Origin: Methylorubrum extorquens
GTDB lineage: Bacteria; Pseudomonadota; Alphaproteobacteria; Rhizobiales; Beijerinckiaceae
Direction of reading: 5' to 3'
Length of the DNA: 32,000 nucleotides
Assembly: GCA_900234795.1 (NCBI GenBank)
Contig: LT962688.1
Span: 3,720,001 to 3,752,000 of the forward strand
In this document: piece by piece, positions 1 through 32,000 of the stretch
Numbering within the stretch: the first letter of the stretch is position 1
How the letters are laid out: each line of letters begins with the position of its first letter
Translations under genes and position numbers: made by a program
The notes under the pieces: generated by a model
The model's input: only the letters and a program-made list of their open reading frames with translations
Told to the model about the DNA's origin: nothing
Database searches by the model: none

Positions 1-260
1 TGGGGGATGTTCTCGAACTCGTAGGTGACCACGTCGCAGGCATCGGCGAAGGCGGCCAGCGCCGCCGCGTCGTCGTAGGGCGCCAGCGTGTGGGCATGGG
101 CCACGTCGAAGGCCGGGCTGTCGGCGTCGGGGGCGTAGATGTGCACCTTGAGGCCGTAATTGGCCGCCGCGAGCGCGATCATGCGGCCGAGCTGGCCGCC
201 GCCGACGATGCCGAGGGTGCCGCCGGGCCGGATCTGCAGCGAGGAGGTGGGAGAGGCCAT
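1..260 (-). CDS. purK: N5-carboxyaminoimidazole ribonucleotide synthase (PurK), N-terminal part; the gene runs off the left edge
   Basis: Reverse-strand translation from ATG at 260 gives MASPTSSLQIRPGGTLGIVGGGQLGRMIALAAANYGLKVHIYAPD..., which contains the ATP-grasp GGGQLGRM N-terminus typical of PurK. It lies 18 nt downstream of purE in the usual purE-purK order. It is absent from the ORF track because there is no stop codon in the window. Confidence 0.85.
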   Translation of the reverse strand, partial: MASPTSSLQIRPGGTLGIVGGGQLGRMIALAAANYGLKVHIYAPDADSPAFDVAHAHTLAPYDDAAALAAFADACDVVTYEFENIP

Positions 261-277
261 GGCGCTTCGTGTCGTTG

Positions 278-775
278 TCAGGCTTGAGAGGGGTCCGGCC
301 GTTCGGCGACGGAGGCGGTCTGGCGGTCGCGCCACGCATCGAGCCGCTCGGCGAGCCCGGCATCGGTGAGCGCCAGCACGGCGGCGGCGAGCAGGGCGGC
401 GTTGACGGCCCCGGCCCGGCCGATCGCCAGCGTGCCCACGGGAATGCCGGCGGGCATCTGGACGATGGAGAGCAGGCTGTCCTGGCCCGAGAGCGCCTTC
501 GACTCGACCGGAACGCCGAAGACCGGCAGCGACGTCATCGCCGCCGTCATGCCCGGCAGATGCGCGGCCCCGCCCGCCCCGGCGATCACCACCTTGAAGC
601 CGGCTTCCCGCGCGCCCTTGGCGAAGGAGACGAGGCGGTCCGGGGTGCGGTGGGCCGAGACGATGCGGGCATCGTAGGCCACGCCGAGCGCGTCCAGCGT
701 TTCGGCGGCGTTGCGCATGGTCGCCCAGTCCGACTGGCTTCCCATGATGATCGCGACCGGGGGCGATCCCAGCAT
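278..775 (-). CDS. purE: N5-carboxyaminoimidazole ribonucleotide mutase (PurE)
   Basis: ORF 278..874 contains [42 protein letters not shown]...[17 protein letters not shown]...VFGVPV, a class I PurE signature. The start is trimmed to ATG 775 (MLGSPP...), giving 165 aa. Confidence 0.9.
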
Positions 776-1076
776 CGTCGTCTGGCCCACTACGAGGAAG
801 CGGGCCCGTCGGCCCGCGAAAAGGCCGAATAACAGGGGGGCCCGTACCCCGGCAAGGCGAGACCCTGCAAACACTTAAAATGCGGCTGCACCACGGGCCG
901 GCCATAAGGCGCAAGCCTCGCCCCTGGCGCAGCATCGAGGCCGGGCGGAGGCACCGGCGACGCCCTGTGAAAATCCCCCGATTCTCGCCGAACCGGGCGG
1001 AGCCGAAATCGACCGACCGCGTTGAGCTGGAAACGGCCATCGAGCGGCCGGGCCCCTTACCTCAGCGAGCTCTCAA

Positions 1077-1253
1077 ATGTCCTCCGCGGACCAGAACACG
1101 CGCGCCCGCACGGCAACCCATATCGACATTCACGACAGTACCACCCGCAAGCACTGGGCCGATCTGCTTCAGGTCTCCGACGAACGTCTGCGCAAGGCGG
1201 TCCGGCTCGTCGGAACCCGGGTGTCGAGCGTCTCGGCCTATCTCGCCAAGTAG
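1077..1253 (+). CDS. DUF3606-family small protein (58 aa)
   Basis: Hand translation gives MSSADQNTRARTATHIDIHDSTTRKHWADLLQVSDERLRKAVRLVGTRVSSVSAYLAK. The IDIHD...W...L.VS...L..AV..VG pattern matches the DUF3606 family as I remember it. It is below the 60-aa ORF-track cut-off. Confidence 0.65.
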   Translation: MSSADQNTRARTATHIDIHDSTTRKHWADLLQVSDERLRKAVRLVGTRVSSVSAYLAK

Positions 1254-1479
1254 TCTGACCAAGTCATTCGGTCGCCGATCGACAATCGCTTCGCCGGGGA
1301 GGCCGTACCTTCCCGGCGTTGCCGCGCGAGCATCGTGCCGAAAAGCGGCCAGCGGCTTTCGGACAATGCCGGTGTGCTCAAGCGCATGCCGACGAAGTGG
1401 TCCCCGGTTCGTTGAAAGAATGCGCGCCAAAACAGGGGGCTAGAGACGCCGCCCTGATGCCATCAGGGCGGATACGGCT

Positions 1480-1701
1480 CTAAGCGATGATATCCGGCGT
1501 GATCTGGTCTTCCAGATGGGTGATCCGGTCGCGCAGGACGAGCTTGCGCTTCTTGAGTCTCTGCAACTGAAGCTGATCGACGGCGACGCTGACCTTCAGC
1601 GCCTCGATCGCCTCGTCGAGATCCCGGTGCTCTTCGCGCAACCGCGTCAGCTCGCCGGCCGGATCCGCGACCGCGTCGTTGGCAATCTCGTCCGCCATCA
1701 T
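1480..1701 (-). CDS. DUF465 (YdcH-like) small coiled-coil protein, 73 aa
   Basis: The C-terminal part of ORF 1480..1914 reads MMADEIANDAVADPAGELTRLREEHRDLDEAIEALKVSVAVDQLQLQRLKKRKLVLRDRITHLEDQITPDIIA. The L.RLKK.KL.L+D.I motif is typical of DUF465. The start is trimmed to the ATG pair at 1696-1701. Confidence 0.75.
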   Translation of the reverse strand: MMADEIANDAVADPAGELTRLREEHRDLDEAIEALKVSVAVDQLQLQRLKKRKLVLRDRITHLEDQITPDIIA

Positions 1702-1952
1702 CGCTTGAAACACACCACCGGCCTTGACCGGGCGCGACCATGCGCCAAGCTCCCGGCCGGAGCAAGGCGGGACATCCGGTTCTCCCGTCTTGTCGGAGCT
1801 TGCAACGGCCAAGGTCAGTGCGCCGTCCCGCTCCAGAAGATTTGAAATTGCCCTGTTACCGATCCATCCACTTTGCCGCCGAATGGCTTCGACACGTGCT
1901 CCATCCTGTGCCAATCTACCCCCGTCGGAAACTGTGACAGGAGCGACACCTC

Positions 1953-2129
1953 ATGTCCTTGCAGACGCATTTGAGCCAGCTCGCCGCCAAGCACGAAGCC
2001 CTCGAGCGCGAGCTTCACTACGCGATGCAGTCCCTCGCCAGCGACGACCTGCGCATCGCCGAACTCAAGCGTAAGAAACTGCACCTCAAGGACGAAATCG
2101 AGCGCCTGCGCGGGGAAACCCTCCACTAG
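1953..2129 (+). CDS. DUF465 (YdcH-like) small protein, 58 aa
   Basis: Hand translation gives MSLQTHLSQLAAKHEALERELHYAMQSLASDDLRIAELKRKKLHLKDEIERLRGETLH. An AGGAG sequence lies 8 nt upstream of the ATG. It is divergent from the other DUF465 gene and below the ORF-track cut-off. Confidence 0.75.
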   Translation: MSLQTHLSQLAAKHEALERELHYAMQSLASDDLRIAELKRKKLHLKDEIERLRGETLH

Positions 2130-2345
2130 CGATACCCCGGCCGGCTTCGCCCCGGGAGGCGGCGCCGGCTCCGCTTCTTCTCTCGCCTCGGACAAAACCG
2201 TCACCGCCGCGTGGGACAACCAGCGCGGCGGTTCTGCTTTGAGGCCGCGCACTTCAAGACAGCGGAGTTGGGCGCGCAGCGGTCGAAACCGCGCTATCAT
2301 CGCCCTCGAACAGGCCGATCAACAGGCCGCGCGAGGGAAACGCCG

Positions 2346-4277
2346 ATGTCCGCCGCCACGCCCACCGCCCCCGAGGGCGCCTATGCTGCCGTCCACGCCG
2401 CCTCGCTCGCGGACCGGAACGGCTTCTGGCTGAAGGCCGCGGCGGCGATCGATTGGGACGCCGCCCCCACCCGCGCCTTCGATGCCGAGCAGGGCGTCTA
2501 TGGCCGCTGGTTTCCGGACGCCCGACTCAATGTCTGCCGCAACGCCGTCGATCGGCACGCGGAGGGCGGGCGCGCGGACCAAGCCGCGATCATCCATGAT
2601 TCGCCCGTCACCGGCACCAAGCGCCGCATCACCTACGGCGAATTGCGCGACGAGGTGGCGGTGCTCGCCGGCATCCTCACCGATCTCGGCGTGACCAAGG
2701 GCGACCGGGTGGTGATCTACATGCCGATGGTGCCCGAGGCCCTGTTCGGGATGCTGGCCTGCGCCCGAATCGGGGCGATCCACTCCGTGGTGTTCGGCGG
2801 GTTTGCCGCCAACGAACTCGCCGCCCGCATCGAGGATGCCGCGCCCAAGGTGGTTCTAGCCGCCTCCTGCGGCATCGAGCCGGCCCGCGTCGTCGCCTAC
2901 AAGCCGCTGCTCGATGCGGCGATTGCCCGCTCGACCCACAAGCCCGACGCCTGCCTGATCCTGCAGCGCCCGCAAGGCGAGGCCGGCCTCGTCGAGGGGC
3001 GCGACCGGGATTGGGCGGAGACCGTCGCGCGGGCGCGCCGGGCCGGACGGCGGGCCGAGCCGGTGCCGGTCGCGGCGACCGACCCACTCTACATCCTCTA
3101 CACCTCCGGCACGACCGGGCGGCCCAAGGGCGTGGTGCGCGACAGCGGCGGCTACTGCGTCGCGTTGGCGTGGTCGATGGCGAATCTCTACGGCGTCGCA
3201 CCCGGGGAGGTCTATTTCTGCGCCTCCGATATCGGCTGGGTGGTGGGCCACTCCTACATCGTCTACGCGCCGCTGCTGCACGGCTGCACCACGGTGCTCT
3301 ACGAGGGCAAGCCCGTCGGCACGCCGGATGCCGGCGCCTTCTGGCGGGTCGCCGCCGAGCACGGCGCCGCGACGGTGTTCACGGCGCCCACGGCCCTGCG
3401 TGCGATCAAGAAGGAAGACCCGCGGGCGGAGAAGATCGCGGGCTACGACCTCTCGCGGTTCCGTGCCCTGTTCCTGGCCGGCGAGCGGGCCGATCCGGAT
3501 TCGGTCGCCTGGGCCGAGCGGGCGCTGGAGCGGCCGGTGATCGACCATTGGTGGCAGACCGAGACCGGCTGGGCGATCGCCGGCAATCCGATCGGGCTGG
3601 AGCGGCTGCCGGTGAAGTATGGCTCCACCGCCAAGCCGATGCCGGGCTACGACCTCCACGTGCTCGACGAATCGGGCAAGCCGGTTCCCCCCGGCACGAT
3701 GGGCACCATCGCCCTCAAGCTGCCGCTGCCGCCGGGCTGCCTGCCGACCCTGTGGGGCTCGGACGAGCGTTTCCGCCAGAGCTATCTCGCCACCTTCCCC
3801 GGCTTCTACGACACCTCGGATGCGGGCGTGGTGGATGAGGACGGCTACGTCACGGTGCTGGGGCGGACCGACGACATCATCAACGTGGCCGGCCACCGCC
3901 TCTCCACCGGCGGCATGGAAGCCGTGCTCGCGTCGCACCCAGATGTCGCCGAATGCGCGGTGATCGGCATCCGCGACGCGCTGAAAGGAGAGGCACCCTG
4001 CGGCTTCGTGGTGCTGAAGGCGGGCGTCGCCAAGGATCCCGAGACCGTCGAGCGCGAGCTCGTCGCCCGGGTGCGCGAGGAGATCGGCCCCGTGGCCGCC
4101 TTCAAGCTGGCGCTCACCGTGGGACGCCTGCCGAAGACGCGCTCGGGCAAGATCCTGCGCGGCACGATGAAGCGCATCGCCGACGGCGAGGATTACGCGA
4201 TGCCCCCGACCATCGAGGACCCGGCCACGCTGGAGGAGATCGGCGACAGCCTGAAGGCCCGCGGCATCGGCGGCTGA
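2346..4277 (+). CDS. prpE: Propionate--CoA ligase / acetyl-CoA-synthetase-family AMP-forming acyl-CoA synthetase (643 aa)
   Basis: ORF 2211..4277 is trimmed to MSAATPTAPEG... It carries RWFPDARLNVCRNAVDRH, the AMP-binding motif YILYTSGTTGRPKGV, WWQTETG and a C-terminal PKTRSGKILR. Length and N-terminal motifs fit PrpE better than Acs, but substrate assignment is an inference. Confidence 0.8.
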   Translation: MSAATPTAPEGAYAAVHAASLADRNGFWLKAAAAIDWDAAPTRAFDAEQGVYGRWFPDARLNVCRNAVDRHAEGGRADQAAIIHDSPVTGTKRRITYGELRDEVAVLAGILTDLGVTKGDRVVIYMPMVPEALFGMLACARIGAIHSVVFGGFAANELAARIEDAAPKVVLAASCGIEPARVVAYKPLLDAAIARSTHKPDACLILQRPQGEAGLVEGRDRDWAETVARARRAGRRAEPVPVAATDPLYILYTSGTTGRPKGVVRDSGGYCVALAWSMANLYGVAPGEVYFCASDIGWVVGHSYIVYAPLLHGCTTVLYEGKPVGTPDAGAFWRVAAEHGAATVFTAPTALRAIKKEDPRAEKIAGYDLSRFRALFLAGERADPDSVAWAERALERPVIDHWWQTETGWAIAGNPIGLERLPVKYGSTAKPMPGYDLHVLDESGKPVPPGTMGTIALKLPLPPGCLPTLWGSDERFRQSYLATFPGFYDTSDAGVVDEDGYVTVLGRTDDIINVAGHRLSTGGMEAVLASHPDVAECAVIGIRDALKGEAPCGFVVLKAGVAKDPETVERELVARVREEIGPVAAFKLALTVGRLPKTRSGKILRGTMKRIADGEDYAMPPTIEDPATLEEIGDSLKARGIGG

Positions 4278-4288
4278 AACCAAGGTTT

Positions 4289-4329
4289 CGAAAGGACGGG
4301 TCCTTTCGCGGGTCCAGGGCAGAGCCCTG
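4289..4329. terminator. Two GC-rich hairpins between convergent genes (possible bidirectional terminator or REP-like element)
   Basis: CGAAAGGAC-GGG-TCCTTTCG lies at 4289-4308 and CCAGGGC-AGA-GCCCTGG at 4313-4329. Neither has a clear T-run. Confidence 0.3.
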
Positions 4330-4368
4330 GTGAAGGGATGATCCCTGTGCGATCCCGAAACGCGGGCC

Positions 4369-5028
4369 TCAGAGCCTGAACCGGGTGGCTGCGATCAGCA
4401 GGCGGTAGAGCACCACCGCATTGAGGACGTGCCAGAGGAAATGCGTGCCGAGCGGCAGGCGGGCACAACTCGCCACATCGACCGTGCGGAAGGTCAGCGA
4501 CACGAGGAAGATCCCGGCGGTCGCGAGCACCGAACGGGCCGTGCCGGGCGCCCGCCTCAGGAGGGCGAGGCCGACGCCGAGAAGTGCCAGGATCGCCGGG
4601 GCGTAATCGACCGAGCCGTTGGTGAGGCCGGAGACCGAACGTCCGGTCAACGCGTCGAGGGCCGGCGTCAGGCCGAAGCTGAGGGCGGCGAAGGCCAGCG
4701 TGAGGGCGGTTGCCGCCGCTGGGCGGAGGCCGAAAAAGCGGGCCATGGCGAGGGCGAAGTAGCCGTAGATGAAGACGGCGATCGGGATCACGTCGGCCAG
4801 CATCGACCAGCGGTTCGCCAGGGTGTGGAACAGGAACGAGCCGATCCCGACCACGAAGGTCACGCCGGCCAGAGCCAGGACCGGCCCGTCGCCGCGGGCG
4901 CGGCGCGCCGCGAGCCCGGCCGCGATCAGGAAGGCCGCGTTCGTCAGGGCATTGATCGGCTCGGCCCAGAAGCCGGCGTCGCCGCGCTCGCAATAGGCCC
5001 GCACCGGCTCGAACCACGACGCGTCCAT
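4369..5028 (-). CDS. Ceramidase-family (PF05875-like) polytopic membrane protein
   Basis: The 219-aa product starts MDASWFEPVRAYCERGDAGFWAEPINALTNAAF. It has about seven hydrophobic helices and conserved His motifs (SFLFHT, THFLWHVLNA), as in bacterial alkaline-ceramidase-like proteins. Confidence 0.6.
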   Translation of the reverse strand: MDASWFEPVRAYCERGDAGFWAEPINALTNAAFLIAAGLAARRARGDGPVLALAGVTFVVGIGSFLFHTLANRWSMLADVIPIAVFIYGYFALAMARFFGLRPAAATALTLAFAALSFGLTPALDALTGRSVSGLTNGSVDYAPAILALLGVGLALLRRAPGTARSVLATAGIFLVSLTFRTVDVASCARLPLGTHFLWHVLNAVVLYRLLIAATRFRL

Positions 5029-5187
5029 GGGGGCATTCCTCAGCCTCAAACGCCTGCGGCCGCATCCGCGGCCTCAGGCTTCCGCTCCACGGGGCGCTCT
5101 TCGCACCCGACAGGCGGCCCCCGCCTTGCCAGGGCCGCGCGAAGGCCCGATGACGAGAGCCCCTCCGGCCGAGCCTCCCCACGCCCC

Positions 5188-5982
5188 ATGCGGATCACCA
5201 CCTGGAACGTCAATTCGATCAAGCAGCGGGTCGGCCACCTGCTGGGCTTCCTCGACGAGGCCAAGCCCGACGTGGTCTGCCTGCAGGAGCTGAAATGCCA
5301 GGACGCGTCCTTCCCCCGCGAGGAGATCGAGGCGGCGGGCTACGCGGTCGAGACGCTGGGGCAGAAGGCCTATAACGGCGTCGCCCTGCTGGTGCGCGCA
5401 CCGCTCCAGTACACGCAACTGCTGCGCGGCCTACCGGGCGACGCCGAGGACGAGCAGGCGCGCTACATCGAGGCGCTGGTGCATGGCGAGGGCGTGGCGC
5501 CGGTGCGGGTCGCCTCGATCTACCTGCCGAACGGCAATCCGGCCCCGGGCCCGAAATACAGCTACAAGCTCGCCTTCATGGCCCGCCTGCGGTCCCATGC
5601 CCGCGCGCTGATGACGACCGAGGAAGCGCTGGTGCTGGCGGGCGACTTCAACGTCATCCCCGAGCCCGAGGACGCCGCCGACCCCACCGTCTGGACACAG
5701 GACGCGCTGTTCCTGCCCGAGACCCGCCGCGCCTTCCGCGCTTTGCTGGCGGAAGGCTTTACGGATGGTCTGCGGGCCTGCGAGCCGAGCGCGGGGCTCT
5801 ACACCTTCTGGGACTATCAGGCCGGCTGCTGGCCGCGGAACCAAGGCATCCGCATCGACCACCTGCTGCTCTCGCCCCAGGCCGCCGACCGCCTCGTCTC
5901 GGCCTCGGTGCAGCGCCACCTGCGCGGGCTGGAGAAGCCCTCGGACCACGTGCCGGTGACGGTGGAGCTGAGCGACGGGTAA
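5188..5982 (+). CDS. xthA: Exodeoxyribonuclease III (AP endonuclease, 264 aa)
   Basis: The C-terminal part of ORF 4429..5982 reads MRITTWNVNSIKQRVGHLLGFLDEAKPDVVCLQELKCQD...IDHLLLSPQ...PSDHVPV, which are canonical ExoIII motifs. The upstream 250 aa of the ORF are a GC-driven extension antisense to the ceramidase gene. Confidence 0.9.
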   Translation: MRITTWNVNSIKQRVGHLLGFLDEAKPDVVCLQELKCQDASFPREEIEAAGYAVETLGQKAYNGVALLVRAPLQYTQLLRGLPGDAEDEQARYIEALVHGEGVAPVRVASIYLPNGNPAPGPKYSYKLAFMARLRSHARALMTTEEALVLAGDFNVIPEPEDAADPTVWTQDALFLPETRRAFRALLAEGFTDGLRACEPSAGLYTFWDYQAGCWPRNQGIRIDHLLLSPQAADRLVSASVQRHLRGLEKPSDHVPVTVELSDG

Positions 5983-6013
5983 ACGCTCTGAGCCCTCCCG
6001 CAGGAGAGGAGGG

Positions 6014-6901
6014 TTATCGCCGCCGGCGGGTCGAGCCCGTCGACAGCGACTGCGCCTGGGCCATCGCATCCGCCCGGTCGGCCTCGTTGGCCGAGGCCCA
6101 GGCCTTGTCGTAGAGATTGACGATCCAGGTGTCCGCCGCGCCCTGCGCCCCGCCGCGGGCGATGGCGAGCCAGGTCAGCCCCTTCACCGGCTGGCGCTGA
6201 ACGCCGGTGCCGTTGACGAGCATGTCGCCGAGCAGCGCCTGGGCCGGGCGGTGGCCCTTCTCGGCCGCGAGGTTGAACCAGCGCGCGGCCTTGCGCGGAT
6301 CCTGCTCGACGCCGGTGCCGTCGAGATAGAGCCGGGCGAGGTTGTACTGCGCGTTGGGGTCGCCGAAATACGACGCCGCGTAGTTGAACATGTCGTAGGC
6401 GCGCTCGGGGCTCGGGCGCACGTAAGTGCCCTTGATCCCTTCGAGGAAGTAGGTGCCGAGCGCGTTGAAGGCGCTCGCCACCACACCTGAATTCGGGGTG
6501 TCGGGCGAATCGTCGGTGTTGTCGTCGGCGATGCGCGAAAAGTACTCGAACGCCTTCAGATCGTCGTGGGGCACGCCGTCGCCGTCCGCGTACATGCGGC
6601 CGAGCTTCCAAAGCGCCAGGGTCTGGCCCTGGTCGGCGGCGTATTCCAGCGCCCGCACGGCGCCCTGCTTGTCGCCCGCGTTGTAGTCGCGCACGCCCGA
6701 GCGCAGGGCGTCGCGGCCCGAACGGTATCCCTTCTCGGGGACCGGCGTGCGCGCGGTCGCGTCGAGCGCCGTGCCGGGATCGACAGCCGTGAGCATCAGC
6801 GCAAAGCCGAGGAAGCCGGCGAGAAGCCCCGCCCGGAACCGACTCGGATCGGCCCCGGCCGGCCACATGGGCCGGAAAGGGGCAGTCCTAGATGTCGGCA
6901 T
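6014..6901 (-). CDS. Sel1-repeat (TPR-like) secreted protein
   Basis: There are repeated A.....A..G...A...LG.MY..G.GV..D...A..W units and an N-terminal hydrophobic signal-like segment. ATG 6901 has a GGGGGAGA sequence 9 nt upstream and overlaps the ilvD stop by 14 nt. An alternative start is at 6868. Confidence 0.8.
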   Translation of the reverse strand: MPTSRTAPFRPMWPAGADPSRFRAGLLAGFLGFALMLTAVDPGTALDATARTPVPEKGYRSGRDALRSGVRDYNAGDKQGAVRALEYAADQGQTLALWKLGRMYADGDGVPHDDLKAFEYFSRIADDNTDDSPDTPNSGVVASAFNALGTYFLEGIKGTYVRPSPERAYDMFNYAASYFGDPNAQYNLARLYLDGTGVEQDPRKAARWFNLAAEKGHRPAQALLGDMLVNGTGVQRQPVKGLTWLAIARGGAQGAADTWIVNLYDKAWASANEADRADAMAQAQSLSTGSTRRRR

Positions 6902-8618
6902 AGACGTTCGTCTCCCCCGCGCCGCCCGGATGCGTCACGGCCCCGTTCACTGCAGGCCCGACGGACTGCGCGTATTTCCAGAGGTAGCCGGAGGTCGCGG
7001 CATTGCCCCGCGGCGCCCATTCGCTGCGACGTTGGGCCAGTTCCTCGTCGGAGAGCGCCACGTCGAGCGTGCCCTTGATCGCGTCGAGGGTGATGATGTC
7101 GCCGTCGCGCAGCAGGCCGATCGGCCCGCCGATGGCAGCCTCGGGGCCGACATGGCCGACGCAGAAGCCGCGGGTCGCGCCGGAGAAGCGCCCGTCGGTG
7201 ATGAGGGCCACCTTGTCGCCCATGCCCTGGCCGTAGAGGGCGGCGGTGGTCGAGAGCATCTCGCGCATGCCGGGGCCTCCCTTCGGGCCCTCGTAACGGA
7301 TGACCAGAACGTCGCCGGGCTTGTAGGTGCGGTTCTGCACCGCCTCGAAACAGGCTTCCTCGCCGTCGAAGACGCGGGCCGGGCCGGTGAAGACCTGGGC
7401 CTCGGGCGGCATGCCGGCGACCTTCACGATCGCGCCCTCGGGGGCGAGATTGCCGCGAAGGCCCACCACGCCGCCGGTGACGGTGATGGGCTTGTCGGCC
7501 GGGCGCACGACGTCCTGATCCGGGTTCCAGGCGACCTTGGCGAGGTTCTCGGCGATGGTGCGGCCGGTGACGGTGAGGCAGTCGCCGTGCAGGTAGCCGT
7601 GGTCGAGCAGCGTCTTCATCAGCAGCGGGATGCCGCCGACCTCGAACATGTCCTTGGCCACGTAGCGCCCACCGGGCTTCAGGTCGGCGATGTAGGGGGT
7701 CTTGCGGAAGATTTCGGCGACGTCGAACAGGGTGAACTCGATGCCGCATTCATGCGCGATCGCCGGTAGATGCAGGGCCGCGTTGGTCGAGCCGCCCGAG
7801 GCCGCGACCGTCGCGGCGGCGTTCTCCAGCGCCTTGCGGGTGACGATGTCGCGCGGGCGGATGTTCTTGGCGATCAGCTCCATCACCTTCTCGCCGGCGG
7901 CGGCGCAGAATTGGTCGCGGATCTCGTAAGGAGCAGGCGCGCCGGCCGAGTAGGGCAGCGCGAGGCCGATCGCCTCGGAGACGGTGGCCATGGTGTTGGC
8001 GGTGAACTGCGCGCCGCAGGCGCCGGCTGAGGGGCAGGCGACCCGCTCCAGCTCGTCGAGGTCATCGAGGCTCATGTCGCCGACGGCGACCTTGCCCACC
8101 GCCTCGAACAGATCCTGCACCGTGACCGGCCGGCCGCGGAAGGAGCCCGGCAGGATCGAGCCGCCATAAATGAAGATCGACGGCACGTTGAGGCGCACCA
8201 TGGCCATCATCATGCCGGGCAGGGACTTGTCGCAGCCGGCCAGCCCCACGAGGGCGTCGTAGGAATGGCCGCGGATCGTCAGCTCGACCGAATCGGCGAT
8301 GACCTCGCGGGAAGGCAGCGAGGCGCGCATACCGCCATGGCCCATGGCGATGCCGTCGGTGACGGTGATGGTGCAGAACTCGCGCGGAGTGCCCTTGGCG
8401 GCGGCGACACCCTTCTTCACGGCCTGGGCCTGGCGCATCAGCGAGATGTTGCAGGGCGCGGCCTCGTTCCAGCACGAGGCGACGCCGACCAGCGGCTGGT
8501 GGATCTGCTCGGTCGTCAGGCCCATGGCGTAGAGGTACGAGCGGTGGGGCGCCCGCTCGGGCCCCTCCGTCACGTGCCGGCTCGGCAGCTTCGACTTGTC
8601 GGTCTGACGCGCGTCCAT
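6888..8618 (-). CDS. ilvD: Dihydroxy-acid dehydratase (575 aa)
   Basis: MDARQTDKSKLPSRHVTEGPERAPHRSYLYAMGL...CDKSLPGMMMA...GGSTNA...ALITDGRFSGATRGFCVGHVGPEA is full-length IlvD/Edd family sequence. Confidence 0.95.
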   Translation of the reverse strand: MDARQTDKSKLPSRHVTEGPERAPHRSYLYAMGLTTEQIHQPLVGVASCWNEAAPCNISLMRQAQAVKKGVAAAKGTPREFCTITVTDGIAMGHGGMRASLPSREVIADSVELTIRGHSYDALVGLAGCDKSLPGMMMAMVRLNVPSIFIYGGSILPGSFRGRPVTVQDLFEAVGKVAVGDMSLDDLDELERVACPSAGACGAQFTANTMATVSEAIGLALPYSAGAPAPYEIRDQFCAAAGEKVMELIAKNIRPRDIVTRKALENAAATVAASGGSTNAALHLPAIAHECGIEFTLFDVAEIFRKTPYIADLKPGGRYVAKDMFEVGGIPLLMKTLLDHGYLHGDCLTVTGRTIAENLAKVAWNPDQDVVRPADKPITVTGGVVGLRGNLAPEGAIVKVAGMPPEAQVFTGPARVFDGEEACFEAVQNRTYKPGDVLVIRYEGPKGGPGMREMLSTTAALYGQGMGDKVALITDGRFSGATRGFCVGHVGPEAAIGGPIGLLRDGDIITLDAIKGTLDVALSDEELAQRRSEWAPRGNAATSGYLWKYAQSVGPAVNGAVTHPGGAGETNVYADI

Positions 8619-9063
8619 CGCTGATCTCGTGCCCCGGTCCCGTTACGCCCCCGAGATCCGCGCGGCCCGTTACGGTCCAGTGCGGAAAAACGTCCTTCGA
8701 CGTCCTCGAAACTCTGCGGTAAGGCGTTGGAGCGACAGCGTTTACCGCGACCCCGGAAGTCGTCCCGGTTTATGGTGGGATTGCGGCGCTCAAAGGCACA
8801 GCTCAAGGCAAAGTCAGGTTGCTTTCGCGGTGTGTCGAGCCCGCAACAGCCGAGCTTGCGCCGGCCTTGGGAAGACTTCGCAAAATCAACGCGCACACAC
8901 CCTCGCGCGGTCCCGCACGAGGGCTGTTTTCAGCTCAAATTCCCGCGGCCTCGGCGCGTGCAATTCAAGCTTCGTCAGCAACCTCGACAGTGCCGACACG
9001 CGTCTTTTTTTGGAAAGCCGGCGACCCGTCCGTGGGGCGCCCCCAAAGCTTCGGCGAATTCAC

Positions 9064-9858
9064 TCAGAATCCGCCGATGGCAGGATCAGGCGCGGTGGCC
9101 TCAAGCAACCGATCGCTCTCGTCCTTGAGGTTCACGCCGGTGAGCCCGCGGGAGAAGGCCTGGGTCAGGAGCCAATTCAGCTTGAACGCGGCAAGCTCGA
9201 AGCTCAGGCCGGCGGGCCGGACGTTCGAGATGCAGTTTCGTTCCGCATCGGAGCGTCCGGGCTTCGGATCGAAGGTGACGTAGAGGCCGAGGCTGTCGGG
9301 CGAGGACAGGCCGGGACGCTCGCCGATCACCACGACCACCGCGCGAGCCCGCAGCGCTGCGCCGGCCGCGTCCCCCAGCGCGACCCGGGCCTGCGTGGCG
9401 ATGGTCACCGGAGCCAGGCGCCAGCCGGCCGCCTCCGCGTGGGGCTTGAAGGCGGCGAGCAGCGCGGCGGCCCCCTCGTGGACCGCGCGCGCCGAGAGAC
9501 CGTCCGCCACCACGATCGCGAGATCGACGGGCCCGGCCGCGGAATCGGCGGCGGAATCGGAAAGAGCCTTGAGGCTCTCCGGCGAGAGGCGGCGCCCGTA
9601 ATCGGGGCGGCGCAGATAGGTCGCGCGATCCTCCGCACCGGAGGTCACGGTCACGGTCGGCAGGCCCAGCGCCTCGATGGCGCGCGCGATCGCGGCGGCG
9701 TCCATCGGCGTATGCACGGCATCGCGCGCCTGGGCGTGGGCGAGGCCGAATTTCAGCACCTCGCGGGTCGGCAGGCCGGCGCCGGCGCGGCCGAGACCGA
9801 TCCGAGCGGGGGTGAGACGGGCCAGCCGCTGCCAGAGGGTGTCGGTCTGGGTGCTCAT
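9064..9858 (-). CDS. eutC: Ethanolamine ammonia-lyase small subunit
   Basis: MSTQTDTLWQRLARLTPARIGLGRAGAGLPTREVLKFGLAHAQARDAVH... The ATG overlaps the eutB stop (ATGA at 9855-9858). The start is trimmed from ORF 9064..9954. Confidence 0.9.
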   Translation of the reverse strand: MSTQTDTLWQRLARLTPARIGLGRAGAGLPTREVLKFGLAHAQARDAVHTPMDAAAIARAIEALGLPTVTVTSGAEDRATYLRRPDYGRRLSPESLKALSDSAADSAAGPVDLAIVVADGLSARAVHEGAAALLAAFKPHAEAAGWRLAPVTIATQARVALGDAAGAALRARAVVVVIGERPGLSSPDSLGLYVTFDPKPGRSDAERNCISNVRPAGLSFELAAFKLNWLLTQAFSRGLTGVNLKDESDRLLEATAPDPAIGGF

Positions 9859-11237
9859 GCGGCCAGCTCCGGCGCGGCGGTGAGCAGGCGGGCCTCGGCC
9901 CCGCCGGGCAGGAGCGTGCCGTCCGCGTCGGTGAGGCCGATGCGGGCAAGCCATTCCTCGAATTCCGGCGCGCGCCTCAGGCCCAAAACCTCGCGGATGT
10001 AGAGCTGATCGTGGAACGAGGTGGACTGGTAGTTCAGCATCACGTCGTCGGCGCCGGGAATGCCCATCACGTAGGTGCAGCCCGCCGCCCCGAGCAGGGT
10101 CAGGAGCGTGTCCATGTCGTCCTGATCGGCCTCGGCGTGGTTGGTGTAGCAGACGTCGACGCCCAGCGGCACGCCCATCAGCTTGCCGCAGAAATGGTCC
10201 TCCAGCCCGGCCCGGATGATCTCCTTGCCGTTGTAGAGGTATTCCGGCCCGATGAAGCCGACAACGGTGTTGACCAGAAGCGGCCGGTAGCGGCGGGCGA
10301 CGGCATAGGCGCGCGCCTCCAGGGTCTGCTGATCGATGCCGTGATGCGCATCCGCCGAGAGGGCCGAACCCTGGCCGGTCTCGAAATACATCACGTTGTC
10401 GCCGAGCGTGCCGCGCTTGAGCGCGAGCGCCGCCTCATGCGCCTCCTGCAGGATCGGCAGGGTGACGCCGAAGCTCGCATTGGCCCGCTGCGTCCCGGCG
10501 ATCGACTGGAACACCAGATCGACCGGCAGCCCCCGGTTCATCGCGTCGAGCGTTGTCGTGACGTGGGTGAGCACGCAGGCCTGGGTCGGGATCTCCAGCC
10601 GGCCGATGATGCCGTCGAACAGGCGCAGCAGGGTGCCCATCGTCTGGATCGAATCGGAGACCGGGTTGATGCCGATCACCGCATCGCCGCAGCCGTAGGA
10701 GAGCCCATCGAGGATCGAGGCGGTGACGCCCGCCGGGTCGTCGGTCGGGTGATTGGGCTGGAGCCGCACCGCGAGCGTGCCGGGCAGGCCGATCGTGTTG
10801 CGGAAGCGGGTGACCACGCGGCACTTCTTCGCGACCAGGATCAGATCCTGGTTGCGCATGATCTTGGACACCGCGGCGGCGATCTCCGGCGTCACGCCCG
10901 GCGCGATCCGCGCGAGCGTCTCAGAGGACGCGGTCAGCAGAAACTCGCGAAAATCCCCGACCGTCAGCGCGGCGATCTCGGCGAACGCCGCCTCGTCGTG
11001 GTCATCGAGGATCAGGCGGGTGACGTCGTCCTCGTCATAGGGGATCAGCGGACGAGCCAGGATCTCCCTGAGCGGCACCTCGGCGAGGCACCAGCGCGCG
11101 GCCATGTTCTCTTCGGCCGATTCCGCGGCAATGCCCGCGAGACAATCGCCGGAGCGCACCGGTGTCGCCTTCGCCATCAGCGTCGCCAGATCGGCGAAGA
11201 CGTGGGTGCGGGGGCCAACGGTGTGGCGGTAGGGCAT
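9855..11237 (-). CDS. eutB: Ethanolamine ammonia-lyase large subunit (460 aa)
   Basis: MPYRHTVGPRTHVFADLATLMAKATPVRSGDCLAGIAA...NPVSDS...YFETGQGSALSA...MLNYQSTSFHD. An AAGGAG sequence lies upstream of ATG 11237. Confidence 0.95.
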   Translation of the reverse strand: MPYRHTVGPRTHVFADLATLMAKATPVRSGDCLAGIAAESAEENMAARWCLAEVPLREILARPLIPYDEDDVTRLILDDHDEAAFAEIAALTVGDFREFLLTASSETLARIAPGVTPEIAAAVSKIMRNQDLILVAKKCRVVTRFRNTIGLPGTLAVRLQPNHPTDDPAGVTASILDGLSYGCGDAVIGINPVSDSIQTMGTLLRLFDGIIGRLEIPTQACVLTHVTTTLDAMNRGLPVDLVFQSIAGTQRANASFGVTLPILQEAHEAALALKRGTLGDNVMYFETGQGSALSADAHHGIDQQTLEARAYAVARRYRPLLVNTVVGFIGPEYLYNGKEIIRAGLEDHFCGKLMGVPLGVDVCYTNHAEADQDDMDTLLTLLGAAGCTYVMGIPGADDVMLNYQSTSFHDQLYIREVLGLRRAPEFEEWLARIGLTDADGTLLPGGAEARLLTAAPELAA

Positions 11238-11692
11238 CGACTGGCTCCTTGGCCTCGCCGGACAGGATGCAAGGATCGCGAGACCTGTCGAGGTGGATTC
11301 GCGCGGAATGGGCGCTCGGCCCACCCCGCCCGCGCCCTCTAGCAAGAACGACGCCCGCCCGAGGTTGCTCGATGTCGGACGCGCCTCTCGCGCGCGATAT
11401 GGCTATTCGCCCATGCGCCAGCGTAAATTGCAGGGCGATTTGGCTACGCGCGAAGCTTTCCAGAAGACGAGCGGAAACCTCTCCGCCGCCGTGATTCGGC
11501 CGACATGCCGGGGGCCGCGCGGTTGCCGGCGGCGAATCACCGGCAAATTCGCGAACGCCCAGCTGTCATACGCTCAGCGACCCGCGTTTTTTGTAGGCGG
11601 GCCAACGCGTTTCCGGTTGAGTTCCGGATTTTCATCCTTCCGATCCGTCACTTTCGTGTCAGATTGCGCATTATTTCGCTTGCCTGCATGGC

Positions 11693-11702
11693 TGGTATAC
11701 CA
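11693..11702. promoter_or_regulatory. Perfect 10-bp palindrome TGGTATACCA in the long leader of the antiporter gene (GntR/FadR-type operator shape)
   Basis: It lies in an unusually AT-rich stretch, ~155 nt upstream of ATG 11857. A related half-site GCATACCAA follows at 11709-11717. The match to the GT-N-AC operator pattern is by shape only. Confidence 0.3.
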
Positions 11703-11856
11703 AATAATGCATACCAATGCCCGGGGCGAGATCGCCGCTCGGATCCCCTGGGCAGACAAGGAAACGCAACAACCTGCACTGACCACTTCTCAAGCCCAAA
11801 ACGCCAAACCTACGCAACAGGCCTTCACGTCTGTGCAGGAACGAGGGAGCACGCTC

Positions 11857-13156
11857 ATGGCATTGTCGTCCATTGCCCCGGAACGGCCGGTACCGTCTTC
11901 AAACCGCTGGCTACAAATCATCTTCGGCGTCATCTGCATGGTGGCCGCGGCCAACATTCAGTACGCCTGGACCCTGTTCGTCCCCGAAATTCAGAAGACG
12001 TTCGGCTGGGATCGCGCGGCGATCCAGGTGGCCTTCACGATCTTCGTCGTCGTCCAGACCTGGCTGACACCGATCGAGGGTTACTTCATCGACAAGTACG
12101 GTCCGAGCCGTGTCGTGATGTTCGGCGGCCTGATGACCGGCGCAGCCTGGGTGATGAACTCCTACGCCACCTCGCTGACCGGCTTCTACATCGGCTCGGT
12201 CCTCGGCGGCATCGGCGTCGGCTGCGTCTACGCCACCTGCATCAACAACGCCCTGAAGTGGTTCCCGGACAAGCGCGGCCTCGCCGTCGGTCTCACCGCG
12301 GGCGGCTACGGCGCGGGCTCGGCCCTGACGATCATCCCGATCGCCAAGATGATCGATGCCGGCAGCTACGCCCAGGCGTTCTTCACCTTCGGCCTGATCC
12401 AGGGCACCGTCATCATCCTGGCCTCGATCTTCATGCGTTCGCCGGCCAAGGACGAGGTCAAGTTCTCGACCAAGGTGCTGCAGAGCCGCCGCGACTACAC
12501 CCTCGGTGAAGCGCTGCGGACGCCGGTTTTCTACGTCATGCTGCTGATGTTCACCTGCACGGTCACCGGCGGCCTGATGGCGGTGGCGCAGCTCGGTGTC
12601 ATCGCGACCGACCTCGGCGTGAAGAACTTCCAGGTGAACCTGTACTTCTTCGCCATGGCCGCGCTGCCCTTCGCCCTGATGCTGGACCGCGTCATGAACG
12701 GCATCTCGCGTCCGCTCTTCGGCTTCATCTCGGACCGGATCGGCCGTGAGAAGACGATGTTCATCGCCTTCGCGATGGAGGGCATCGGCATCGTCGCGCT
12801 CGGCTACTTCGGCTCGAACCCCCTGGGCGTTCGTGATCCTGTCGGGCATCGTGTTCCTGGCCTGGGGCGAAGTGTACTCGCTGTTCAGCGCCACGGCCGC
12901 CGACACCTTCGGTTCGAAGCATATCGGCAAGATCTACGGCGTCCTCTACTGCGCCAAGGGCTTTGCCGCGCTGTTCGTGCCGGTCGGGAACCTGATCATG
13001 CAGGCGACGGGCACGTGGTCGACGGTGCTCTACACGGTGGCGACGATGGACCTGATCGCAGCCGCACTCGCCATCGCCGTGCTGCGGCCGATGCTGAAGC
13101 AGCACCACGCCGCCAACAACGCGGCGGTGCCGAACGCAGCACTCGCCCACGCCTGA
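11857..13156 (+). pseudogene. oxlT: Oxalate/formate-antiporter-family MFS transporter interrupted by a +1 frame shift in a C5 run (12819-12823)
   Basis: Frame 1 reads MALSSIAPERPVPSSNRWLQIIFGVICMVAAANIQYAWTLFVPEIQKTFGW...ALGYFGSNP. It continues in frame 2 as WAFVILSGIVFLAWGEVYSLFSATAADTFGSKHIGKIYGVLYCAKG...AALAHA. Removing one C restores a 432-aa OFA-type protein. This may be a sequencing error. Confidence 0.85.
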
Positions 13157-13197
13157 TCGGGCCTCTCCGATCCCGCAGGATCGGAAGCCGGACAAGA

Positions 13198-13230
13198 AAG
13201 CCCCGCCGGAAACGGCGGGGCTTTTCTTTT
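13198..13230 (+). terminator. Rho-independent terminator after the antiporter gene
   Basis: The hairpin is AAGCCCCGCCG-GAAA-CGGCGGGGCTT followed by TTTCTTTT. An A-rich stretch upstream means it could also act on the minus strand. Confidence 0.75.
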
Positions 13231-13342
13231 GAAACGGGTTTTCTCAGCGCGCCGGCCCGCGATCTAGGGGACGTCGATCGGCCAAAGAAAAAGGCCCCGT
13301 CTCCGGAGCCTTGGTCTACTCGATCATCCCATCGGGGTGGGA

Positions 13343-13393
13343 TGGTGGGCGCGACAGGGATCGAACCTGTGACCCCTACCATGTCAACGTACT
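13343..13393 (-). other. 3' half of tRNA-Val(GAC), not a complete tRNA: likely att site of the adjacent island
   Basis: The reverse complement reads ..TTGACAT-GGTAG-GGGTC-ACAGG-TTCGATC-CCTGT-CGCGCCC-A-CCA. That gives the anticodon loop with GAC, the 3' anticodon stem, variable loop, T-arm, 3' acceptor strand and CCA. No D-arm or matching 5' acceptor strand follows. Confidence 0.7.
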
Positions 13394-13534
13394 CAGGCCG
13401 AACCGCCCTCCCCCATCAAAACCAACCTTTTCCTGAGGCCGGTCAATGCGTTGCGATCCATTCCCGTGCAGCGCCGTGCAGTCCCATCTAGCCCCCGTAC
13501 AGTGGGTTTCCATCCCATTTCCAACCCGGGTCGG

Positions 13535-14816
13535 TTACGCCGCGGCGGCCCGCTTCTGGTACTCGGAATGGGTGTGGCCGTAGGTCTCCAGGACCATCTT
13601 CACGGTCATGCCGAGGTACTCGCCGACCTCGTGCGGGGGGCACGCCGGCCTGGAGCATCAGGGTCGCCCGGGTGTGCCGGAGGATGTGCGGCGTCGGCAT
13701 CCCGAGGTCGTCGTCCTCGTCCTCGTTCCCGACGCGCCAGGAGCCGTCGATCTCGCGCCGGTCCAACCCGGCGAGCGCGGCCGCCCGGCCGAAGGCGCCG
13801 TCGACGCGCTCCATGCTCACGCCCCGCTCGTGGACGACGTGCGTGGGGGCGAGGCCGCTCGCCAGGTCGGCCTTCCGCCATTCCAGGAGGCGGGGCAGGA
13901 GCCGGTCCGGGATGCGGCATGGCGGCTGGCGCTTGCGGCTCGGCGGGGCCTCGGGTCCGGCCCGGAACAAGGTGACGCCGTTGAAGTCGACCCATCCGTC
14001 GAGGCGGTCGCGCTTCCATCGGAGCCCGAGGATCGCGCCGGACCGGGTGCCCGAGTAGAAGCCGATCTCGATGAAGCGCTCCAGGTGGTCGTCGTGGTGG
14101 TAGGCGTCGCCGGCCTTGGCCTTCCACGCCGTTACGAAGGCGGTGTCCCGGGCGCGCTCCCAGACGGGCTCGCGGGTCGCCAGGTCCGACGAGACCCAGC
14201 GCCAGCCTTGGGCGACGCGCAGGAGCCGGGCGTACTCGGACTCGGTGAGCCAGTCGACGTGCGGCTTGCCCGCGGGCGGCAGGGTCACGACAGGCTTGGC
14301 GTGCAGGGTGAACTCGCGGTGCCAGTGCCCGATGGCGGCGCCGAGGGTCTGAAGCTCGCGCCCGGCGGTCGTGGGCTTCGTGAGCTTCCCCTTCCCCTTC
14401 GCGCCCGGCGGCCGCCAGCGCTCCTTGCAGCGGGCCTCGACGTAGGCCCGGCACGAGGCCGCCTTCACCTGCGCTAGGGTCTTGCCGCCCCAGTGGCGGA
14501 GGAGGTTGGCGATGTGGTGCCCGGTCAGGGAGGCGTTGGACGTGCCCTCCTTCGCCTGGCCGTAGAAGGCGAGGCAGGTGGCGATGGAGACGAGGCGGGG
14601 GTCCTGGTTCGTCGGGTCGTCGTCGGAGGGCGTGATGACGGCCTCCTCCTCCGCCTGGCGGTCGCGCTCGATTACGTAGAGCGCGAGCTCCTTTTCAGCC
14701 TCGCCGCGATGGCCAGGGCCGTGCGATGTGCGTCGCTTGTAGTCCCCGTCGTGGATGGCCCAGACGCCGCGGTCGACGTCGAGCTTGAGCCGCGCGGGCT
14801 TGCGGGGGCGTGCCAT
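13535..14816 (-). pseudogene. Tyrosine recombinase (phage integrase family) with a frame shift in a G6 run (13635-13640, plus strand) just before the catalytic Tyr
   Basis: ORF 13488..14828 reads ...GMPTPHILRHTRATLMLQAGVPP and then nonsense. Dropping one base gives HEVGEYLGMTVKMVLETYGHTHSEYQKRAAAA with stop at 13535-13537, the canonical box II / Tyr ending. The probable start is MARPRKPARLKLD at 14816. Confidence 0.85.
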
Positions 14817-15067
14817 GTCTCGGTCCACTCCTTGAGAGCTCGCCGCGTCACGAAGATCCCGTGGCCGGGCCGGAACCCCCGCAGGGCCCGGCTCTCGACC
14901 GCCCGCCGCAACTGATAGGCGGAGAACATGGGCAGGAACGGCCCCTTGATCTCGGGGGTCCAGCGGGCGTCCTCCAGGCTCATGAGGTCGTCGGGCCCGC
15001 AGGCCTCGGCGCGCGCCATGGCGCCCTCGGAGATGTCGGTCGACAGGATGATCTCGTACGTCGGCAT
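14672..15067 (-). CDS. Putative excisionase/HTH_17-like DNA-binding protein
   Basis: MPTYEIILSTDISEG...FSAYQLRRAVESRALRGFRPGHGIFVTRRALKEWTE resembles the ...G.LPA.R.G+...F.R..L..W ending of AlpA/Xis proteins. It sits immediately upstream of int. The last ~48 codons overlap int out of frame and have poorer third-position GC, so the real 3' end is uncertain. Confidence 0.4.
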   Translation of the reverse strand: MPTYEIILSTDISEGAMARAEACGPDDLMSLEDARWTPEIKGPFLPMFSAYQLRRAVESRALRGFRPGHGIFVTRRALKEWTETWHAPASPRGSSSTSTAASGPSTTGTTSDAHRTALAIAARLKRSSRST

Positions 15068-15121
15068 GGGTCGAGAATCCCGTAGTGCGCGCCCGTCGTC
15101 CAGCTGGATCACTACGCAGGG

Positions 15122-15616
15122 TTAACCGGCGTTCCCTGGCCGGTCCCGAGGCTGGTGCGCGAGCACGGCCTCGCGGACCGCCCGGTTCAGGCAGGCCTCG
15201 GCCGTCTCCCCGGCCCGGCGCCCCTTGAGGGCCTCGCGCGCGACGAGGCCGATCTCGCTGCCGTCGCGCAGGACCACGGTGAGCGACTGCCCGAGATCGG
15301 CCTGGTCGATCCGGAGGATGCCGTTCGGGAGGGCCGCGGTCTCCGCGACGACGGCCGGCTCGGCCCTCCGGCCTGCCGGCCGGGCGAAGGGGTCCGCGTC
15401 GTAGGACGGCGCCCCGCCGGCGGGGGCCTCGGCCGCCTCGCGCTGGGCGACGTACGCCATGAGCACGAGGTCGTCGTCGTAATCCGGCCGGGCTGGGATG
15501 CCGAACCTGCCATGCTCCCGGTCGGGCGTGTGGAAGTGGCCGTCCACCAGGCGGGAGATCGCCTCGCGGGCCTCGGCGTGGGGGATAGGACGCTGGGTCA
15601 GGCGGTCGGTCATCAT
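15122..15616 (-). CDS. Hypothetical protein (164 aa)
   Basis: MMTDRLTQRPIPHAEAREAISRLVDGHFHTPDREHGRFGIPARPDYDDDLVLMAYV... The start overlaps the stop of the upstream gene (ATGA). The C-terminal ~60 aa are paralogous to the upstream 82-aa protein. Confidence 0.6.
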   Translation of the reverse strand: MMTDRLTQRPIPHAEAREAISRLVDGHFHTPDREHGRFGIPARPDYDDDLVLMAYVAQREAAEAPAGGAPSYDADPFARPAGRRAEPAVVAETAALPNGILRIDQADLGQSLTVVLRDGSEIGLVAREALKGRRAGETAEACLNRAVREAVLAHQPRDRPGNAG

Positions 15617-15861
15617 GCTGCTCCGGAGGCGCGCTGCCGGGCGAGGCAGGCGCGGTAGATCGATTCCCGGATAGCGTGCTGGGCGGTCTCGCCAGCCGCC
15701 AGCGGGCTGACCTCGGCCGCGCTCAGGACGCAGGCCGTCCCGTCGCGGAGCCAAACCCGGATCGCCTCGCCGGCGCCGAGGACCTCGACGGCGACCGCGT
15801 TGTTCGGGAGGTGCAGGGTCCGAGCGAGGCCGCCGGACCAGTCGTCCGCATATGCGGTCAC
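15613..15861 (-). CDS. Hypothetical protein (82 aa)
   Basis: MTAYADDWSGGLARTLHLPNNAVAVEVLGAGEAIRVWLRDGTACVLSAAEVSPLAAGETAQHAIRESIYRACLARQRASGAA. It is translationally coupled on both sides. Confidence 0.6.
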   Translation of the reverse strand: MTAYADDWSGGLARTLHLPNNAVAVEVLGAGEAIRVWLRDGTACVLSAAEVSPLAAGETAQHAIRESIYRACLARQRASGAA

Positions 15862-16664
15862 AGCCCCTCCAGCGCGGCGGCGTCCTCGGCCGAGAGCCCG
15901 TCGTCCTCCGCCGGCGCCGGCTGCATGGGGAGCGGCGGCCGGTAGTACGCCTCCCAGCGCGCCCGCTCCGCGATGACCGCGAGGTGCGAGTGCCAGCGCC
16001 TCTGCCTCCGGGGCTCCATGGCGTGGTGCGCCTCCAGGACCATCGGCCGGATCGCGATGAGCGGCTGGGGCAGGCCCGCGTTGGGCAGGGCCTCGCGCCA
16101 GAGGCCGTCGTCGGGCGCGACCGCGTCCGGGTTGAGGATGATGATGTCGTTGACCAGGGCCTCGATGGCCGCGTCGCGCGCCAGCGCCTCGCGCTCCTGG
16201 ATCGTCGCCCTGGCCTTGGCGGCCGCCGCGCGCTTGCGGTTGAGGTCGGCCTGCTCGCCGTCGGGCAGGCCGCGGACCTGGCGGGCCTTACCCTTGCTGT
16301 CCGTCTCCCAGCGGGGCTGCCGGTCCGGCATCGTCCAGACGTAGCGACCGCGCTCCACGGCCTCGGTGAGGATGCCGAGGCGCACGCCCCAATTGAGCGT
16401 GTTGGCGGCGCGGTCCGCCGTGAATGCCGGGGTGTGCCTAGGCTCTGCGAACATCGCCCCGTAGACCGCGACCGCCTCGTTGACGTGCAGGCGGTCGCGC
16501 CCCTCGAACAGGTTGACGAGTTGCCGGTTCACGCGAGCCGGCCACTCGCCGTGGCTGTCGCCGAACGTCGGCCGAGCATATGTCGCCGCGAAGACCTGCT
16601 CGGGCGTGCGCCCGGCGAGGTGGCTGTAGTCGGGCGCCTCACGCCGGTAGCGATGCCATGCCAT
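15858..16664 (-). CDS. Hypothetical protein (268 aa)
   Basis: The ORF is trimmed to MAWHRYRREAPDYSHLAGRTPEQVFAATYARPTFGDSHGEW..., with a GGGGGGAG sequence upstream of ATG 16664. Third-position GC is good. I recognise no family. Confidence 0.6.
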   Translation of the reverse strand: MAWHRYRREAPDYSHLAGRTPEQVFAATYARPTFGDSHGEWPARVNRQLVNLFEGRDRLHVNEAVAVYGAMFAEPRHTPAFTADRAANTLNWGVRLGILTEAVERGRYVWTMPDRQPRWETDSKGKARQVRGLPDGEQADLNRKRAAAAKARATIQEREALARDAAIEALVNDIIILNPDAVAPDDGLWREALPNAGLPQPLIAIRPMVLEAHHAMEPRRQRRWHSHLAVIAERARWEAYYRPPLPMQPAPAEDDGLSAEDAAALEGL

Positions 16665-16675
16665 GACGCTCCCCC

Positions 16676-16846
16676 CTAGTGTACGGTGACGGTGCGTGCG
16701 CGCAGGGCGGCGGCCGCCCTGACGACGCGGTTGGCCTCCAGGGGCGTGAGCCCCTTGAGCGCGGCCCGGACCGCCACCGGGTCGGTCTCGCCCGAGAGGG
16801 CCTCCGCCAGCCGGCAGGCCCGGGTGCGGGTCTCCTGCTCGCTCAT
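16676..16846 (-). CDS. Small hypothetical protein (56 aa)
   Basis: Hand translation gives MSEQETRTRACRLAEALSGETDPVAVRAALKGLTPLEANRVVRAAAALRARTVTVH. A GGGAGG sequence lies upstream, and the ATG overlaps the stop of the upstream gene (ATGA at 16843-16846). Confidence 0.45.
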   Translation of the reverse strand: MSEQETRTRACRLAEALSGETDPVAVRAALKGLTPLEANRVVRAAAALRARTVTVH

Positions 16847-17988
16847 GCCTGCCTCCCGGCCGCGGCGGCGTCCGCCCGCACGAAACGAATCGCCTCGTCC
16901 GCCCCGAGGCCGGCCCTCTGCGAGAGGGCGACGGCGAGGACGAGGTCATCGAGGCCGAGGCGGTTCGGGAAGGCGACGTCCCACTGCACCGTGGCGCGGG
17001 GGGCGACGGTCGCCGGGACCGGGGCGGGCTCGGCGTGCGGGGCCGGCGTGAAGGCCACCACGTTCGTGACCTCGGCCGCCGGCGCGGGGGCCGGGAGCGC
17101 GGGCACCGCGGGGGCGTCCGGACGCCTGAGCCCGAGGCGCTTCAGCGTGCCGTAGACGTAGCAACGCGAGACGCCCCACCGCTCCGCGAGAGTGGAGACG
17201 TTGGGCGTCTCGGTCCACTGGAGGCGGATCGTGGCTTCGTCGGGCAGTCGGGAGTGGCGGGGACGACGGGACAACATGGCGGACTCCTGGGCGACAGGGA
17301 TGGCAGGGCTCTCGGCGGGAGGGGCGGCCGCCTCCCGTTCGGCGTCCACCGGCTCCTCGACCCCGCGGGGCAGGAGGCCGGGGAAGGCACGGTCGACGGC
17401 GTCCGGCGGGTGCCCGGCGAGGGCGGCCGCGAGCTCCGGCGAGATCTCGGGGAGGCGGTAGCGCCCTGTGGCGGGCTGCTCGGGCACCAGTGCCAGGGCG
17501 GCCCGCATCACGGCGTACAGGTCCCGCTCATGCTCCAGCCTGGCCTCGATGCGGGCCGCCGCGTCGGCGTCGCCGCGGCTGGCGAGATGGCCGTCGCGCG
17601 AGTTCTCGCCCCGGGCGGCGCCCCGGAGCTTCGGCATGTCGGCGAGGCCGCGCTCCTGGAGCACGTACGTGAGCGACGCCAGCCCCATGCCGGCGGCGCG
17701 CTCGCCCGCCCGCCCGCTGCCCACGAGGAACGCGACCTCGACCGCCGCTGCCTCCTGGGCGGGCGAGGTCGTCCGCTTCTTACCGGGGTTGAGCGACCGC
17801 ATGCCAAGGCGGGCGCGGCCGGTGCGGGCCAGGTTGCCCAGCGTCCGGACGTCGATCCAGTGCCAGCGCTCCTCGGCGGCCTCCGCGCCGTACTGGTCGA
17901 AGAGCCGGGCCACGGCCTCGGGGGCGGGCGTCATGTAGACGTCGCGGTCGATGGAGCCGCCGACCTCCCGGGTGCGGCGGGCCTTCAC
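16843..17988 (-). CDS. Hypothetical protein (381 aa) with an internal HTH-like segment
   Basis: The GTG start at 17988 overlaps the upstream stop (GTGA) and has a GGAGGG sequence 5 nt upstream. The product reads VKARRTREVGGSIDRDVYMTPAPEAVARLFDQYG...LQWTETPNVSTLAERWGVSRCYVYGTLKRLGL... The remaining upstream part of ORF 16843..18804 is a shadow frame. Confidence 0.55.
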   Translation of the reverse strand: MKARRTREVGGSIDRDVYMTPAPEAVARLFDQYGAEAAEERWHWIDVRTLGNLARTGRARLGMRSLNPGKKRTTSPAQEAAAVEVAFLVGSGRAGERAAGMGLASLTYVLQERGLADMPKLRGAARGENSRDGHLASRGDADAAARIEARLEHERDLYAVMRAALALVPEQPATGRYRLPEISPELAAALAGHPPDAVDRAFPGLLPRGVEEPVDAEREAAAPPAESPAIPVAQESAMLSRRPRHSRLPDEATIRLQWTETPNVSTLAERWGVSRCYVYGTLKRLGLRRPDAPAVPALPAPAPAAEVTNVVAFTPAPHAEPAPVPATVAPRATVQWDVAFPNRLGLDDLVLAVALSQRAGLGADEAIRFVRADAAAAGRQA

Positions 17989-18197
17989 GCGTCCCTCCGG
18001 AGGCTGACGAATCGCTCGATGCGCCGCAGGTCGAGGGCCGCGAGAACGCGCTCCCCGACGGCCCGTCGGCCCTTGATGACGTCGTTGACGTAGGCGGCCG
18101 AGACGCCGGCCTGCTGGGCGAACGCCTTCTGCCCGCCGGCCTCCCGGATGGCCGTCGAAAGCCGGGCGCGGACGTCGTCTACGGTGAGATCGGTCAT
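17985..18197 (-). CDS. Cro/YdaS-like HTH DNA-binding protein (70 aa)
   Basis: MTDLTVDDVRARLSTAIREAGGQKAFAQQAGVSAAYVNDVIKGRRAVGERVLAALDLRRIERF. A GGAGGG sequence lies upstream of ATG 18197. Confidence 0.65.
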   Translation of the reverse strand: MTDLTVDDVRARLSTAIREAGGQKAFAQQAGVSAAYVNDVIKGRRAVGERVLAALDLRRIERFVSLRRDA

Positions 18198-18662
18198 GCT
18201 GCCCTCCGGGCGCGGTAGGCGGCCACGCGGGCGCGGGCGGCCTCGATGTTGGCCCGGGTCCTGGTGGCCCTGGGGTAGTCGAGGCCCCCGCTCGCGCAGG
18301 AGCGTCCTGACCATGCTCTCGGGGATGCCGGTGGCCTCGGCGGCGTAGAGGACGCCCCCGAGCTCCAGCGCCACGGCGACGACCTCCTCCTCCTGCGCCG
18401 GCGAGAGGTTGCGCCGGACCTTGGCGCTGCGCTCCCCCACGGTGATCGCGCGCCCCTGGGCGATCATGCGGCCGAGGTCGCTCTTGGACATCCACCACCA
18501 GCGGCCGCGGCAGCTCTCGTAGCCGTGCGAGACGGACTGCCGGTAGACGCGCACGGGGTCCGGGCGGACGTGAAGCGCGGCCGTCATGCTCCGCTCGGCC
18601 TCGTCGCGGCGGGGCGGGCGGACCCTGGCAGGGGGCGGCGGGGTCCAATCGAAGAGGCTCAT
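18194..18662 (-). pseudogene. HTH-containing regulatory protein (~155 aa) with an apparent frame shift in a C5 run (18285-18289)
   Basis: MSLFDWTPPPP...MSKSDLGRMIAQGRAITVGERSAKVRRNLSPAQEEEVVAVALELGGVLYAAEATGIPESMVRTLLRERG is followed by poor sequence. Dropping one base gives LDYPRATRTRANIEAARARVAAYRARRAA, with a stop overlapping the next ATG (ATGA). The start choice at 18662 is based on third-position GC. Confidence 0.5.
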
Positions 18663-18827
18663 CTGGCGCACGGCGGGGTTCCCGAATTCGCGTATCGGCA
18701 AATGTTCGTCCTCGACCCATGGCAGCGCAACGGCTACAGACATGGCAAGATGACGCACCCCCTATGTAGAGTTGGGACAAAGGTAAGGTCAGGATCGCCC
18801 CCAACAGCGGACGACGATTTGCACCAC

Positions 18828-18868
18828 GATTTCAACAACAGCCTGTGGTGAGATGTGTTGTTGAAATC
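18828..18868. promoter_or_regulatory. Perfect 13-bp inverted repeat (GATTTCAACAACA-N15-TGTTGTTGAAATC) overlapping a -35 box: likely operator of the divergent immunity-type region
   Basis: The arms lie at 18828-18840 and 18856-18868 in the only AT-rich patch of the island. TTGAAA at 18861-18866 plus an 18-nt spacer plus AATAAT at 18885-18890 forms a plausible promoter for the + gene at 18956. Confidence 0.5.
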
Positions 18869-18955
18869 AGGGCCTATCCTGCACAATAATTCGCTGGCTT
18901 TACTTGGCGCGCGGGTCTAGCCTCGTACCCGTATTCGTTAACTCGGGAACCCGTC

Positions 18956-19676
18956 ATGGCCCCCATCGACCCGAACTTCCTCCCCGACTTCCTCCGCGAC
19001 GAGCACCTGCCCCCCGCCCGTCGTCCTGCCGCCCGAGCCGCTCCGCGACTGGACCGCGTCCGCCGCCGCCCGGAGCCTCGCCGAGCGGGAGGAGCGCCGG
19101 ATTGCGAGCGCCAAGGCGTGGGCCGAGGAGTGCCGCCTGCGCCGGGAGCGCCTCGTGGCGCGTGCCCGGGCCGCGGCGACGGAGAGCCTGCGCGAGAGGC
19201 CGTGGGCCTGGGCGACGGCCGCCCTGATCGCGGAGGCGGAGGCCCTGCTCGCCCTGGAGGTTCTGGTCGAGCCCGACGCCGAGCGTCTCCTCAAGCTCGC
19301 CAAGGCCGCCGACGCCGCGGCCGCCAAGGCGCTGGAGGCCTCGGCCGTCCCCGTCCCGACGGAGGCGGAGCTTGCCCGTGACCCTGCCATCCGCGAGGCC
19401 TGCCGCCTGGGGCTGCACTACATCACCGTGCTCGACAGCGACCGCGCCCGGGTCACGAACGATTCGGGGTGGTCGAGGTCCACGACGGTGATGGGGCACG
19501 TGCTCGACGCGCTGCCCGAACTCGATGAGGCGCAGGCCAGCCACGCGCTCCGCATCCTCCGCATCCACCGCCGCCAGCTGCCCGACATCCTGGCCGGGGC
19601 CGTGTTCGAGGGGCTCACGCTCCCGCCGCGGCGCCTGCACATGTCCCCGATCTCGACCTCGGGCGCCCGGGCATGA
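18956..19676 (+). pseudogene. Hypothetical protein (~239 aa) with an apparent frame shift in a C6 run (19010-19015)
   Basis: MAPIDPNFLPDFLRDEHLPP in frame 2 continues after removal of one C as PVVLPPEPLRDWTASAAARSLAEREERRIASAKAWAEECRLRRERLVARARAAATESL... This joins ORF 19155..19676. Confidence 0.55.
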
Positions 19677-19765
19677 GCGCCGAGGTCGTCACCCTCAGGC
19701 CGGAGGGCGTGCCCACGCGCCCGATGGTCCGCTGGCTGGGCTCGAAGTGGCGGATGGTGCCCTGG
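19673..19765 (+). pseudogene. N-terminal stub (~30 codons) of a D12-class DNA adenine methyltransferase
   Basis: MSAEVVTLRPEGVPTRPMVRWLGSKWRMVPWV matches the R(Y/W)xGGKWRLAPWI N-terminus of phage-type Dam methylases. Similarity stops at about 19765, and the expected ..HFP.H..YVEPFGG does not follow. The ATG overlaps the upstream stop (ATGA). Confidence 0.5.
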
Positions 19766-19877
19766 GTCTGTGGCCTCAGGCCGGGTGCGTCATGGGTCGT
19801 GACCCATCCCCTGCCTCTTGCCCTGCCAAGGTCGGCATGGGGGCGTGGCCCGTGCAAGGTCACGAGGGAAGGGTGCC

Positions 19878-19987
19878 TCCCCATCGGCGCGCAGGACCAA
19901 TGACCCCATCGGCGTGATGCACCGATGAGGGGGCGGGCTATCGGTGTGGAGGACCGATGACAGTCATCGGCGTGGAGGACCGATGAC
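19878..19987. repeat. Four tandem ~25-32-bp units, each an inverted repeat CATCGG(C/T)G-N6-8-(G/C)ACC(G/A)ATGA (iteron/operator-like array)
   Basis: The units start at about 19878, 19903, 19928 and 19960. An exact 15-mer TGGAGGACCGATGAC occurs at 19947-19961 and 19973-19987. A local palindrome CCGATGAC-A-GTCATCGG lies at 19953-19969. Confidence 0.7.
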
Positions 19988-19995
19988 CCCTCAGG

Positions 19996-20164
19996 CCCAT
20001 CTCGCCCCATCCATGCCCATGGGCTGCCATGGTGGCTCCATGGGGCGGCCATGGGAGCCTGGGAGGGGGGCGACAGGGGCTAACCCATTGGGAATGCGCC
20101 ATGCGTCCCATCTCGCCCCATGGGGCTGCCATGGGCTGCCATGGGCTCTCATGGGCCGGGATGG
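19996..20164. repeat. Phased (C/T)CATGG array, in two clusters with 10-11-bp spacing
   Basis: CCATGG occurs at 20017, 20027, 20038 and 20049, and again at 20118, 20129 and 20139. TCATGG at 20149 and GGATGG at 20159 continue the phase. Each cluster is preceded by the exact 15-mer CCCATCTCGCCCCAT (19996-20010 and 20107-20121). Confidence 0.7.
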
Positions 20165-20526
20165 GCCTGGCGAGGGAACTTGGTCAGTAGCCCCGCTTGA
20201 TCGTCTCCACCCATGGCGTACTTGAAGACCGCGGACTGATCGTCGCCGAGGTAGGCCTCGGCCTCCACGATGCCCAGGTCGCGGTTCTTGGCAAGGCTGC
20301 GCCGGTACTGCCACCCGGCGACCATCCAGGGCGTCGGATCGCGGAAGGTGTCCCCAGTCGCGCGGCGCATGTCCTCGGAGACCGCCTTGACGCTCTCGTC
20401 CACCACCCAGGCGCAGGCCCGGCGGAATTTGCCGTAGCTCGTCTCGGAGACGTACTGCTCCTCCCACGCGGCGAGGACCTCGCTGAGGTCGCTGACGAAG
20501 GAACCGTATGAGGGGGGTCGGGCCAT
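20149..20526 (-). CDS. Hypothetical protein (125 aa)
   Basis: MARPPSYGSFVSDLSEVLAAWEEQYVSETSYGKFRRACAWVVDESVKAVSEDMRRATGDTFRDPTPWMVAGWQYRRSLAKNRDLGIVEAEAYLGDDQSAVFKYAMGG... Third-position GC is good except over the last ~20 codons, which run into the CCATGG array, so the 3' end may be altered. Confidence 0.5.
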   Translation of the reverse strand: MARPPSYGSFVSDLSEVLAAWEEQYVSETSYGKFRRACAWVVDESVKAVSEDMRRATGDTFRDPTPWMVAGWQYRRSLAKNRDLGIVEAEAYLGDDQSAVFKYAMGGDDQAGLLTKFPRQAHPGP

Positions 20527-20843
20527 GGGCCTAGCCTGGCAGGGGGAGCCGTGGCCCGTGCAAGGGCACGGCGAGGCACCTGGACGGGGCTGGCGGGGGC
20601 CTGCCGGCCTGGTGCGGTCCGAGGGAGCCGGGGACCGCAGGGAGGGGCTGTGCGGAGCCTCCAGGGGCCTGAAACGCAGAACCCTGCCTCGCCGGAGACC
20701 GGGGGCAGGGTTCCGGGCGATTGTGGTGCAACCCCCAACTGTCCCGTGCAGGACAGGCGGAAGGTAGCGCTCCACCTGGGAAGCCACAAGGTCCGGGCGG
20801 ACACGTAGCCTACGGCCCTGCACGGGAAAGGGCTGCCCTGGGG

Positions 20844-22604
20844 CTACGCCTGGACCTGGGAGAGGCTGCCCTGAGGCCTCCGGCCCTGCCCCTGGAGGGA
20901 GGTTGCCTGGAGGCTCCGCCCGGCCCTGGACGAGGCCTTCCCGGGCTTCGCCTTGCCCGGCAGGCGGTCGGGAACCAGGGCCCTGGGAAAGGCGCGCATG
21001 CCGGTCTCCACCTCGTGGGCGATGAGGTCGTGGGCGAGTTCGATGACCGCGGCCCGGCGCATGTCCCAATCCACCCAGGAGGAACCCGGTCCGGCCTGCT
21101 GGCGCTCGAAGGCGAGGAGACGGGTCTGGTACGCGATCATCGCCTCCAGACGCTCGGCCGGCACCCAGGAGACCGTGCGAGGCTCGGGAGCGACGGAGGG
21201 AGCGGGCGACGCCGGAAGGGACTGCATGGGCGAGAAATCGACCTTGGCGACACCCTCCTTGAGACCGGCCTCGCGCGAGGGTGGCGACACGGCCGGGGCG
21301 GAGGCGGGAGGCGCCGCCGGGGCGGCGGGCCCGGGACGGGCCGTTTGTCGGATCGTTCTCGTCGAAGTGGTTGAAGTTGTTCCAGAAAGCCTGACGCGCG
21401 TCGTGTCGAGAACCTCCTGCATGATGGCGGTCACATGGCCGCCCGACCGCCGGGGCGCGAGGAAGGAATCGTGCACCGGCAGGACGCCGTCCACGCCGGC
21501 CTTGCGGCACCGCTTCATGACGTCGATGGCCATGCCGCTGTCGATGGCCATGAGGCGGATGCCGGCGTCCGACCCAAGGAACTCGCGGATGAGCTCGTTG
21601 CGGTGCGCGACCTCGTCGAGCAGAAGCTCGGTGTAGCACCGGGTCTCGGACCAGCCCGGCTTCCACATGAGCGCGTCGACGGCGCCCTTCATGGAGCCGG
21701 CGTTGATGGCGACGTTGAGGGCCCACTTGCAGTGCTGCCGGGGGAAGCGGTCGGTGTCGTAGGGGTCGAAGTCCAGGCGCACACCCTTCATGGCGTAGAG
21801 GAGGGTCGGGTGGAGGGCGGCGAAGTCCTCCTCGATGAGGAGTTCCCCGTTGATGAGGAGTTCGCCCCGGCGCTCCTTGGGGAGCTGCTGCCACCAGCCG
21901 TAGAGCCTGCCGTGGCAGTCGTGCCTGCCGCGCCCGAGGATGCGGACGATGCTGTTCGAGGGGGTCGGCAGGGCGCAGGCCCACGTCTCTCGGCCGTCCC
22001 GGACCTTCCGGCCCTTCAGGTGGTGCTCGGTCCTCTGCCAGTCCTCGGGGGAGGCGTCGGGGGACAGCGTCACGTCGAGGCCGGCGAGCCATTCGTTGAT
22101 GCCGTCGACATCGGCCTGCATGCGCCGGGTCCGCTCGGTGTTGGGCAGGCGCATGGCCCTGCCGTCCTCGTCCCGCATGATGAGCGTGGCGGGGGGCGTC
22201 ATGTGCTCGAACCGGGTGCCGGCGAGGCGCTCGACGAGGAGCGGGGTGGCGCGGATCCTGGACTGGAGCGGGACCTTGGCGAGGTGGGCGCCGCGCTTGG
22301 CCCTGACCTCCTCGATGAGGCCGGCCTCGCCGAGGCGGGAGACCGAGGCGACGACGGTCGAGTAGGAGATGGGCGTCCGGTCGTAGTGCCCCTCGGCGTA
22401 CCAATCCCTGCTACGGGAGTACGAGAGCCACTGCATGTCCGTCTCCGCGGCGAGGCCGAGGGCGGCGACCATGCTGGAGAGCGTGCGCTCGTGCCGGTCG
22501 CAACCGGTCGGCGCGATGCCGAGGGCGGCGACGGCCTTGGGGCTCGCTCGCCAGTCGAAACCCCAGGTACGGTCCCTGGGACGTTCGGATGTGTGGGGGA
22601 TCAT
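20844..22604 (-). CDS. Compact family-A (Pol I/T7-like) polymerase-motif protein with an initiator-like N-terminal region and a C-terminal extension
   Basis: ORF 20844..22673 opens at a TTG; the first ATG is at 22604, and an ATG at 22436 has a GGAG sequence upstream. Motifs appear in canonical order: HGRLYGWWQQLP (21897-21914 and following), EEDFAALHP (21807-21833), RQHCKWALNVAINAG (21696-21740), GMAIDVMKR (21510-21536) and PVHDSF (21462-21479). All matches are by hand alignment only. Confidence 0.55.
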   Translation of the reverse strand: MIPHTSERPRDRTWGFDWRASPKAVAALGIAPTGCDRHERTLSSMVAALGLAAETDMQWLSYSRSRDWYAEGHYDRTPISYSTVVASVSRLGEAGLIEEVRAKRGAHLAKVPLQSRIRATPLLVERLAGTRFEHMTPPATLIMRDEDGRAMRLPNTERTRRMQADVDGINEWLAGLDVTLSPDASPEDWQRTEHHLKGRKVRDGRETWACALPTPSNSIVRILGRGRHDCHGRLYGWWQQLPKERRGELLINGELLIEEDFAALHPTLLYAMKGVRLDFDPYDTDRFPRQHCKWALNVAINAGSMKGAVDALMWKPGWSETRCYTELLLDEVAHRNELIREFLGSDAGIRLMAIDSGMAIDVMKRCRKAGVDGVLPVHDSFLAPRRSGGHVTAIMQEVLDTTRVRLSGTTSTTSTRTIRQTARPGPAAPAAPPASAPAVSPPSREAGLKEGVAKVDFSPMQSLPASPAPSVAPEPRTVSWVPAERLEAMIAYQTRLLAFERQQAGPGSSWVDWDMRRAAVIELAHDLIAHEVETGMRAFPRALVPDRLPGKAKPGKASSRAGRSLQATSLQGQGRRPQGSLSQVQA

Positions 22605-22744
22605 GGAGGCCTGCACGGCGTGTGTTGGAGGGCATACGCCAGGCCGGCACCACACGGCCTCGCGCACCCACAAACGTGGCCGCGTCGCTGGAAATCCGCC
22701 AGTGCCATCAAGGACCTAGCCTTAACCGCCGGGTTAACCAGACC

Positions 22745-22990
22745 CCATGGTGGCTCCCCCATCCAAGCGGGCCCCATGGCAGGTCCATTTTCTCCCATGA
22801 GAAGCCCATGACCTCGCGGCGAGTGGCACCCGGCGACCTTCGGGAGCGCGACATGCCCTGGCGGGCATCCAGGCGCCTTGGCGGGCCATGCATAAAAATG
22901 TGCAGGGCCTGGCCGGTGGTCGCGGAGCCATTCCGAAAACGCTGGCTGGTCCATCGGGCCCCATGGGACACCATGGGGCGGACGCATGGC
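22745..22990. repeat. Second set of phased CCAT(G) arrays, sharing words with the 19996-20164 arrays
   Basis: CCAT occurs at 22745, 22759, 22774, 22785, 22795 and 22806, and at 22951, 22961, 22971 and 22984. The 13-mer CCATGGTGGCTCC (22745-22757) equals 20027-20039, and CCATGGGGCGG (22971-22981) equals 20038-20048. Orientation is the same in both sets. Confidence 0.6.
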
Positions 22991-23040
22991 TCGATGGGAT
23001 CGGGCAAGGGCCGGCCACGAATCGAGCAAGCCGTCCTTGG

Positions 23041-23062
23041 GTCTCCTCAGATCTGAGGAGAC
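23041..23062. repeat. Perfect 22-bp palindrome GTCTCCTCAGATCTGAGGAGAC
   Basis: Read directly from the sequence. It lies at the right margin of the CCATGG-rich region and has no T-run on either side. Confidence 0.6.
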
Positions 23063-23338
23063 CCCGGTTCCGACGCGCGGGGGAAGCGGATGGCCCGGAC
23101 GCCTGGTGGCGGCGCGGCGAACCGCCAACCCTGGAGTCCCATCCACCAGGAGCCCGCCCCCGTGTTACACCGGGGCCGCCTACGTCACCTCGCTCCAGGC
23201 CGATCTCGCCGGCGCCCGCGCCGAGGCCTTGACCGCAAAGGCGGACGCCGCGGGCAAGGCGGCCGCCATCGCCGCCCCGGCCTCGTCCGATGACCCGGTC
23301 GCCCCCGTCCTTCGCGACGCCCTGGAGGGCCTCAGCCC

Positions 23339-23572
23339 GTGAAGCGCCTGCTCCTCCTCCTCGTCGCCGTCCTGCCGCTGGCCGCCGCCCCCCCCGAGAG
23401 GCCGGCGCTCTCGATCCCGGGGAGCCTGCTGCGCTGTGCCCCCCCGTCCCGTCCCCCGGCCGGCGGGACGCAGCGACAGGTGGCCGGCTACGTCGTCGAC
23501 CTCGCCGACGCCCACGCCGATTGCCAGGGCAAGCTCTGTCGCGTGCGCGGCCTGGTGGAGGGCGCGCGGTGA
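23339..23572 (+). CDS. Putative spanin-like/lysis-module membrane-anchored protein (77 aa, GTG start)
   Basis: MKRLLLLLVAVLPLAAAPPERPAL...RQVAGYVVDLADAHADCQGKLCRVRGLVEGAR has an N-terminal hydrophobic anchor plus a ..YV.DL..A...C..KL..+ ending, as in Rz/Rz1-type proteins of alphaproteobacterial prophages. It is GTGA-coupled to an upstream startless ORF fragment (~23180-23342). Confidence 0.35.
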   Translation: MKRLLLLLVAVLPLAAAPPERPALSIPGSLLRCAPPSRPPAGGTQRQVAGYVVDLADAHADCQGKLCRVRGLVEGAR

Positions 23573-23732
23573 GCGGCCCGGCCGCCCTGATGGCGCTCTA
23601 CTGCCTGACGGCCGCCCCGGCCCCGGCGGTCGACGCGCCGGTGATGGCCGCGCTCCGGGGCGAGCCGCGGCCTTCCGCAAAGGCGGACGTCGCCGCGGTC
23701 CTGCTCGCCCTCACGCCACGCCGGAGAGCCCG

Positions 23733-23876
23733 ATGACCGAGGACGCCCACGCCGTCGTCGAGGCCACGAGGCGCCTGGTTCGCCAGCGCCTCTGCTACCT
23801 GGAGCGGGCGCTCGCCGCCCTCGATGCTGGGGGAGACCTCCCATGGCTGACGCCGACCCCTGCCGCCGCGTCCTGA
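23733..23876 (+). CDS. Small hypothetical phage-like ORF (47 aa)
   Basis: Hand translation gives MTEDAHAVVEATRRLVRQRLCYLERALAALDAGGDLPWLTPTPAAAS. The ATG overlaps the preceding stop (ATGA). Support is weak. Confidence 0.3.
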   Translation: MTEDAHAVVEATRRLVRQRLCYLERALAALDAGGDLPWLTPTPAAAS

Positions 23877-24055
23877 CCCCGGCCGAGGAAGCGCGCCTGT
23901 TCGCCCGCGACGCCGTCCGCGCGGCCCGTGCCTCCTGGTCCCGCCCGGCCGACGAGGGCGCCGCCATGATAGCCGTGCTCGTCGTCCTGGCGGCCGAGGC
24001 GATGTTCCCCGAGCTCCTGTCCGAGCCCGAAACGGACGGTGCAGGTAAAGCGTAG
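23843..24055 (+). CDS. Small hypothetical ORF (70 aa)
   Basis: MADADPCRRVLTPAEEARLFARDAVRAARASWSRPADEGAAMIAVLVVLAAEAMFPELLSEPETDGAGKA. It has a C-terminal hydrophobic segment. Support is weak. Confidence 0.3.
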   Translation: MADADPCRRVLTPAEEARLFARDAVRAARASWSRPADEGAAMIAVLVVLAAEAMFPELLSEPETDGAGKA

Positions 24056-24280
24056 CCAAGTCCCCATCGCTACGTTCAGGATCCCGTCGCCCCCTCCCGC
24101 GGGAGGGCTGGTGGCGGCGGTCCACCGGGGTGACCATCGGGGTCCGCCGGGCCCGGGCTCTCCCTGCCTCCGGACGAGCGCGTCCAGGGTCGCGCCGCGA
24201 CCCGGCGCCGGGCGCATGCGGCCCGGGCGGCGGCCAAGAGGGGCCGGTCATGACCCGGCGCGAGTACGTGCTGAACGTCT

Positions 24281-24407
24281 GATGTTTGGTCCCGCTATGT
24301 GGTGGTACGACTGATGCCGCATGGAGGGACGCGCTATGGGACAGGTTCTCCACGGCAGCGCCACGACGACTGCGACGGTCCGTCGGGCAATCCAAGCTCG
24401 TCAAGAG
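24281..24407 (+). mobile_element. Relic of an IS481-family insertion sequence (left end plus the first ~24 transposase codons)
   Basis: ATG 24336 gives MGQVLHGSATTTATVRRAIQARQE, which matches the conserved IS481-family transposase N-terminus (MGQVLHGSA.TT..VRRAIQ.SQES...) as I remember it. Similarity stops at about 24407. Confidence 0.4.
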
Positions 24408-25876
24408 TGGGCGCCGCGGGCAAGGTCCCGTCTGACGCCGCCGACGAGTTGCTCGCGGAGGCCGAAGCCGCCGCCGCCGCCGTCTCCGGCTACGAGGACG
24501 CGGCCGCCAAGGCGAGGCAGTACGTCATTCAACGCATCCCGAAGTTCATCTACGTGGCCGAGTTCCCGGAGCTGTCCGGCCACCAGGATATCGAGGAGCT
24601 CCTCTATAGGCCGAGCCCCCACCACGGGCATCCCGGCAAGAAGCGCGACGACCACGACGAGAGTGAGCTCAACTTCCTCAAGATGGCGAAGGTCGCCGGC
24701 TTCGACCCGGAGCGCCTGTACAAGCTCGGGGCCGAAGGCCACGAGGAGCGTTCTCAGCTCCTGAACCGCGCCGGGGCCGTCATCTCAAGCCGATTGCGCG
24801 AGCGGTGGAAGGACCGGTCGCTCAAGGTCCGGTACAACCTCGACGGCAACCACCTCGACACGCTCGTATCGGACCCGAACACGTCCTACGACGTCGAGGT
24901 GAACCTCGACGAGCGCAGCCGCGGCCTGCGCTGGTTCTTCGCCTTCTACGTCACCTTCACGGCCGACACCCAGGGCGGCGACGCCGACGGCGCCATCCTG
25001 CTGCTCGACGAGCCAGGCCTCTTCCTCCACGCCATGTCGCAGGGCGACCTGCTGAGGCACCTCAAGAACGACTTCGCGAACCAGGTCGTCTACACGACGC
25101 ACTCGCCCTTCATGATCCCGCCGGACGACGTCGCCTCGGCCCGGACGGTGAACATCTCGCAGGACGAGGGCACGACGGTCACCGACAGCCCGACGGGGGA
25201 CGAGCGCACGCTGTTCCCCCTTCAGGCCGCGCTCGGCTGGACGCTGGCGCAGTCGCTGTTCGTGGGCCCGAACAACCTCCTGGTCGAGGGCGTGACGGAC
25301 TTCTGGATACTCTCGGCCGTGAACGGCTGGCTGAAGCAGAACGGCGCGAAGGGAACGCTCCCGGCCGACCTGGCGCTCACCCCGGTCGGGGGCGCGGGCA
25401 AGATGACCTACATGGCGGCCTTGCTGACGGGGCAGCGCCTGAACGTGTTCGCCCTGCTGGACGGCGATAAGGCCGGCCACGACGCGCAGCAGGAGCTCGT
25501 CCGCGGGAAGCTCCTGAACCAAAAGTCGATCTTCTTCGTGACCGAGGCGTTCGACCCGCCGGCCAAGGAGGCGGACATCGAGGACCTGCTCGACCCCAAG
25601 GTCTACGAGGATCTGGCCCGCCGCGCCTACGCGAAGGAACTCGCCAAGGTCACTCTCAAGCTGAACGACAAGGTCCCGCGGATCGTCAAGCGCTTCGAGC
25701 TCGCCTTCGAGGAGAAGGGCCTGACCTTCGATAAGGGCAGGCCGGCCCGCCTGTTCATGACCGAGATGGCCTCGCGACCGGCAGACCTGGTCGACGCGGC
25801 GACCAAGGCCCGCTTCCTGAGGCTGTTCTCGGTGATCGTTAAGAGGATGACGACGGTCGCGGCCGCCGCGGCCTGA
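24407..25876 (+). pseudogene. OLD-family ATP-dependent nuclease (ABC-type ATPase + TOPRIM) lacking its N-terminal Walker A region
   Basis: The ORF contains a signature/Walker B region ...RGLRWFFAFYVTF...AILLLDEPGLFLHAMSQGDL and an H-loop VVYTTHSPFMI. A TOPRIM domain follows: NNLLVEGVTDFWILSAVN...LTPVGGAGKM...ALLDGDKAGHDA. No GxxGxGK(S/T) motif occurs in any frame upstream. Confidence 0.75.
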
Positions 25877-25893
25877 CGCCGGAGCGACCCGCG

Positions 25894-27438
25894 TCAGGCC
25901 GATGGCGGCGCTTCCGGCGGGGCGGCCTGACCTACGGCGTAACGGTCCTTGAACCGGTCGTGGCCGGCCAAGGCGGCTGGCCGGTAAGGCCCCGAGCCGG
26001 CGCATTGCGGAACCCATTCCAGGTCGAACCGCTCGACCACCGTCTGGTGGACCGGGGCGTCGTGCGCGATGCTACGCACCTGCGAGGCCCAGTTCCAGGA
26101 GGCCAAGAAACGACGCAGGAAAACCGGGATCGAGCGCTCGATGGTGTCGCGCATCCCGGCGATTTCGCAGTGCTGCACCCCGTCGGCGGCCGGGAAGACG
26201 TGGAGCTTGGGATTGCCGGTCGCGTCCCCAGGCGCGCTCAGCCCGTCGACCTTGAGGCCATCCGGGATGCGGGTGGCCTCCTCGATCATCCACCCCAGCG
26301 CGACGTCGGACAGGCGGGACTCGGCCTCGGGGTAGCTCCCGCCGATGTCCGAGTGGTTGCCGGCGAACCAGAGTTGGACGAGGCGCTCGGGGCCCTCGCC
26401 GTGGGGCTGCGCCCCGTCCTGGATGCCGCCCCAGGCCACGCGGTCGAAGTCCTTGCGGGTCTCGTCGATGGCGTTGGCGGAGCGCGCGTACCGGACGAAG
26501 CGGCTGAGCAGGCGGTCGAAGTTCTCGACCTTCCAGTTTGCCATGTGGCTGCTCTTGTCCCCCGGGTTCGGGAAGTCGCGGATCACCTTTCGGCGCGAGC
26601 GCCGCTCGCGGTTCCAGAGCCAGGCGCCGCCGACCAGGACGAAGAGAAGCAGGAGCCAGCCAAGGGCGGGCCAGAAGTGCGCGCCGGCGAAGGCGACCAG
26701 GAGGCCCGCCGCGGCCGCTGCAGGCAAGAACCCGACAAGAGCGAGGCCGAGGGTGGCCCCGACGGCCAAGCCGGACTGGATCAGGAAGCGACGAACCCCC
26801 TTGGCACCGAGCGCCGCCACGGTGTCGAACACGCCGATGAAGTACGGGGCCGCGTTGGAGCGGCCGCGCTCGCCGCTCTCGTGTGCCGATGCGTACCGGT
26901 CGCGAAAGCGCCGGGCGAGCTCATCCCTTTCGGCCTCGTACTTCGCCCGCCCGTGCCCGGCTCCATGCTCCAGCACAGTCTCGACCGCTTCCCGGGCGAT
27001 GTCGCGTGCGCCCTTGCGGAAGCGAGGCAGGTCCCCGTTCGCGCCGCGGGTCGGCACGCCGCACAGCATCAGCAGGTTCGCCACGCACCGGACCGTGTAG
27101 GCGCCGCGGCTGAACCCGATGAGGAAGATGCGGTCCCCCTCCCGGTAGTGGTTGATGATGAATTCGTAGCAGTCGGCGATGTTGGTCGTGATGCCGCGCC
27201 CGGTCACCGAGGCCAGCAGCTTCTGCACGAACCGCACGGGGGAGGACAGCGCGGTGGCGCCGATGTCCGTGCCGAGGCCTGGGTCATAGAACGCGACCTG
27301 CTCGGCCGGGTCTATCCTGCTGTCGGGGCCTGTCCGGCAAACCCGGTACATCTTGTAGACGTTGCTGACCCTCTGCCCGGGCCTGACCCCGCCGTCCTGG
27401 CCGGTCCCGTCCGAGAACACCACGATGTTCTTGGGCAT
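25894..27438 (-). CDS. DUF2235 (T6SS Tle1-like alpha/beta hydrolase) family protein with an internal hydrophobic insert
   Basis: MPKNIVVFSDGTGQDGG...VAFYDPGLGT...IFLIGFSRGAYTVRCVANLL...YFIGVFDTVAALG...LWFAGNHSDIGGSY carries the family motifs. Residues encoded at about 26614-26787 form 2-3 predicted TM helices: LIQSGLAVGATLGLALVGFLPAAAAAGLLVAFAGAHFWPALGWLLLLFVLVGGAWLW. Confidence 0.8.
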   Translation of the reverse strand: MPKNIVVFSDGTGQDGGVRPGQRVSNVYKMYRVCRTGPDSRIDPAEQVAFYDPGLGTDIGATALSSPVRFVQKLLASVTGRGITTNIADCYEFIINHYREGDRIFLIGFSRGAYTVRCVANLLMLCGVPTRGANGDLPRFRKGARDIAREAVETVLEHGAGHGRAKYEAERDELARRFRDRYASAHESGERGRSNAAPYFIGVFDTVAALGAKGVRRFLIQSGLAVGATLGLALVGFLPAAAAAGLLVAFAGAHFWPALGWLLLLFVLVGGAWLWNRERRSRRKVIRDFPNPGDKSSHMANWKVENFDRLLSRFVRYARSANAIDETRKDFDRVAWGGIQDGAQPHGEGPERLVQLWFAGNHSDIGGSYPEAESRLSDVALGWMIEEATRIPDGLKVDGLSAPGDATGNPKLHVFPAADGVQHCEIAGMRDTIERSIPVFLRRFLASWNWASQVRSIAHDAPVHQTVVERFDLEWVPQCAGSGPYRPAALAGHDRFKDRYAVGQAAPPEAPPSA

Positions 27439-27793
27439 GTGCCACCGCAAGTCCGCTCAACCCCGTCGGCACACCCGGTCAGGGGACCGAGGCCTCCGGC
27501 TTCGACGCTGGCGGCACGCGTCGCCGCCGCTTTCGCCCCGAGACTCGCAACGGTTAGGTTCGGCCTTTGTTTCACAAGCATGGGCCGCATCGCGCCCAGA
27601 CTTACTTTCCATCTCGCGCCGCGGTCGATGCCACGACCAACCGGCGGCTGAACGGGTTCCGCCACTTGCGGCCACGCTCCCAAAGCCGACAAAATGGCGG
27701 CATAGGGCGGACCGTCGGACAGGCCTGCCGTGCTCCGAAGCCAATCAGACGGGAATGGAGCGCGGCCGGGTTCGGCCGCCGGGGTCGAGCGTG

Positions 27794-28513
27794 ATGGTCG
27801 AGGGGCACAGGACAGGGCCGGTACCAGGGGAGGCGCTGGCCGAGGATGGCGTCGGCGGAAGCGTGTCGGCGGGCCTGGAGGCTCCCTCGCTCCCTGTGCC
27901 CAAGGAGACGGGCGAACAGGACGCGGCGGCGACGCAGGCCCCCGTGCAGCACCCGACCTGGTCGACCTTCACCGTAAGAGGGGTGAGCTACGCCTTCGGG
28001 CACCTGGTGGACTTCGAGTTCACCTGCAAGGACTCGGACGGGGCGGACTGTCTCGTCCTGGTCACCTTCACCGACCACGTCTTCACCCGCGACCCGGTGC
28101 CAGGTGACAGCAACGCCGACGCCTTCCCGAATTGCAGCCGCACGCCCTACGGCTTGGTCTGCCCGGTCCGACACCGCATGTCGCTGCGCCTGCGCGACAT
28201 CATCGAGCAGGTGGCCGGCCGGAAGGTCTGGTCCCTGTACGCCGGCGACCGGTACGCCCAGGTTCCCGTCCTCGACGACGAAGGGGCGGAAGTCCTCTAC
28301 GCCGTGATCTTCTCGCTCGACCCCTTCAAGGGCACGAAGCACCACCTGCGCATGCTGGTGCGCTCCGCATACGTCTGCGATGTCGAGCCGCCCGACACCT
28401 ACGGCGAGGTGAAGTTCTCGAACCTGGTCAAGCTGCGGATGACGAACAAGCATCCCCGCAAGGTGACCGACCGCGGCCGTAAGAAGCCCAAGATGCCGAG
28501 AACGGGAGGCTGA
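27794..28513 (+). CDS. Hypothetical protein (239 aa), divergent from the DUF2235 gene
   Basis: MVEGHRTGPVPGEAL...WSTFTVRGVSYAFGHLVDFEFTCKDSDGADCLVLVTFTDHVFTRDP...LYAVIFSLDPFKGTKHHLRMLVRSAYVCD...KKPKMPRTGG. Third-position GC is good from about 27794 onward. I recognise no family. Confidence 0.6.
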   Translation: MVEGHRTGPVPGEALAEDGVGGSVSAGLEAPSLPVPKETGEQDAAATQAPVQHPTWSTFTVRGVSYAFGHLVDFEFTCKDSDGADCLVLVTFTDHVFTRDPVPGDSNADAFPNCSRTPYGLVCPVRHRMSLRLRDIIEQVAGRKVWSLYAGDRYAQVPVLDDEGAEVLYAVIFSLDPFKGTKHHLRMLVRSAYVCDVEPPDTYGEVKFSNLVKLRMTNKHPRKVTDRGRKKPKMPRTGG

Positions 28514-28656
28514 AAAGAAAAACGGCCCCTTTCGGGACCGTTCCGACCTTGCGGTCTCGGGGCGAAGCTCTCAAGGTTTCCCTCTACCCCGCATGCGCAG
28601 GGACCGGACTTCCGTCCGATGGCGCTAGCTATCTCACACCCAACGACTAGCGATCT
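28512..28656 (-). ncRNA. Candidate ~145-nt small RNA with its own promoter and intrinsic terminator
   Basis: On the minus strand, TTGACG (28687-28692) plus a 17-nt spacer plus TATTGT (28664-28669) forms a promoter. The transcript has several GC hairpins, for example CGGAC-GGAA-GTCCG and CCCTGC-GCAT-GCGGGG. It ends in the hairpin AACGGTCCC-GAAA-GGGGCCGTT (28521-28542) followed by TTTTTCTTTTC. No ORF is present. Confidence 0.4.
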
Positions 28657-28858
28657 GGGGAGGACAATAGGGTCCGCCCTCGATAGCGTCAAGGACGTTC
28701 GGCACGCTCCGGAGTGGTCACTGCCCGGTCACGCGCCCGCCTGGGGAGCCTTTCTCCGACGCCTGGCCATTCGCTGAACGGTTGCTGCGTGCCGGCTTCA
28801 GAACCGGTTCAAAACAATGAGCCGAGACTGCCTTCACCCCGAACCGAAGGTCGTATCG

Positions 28859-29089
28859 ATGAAGGCACGTCTCGCAGGTCTGGTCGCCGCCGCTCTCGTG
28901 CTGGTCCCCGGCGCGGCCTCCGCGCAATGGTACGGGCACGACCCGCGCCATCACCACCACCATCACGGGGACCACCATCGCCACCACGGGCACGGCTACG
29001 GCCATCGCTTCGAGCGGCATCACCATCACGGCCACGACCGCCCCGCCCACTTCGACCGGGGCCGCCACCATCACCATCACGGCTACTGA
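28859..29089 (+). CDS. Secreted histidine-rich mini-protein (76 aa precursor)
   Basis: The signal peptide MKARLAGLVAAALVLVPGAASA is followed by QWYGHDPRHHHHHHGDHHRHHGHGYGHRFERHHHHGHDRPAHFDRGRHHHHHGY. That is 24 His in 54 mature residues. A GAAGG sequence lies upstream of ATG 28859. Confidence 0.7.
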   Translation: MKARLAGLVAAALVLVPGAASAQWYGHDPRHHHHHHGDHHRHHGHGYGHRFERHHHHGHDRPAHFDRGRHHHHHGY

Positions 29090-29322
29090 CGGCAACACGC
29101 CGGAACGTAACGACTGACGCCCCGCGCCTTCCCGGATGAGGCGGACGGCGGGGCTTCTTGCATTCGGGCGCCGGAACCGCTGCCGGCGACGGCCGTCCCG
29201 GTCCGGACCGTCCGCTCCTCCACATTTTTTTCGAAGGATACGTGAACCGGGTCTCGGCCTTGCGCGACCAACGAATGTCGGGGCCGCACCCAGCAGCCCG
29301 AGCCATTCGAAGGATTGCCGCC

Positions 29323-29595
29323 ATGACCAGGACCAAGATCATCGCCGCCCTGTGCACCATCGGCCTGGCTCTCGGAGCAGGCTCCGCGGAGGCGAAGCCC
29401 TTCCACGGGCACGGTCACAGCCACGGTTTCGGCCACGGAGGTGCCGTCCTAGGCGGCCTTGCGCTGGGGGCTGTGGTAGTCGGCTCCGCGATAGCCGCCA
29501 CCTCCGACGAGACCTACGACTGCATCGTGAAGGTCCGACGGACCTACGACGATTTCGGCAACGTCTATGTTCGCCGGGTGCGGGTCTGCGAATGA
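29323..29595 (+). CDS. Small exported/membrane protein with a His-Gly motif (90 aa)
   Basis: MTRTKIIAALCTIGLALGAGSAEA-KPFHGHGHSHGFGHGGAVLGGLALGAVVVGSAIAATSDETYDCIVKVRRTYDDFGNVYVRRVRVCE. An AAGGA sequence lies upstream. It is trimmed from ORF 29158..29595. Confidence 0.6.
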   Translation: MTRTKIIAALCTIGLALGAGSAEAKPFHGHGHSHGFGHGGAVLGGLALGAVVVGSAIAATSDETYDCIVKVRRTYDDFGNVYVRRVRVCE

Positions 29596-29725
29596 GGCAA
29601 GACCTTCGCCGTGAGAACTGCGCGGTCCGGAGCGTCCGGATCGCGTGGACTGAGTTTGGCGTCTCCTCTACAGTCATGAGGCCGTTCGCCGCCTGAGGCC
29701 GGCGGCCGCGGGAGCACGTGCTGCG

Positions 29726-31491
29726 ATGCGGGGTGCCTTCGTTCGGTTCATGCTTGGATGGCCCTGCCGCGTCCTGACCGCGGCGGCGCTCCTCTTTCCC
29801 GGTTGCCTTGCCGCCGAAGCGCAGATGCGCAGCCCGGCCGGATCCGGCGGTCCCTACGGCGGCAATTACGGAGGGGGTGGCTACGGTGGCGGCCATCGCG
29901 GCGGCCCGATGATCGGCCTGCCGGGGATGATCGGCGTCATACCGCGCCTGATCCCCCGACAGCCGGTGGAAGAGGTCGAGGACGAGGAGCCGCCGCCACG
30001 GCGGCCGGCCCGCCAACCCGAGTACAAGGACGAGCCTCCTGCATACCAGCCAAGGCCGCGTCCCCGGCCGCAAGTCCCGTCGGTTCATCGCGCGGAGCCA
30101 GCACCAGCACCGTCACCGCGTCCGAGGCAAGCCGCACCCGTCCGTGAAACTCCGCCCAAGGCGGTGCAAAGGCAGGAGCGCCCGAAGCCCGTCGCGACAC
30201 CGGTCGCCAAGCCGCAGCCGCCGAGGCCGTCTCTCGCCAAGGCACCGCCCCGCCGCGTCGTCAGGCTCCCGCTCCCACGCCTGTCCCTGCCGCAAGCCAA
30301 CCGGGCCCCGCGGACCCTGGCGAGGTACCCGGCGAGGTCCTCTTCGTCCTGAAGGCCGACGCGCCCACCGGGAGCCTGCCCGAGATCCTGCGCCGCGAGC
30401 GCCTGGCACTGGTCTCCACGGACACCTTCACGCTGGTGCCGGTCACGCTGCACCGGGCCCGCTTCCGTGACCGACGGTCGGTTGCGGAGGTAATCGCCGC
30501 CCTGACGCGCGACCCTCGCGTCGCCTCGGCGCAGGCGAACCATGTCTACGCGCTCGTCGGAGAGGCCGTGCCGGTCCTCGCCGGCGCACAGTACGTCGTG
30601 AGCAAGCTACGCCTGAAGGAGGCGCACGCCTCGGTTACGGGCAAGGGCGTGACCGTCGCCGTGATCGATTCCGGTGTCGATCTGGGGCATCCCTCGCTAC
30701 AGGGTGCCGTGGCGGACCGGCACGACGCGCTGGACGGCGGCAAGCCGGCGGCCGCCCATCCGCACGGGACGGCCATCGCCGCCATCGTCGGCGCGCGCGC
30801 CCAACTGGCCAGCGCCGCACCGGAAGCCAGCCTCCTCGCGGTGCGCGCCTTCTCGGGCGAGACCCGGGCCGGCGCCCAGGGCACCACGCTCCACGTTTTG
30901 CGCGGTCTCGACTGGGCCGAGCGCAAGGCCGCGCGCGTGGTCAACATGAGCTTTGCCGGTCCCTGGGACGCGGCCCTCTCCGAATTCCTAGCAGCCGGAA
31001 CCGGACGCGGCGTCGTCTACGTGGCCGCGGGTGGCAACGCCGGCCCGGCTTCGCCGCCCCTGTTCCCGGCCGCCGACCCGAACGTCATTGCGGTGACCGC
31101 GACGGACGCCGAGGACAGGCTCTTCCCGGCGGCCAACCGCGGCTCGCACCTTTGCGTCGCCGCACCGGGCGTCGACATCCTCGTCGCCGCGCCGAACAAC
31201 GGATACGGGCTTCTCTCAGGCACTTCGATGGCCGCCGCGCAGGTCAGCGGTGTGGTTGCCCTGATGCTGCAAGCGAGACCTGGCCTCAAGCCCGCCGAGG
31301 TGCGCACCGCCCTGACGCGCAGCGCCCGCGACCTCGGGCCGCCGGGCCCGGACCGTGAGTTCGGCGCCGGCTTCGCCGACGCGGAAGGTGCCGTGCGGTT
31401 CCTGACGACACCCATGGCCGCCAAGGAGCCGGACGGCCCCATGCCGACTGGGGCGAGCGCCACCCCCGTCAGCGCCAGCTCGCAGCCGTGA
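29726..31491 (+). pseudogene. Secreted S8 (subtilisin-like) serine protease with a Gly/Tyr- and Pro-rich N-terminal region; the reading frame is split (-1) somewhere in 30148-30352
   Basis: Frame 2 (29726..30352) encodes a signal-like N-terminus, GGPYGGNYGGGGYGGGHRGG and a Pro-rich linker. Frame 1 is open from 30148 but has no ATG/GTG/TTG before 30436. It encodes an I9-like propeptide (GEVLFVLKADAP...VTLHRARF...VIAALTRDPRVASAQANHVYAL) and the catalytic D/H/S motifs (VAVIDSGVD, HGTAIA, GTSMAAAQVSG). Confidence 0.75.
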
Positions 31492-31588
31492 CGATGGCGG
31501 CCAGTCGTGACGGCGAGAGCTACGACGCGAAATCCTCCTCCGGGATTGAACCGTTCGCCTCGTCCGGGCGACCCATGAAGGGGCGCGG

Positions 31589-32000
31589 ATGAGCACGCCT
31601 TCCGACGAGGACCTGATCTGGCGCATCGCCGGCGGCGACCGCTCGGCGATGCAGGGCCTCTACGCCCGGCACGCGACGGCCGTGTTCCGCTTCCTCGTCC
31701 GCATGGTGCGCGACCCGAGCCGGGCGGAGGACCTGATGAGCGACGTCTTCTTCGATGTCTGGCAGCAGGCCGGCCGCTTCGAGGGTCGGTCCAGCGTCAC
31801 GACCTGGATGCTGACCATCGCCCGCTTCAAGGCGCTCTCGACCCTGCGGCGACGCCCGCACGAGCCGCTGGAGCCGGAGATGGCCGAGGCGGTCGAGGAC
31901 GAGGCCGATACGCCCGAGGTCACGCTGCAGAAGGCGAGCAAGGCGGAGGCCATGCGCCGCTGCCTCGACCTCCTCTCGGTCGAGCACCGCACCGTGATCG
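31589..32000 (+). CDS. ECF (sigma-70 family, group 4) RNA polymerase sigma factor, 3'-truncated by the window edge
   Basis: Hand translation gives MSTPSDEDLIWRIAGGDRSAMQGLYARHATAVFRFLVRMVRDPSRAEDLMSDVFFDVWQQAGRFEGRSSVTTWMLTIARFKALSTLRRR..., showing region 2 motifs. There is no stop before the window ends. Confidence 0.85.
   Translation, partial: MSTPSDEDLIWRIAGGDRSAMQGLYARHATAVFRFLVRMVRDPSRAEDLMSDVFFDVWQQAGRFEGRSSVTTWMLTIARFKALSTLRRRPHEPLEPEMAEAVEDEADTPEVTLQKASKAEAMRRCLDLLSVEHRTVI

What the first reader, a model, noticed from the sequence alone, without database searches (positions are those of the whole stretch)
19878..19987. Array of four tandem inverted-repeat units (CATCGGYG..ACCRATGA) next to the polymerase-like module
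Four consecutive ~25-32-bp units each contain the two halves of an inverted repeat. One is a perfect CCGATGAC-A-GTCATCGG at 19953-19969. The exact 15-mer TGGAGGACCGATGAC is repeated 26 bp apart. This matches the architecture of iterons, operators or centromere-like sites bound by dimeric proteins. No coding frame explains it. A replication origin or partition site for the adjacent cassette is the simplest reading.
Basis: seen in the sequence. Interest (0 to 1): 0.65.

Follow-up and report, generated by a model that had tools for sequence, protein, structure and literature searches.

The report
Conserved protein-binding repeats in prophage relic
Four tandem 21-bp inverted-repeat units are real and conserved in related Methylobacterium prophages, where they sit in the non-coding control region between an uncharacterised polymerase-like gene and the DNA-packaging genes, but in this window they are a leftover in a decayed prophage and their exact job (replication origin, packaging or late-gene control) is unproven.

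Summary
There are four units of CATCGG-N9-CCGATG at 19882-19985, against 0.21 expected by chance.

The units are conserved. I found 33 units in 10 diverged Methylobacterium loci, always just 3' of a two-gene cassette: a winged-helix plus family-A-polymerase-like gene, then "gene 2". Half-sites are 96% conserved and spacers 77%. Copy number ranges from 1 to 5. There is no compensatory change, no Rfam hit and no terminator, so this is a DNA site for a dimeric protein and not an RNA.

The units are one part of a 0.4-0.85 kb conserved non-coding region that also holds 10-bp-phased CCATGGG repeats. CAT(C/G)GG clusters bracket the cassette on both sides.

In the one intact relative (L120) this region runs straight into Nu1-like TerS, gpA TerL and a lambda-type portal. 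The window has lost those genes by deletion, along with most of a Dam methylase gene, 645 bp of gene 2 and the AT-rich block next to the array. It is a cryptic-prophage relic.

Distant polymerase-like homologs, including integrative mobilisable elements that carry a relaxase, are followed by different dyad arrays. This favours iteron/origin-like sites for the polymerase-like protein (about 0.35). A cos-accessory role (about 0.22) and late-operon control (about 0.15) remain open. A partition site is unsupported.

The parts
19882..19985 (.). Array of four 21-bp dyad units, CATCGG-N9-CCGATG, at 19882-19902, 19907-19927, 19939-19959 and 19965-19985. Read on the - strand (the sense of gene 2) the consensus is CATCGGTCCnnCACGCCGATG.
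   Evidence: establish the units. Orthologous arrays occur in L111, L110, L105/L119, L098, L115, L117 and L120, with single units in L001 and L002.
19990..20170 (.). Two opposed clusters of CCATGG(G) repeats at 10-11-bp spacing (20016-20056 and 20117-20165), flanking a 66-bp centre. They differ from the unit half-site by one base (CATGGG against CATCGG).
   Evidence: families D2, D4, D5 and inverted repeat I1. The block is about 80% conserved with L111 13122-13424. The same motif clusters next to polymerase-like genes in L001, L002, L005, L006, L008, L014, L082, L110, L111, L113 and L120.
19762..19879 (.). Conserved non-coding blocks 'B' and 'C' beyond the array. These are GC-rich dyads such as GGCGTGGCCCGTGCAAGGTCACG and CCCTGCC..GGCAGGG. 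The region is cut short at about 19762-19768 by a deletion.
   Evidence: It aligns to L111 13513-13631. Block B is invariant at many columns across 7 loci.
19673..19768 (+). 5' remnant (about 30 codons) of a D12-class Dam DNA methyltransferase gene. The rest was lost in the deletion that also removed the structural genes.
   Evidence: The segment RPMVRWLGSKWR matches residues 7-28 of the L110 300-aa MethyltransfD12 protein.
20149..20526 (-). Remnant of 'gene 2'. It keeps the first 106 of 328 residues and has a 645-bp internal deletion at 20209/20210. The family is uncharacterised and restricted to Methylobacterium.
   Evidence: There is a weak match to phrog_1924, 'minor tail protein'. The AF2 model was unusable, with pLDDT 38.
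20844..22604 (-). Intact 586-aa protein. The N-terminus looks like a winged helix. The core is a compact family-A polymerase or single-subunit RNA-polymerase-like palm and fingers, with motifs DFAALHP, RQHCKWALN and VHDSF. A disordered linker and a C-terminal helical hairpin follow.
   Evidence: phrog_4756; pLDDT 79.6; 1xwl, E 4.6e-5.
22740..23000 (.). Upstream cluster of CAT(C/G)GG motifs, in the divergent region between the polymerase-like gene and the remnants of the lysis operon. It includes CCATCGG, CCATGGG and CCATGGG at 10-bp spacing (22951-22977).
   Evidence: the second densest 300-bp window of the 32 kb. The same position holds a cluster in L115, L119 and L120 and in L001, L002, L008, L082 and L110.

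Best explanation
The four units are binding sites for a dimeric, sequence-specific DNA-binding protein of a lambda-like temperate Methylobacterium phage. Each unit offers two inverted CATCGG half-sites whose centres are 15 bp apart. Tandem units would assemble a multi-dimer nucleoprotein complex.

Together with the adjacent 10-bp-phased CCATGGG repeats, they form the cis-acting region that belongs to the cassette of the winged-helix plus family-A-polymerase-like gene. The most likely role is iteron-type sites. The N-terminal winged helix of the polymerase-like protein would bind them to mark where it starts DNA synthesis or priming (an origin). The second motif cluster, upstream of its own gene, would give autoregulation.

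What is shown: the repeats exist, they are conserved at the DNA-sequence level, they are linked to the cassette, and the polymerase fold is real. What is inferred: which protein binds, and the origin function.

In this window the site is probably no longer working. The prophage has lost the AT-rich block next to the array, the structural genes, most of the Dam gene and two thirds of gene 2.
For: 1. Non-random and non-coding.

2. Thirty-three units in 10 loci. Flanking DNA in these loci is only 66-80% identical to the window, and the window's polymerase-like protein is 45-53% identical to theirs. Half-sites are 95.7% identical to the majority base, against 77.4% for spacers. In the first 21 units compared, T3, G5 and C16 never varied.

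3. No pair shows a change on both sides, and pairing is no better than in shuffles. There is no Rfam family. The selection therefore acts on DNA sequence and not on an RNA helix.

4. Copy number varies from 1 to 5. L120 has units in both orientations. This is what symmetric protein sites that expand by unequal crossing-over would show.

5. Linkage to the cassette. Units occur only 3' of gene 2 in all loci where gene 2 is at least about 66% identical. In about 0.9 Mb of other related loci only scattered single matches occur.

6. CAT(C/G)GG hexamers give the two densest 300-bp windows of the 32 kb, on either side of the cassette: 15 and 8 hits. Random placement gave a mean maximum of 4.4 and never more than 8 in 1000 trials. 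The same bracket is seen in L115, L119 and L120.

7. Family-wide pattern. Distant polymerase-like homologs are followed by different dyad arrays: ACCGGAA-N5-TTCCGGT in L035 and TTCGAA-type in L060, L074 and L075. Repeat arrays with at least 5 copies were found in 11 of 56 downstream regions against 1 of 56 far-upstream regions, Fisher p = 0.004.

8. In L074, L060 and L075 the layout is tRNA, polymerase-like gene, arrays, NikA/MobC, relaxase. This is a rep-ori-mob-like layout with no packaging or late genes.

9. The AF2 model shows an N-terminal winged-helix-like domain and a family-A polymerase core.

10. An AT-rich block (GC 0.35-0.42 in a background of 0.67-0.70) lies 34 bp from the array in L110, L105 and L098. 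This resembles the iterons-plus-AT-rich layout of ori-lambda, a comparison I make from established knowledge.
Against: - No binding or replication data exist.
- In the Methylobacterium clade gene 2 sits between the polymerase-like gene and the array, and in 5 loci the units abut the gene 2 stop codon. The linkage could therefore be to gene 2 or to what lies downstream.
- In L120 the region lies between gene 2 and Nu1-like terS, which is the position of cos in lambda.
- The dyad units proper are found only downstream. The upstream cluster is made mostly of CCATGGG-type motifs, so two different proteins may be involved.
- The polymerase-like family is nearly absent from 72,556 plasmids (2 weak hits). 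That is odd for a Rep protein.
- The window and L111 lack the AT-rich block.
- Unit spacing (22-33 bp) is not in phase with the DNA helix.
Confidence: 0.35

Rival explanations
1. The array is a packaging signal. The units would be accessory terminase-binding or host-factor-binding sites of a lambda-type cos region, bound by the dimeric winged-helix-turn-helix of the Nu1-like small terminase. They would help to start or end DNA packaging. In the window they would be a relic, because the terminase genes are deleted.
For: - In the intact relative L120 the homologous 840-bp non-coding region runs directly into a Nu1-like TerS (HTH at residues 42-94, weak DUF1441 match), gpA-type TerL (GpA_ATPase and GpA_nuclease), an 89-aa gene and a lambda-family portal.
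- L014 also places the polymerase-like gene 2.4 kb upstream of a gpA TerL.
- Lambda cosB consists of several TerS-binding R sequences in mixed orientation, and their number changes by unequal crossing-over (PMC4669245). L120 has units in both orientations, and copy number varies from 1 to 5.
- Homology among loci that lack structural genes ends exactly at the terS start, at about L120 8825.
Against: - The units lie 450-750 bp from the terS start in L120. Lambda cos spans about 200 bp next to Nu1 (PMC4669245).
- Better cosB and cosN candidates lie nearer terS: the GCATTCCGC inverted repeats at L120 8758-8826, and the highly conserved GC-rich block D at 8598-8640.
- This reading does not explain the second CAT(C/G)GG cluster upstream of the polymerase-like gene.
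- It also does not explain the dyad arrays behind polymerase-like genes in mobilisable elements that have no terminase.
Confidence: 0.22
2. The array is a set of transcriptional control sites. The CAT(C/G)GG arrays would be operator or activator sites for a phage regulator, possibly the polymerase-like protein or gene 2. The regulator would switch on, or insulate, the two late operons that leave this region: lysis genes on one side and terS plus structural genes on the other.
For: - Motif clusters sit upstream of both operons. One is in the divergent region between the lysis operon and the polymerase-like gene. The other is in the non-coding region ahead of terS.
- L120 has a hairpin followed by a T-run directly after gene 2, at 8005-8047. 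The structural operon therefore probably needs its own promoter inside this region.
Against: - No sigma-70-like promoter was found in 19500-20400.
- Arrays of up to 5 dyads plus 10 or more CCATGG sites, 450-750 bp from the first gene, are unusual for late activators.
- In the window nothing remains downstream to regulate.
- In 5 loci the units begin 0-10 nt after the stop codon of gene 2.
Confidence: 0.15
3. The array acts at the RNA level. The units would be tandem hairpins in the 3' UTR of the gene 2 mRNA, each with a 6-7-bp stem and a 9-nt loop. They would terminate transcription or protect the message from 3' exonucleases.
For: - The units start directly after the gene 2 stop codon in L001, L002, L098, L105 and L110.
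- The - strand RNA folds into the expected hairpins at -68.2 kcal/mol, z = -2.75.
Against: - None of the 6 stem pairs shows a compensatory change. Single-sided changes give as many mismatches as G-U pairs on either strand.
- Stem sequence is conserved more strongly than stem pairing would require.
- There is no U-tract and no terminator call, and no Rfam match.
- In L120 two units are inverted and lie hundreds of bp beyond a genuine terminator-like hairpin.
- In the window and L111, 160 bp of CCATGG repeats separate the units from the gene.
Confidence: 0.05
4. The array has no function. It would be a selfish or neutral tandem repeat, such as a REP/BIME-like element or a slippage product carried along in a decaying prophage.
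For: - The window copy sits in a degraded element.
- Copy number is unstable, from 1 to 5.
Against: - The units are not dispersed. They occur only in this module within the 32-kb window and about 0.9 Mb of related loci. The region has no blastn match in plasmids or phages.
- Half-sites stay 96% identical across loci whose flanks are 66-80% identical to the window, while spacers drift.
- The order of spacer subtypes along the array is kept between loci.
Confidence: 0.05

Closest known systems
ori-lambda type origin (four 19-bp iterons, each with internal dyad symmetry and bound by O-protein dimers, next to an AT-rich region). Also the SaPI/PICI and plasmid layout of rep followed by iterons. Comparison from established knowledge.
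   Same: - Several tandem units of about 20 bp, each with a dyad, separated by a few bp.
- Variable copy number.
- An AT-rich block 34 bp away in relatives.
- A position next to a gene for a protein with a DNA-binding domain plus a nucleotidyl-transferase-like domain.
- A second set of related repeats on the other side of the gene, as in P1 incC/incA or P4 ori/crr.
   Different: - The candidate initiator is a compact family-A polymerase or single-subunit RNA-polymerase-like protein. It is not an O, RepA, Rep_3 or AEP-primase type protein.
- Another gene lies between it and the array.
- Half-site centres are 15 bp apart, which puts them on opposite faces of the helix.
- The window copy has no AT-rich block.
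- Binding and replication are untested.
Lambda-type cos region (cosQ-cosN-cosB, with R3/R2/R1 TerS sites and an IHF site); PMC4669245.
   Same: - In L120 the region lies directly upstream of Nu1-like terS, gpA terL and the portal.
- It holds repeated sites in both orientations, and their number changes between relatives.
- TerS of this type is a winged-helix-turn-helix dimer.
   Different: - The units are 450-750 bp from terS, outside the roughly 200 bp that lambda cos spans.
- Each unit is itself a dyad, whereas lambda R sites are single.
- Related motifs also occur 3 kb away, upstream of the polymerase-like gene.
- Cohesive ends have not been mapped.
- The window has no terminase genes.
RSF1010 ssiA/ssiB sites and the mitochondrial OriL hairpin (single-strand initiation hairpins used by a dedicated primase or by a T7-like RNA polymerase). 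Comparison from established knowledge.
   Same: - Inverted repeats able to form hairpins.
- A position next to a gene for a T7-RNAP/PolA-fold enzyme.
- Occurrence in mobilisable elements that carry a relaxase (L074, L060 and L075).
   Different: - There is no evidence of single-stranded intermediates or of priming.
- There are 1-5 tandem copies, where those systems have one per strand.
- The stems are conserved in sequence and show no covariation.

Membership tests
Iteron-type replication origin | Several directly repeated units of about 17-22 bp with a conserved sequence | tested here: met
   Four units in the window and 33 units in 10 loci.
Iteron-type replication origin | An adjacent AT-rich DNA-unwinding element | tested here: not met
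   In the window the lowest 40-bp GC within +/-500 bp is 0.57, and that stretch is 190 bp away. The block is present (GC 0.35-0.42, 34 bp away) in L110, L105 and L098.
Iteron-type replication origin | A cognate initiator gene adjacent to the iterons, with iteron sequence co-varying with the initiator | tested here: inconclusive
   The polymerase-like gene is 0.9 kb away with the gene 2 remnant in between. Distant homologs carry different dyad arrays downstream. Within Methylobacterium the motif is constant.
Iteron-type replication origin | Supports autonomous replication, and the initiator binds the repeats | not testable with these tools
   This needs EMSA or footprinting and a replication assay.
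Lambda-type cos (cosB R sites) | Lies immediately upstream of the small and large terminase genes | tested here: not met
   The window has no terminase genes; they were removed by a deletion with its junction at about 19762-19768. In L120 the region does precede Nu1-like terS and gpA terL, but the units are 450-750 bp away.
Lambda-type cos (cosB R sites) | A cosN nicking site that generates cohesive ends, and TerS binding to the repeats | not testable with these tools
   This needs virion end mapping and binding assays.
REP/BIME-type dispersed extragenic palindromes | Many copies dispersed in intergenic regions across the genome | tested here: not met
   At 1 mismatch or fewer, all 4 matches in the 32-kb window fall in the array. 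In about 0.9 Mb of related loci, copies occur essentially only behind gene 2. The region has no blastn match in plasmids or phages. The whole host genome was not searchable.
Intrinsic terminator | A GC-rich hairpin followed by a U-tract | tested here: not met
   No terminator-like sites in 19500-20400.
Structured non-coding RNA | Base-pair covariation, or a match to a known family | tested here: not met
   No pair has a change on both sides, and the score is no better than in shuffles. No Rfam hit at gathering threshold.
Plasmid or phage centromere (parS/parC) | Adjacent parA/parB or parM/parR genes | tested here: not met
   No Par domains in the neighbouring ORFs scanned in the window. Not every small ORF was scanned.
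Family-A DNA polymerase / T7-like RNA polymerase (the neighbouring protein) | Palm and fingers fold with motifs A, B and C | tested here: inconclusive
   The fold matches (Foldseek 1xwl E 4.6e-5, probability 1.0; mitochondrial and T7 RNA polymerases also hit). D260, K293 and D379 are invariant. However, no Pfam or PDB sequence hit was found, the motif spacing is much shorter, and the motif-B tyrosine is replaced by N301. Activity is unknown.

The most novel reading that the evidence does not exclude
The winged-helix plus mini family-A polymerase, together with its clade-specific dyad arrays, would be a previously undescribed self-contained replication or priming module of alphaproteobacterial prophages and integrative mobilisable elements. 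The enzyme would recognise the arrays, either as duplex iterons or as extruded or single-stranded hairpins in the way N4 virion RNA polymerase or mitochondrial RNA polymerase does at OriL. It would then start DNA or primer synthesis there.

A related possibility concerns the many loci that keep the polymerase-like gene, gene 2 and the whole non-coding region up to the exact terS start but have no structural genes. These could be cos-carrying satellites that exploit L120-type helper phages.
Probability: 0.12. Interest if true: 0.8.

Novelty: new member of a known kind. Interest (0 to 1): 0.42.

Why it matters
The array itself is an ordinary kind of object: repeated dyad sites in a phage control region. 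It does, however, give a concrete, conserved DNA target next to a widespread protein family that nobody has characterised. This family is a compact family-A polymerase or RNA-polymerase-like enzyme fused to a winged helix. I found it in 208 loci of alphaproteobacterial and other genomes and in large lytic phages.

If the protein binds these repeats, the pair would define a new phage and mobilisable-element replicon or priming system, and a host-range-specific origin usable in Methylobacterium genetics. If the terminase binds them instead, they define the packaging specificity of a lambda-like Methylobacterium phage group. That would also explain why structural-gene-less relics keep the region.

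Tried and rejected
1. Looked for the motif next to 82 polymerase-like loci from genomes. No arrays were found at first. The link only appeared after a metagenome pattern scan and lookups of closer homologs.

2. The viral-contig pattern scan gave one hit, a chance match inside a coding region. The same sequence recurred as L092, L094 and L099.

3. Other metagenome arrays share the half-sites but have different spacers (L093/L104, L096, L100, L101/L106/L107/L109 and L103). Their contexts are unrelated (AAA/FtsH genes, a sodium:solute symporter), so I treated them as unrelated tandem repeats selected by the search pattern.

4. blastn of 18900-23100 against plasmids and phages found nothing.

5. 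A PDB sequence search with the polymerase-like profile found nothing meaningful.

6. PADLOC gave no defence-system hit for the polymerase-like protein or gene 2.

7. The structure prediction of gene 2 was unusable, with pLDDT 38.

8. The attP or arm-site idea was rejected. The integrase and the tRNA fragment lie 5 kb away, and in L110 and the window the region is internal to the prophage.

9. By-eye readings as a sigma-54 promoter, a LexA box, a DnaA box or a resolvase res site found no convincing match and no recombinase neighbour. These were not pursued.

10. One NCBIfam call failed because of a coordinate error.

Full report
**The observation**

The window is 70% GC chromosomal DNA of a Methylorubrum/Methylobacterium extorquens-type bacterium. 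Protein hits give the organism, and housekeeping genes occupy 0.3-11.4 kb.

At 19882-19985 there are four units of CATCGG-N9-CCGATG, with start-to-start spacing of 25, 32 and 26 bp. With at most one mismatch the pattern occurs four times in 32 kb, all here, against 0.21 expected; 0 of 100 shuffles reached four. The two 15-mers are exactly as stated.

Third-position GC is flat across 19800-20150. There is no sigma-70-like promoter or intrinsic terminator and no Rfam family.

Directly beside the array lie two opposed clusters of CCATGG(G) at 10-11-bp spacing, at 20016-20056 and 20117-20165.

**Context in the window**

The array lies in an integrated element.
- A tyrosine integrase (13488-14828, - strand) sits next to a 3' tRNA fragment at about 13344-13390.
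- An HTH repressor-like gene (17985-18758, - strand) faces a 239-aa gene (18942-19676, + strand).
- Then comes the non-coding region.
- A 125-aa ORF (20149-20526, - strand) and a 586-aa gene (20844-22604, - strand) follow.
- Beyond them lie spanin-like and lysis-operon remnants, an OLD-family nuclease and a Tle1-like gene.

The 586-aa protein has no Pfam hit and matches phrog_4756. Its AF2 model (pLDDT 79.6) matches family-A polymerases and single-subunit RNA polymerases: Bst Pol I at E 4.6e-5, then apicoplast polymerase, mitochondrial RNA polymerase and T7 RNA polymerase. It also matches uncharacterised proteins of about 430 aa in lytic phages. Residues 36-130 look like a winged helix.

**Conservation**

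The first 82 genome loci carrying polymerase-like homologs showed no array. The closest homolog, L082 (89% protein identity), has lost the region.

A metagenome scan for two adjacent units found two true relatives, L098 and L105, with the same gene order. Lookups of further homologs of the polymerase-like protein and of gene 2 added L110, L111/L112, L115/L116, L117/L118, L119 and L120. L001 and L002 carry single units.

In every locus where 'gene 2' is at least about 66% identical, units follow it. In five loci they begin 0-10 nt after the stop codon.

In all there are 33 units in 10 loci. Copy number is 1-5 and tandem spacing is 22-33 bp. Units are dispersed and in both orientations in L120. 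Half-sites are 95.7% identical to the majority base and spacers 77.4%. Flanking DNA in these loci is only 66-80% identical to the window.

No stem pair shows a compensatory change, and pairing is no better than in shuffles. The constraint is therefore on the DNA sequence of two inverted hexamers 15 bp apart, which is what a dimeric DNA-binding protein would require. It is not a constraint on an RNA hairpin.

**The array is part of a larger conserved non-coding region**

Alignments A2 and A3 show the following order, read in the sense of gene 2:
1. the units;
2. in most loci, an AT-rich block, CCACGAATATGAACAAACGTTCAGGTATACC (GC 0.35-0.42, 34 bp from the array);
3. a GC-rich dyad, 'block B';
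4. 'block C';
5. the highly conserved 'block D', GGAGCGGGGCATGTAGAGGGCGGCGCGGTGCGCGCG;
6. a second AT-rich stretch with GCATTCCGC inverted repeats.

The window and L111 lack the first AT-rich block. Instead they carry the CCATGGG clusters between gene 2 and the units.

CCATGGG differs from the unit half-site (CCATCGG) by one base. At 22951-22977 the two variants alternate at 10-bp spacing.

CAT(C/G)GG hexamers give the two densest 300-bp windows of the whole 32 kb, one on each side of the cassette of the polymerase-like gene and gene 2 (15 and 8 hits). Random placement gave a mean maximum of 4.4 and never exceeded 8 in 1000 trials. The same bracket is present in L115, L119 and L120. CCATGGG clusters accompany polymerase-like genes in at least ten Methylobacterium loci.

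**What the intact element looks like**

L120 is a 56.6-kb metagenome contig. Its order is as follows:
- lysis genes, transcribed leftward;
- the polymerase-like gene and gene 2, transcribed rightward;
- an 840-bp non-coding region with units, CCATGG clusters and blocks B and D;
- a Nu1-like TerS with an N-terminal HTH;
- a gpA-type TerL;
- an 89-aa gene;
- a lambda-family portal.

L014 independently places a polymerase-like gene 2.4 kb upstream of a gpA TerL.

L110 is syntenic with the window but keeps 5.4 kb between the array and a full-length Dam methylase gene.

It follows that the window has three deletions:
- one from about 19762-19768 that removed block D, the terminase and structural genes and all but the first 30 codons or so of the Dam gene;
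- a 645-bp deletion inside gene 2;
- loss of lysis genes relative to L082.

The window element is a cryptic-prophage relic in which the polymerase-like gene is still intact.

**Mechanism**

Three DNA-level readings fit.

(a) Iteron or origin-type sites for the polymerase-like protein. I prefer this reading because the association of a polymerase-like gene with a downstream dyad array extends across the family, with different motifs in different clades:
- ACCGGAA-N5-TTCCGGT in L035, and TTCGAA-type in L060, L074 and L075;
- arrays of at least 5 copies in 11 of 56 downstream regions against 1 of 56 far-upstream regions, p = 0.004;
- elements laid out as tRNA, polymerase-like gene, arrays, NikA/MobC and relaxase, which have neither terminase nor late genes.

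The protein has a plausible DNA-binding domain. Related motifs flank its gene on both sides, as in P1 incC/incA or P4 ori/crr. Relatives have an AT-rich block beside the array, as in ori-lambda. These three comparisons rest on established knowledge.

(b) Accessory packaging sites of a lambda-type cos. This is supported by the position ahead of Nu1-like terS and gpA terL, and by repeats in mixed orientation whose number varies (PMC4669245). It is weakened by the 450-750 bp distance from terS, by better cosB and cosN candidates nearer terS, and by the arrays found in elements without a terminase.

(c) Control sites for the two late operons that leave this region.

RNA hairpin, terminator and REP-like readings are disfavoured. 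A partition site has no support.

None of the binding partners is shown; all are inferred. The window copy has probably lost its function, because it lacks the AT-rich block, block D and everything downstream.

**Comparison with known systems and novelty**

As an object, the array is a new member of a known kind: tandem dyad protein-binding sites in a phage cis-control region. It is not a member of any named family that I could test (see the membership table).

The less ordinary part is its partner. This is an uncharacterised, compact family-A-polymerase-like protein with a winged helix. It occurs in 208 genomic loci, almost never on plasmids, and only distantly in sequenced phages.

If that protein uses these repeats as an origin or as priming sites, the pair would be a new replicon type. 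I put that at roughly one chance in eight. My overall interest score is 0.42.

Noticed in passing
window 20016-20056, 20117-20165 and 22740-23000: CCATGG(G) repeats at 10-11-bp spacing flank the cassette of the polymerase-like gene and gene 2 on both sides. They differ from the unit half-site by one base (CATGGG against CATCGG). Similar clusters sit next to polymerase-like genes in at least ten other Methylobacterium loci.
   Followed up: partly
window 20844-22604 (- strand): This is an uncharacterised protein family: an N-terminal winged-helix-like domain plus a very compact family-A polymerase or T7-RNAP-like core, with invariant D260, K293 and H378-D379-S380. It has no Pfam hit. It occurs in 208 loci, mostly alphaproteobacterial, and as proteins of about 430 aa in large lytic phages.
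   Followed up: partly
L074 4519-9720; also L060 and L075: In Hoeflea, Rhizobium and Neorhizobium the polymerase-like gene lies next to a tRNA gene. It is followed by an 860-bp AT-rich non-coding stretch packed with TTCGAA-type dyads, then NikA/MobC and a MobA/VirD2 relaxase. This is the layout of an integrative mobilisable element.
   Followed up: partly
L001 8500-8920, L098 2700-2940 and L082 8635-8693: A further array of GTCCGC-N4-GCGGAC dyads, spaced 36-95 bp apart, lies beyond the point where the terS gene begins in L120. It is shared by three loci that lack terminase genes. Its function is unknown.
   Followed up: no
L111, L115, L117, L119, L001 and L002 compared with L120 at about 8825: Several loci keep the polymerase-like gene, gene 2 and the whole non-coding region, but their homology to L120 stops exactly at the terS start codon. 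Host-like genes (metal efflux, patatin, lactonase) follow within about 1 kb. These are either recurrent deletion relics or cos-carrying satellite-like elements.
   Followed up: partly
window 13344-13390 and 13488-14828: The 3' half of a tRNA gene (- strand, not called by ARAGORN) sits directly beside a tyrosine integrase gene. It is probably one attachment-site end of the prophage. No matching direct repeat was found elsewhere in the window.
   Followed up: partly
window 24299-25876 and 25894-27456: An OLD-family ATPase/TOPRIM nuclease (PADLOC Old, E 2e-15) lies beside a T6SS Tle1-like phospholipase-domain gene. The Tle1-like gene is 82% identical to one in L031, where it also lies near a polymerase-like gene.
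   Followed up: no
window about 20844-20910; L082 7701-7840: The 3' end of the polymerase-like gene and the DNA just beyond it contain 35/70-bp tandem repeats of the type GGCAGCCTC...CAGGG...GGCC. They encode the low-complexity C-terminal tail (family D1).
   Followed up: no
L093/L104, L096, L100, L101/L106/L107/L109 and L103 (metagenome contigs): Tandem arrays with the same CATCGG-N9-CCGATG frame but unrelated spacers and unrelated gene contexts turned up in the metagenome pattern scan. They are probably products of the search pattern, but the shared frame was not explained.
   Followed up: partly

What the first reader, a model, noticed from the sequence alone, without database searches (positions are those of the whole stretch)
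20844..22604. Miniature family-A (Pol I / T7-like) polymerase-fold protein encoded in an integrated element
**Motifs seen.** The minus-strand ORF carries, in canonical order, hand-alignable counterparts of five family-A polymerase motifs:
- HGRLYG-WWQQLP (from 21897), compared with Klenow TGRLSS..NLQNIP and T7 RNAP DWRGRVY;
- motif A, EEDFAALHP (21807-21833), compared with DYSQIELR;
- the O-helix / motif B, RQHCKWALNVAINAG (21696-21740), compared with RRSAKAINFGLIYG, with the conserved Tyr replaced;
- GMAIDVMKR (21510-21536), compared with QGTAADIIKRAM;
- motif C, PVHDSF (21462-21479), compared with QVHDEL and T7 RNAP IHDSFG.

**Why it is unusual.** The span from TxxGR to motif C is only ~150 aa, against ~215 aa in Klenow. 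I see no exonuclease domain. The N-terminal ~230 aa look like an initiator/winged-helix region, and a Pro/Ala linker leads to a further ~150-aa C-terminal domain. I know of no characterised polymerase or replication-initiator family with this architecture.

**Context.** Iteron-like arrays lie on both sides. This suggests a self-replicating or self-priming module of a mobile element, although a defence-type nucleotide polymerase is also possible.
Basis: partly seen in the sequence, partly recalled or inferred. Interest (0 to 1): 0.85.

Follow-up and report, generated by a model that had tools for sequence, protein, structure and literature searches.

The report
Minimal family-A polymerase on integrative element
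The gene encodes a real, stripped-down relative of DNA polymerase I and T7 RNA polymerase on a small integrated mobile element, but it belongs to a very large family already described by computation (TV-Pol, divPolA2), whose biochemical role is still untested.

Summary
The minus-strand ORF 20844-22604 (586 aa, Methylorubrum extorquens) carries the family-A motifs at the stated coordinates. They are almost invariant in 100 relatives that share under 50% identity. A confident AlphaFold model (core pLDDT above 95) matches only family-A polymerases in the PDB: Bst, Aquifex and apicoplast Pol I, then mitochondrial and T7 RNAP.

The novelty claim does not hold. Profile comparison places the protein with the published phage "divPolA2" (E 5.7e-13 to 4.5e-21). 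Its core and its integrase/resolvase neighbourhoods fit the 2008 "TV-Pol" family, whose species list includes Methylobacterium. The family has at least 10,700 clusters at 50% identity, has no Pfam or NCBIfam model, and has no biochemistry.

New details found here:
- The N-terminal domain contains a weak winged-helix match.
- A His replaces the steric-gate Glu, and an Asn replaces the O-helix Tyr.
- CCATGG arrays phased at 10-11 bp flank the gene. One set lies between convergent gene ends. The arrays recur in five related elements.
- Some homologues, but not this protein, end in a β-clamp-type motif, QG(S/T)LF.

The most likely role is replication initiator/primase-polymerase of an integrative element of about 11 kb. 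This is inferred, not shown. Verdict: new member of a known kind, moderate interest.

The parts
20844..22604 (-). Gene for the 586-aa minimal family-A polymerase (divPolA2 / TV-Pol-type), stop codon included
   Evidence: The ORF and its codon bias are. An identical annotated protein is. phrog_4756 matches at E 1.3e-27. The AlphaFold model has pLDDT 83.4. Foldseek PDB hits are all family-A polymerases. hhalign against divPolA2 AUR84708 gives E 5.7e-13 and 4.5e-21.
21930..22604 (-). N-terminal domain, aa 1-225. Aa ~36-120 form a winged-helix-like unit carrying the near-invariant SYSR (61-64) and QSR (114-116). A beta-rich part and a long helix (157-174) follow and may stand in for the thumb.
   Evidence: A separate model has pLDDT 88.3. 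The best PDB matches are all winged-helix DNA binders, but weak: E 5e-3 to 0.2. The thumb role is an inference; the divPolA2 paper (PMC11348598) makes the same suggestion.
21375..21929 (-). Polymerase core, aa 226-410: a beta-hairpin with G232-R233, a palm (RRM-like) and short fingers of about 80 aa
   Evidence: Secondary structure is. Foldseek aligns about 250 columns to Aquifex and apicoplast Pol I at rmsd about 5.5 Å, probability 1.0.
21879..21914 (-). T/DxxGR-type motif HGRLYGWWQQLP (aa 231-242). G232 is 21909-21911 and R233 is 21906-21908.
   Evidence: G and R are each 100/100 in diverse representatives.
21807..21833 (-). Motif A, EEDFAALHP. The catalytic D260 is at 21825-21827. The invariant H265 (21810-21812) sits where family-A DNA polymerases have the steric-gate Glu.
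   Evidence: E is 97/100, D 100/100 and H 99/100. The register against Klenow DYSQIE is by hand alignment.
21696..21740 (-). Motif B / O-helix, R289xxxK293 ... N297 ... N301. Asn stands where Pol I has F762 and Y766 and where T7 RNAP has Y639.
   Evidence: R is 96, K 99 and N(K+8) 97 of 100. A helix spans 289-301 in the model.
21462..21479 (-). Motif C, PVHDSF. The catalytic D379 is at 21468-21470.
   Evidence: H is 97, D 99 and S 93 of 100. The only local hhalign match to T7 RNAP falls on its IHDSFG.
20940..21374 (-). Disordered Pro/Ala linker (aa 411-471) and a small helical C-terminal unit (aa 472-555). The unit is clade-specific and absent from most of the family.
   Evidence: pLDDT is below 50 for 410-471, and helices span 482-534. 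The typical family length is about 400 aa.
20149..20526 (-). Downstream co-oriented 125-aa gene of unknown function, a possible partner protein
   Evidence: It is a called gene. It is conserved downstream of the polymerase gene in 8 Methylobacterium/Rhizobiales loci only. Pfam, PHROGs and PADLOC give no hit.
19992..20169 (.). Two inverted arms of CCATGG repeats, at 20017/20027/20038/20049 and 20118/20129/20139(/20150), phased at 10-11 bp. Candidate iterons / origin.
   Evidence: See (inverted repeat I1). The arms lie between the convergent 3' ends of the 239-aa gene (+, ends 19676) and the 125-aa gene (-, ends 20149), so they cannot be promoters of those two genes.
19883..19987 (.). Four copies of a 22-nt repeat, ATCGGCGTGGAGGACCGATGAC, each with an internal inverted repeat ATCGG..CCGAT, spaced 25-32 nt apart
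   Evidence: (family D2).
22744..22977 (.). Upstream control region of the polymerase gene: CCATGG/CATGGG sites (22744-22811 and 22960-22977) on either side of an AT-rich box, CCATGCATAAAAATGTG (22886-22902)
   Evidence: The block structure is conserved upstream of the homologous gene in five elements, with 63% mean column identity.
13538..14816 (-). Tyrosine integrase, the last gene of the leftward gene string. It is frameshifted near 13637 in this assembly.
   Evidence: Pfam Phage_integrase matches.
13343..13400 (-). tRNA 3'-half-like fragment (T-arm, acceptor and CCA) next to the integrase; probable att remnant and left end of the element
   Evidence: ARAGORN finds no complete tRNA. Housekeeping genes lie to the left.
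17988..18197 (-). 70-aa Cro/CI-type HTH regulator of the element
   Evidence: Pfam YdaS_toxin, HTH_31 and HTH_3 match.

Best explanation
**Shown.**
- The ORF encodes a catalytically intact, minimal family-A polymerase of the divPolA2 / TV-Pol kind.
- It has an N-terminal domain of about 225 aa containing a winged-helix-like unit.
- This is followed by a palm-and-fingers core of about 185 aa. The core has the β-hairpin Arg, both catalytic Asp and an RxxxK O-helix.
- There is no exonuclease domain, and no Pol I-type thumb was recognised.
- The gene is the first in a leftward gene string ending in a tyrosine integrase. This string forms an integrated element of about 11 kb (roughly 13.35-24.3 kb) that has no other recognisable replication gene and no capsid genes.

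**Inferred.**
- The protein is the element's replication initiator/primase-polymerase.
- After excision, its N-terminal domain (or a partner) recognises the phased CCATGG repeats of a cis-acting origin between 19.9 and 20.2 kb.
- The same motif upstream of its own gene gives autoregulation, as in iteron plasmids.
- The core starts a short strand de novo or extends one, which host replication proteins then take over.
- The invariant His at the steric-gate position and Asn in place of the O-helix Tyr suggest relaxed or altered sugar selectivity. That would suit a primer-making enzyme.
For: **Fold and active site.**
- Foldseek against the PDB returns only family-A polymerases at the top (1xwl E 1e-4; 8jrb, 5dku, 9bps at about 250 aligned columns, probability 1.0; then mitochondrial and T7 RNAP).
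- The model is confident.
- The catalytic signature is 93-100% conserved over 100 representatives below 50% identity and in 44 close homologues.

**Family.**
- phrog_4756 matches.
- BFVD hits to phage proteins of about 430 aa reach E 5e-21, TM 0.65.
- hhalign to the divPolA2 reference gives E 5.7e-13 and 4.5e-21, and to a Klebsiella phage homologue over both domains E 1e-21.

**Mobile-element and replication link.**
- In the 80 retained loci (79 genome loci plus the window), a tyrosine integrase lies within about 4 kb upstream, mostly on the same strand and directly adjacent in several, in 23 loci. A serine resolvase is nearby in 12. These are the neighbourhoods on which Iyer et al. 2008 (PMC2579912) based the primase-polymerase prediction.
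- The related SCCmec CcPol, together with MP, is an experimentally shown A-family primase (PMC7581432, PMC10061031).
- This element has no other replication gene.

**Cis sites.**
- CCCATGG is enriched 3.5-fold and clustered around the gene.
- The sites are phased at 10-11 bp, and one set lies between convergent gene ends.
- The same motif and an AT-rich box are conserved upstream of the gene in five diverged elements.

**N-terminal domain.** Its best structural matches are winged-helix DNA binders.

**DNA-synthesis link in relatives.** Q.[SDTN]LF (β-clamp-type motif) occurs 20 times against 1.6 ± 1.3 expected. It is always C-terminal of the core, and in 13 proteins it is at or within about ten residues of the C-terminus.
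Against: - There is no biochemical data for any member that has this N-terminal domain.
- No helicase or SSB partner is recognisable in the element, unlike CcPol-MP-Cch2 or the D5-fused TV-Pols.
- The repeat arrays are a feature of one Methylobacterium subclade, not of the family. The most repetitive window lies next to the gene in only 10 of 64 loci, against about 9% expected.
- The winged-helix match is weak, with no hit below E 1e-3.
- The window protein itself lacks the clamp motif; its tail is ...PQGSLSQVQA.
- In phages, divPolA2 coexists with a replicative PolB, sits in variable neighbourhoods and can occur in 2-3 copies (PMC11348598). That is odd for an essential primase.
- Motif C is HDSF as in T7 RNAP, and the steric-gate Glu is missing. 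Both would equally fit an RNA polymerase.
- Sequence-only links to canonical Pol I and T7 RNAP are not significant (Pfam 0 hits; hhalign E 0.075-0.35).
Confidence: 0.5

Rival explanations
1. It is a single-subunit RNA polymerase that transcribes genes of the element (or of the phages that carry homologues). This would be a miniature T7/N4-type enzyme whose N-terminal domain recognises promoters.
For: - Motif C is (V/I)HDSF as in T7 RNAP, and the only local hhalign match to T7 RNAP falls there.
- The steric-gate Glu of DNA polymerases is replaced by an invariant His.
- Mitochondrial, T7 and N4 RNAPs appear among the Foldseek hits.
- UniProt auto-names the protein 'DNA-directed RNA polymerase'.
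- A conserved motif lies upstream of the gene.
Against: - Pol I-type DNA polymerases score better than RNAPs in Foldseek.
- The Tyr that selects rNTPs in T7 RNAP (Y639) is Asn here.
- There is no Pfam RNA_pol match.
- The repeats are phased arrays. One set lies between convergent gene ends, unlike single promoters placed in front of transcription units.
- Relatives carry β-clamp-type motifs, which make sense for DNA synthesis and not for transcription.
- The family is linked to integrases and resolvases, not to late-gene modules.
Confidence: 0.17
2. It is an accessory DNA polymerase for repair or gap filling. For example, it could fill gaps made during integration, excision or transposition, or act in damage tolerance, rather than start replication.
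For: - The active site is intact and there is no proofreading domain.
- The gene is tightly linked to recombinases.
- Relatives carry β-clamp-type motifs, as translesion polymerases do.
- Phages with a replicative PolB also carry divPolA2, and its authors suggest repair (PMC11348598).
Against: - Tyrosine and serine recombinases leave no gaps to fill (established knowledge of these enzyme classes).
- Repair does not explain the large, conserved, probably DNA-binding N-terminal domain, or the conserved repeat arrays around the gene.
- No SOS- or repair-type neighbours were seen.
Confidence: 0.15
3. It is a defence or counter-defence nucleotide polymerase, making a signalling or decoy nucleic acid. 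It would be carried as cargo next to an OLD/GajA-like nuclease gene.
For: - An Old/GajA-like ATPase-nuclease gene lies 1.7 kb away, at 24299-25876.
- Mobile elements often carry defence cargo (general knowledge).
Against: - PADLOC gives no hit for the protein or for its small neighbour.
- The OLD-like gene is not conserved next to the polymerase in the other loci.
- The conserved partners are recombinases.
- Lytic phages carry the family too.
Confidence: 0.05
4. The polymerase fold is retained only as a scaffold. The protein acts purely as a DNA-binding regulator or initiator and has no catalytic activity.
For: - The fingers are short, and the O-helix aromatic residues are lost.
- Rice (2023) notes that some mobile-element 'Pol' proteins retain little more than a possibly vestigial RRM core (PMC10061031).
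Against: Both metal-binding Asp, the β-hairpin Arg and the RxxxK motif are 96-100% conserved across very divergent members. That is the pattern of an active enzyme.
Confidence: 0.03

Closest known systems
divPolA2 (divergent phage PolA variant 2; Virol J 2024, 21:200, PMC11348598; reference protein AUR84708 of Vibrio phage 1.063.O)
   Same: - It is homologous by profile comparison (97.9-99.4% probability, E 5.7e-13 to 4.5e-21).
- It has the same architecture: an N-terminal globular domain of unknown type, a minimal palm-and-fingers core, no exonuclease and no Pol I-type thumb.
- The BFVD matches include a Rheinheimera barbavirus protein.
   Different: - This protein is on a bacterial integrative element, not a phage.
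- It carries an extra Pro/Ala linker and a helical C-terminal unit.
- Its subfamily has His at the steric-gate position and HDS in motif C. AUR84708 has Glu and FDE.
- The paper reports no detectable similarity for the N-domain. Here a weak winged-helix match is seen.
TV-Pol family (Iyer, Abhiman & Aravind 2008, Biol Direct 3:39, PMC2579912), the subset with an N-terminal domain
   Same: - It has the minimal family-A core: a β-hairpin Arg, two catalytic Asp and RxxxK in the fingers.
- Proteins are 400-600 aa with no nuclease domain.
- It sits next to λ-type integrases or γδ-resolvases in mobile elements of diverse bacteria.
- The paper's species list includes Methylobacterium populi and M. nodulans.
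- The primase-polymerase role is predicted from context.
   Different: - No named TV-Pol sequence could be fetched for a direct test.
- The comparison with Ma-LMM01 gp030 (the probable TV-Pol of that phage) is only suggestive, at E 0.002.
- TV-PolN was predicted to be all-helical, but this N-domain is α/β in the model.
- This element has no D5-like helicase.
SCCmec CcPol-MP primase (Bebel et al. 2020 eLife, PMC7581432; Rice 2023, PMC10061031)
   Same: [quoted passage not shown]
- It is the only relative with biochemistry: template-dependent, primer-independent DNA synthesis.
   Different: [quoted passage not shown]
- None of these partners was recognised here.
- It is a Bacillota lineage thought to derive from Pol I by truncation.
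Bacterial and organellar DNA polymerase I polymerase domain (Klenow, Bst, Aquifex Pol I, apicoplast apPOL)
   Same: - These are the best structural matches.
- Motifs A, B and C are in canonical order.
- The D[YF]xxL[E/H] and RxxxK registers match.
   Different: - Motif A to motif C spans 119 aa here against about 177 aa in Klenow.
- There is no 3'-5' exonuclease domain and no Pol I-type thumb.
- The steric-gate Glu is His.
- F762 and Y766 are both Asn.
- Motif C is HDS, not HDE.
- Pfam DNA_pol_A gives no match.
T7-type single-subunit RNA polymerases (T7 RNAP, mitochondrial RNAP, N4 mini-vRNAP)
   Same: - They share the superfamily fold.
- Motif C HDSF is identical to that of T7.
- Neither has a steric-gate Glu.
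   Different: - This protein is less than half their size.
- The promoter-binding N-terminal domain, specificity loop and intercalating hairpin were not recognised.
- Y639 is Asn.
- Pfam RNA_pol gives no match.
Iteron-plasmid Rep initiators and initiator-primases (RepA/RepE/π/TrfA; ColE2 Rep). This is a functional analogy only.
   Same: - The proposed logic is the same: a winged-helix protein encoded next to phased direct repeats and an AT-rich box, with the same motif in its own promoter region.
- From my own knowledge, TrfA binds the β clamp through QLSLF, and ColE2 Rep both recognises its origin and makes the primer.
   Different: - There is no sequence or family relationship (Pfam 0 hits).
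- The catalytic part is a family-A polymerase, which no known Rep has.
- Binding, melting and priming are all untested.

Membership tests
Family-A polymerase superfamily (Pol I / T7 RNAP fold) | Palm (RRM-like) with the fingers inserted after its first strand, structurally superposable on solved family-A enzymes | tested here: met
   The AlphaFold model has a core pLDDT above 95. The top 43 Foldseek PDB hits are all family-A DNA or RNA polymerases, with the best at E 1e-4 and probability 1.0.
Family-A polymerase superfamily (Pol I / T7 RNAP fold) | Two metal-binding Asp (motifs A and C), the O-helix Lys with RxxxK, and the conserved Arg of the T/DxxGR hairpin | tested here: met
   D260 is 100/100, D379 99/100, K293 99/100, R289 96/100 and R233 100/100. 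They are invariant in 44 close homologues.
Family-A polymerase superfamily (Pol I / T7 RNAP fold) | Significant match to the curated sequence models (Pfam DNA_pol_A PF00476 or RNA_pol PF00940) | tested here: not met
   Pfam gives 0 hits at E up to 10 for this protein, and no polymerase-family hit at E up to 1 for six relatives. hhalign against T7 DNAP gives E 0.15-0.35 and against T7 RNAP E 0.075-0.13.
Family-A DNA polymerases (Pol I type) | Steric-gate Glu five residues after the motif A Asp, and aromatic O-helix residues (F762 and Y766 in Klenow) | tested here: not met
   His is found in 99/100 at D+5. Asn is found at K+4 (65/100) and at K+8 (97/100). The register is by hand alignment of DYSQIE with DFAALH.
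T7-type single-subunit RNA polymerase | Motif B Tyr (Y639) and a promoter-recognition apparatus (N-terminal domain, specificity loop) | tested here: not met
   The Tyr position is Asn. The N-domain matches only winged-helix proteins, weakly. The protein is 586 aa against 883 aa.
divPolA2 (PMC11348598) | Homology to the reference protein AUR84708 | tested here: met
   hhalign gives 97.9% probability at E 5.7e-13 with a 17-sequence profile, and 99.4% at E 4.5e-21 with a 100-sequence profile.
divPolA2 (PMC11348598) | An intact palm with an N-terminal globular domain in place of the exonuclease and thumb | tested here: met
   See the models. A full-length alignment to a 426-aa Klebsiella phage homologue covers both domains.
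divPolA2 (PMC11348598) | Encoded by Caudoviricetes phages alongside a regular DNA polymerase | tested here: not met
   Here the gene is on an integrative element of about 11 kb with no capsid or other polymerase genes. This concerns the setting, not homology.
TV-Pol (PMC2579912) | Minimal core as defined in the paper: β-hairpin Arg, two Asp in an RRM palm, an RxxxK fingers helix, and no nuclease | tested here: met
TV-Pol (PMC2579912) | Neighbourhood with a λ-type integrase, a γδ-resolvase or a transposase in mobile elements | tested here: met
   An integrase is present in this element. Among the 80 retained loci, an integrase lies upstream in 23 and a resolvase is nearby in 12.
TV-Pol (PMC2579912) | Demonstrable sequence relationship to a named TV-Pol member | tested here: inconclusive
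   The sequence lists are not held. Ma-LMM01 gp030 lies next to IS605-type transposases and is presumed to be that phage's TV-Pol. It gives hhalign E 0.002 at 14% probability, with the R.Y / D....H / K.A....N.A motifs in register. The paper lists Methylobacterium populi and M. nodulans members.
TV-Pol (PMC2579912) | N-terminal TV-PolN domain, predicted to be all-helical | tested here: inconclusive
   This N-domain is mixed α/β in the model. No TV-PolN sequence was available for comparison.
PolA-SSB primases (CcPol-MP type; PMC10061031) | An adjacent small OB-fold ssDNA-binding partner, and a helicase in the operon | tested here: inconclusive
No helicase was found in the element.
Iteron-type replication initiators (functional class) | A winged-helix DNA-binding domain and phased direct repeats next to the gene, with the motif repeated in its own promoter | tested here: inconclusive
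   The winged-helix match is weak. The arrays are present and conserved in this subclade, but are not general to the family. Binding is untested, and no Rep family matches by sequence.

The most novel reading that the evidence does not exclude
One polypeptide would be both the origin-recognition protein and the first polymerase of a mobile element. Its winged-helix N-domain would bind the phased CCATGG iterons (and the same motif in its own promoter). It would open the adjacent AT-rich box. Its minimal family-A core would then start a strand de novo, with sugar selectivity altered by the steric-gate His and the O-helix Asn. Synthesis would then pass to the host replisome, and in sister proteins the hand-off would use a C-terminal β-clamp motif. 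That would make it a 'Rep that is itself a Pol I-type polymerase', a way of starting replication not shown for any plasmid, phage or integrative element. It would also assign a function to a family of more than 10,000 protein clusters.
Probability: 0.25. Interest if true: 0.75.

Novelty: new member of a known kind. Interest (0 to 1): 0.42.

Why it matters
- **Size of the gap.** The family is very large: at least 10,703 clusters at 50% identity, of which 4,634 score E ≤ 1e-30. It occurs across Proteobacteria, Bacteroidota, Desulfobacterota and many marine and enteric phages, including ICP1. It has no Pfam or NCBIfam model and no biochemical data.
- **What it could teach.** It is among the smallest versions of the Pol I / T7 RNAP catalytic core, so it bears on what that fold needs in order to work.
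- **The open question.** It is not settled whether these enzymes are primases, DNA polymerases or RNA polymerases.
- **Why this copy is useful.** It comes with a compact element, candidate cis sites, clear catalytic residues to mutate, and a genetically tractable host (M. extorquens). It is therefore a good place to settle a question that two computational papers left open.
- **What it is not.** It is not a new kind of protein.

Tried and rejected
- **Sequence libraries.** Pfam, NCBIfam and PDB sequence searches with the protein, plus a PDB search with a 44-sequence profile, gave nothing or only low-complexity noise from the Pro/Ala linker.
- **Canonical polymerases by sequence.** hhalign of family profiles against single T7 RNAP and T7 DNAP sequences gave only sub-significant matches at motif C. 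The link to family A therefore rests on structure.
- **Direct TV-Pol test.** The paper's supplement is only a link. The substitute, Ma-LMM01 gp030 and its 6 homologues, gave E 0.002, which is suggestive but not proof.
- **Naming from distant representatives.** No names were on record.
- **Prophage or satellite.** I found no capsid, terminase or other phage structural gene. PHROGs gave only one marginal spanin-like hit for a 77-aa ORF. I rejected a complete prophage. A satellite remains possible but unsupported.
- **att sites.** I looked for a second att copy or an intact tRNA in the window and found none. The right boundary (about 24.3 kb) rests only on the point where two of the listed assembly contigs (L001 and L003) end.
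- **RNA and signals.** Rfam had no match above noise, and there were no σ70-type promoter hits in 19.6-23.2 kb.
- **Iterons as a family-wide feature.** They are not. They occur in 10 of 64 loci, mostly one subclade.
- **Defence.** PADLOC gave no hit for the polymerase.
- **Gene mapping.** My first mapping of neighbouring genes by simple coordinate arithmetic failed because the window has three 1-nt indels relative to the Logan contigs. I corrected it with tblastn.

Full report
**1. The observation.**

The window is about 70% G+C. The minus-strand ORF 20844-22604 (ATG; 586 aa) has strong coding bias, with GC3 0.90 and GC2 0.54. It is identical to an annotated Methylorubrum extorquens protein, SOR30599.1, labelled 'conserved protein of unknown function'. 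Homologue N-termini support the ATG at 22604.

- motif A at 21807-21833;
- motif B at 21696-21740;
- GMAIDVMKR at 21510-21536;
- motif C at 21462-21479;
- the D260, D379 and K293 codons.

The exception is the first motif, which spans 21879-21914 rather than starting at 21897.

The motifs are not chance look-alikes. In 44 homologues, G232, R233, E258, D260, H265, K293 and V377-H378-D379-S380 are invariant. In 100 representatives that share under 50% identity with one another, conservation is as follows:
- GR: 100/100;
- ExD: 97/100 and 100/100;
- His five residues after the Asp: 99/100;
- RxxxK: 96/100 and 99/100;
- Asn eight residues after the Lys: 97/100;
- HDS: 97, 99 and 93 of 100.

**2. 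The fold.**

Sequence libraries are silent. Pfam gives no hit at E up to 10, NCBIfam gives none, and PDB sequence searches give only noise.

An AlphaFold2 model built on the 44-sequence alignment is confident: mean pLDDT 83.4, above 95 through aa 20-400, with disorder at 410-471 and 556-586.

Foldseek against the PDB puts only family-A polymerases at the top:
- Bst Pol I (E 1e-4);
- Aquifex Pol I and the apicoplast polymerase (about 250 aligned columns, rmsd about 5.5 Å, probability 1.0);
- then yeast and human mitochondrial RNAP, T7 RNAP, Pol θ and N4 vRNAP.

The secondary structure reads as a β-hairpin carrying G232-R233, then the motif A strand ending in D260. The fingers follow, about 80 aa long, with the O-helix at 289-301. 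Next come a long palm helix (348-368), the motif C hairpin (375-384) and a closing helix.

R233 to D379 is 146 aa, so the core really is much shorter than in Klenow. There is no exonuclease domain.

**3. It is not an orphan.**

- PHROGs holds the family as phrog_4756, function unknown (E 1.3e-27).
- Foldseek against predicted viral structures finds phage proteins of about 430 aa with the same two-domain layout. Aeromonas phage 4L372D scores E 5e-21 with TM 0.65. A Rheinheimera barbavirus protein labelled 'DNA polymerase' is among the hits.
- tblastn finds homologues in large Klebsiella and Vibrio phages. A Klebsiella phage homologue in turn matches 108 phage records, including ICP1.
- hhalign aligns that phage protein with the Methylobacterium profile across both domains, at 99.4% probability and E 1e-21.
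- A full HMMER scan of 1.84 billion representative proteins finds 10,703 clusters at E ≤ 1e-3 and 4,634 at E ≤ 1e-30.
- A genome scan finds members in many Alphaproteobacteria. It also finds them in Desulfovibrio, Flavobacteriales, Nitrosomonas, Lentisphaeria, Gallionella and Zetaproteobacteria.

**4. What the literature already says.**

Iyer, Abhiman and Aravind (2008; PMC2579912) defined 'TV-Pol' as a minimal family-A core with a β-hairpin Arg, two Asp, RxxxK fingers and no nuclease. It occurs in mobile elements and viruses. One subset has an extra N-terminal domain and sits next to λ-type integrases, γδ-resolvases or transposases. Their species list includes Methylobacterium populi and M. 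nodulans. They predicted a primase-polymerase role.

The SCCmec member CcPol, together with the small OB-fold protein MP, was later shown to prime DNA synthesis (PMC7581432; PMC10061031).

A 2024 survey of phage polymerases described 'divPolA2' (PMC11348598). It has an active palm, no thumb homologous to those of other DNA polymerases, no exonuclease, and an N-terminal globular domain with no detectable similarity to known domains. It occurs in barbaviruses and other phages that also have a PolB. The authors suggest a repair polymerase or an RNA polymerase.

I fetched their reference protein, AUR84708, and compared it with my profiles. The result was 97.9% probability at E 5.7e-13, and 99.4% at E 4.5e-21 with a 100-sequence profile. 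Membership in divPolA2 is therefore shown.

For TV-Pol the defining core and the neighbourhoods are met. Among the 80 retained loci (79 genome loci plus the window), a tyrosine integrase lies within about 4 kb upstream in 23. In these it is mostly on the same strand and directly adjacent in several. A serine resolvase is nearby in 12. I could not obtain a named TV-Pol sequence. The probable TV-Pol of phage Ma-LMM01, gp030, lies beside IS605-type transposases. It gives only E 0.002, with the motifs in register.

No paper in the library reports biochemistry for this architecture.

**5. The element.**

Called genes on assembly contigs that carry the identical protein were mapped onto the window by tblastn. 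They give the following layout.

| Window coordinates | Strand | Product |
|---|---|---|
| 22604-20844 | − | polymerase |
| 20526-20149 | − | 125-aa protein |
| 18956-19673 | + | 239-aa protein |
| 18743-15125 | − | string of genes: 182 aa, 70-aa Cro-type HTH, 381 aa, 56 aa, 268 aa, 82 aa, 163 aa |
| 14816-13538 | − | tyrosine integrase |

- A tRNA 3'-half fragment lies at 13343-13400, just beyond the integrase.
- Housekeeping genes lie further left: purE, acs, ilvD, eutB and an MFS transporter.
- To the right of the polymerase gene, five small plus-strand ORFs (23106-24055) diverge from it.
- Two of the listed assembly contigs (L001 and L003) stop at 24335. Beyond that point lie an Old/GajA-like gene, a Tle1-like gene and a subtilase.

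Apart from the integrase and the HTH protein, nothing in the element matches Pfam or PHROGs. There is no helicase, no Rep and no capsid or terminase. The polymerase is the only candidate replication protein.

**6. Cis elements.**

CCCATGG occurs 21 times in the window against 6.0 ± 2.7 expected, and 15 of these lie between 20016 and 22977.

Between the convergent 3' ends of the 239-aa and 125-aa genes there are three features:
- four 22-nt repeats, ATCGGCGTGGAGGACCGATGAC, at 19883-19987;
- CCATGG sites at 20017, 20027, 20038 and 20049;
- CCATGG sites at 20118, 20129, 20139 and (half-site) 20150.

The two CCATGG sets are spaced 10-11 bp apart and form the arms of a 56-nt inverted repeat. Because the flanking genes converge on this region, the repeats cannot be their promoters.

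The same motif recurs upstream of the polymerase gene, at 22744-22811 and 22960-22977. These sites flank an AT-rich box at 22886-22902, in a genome of 70% G+C.

This upstream layout is conserved in five elements whose polymerases are only about 36-47% identical in the homologue alignments. The mean column identity of the non-coding alignment is 63%. One of these elements also has a dense phased array downstream (L019).

The feature is not general, however. Across 64 loci the most repetitive window lies next to the gene in only 10, mostly this subclade.

**7. The N- and C-terminal parts.**

A separate model of aa 1-225 has pLDDT 88.3. It matches only winged-helix DNA binders in the PDB: Fur, PerR, Zur, PadR, CodY, LmrR and the replication terminator protein. 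The matches are weak, at E 5e-3 to 0.2. The winged-helix unit is aa ~36-120. It carries the near-invariant SYSR and QSR motifs. The rest of the domain is β-rich with a long helix (157-174).

The C-terminal extension consists of a linker and a helical unit of about 55-75 aa. It is confined to some Methylobacterium proteins.

Thirteen of those relatives, but not the window protein, carry KPQG(S/T)LF at or within about ten residues of the C-terminus. Seven more distant relatives carry Q(L/G/P/R/S)[DS]LF about 65-125 aa after motif C. In total there are 20 matches to Q.[SDTN]LF against 1.6 ± 1.3 in shuffles, and all lie C-terminal of the core. From my own knowledge this resembles the β-clamp-binding consensus QL[SD]LF. 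That consensus is typically C-terminal in bacterial polymerases and is also used by the RK2 initiator TrfA.

**8. How it most likely works.**

Shown:
- a conserved, probably active family-A nucleotidyl-transferase core;
- fusion to a probable DNA-binding domain;
- location on an integrative element;
- family-wide linkage to recombinases.

Inferred:
- The protein initiates and/or primes replication of the excised element. The CCATGG arrays would serve as origin iterons and autoregulatory sites.
- The invariant His at the steric-gate position and Asn at the O-helix Tyr position point to altered sugar or template handling, which would fit primer synthesis.
- The clamp-type motifs in relatives favour DNA synthesis over transcription.

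I put this at about 0.5. The rivals are an RNA polymerase (about 0.17), a repair or gap-filling polymerase (about 0.15), a defence function (about 0.05) and a catalytically dead scaffold (about 0.03).

The main weaknesses are:
- there is no biochemistry;
- no helicase or SSB partner was recognised;
- the winged-helix match is weak;
- the arrays are clade-restricted;
- phage copies sit in variable contexts alongside a replicative PolB.

**9. Verdict.**

The claim of an unknown architecture is not right. This is a new member, in a bacterial integrative element, of a family described by computation in 2008 and 2024 and still lacking experiments.

Interest is moderate. The protein is not surprising to someone who knows TV-Pol or divPolA2. 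This copy does, however, offer a compact and tractable system, with candidate cis sites, for deciding what this very large family does.

Noticed in passing
Homologues P0013-P0016, P0018, P0020, P0027, P0028, P0032, P0076, P0090, P0096, P0104 (C-termini); P0148, P0152, P0156, P0168, P0203, P0213, P0240: A β-sliding-clamp-type motif occurs in relatives. KPQG(S/T)LF lies at or within about ten residues of the C-terminus in 13 of them, and Q(L/G/P/R/S)[DS]LF follows the core in 7 more. There are 20 matches against 1.6 ± 1.3 in shuffles, all C-terminal of motif C. The window protein has only the degenerate PQGSLSQVQA.
   Followed up: partly
window ~13637, ~19010, ~18267: The window has three single-base indels relative to four independent assembly contigs that are otherwise 99.95% identical. 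Each one breaks a gene: the integrase, the 239-aa gene and the 182-aa gene. They could be decay of the element in this strain or sequencing errors.
   Followed up: partly
window 13343-13400 (-): A tRNA 3' half (T-arm, acceptor stem and CCA) lies without a 5' half, directly beyond the integrase gene. There is no second copy and no intact tRNA anywhere in the 32 kb. It is probably an att remnant, and the partner site lies outside the window or has been lost.
   Followed up: partly
window 24299-25876 (+) and 25894-27450 (-): An Old/GajA-like ATPase-Toprim gene lies just beyond the point where the element contigs end. Its matches start only at about position 280 of the profiles, so the Walker A part may be missing or very divergent. 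A convergent T6SS Tle1-like phospholipase-domain gene lies beside it. Together they may form a separate defence or effector islet.
   Followed up: partly
window 23040-23063; L027 and L029 upstream regions: A near-perfect palindrome, GGTCTCCTCAGATCTGAGGAGACC, is conserved in three of the five aligned elements (the window, L027 and L029), upstream of the polymerase gene. Its function is unknown; it could be a hairpin, a terminator or a binding site.
   Followed up: no
window 22700-22740 (minus-strand 5' region of the gene); alignment A4 columns ~385-480: A conserved non-coding block, GGTTAAC..GCGGTTAAGGCTAGG.CCTTGA...CACGTTTGTGGGTGCGCG, lies just upstream of the start codon in 4-5 diverged elements. 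It has no Rfam match and no σ70-type promoter hit.
   Followed up: partly
window 16846-17988 (-) and 18267-18743 (-): The 381-aa and 182-aa element proteins are paralogous over about 100-125 aa (33-34% identity). The 381-aa protein also has a sub-threshold GcrA-like HTH match.
   Followed up: no
L035, L037, L044, L066, L075 (Rhizobium/Agrobacterium loci): In these genomes the polymerase gene follows a tyrosine integrase gene on the same strand. Genes resembling a DNA methyltransferase and a large helicase-type restriction subunit (by inspection only) lie a few kb away. This recalls the mobile-element and R-M hot spots noted by Iyer et al. 2008.
   Followed up: no
L006 (Vibrio phage VnaP) 6172-9537; In phage VnaP the homologue is bracketed by two HNH endonuclease genes and fragments of a split DNA methylase. 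Many phages carry two copies of the family. This hints that the gene travels in mobile cassettes within phage genomes.
   Followed up: no
Family as a whole: The family has more than 10,000 clusters at 50% identity but no Pfam or NCBIfam model. UniProt's automatic name for the identical protein (A0A2N9ATA7) is 'DNA-directed RNA polymerase', while NCBI calls it hypothetical.
   Followed up: yes
window 11000-13000: G+C is lower here (0.63-0.64) than in the rest of the window. The stretch contains the most AT-rich segments of the window (11647-11717), in and before an MFS-transporter gene just left of the element.
   Followed up: no
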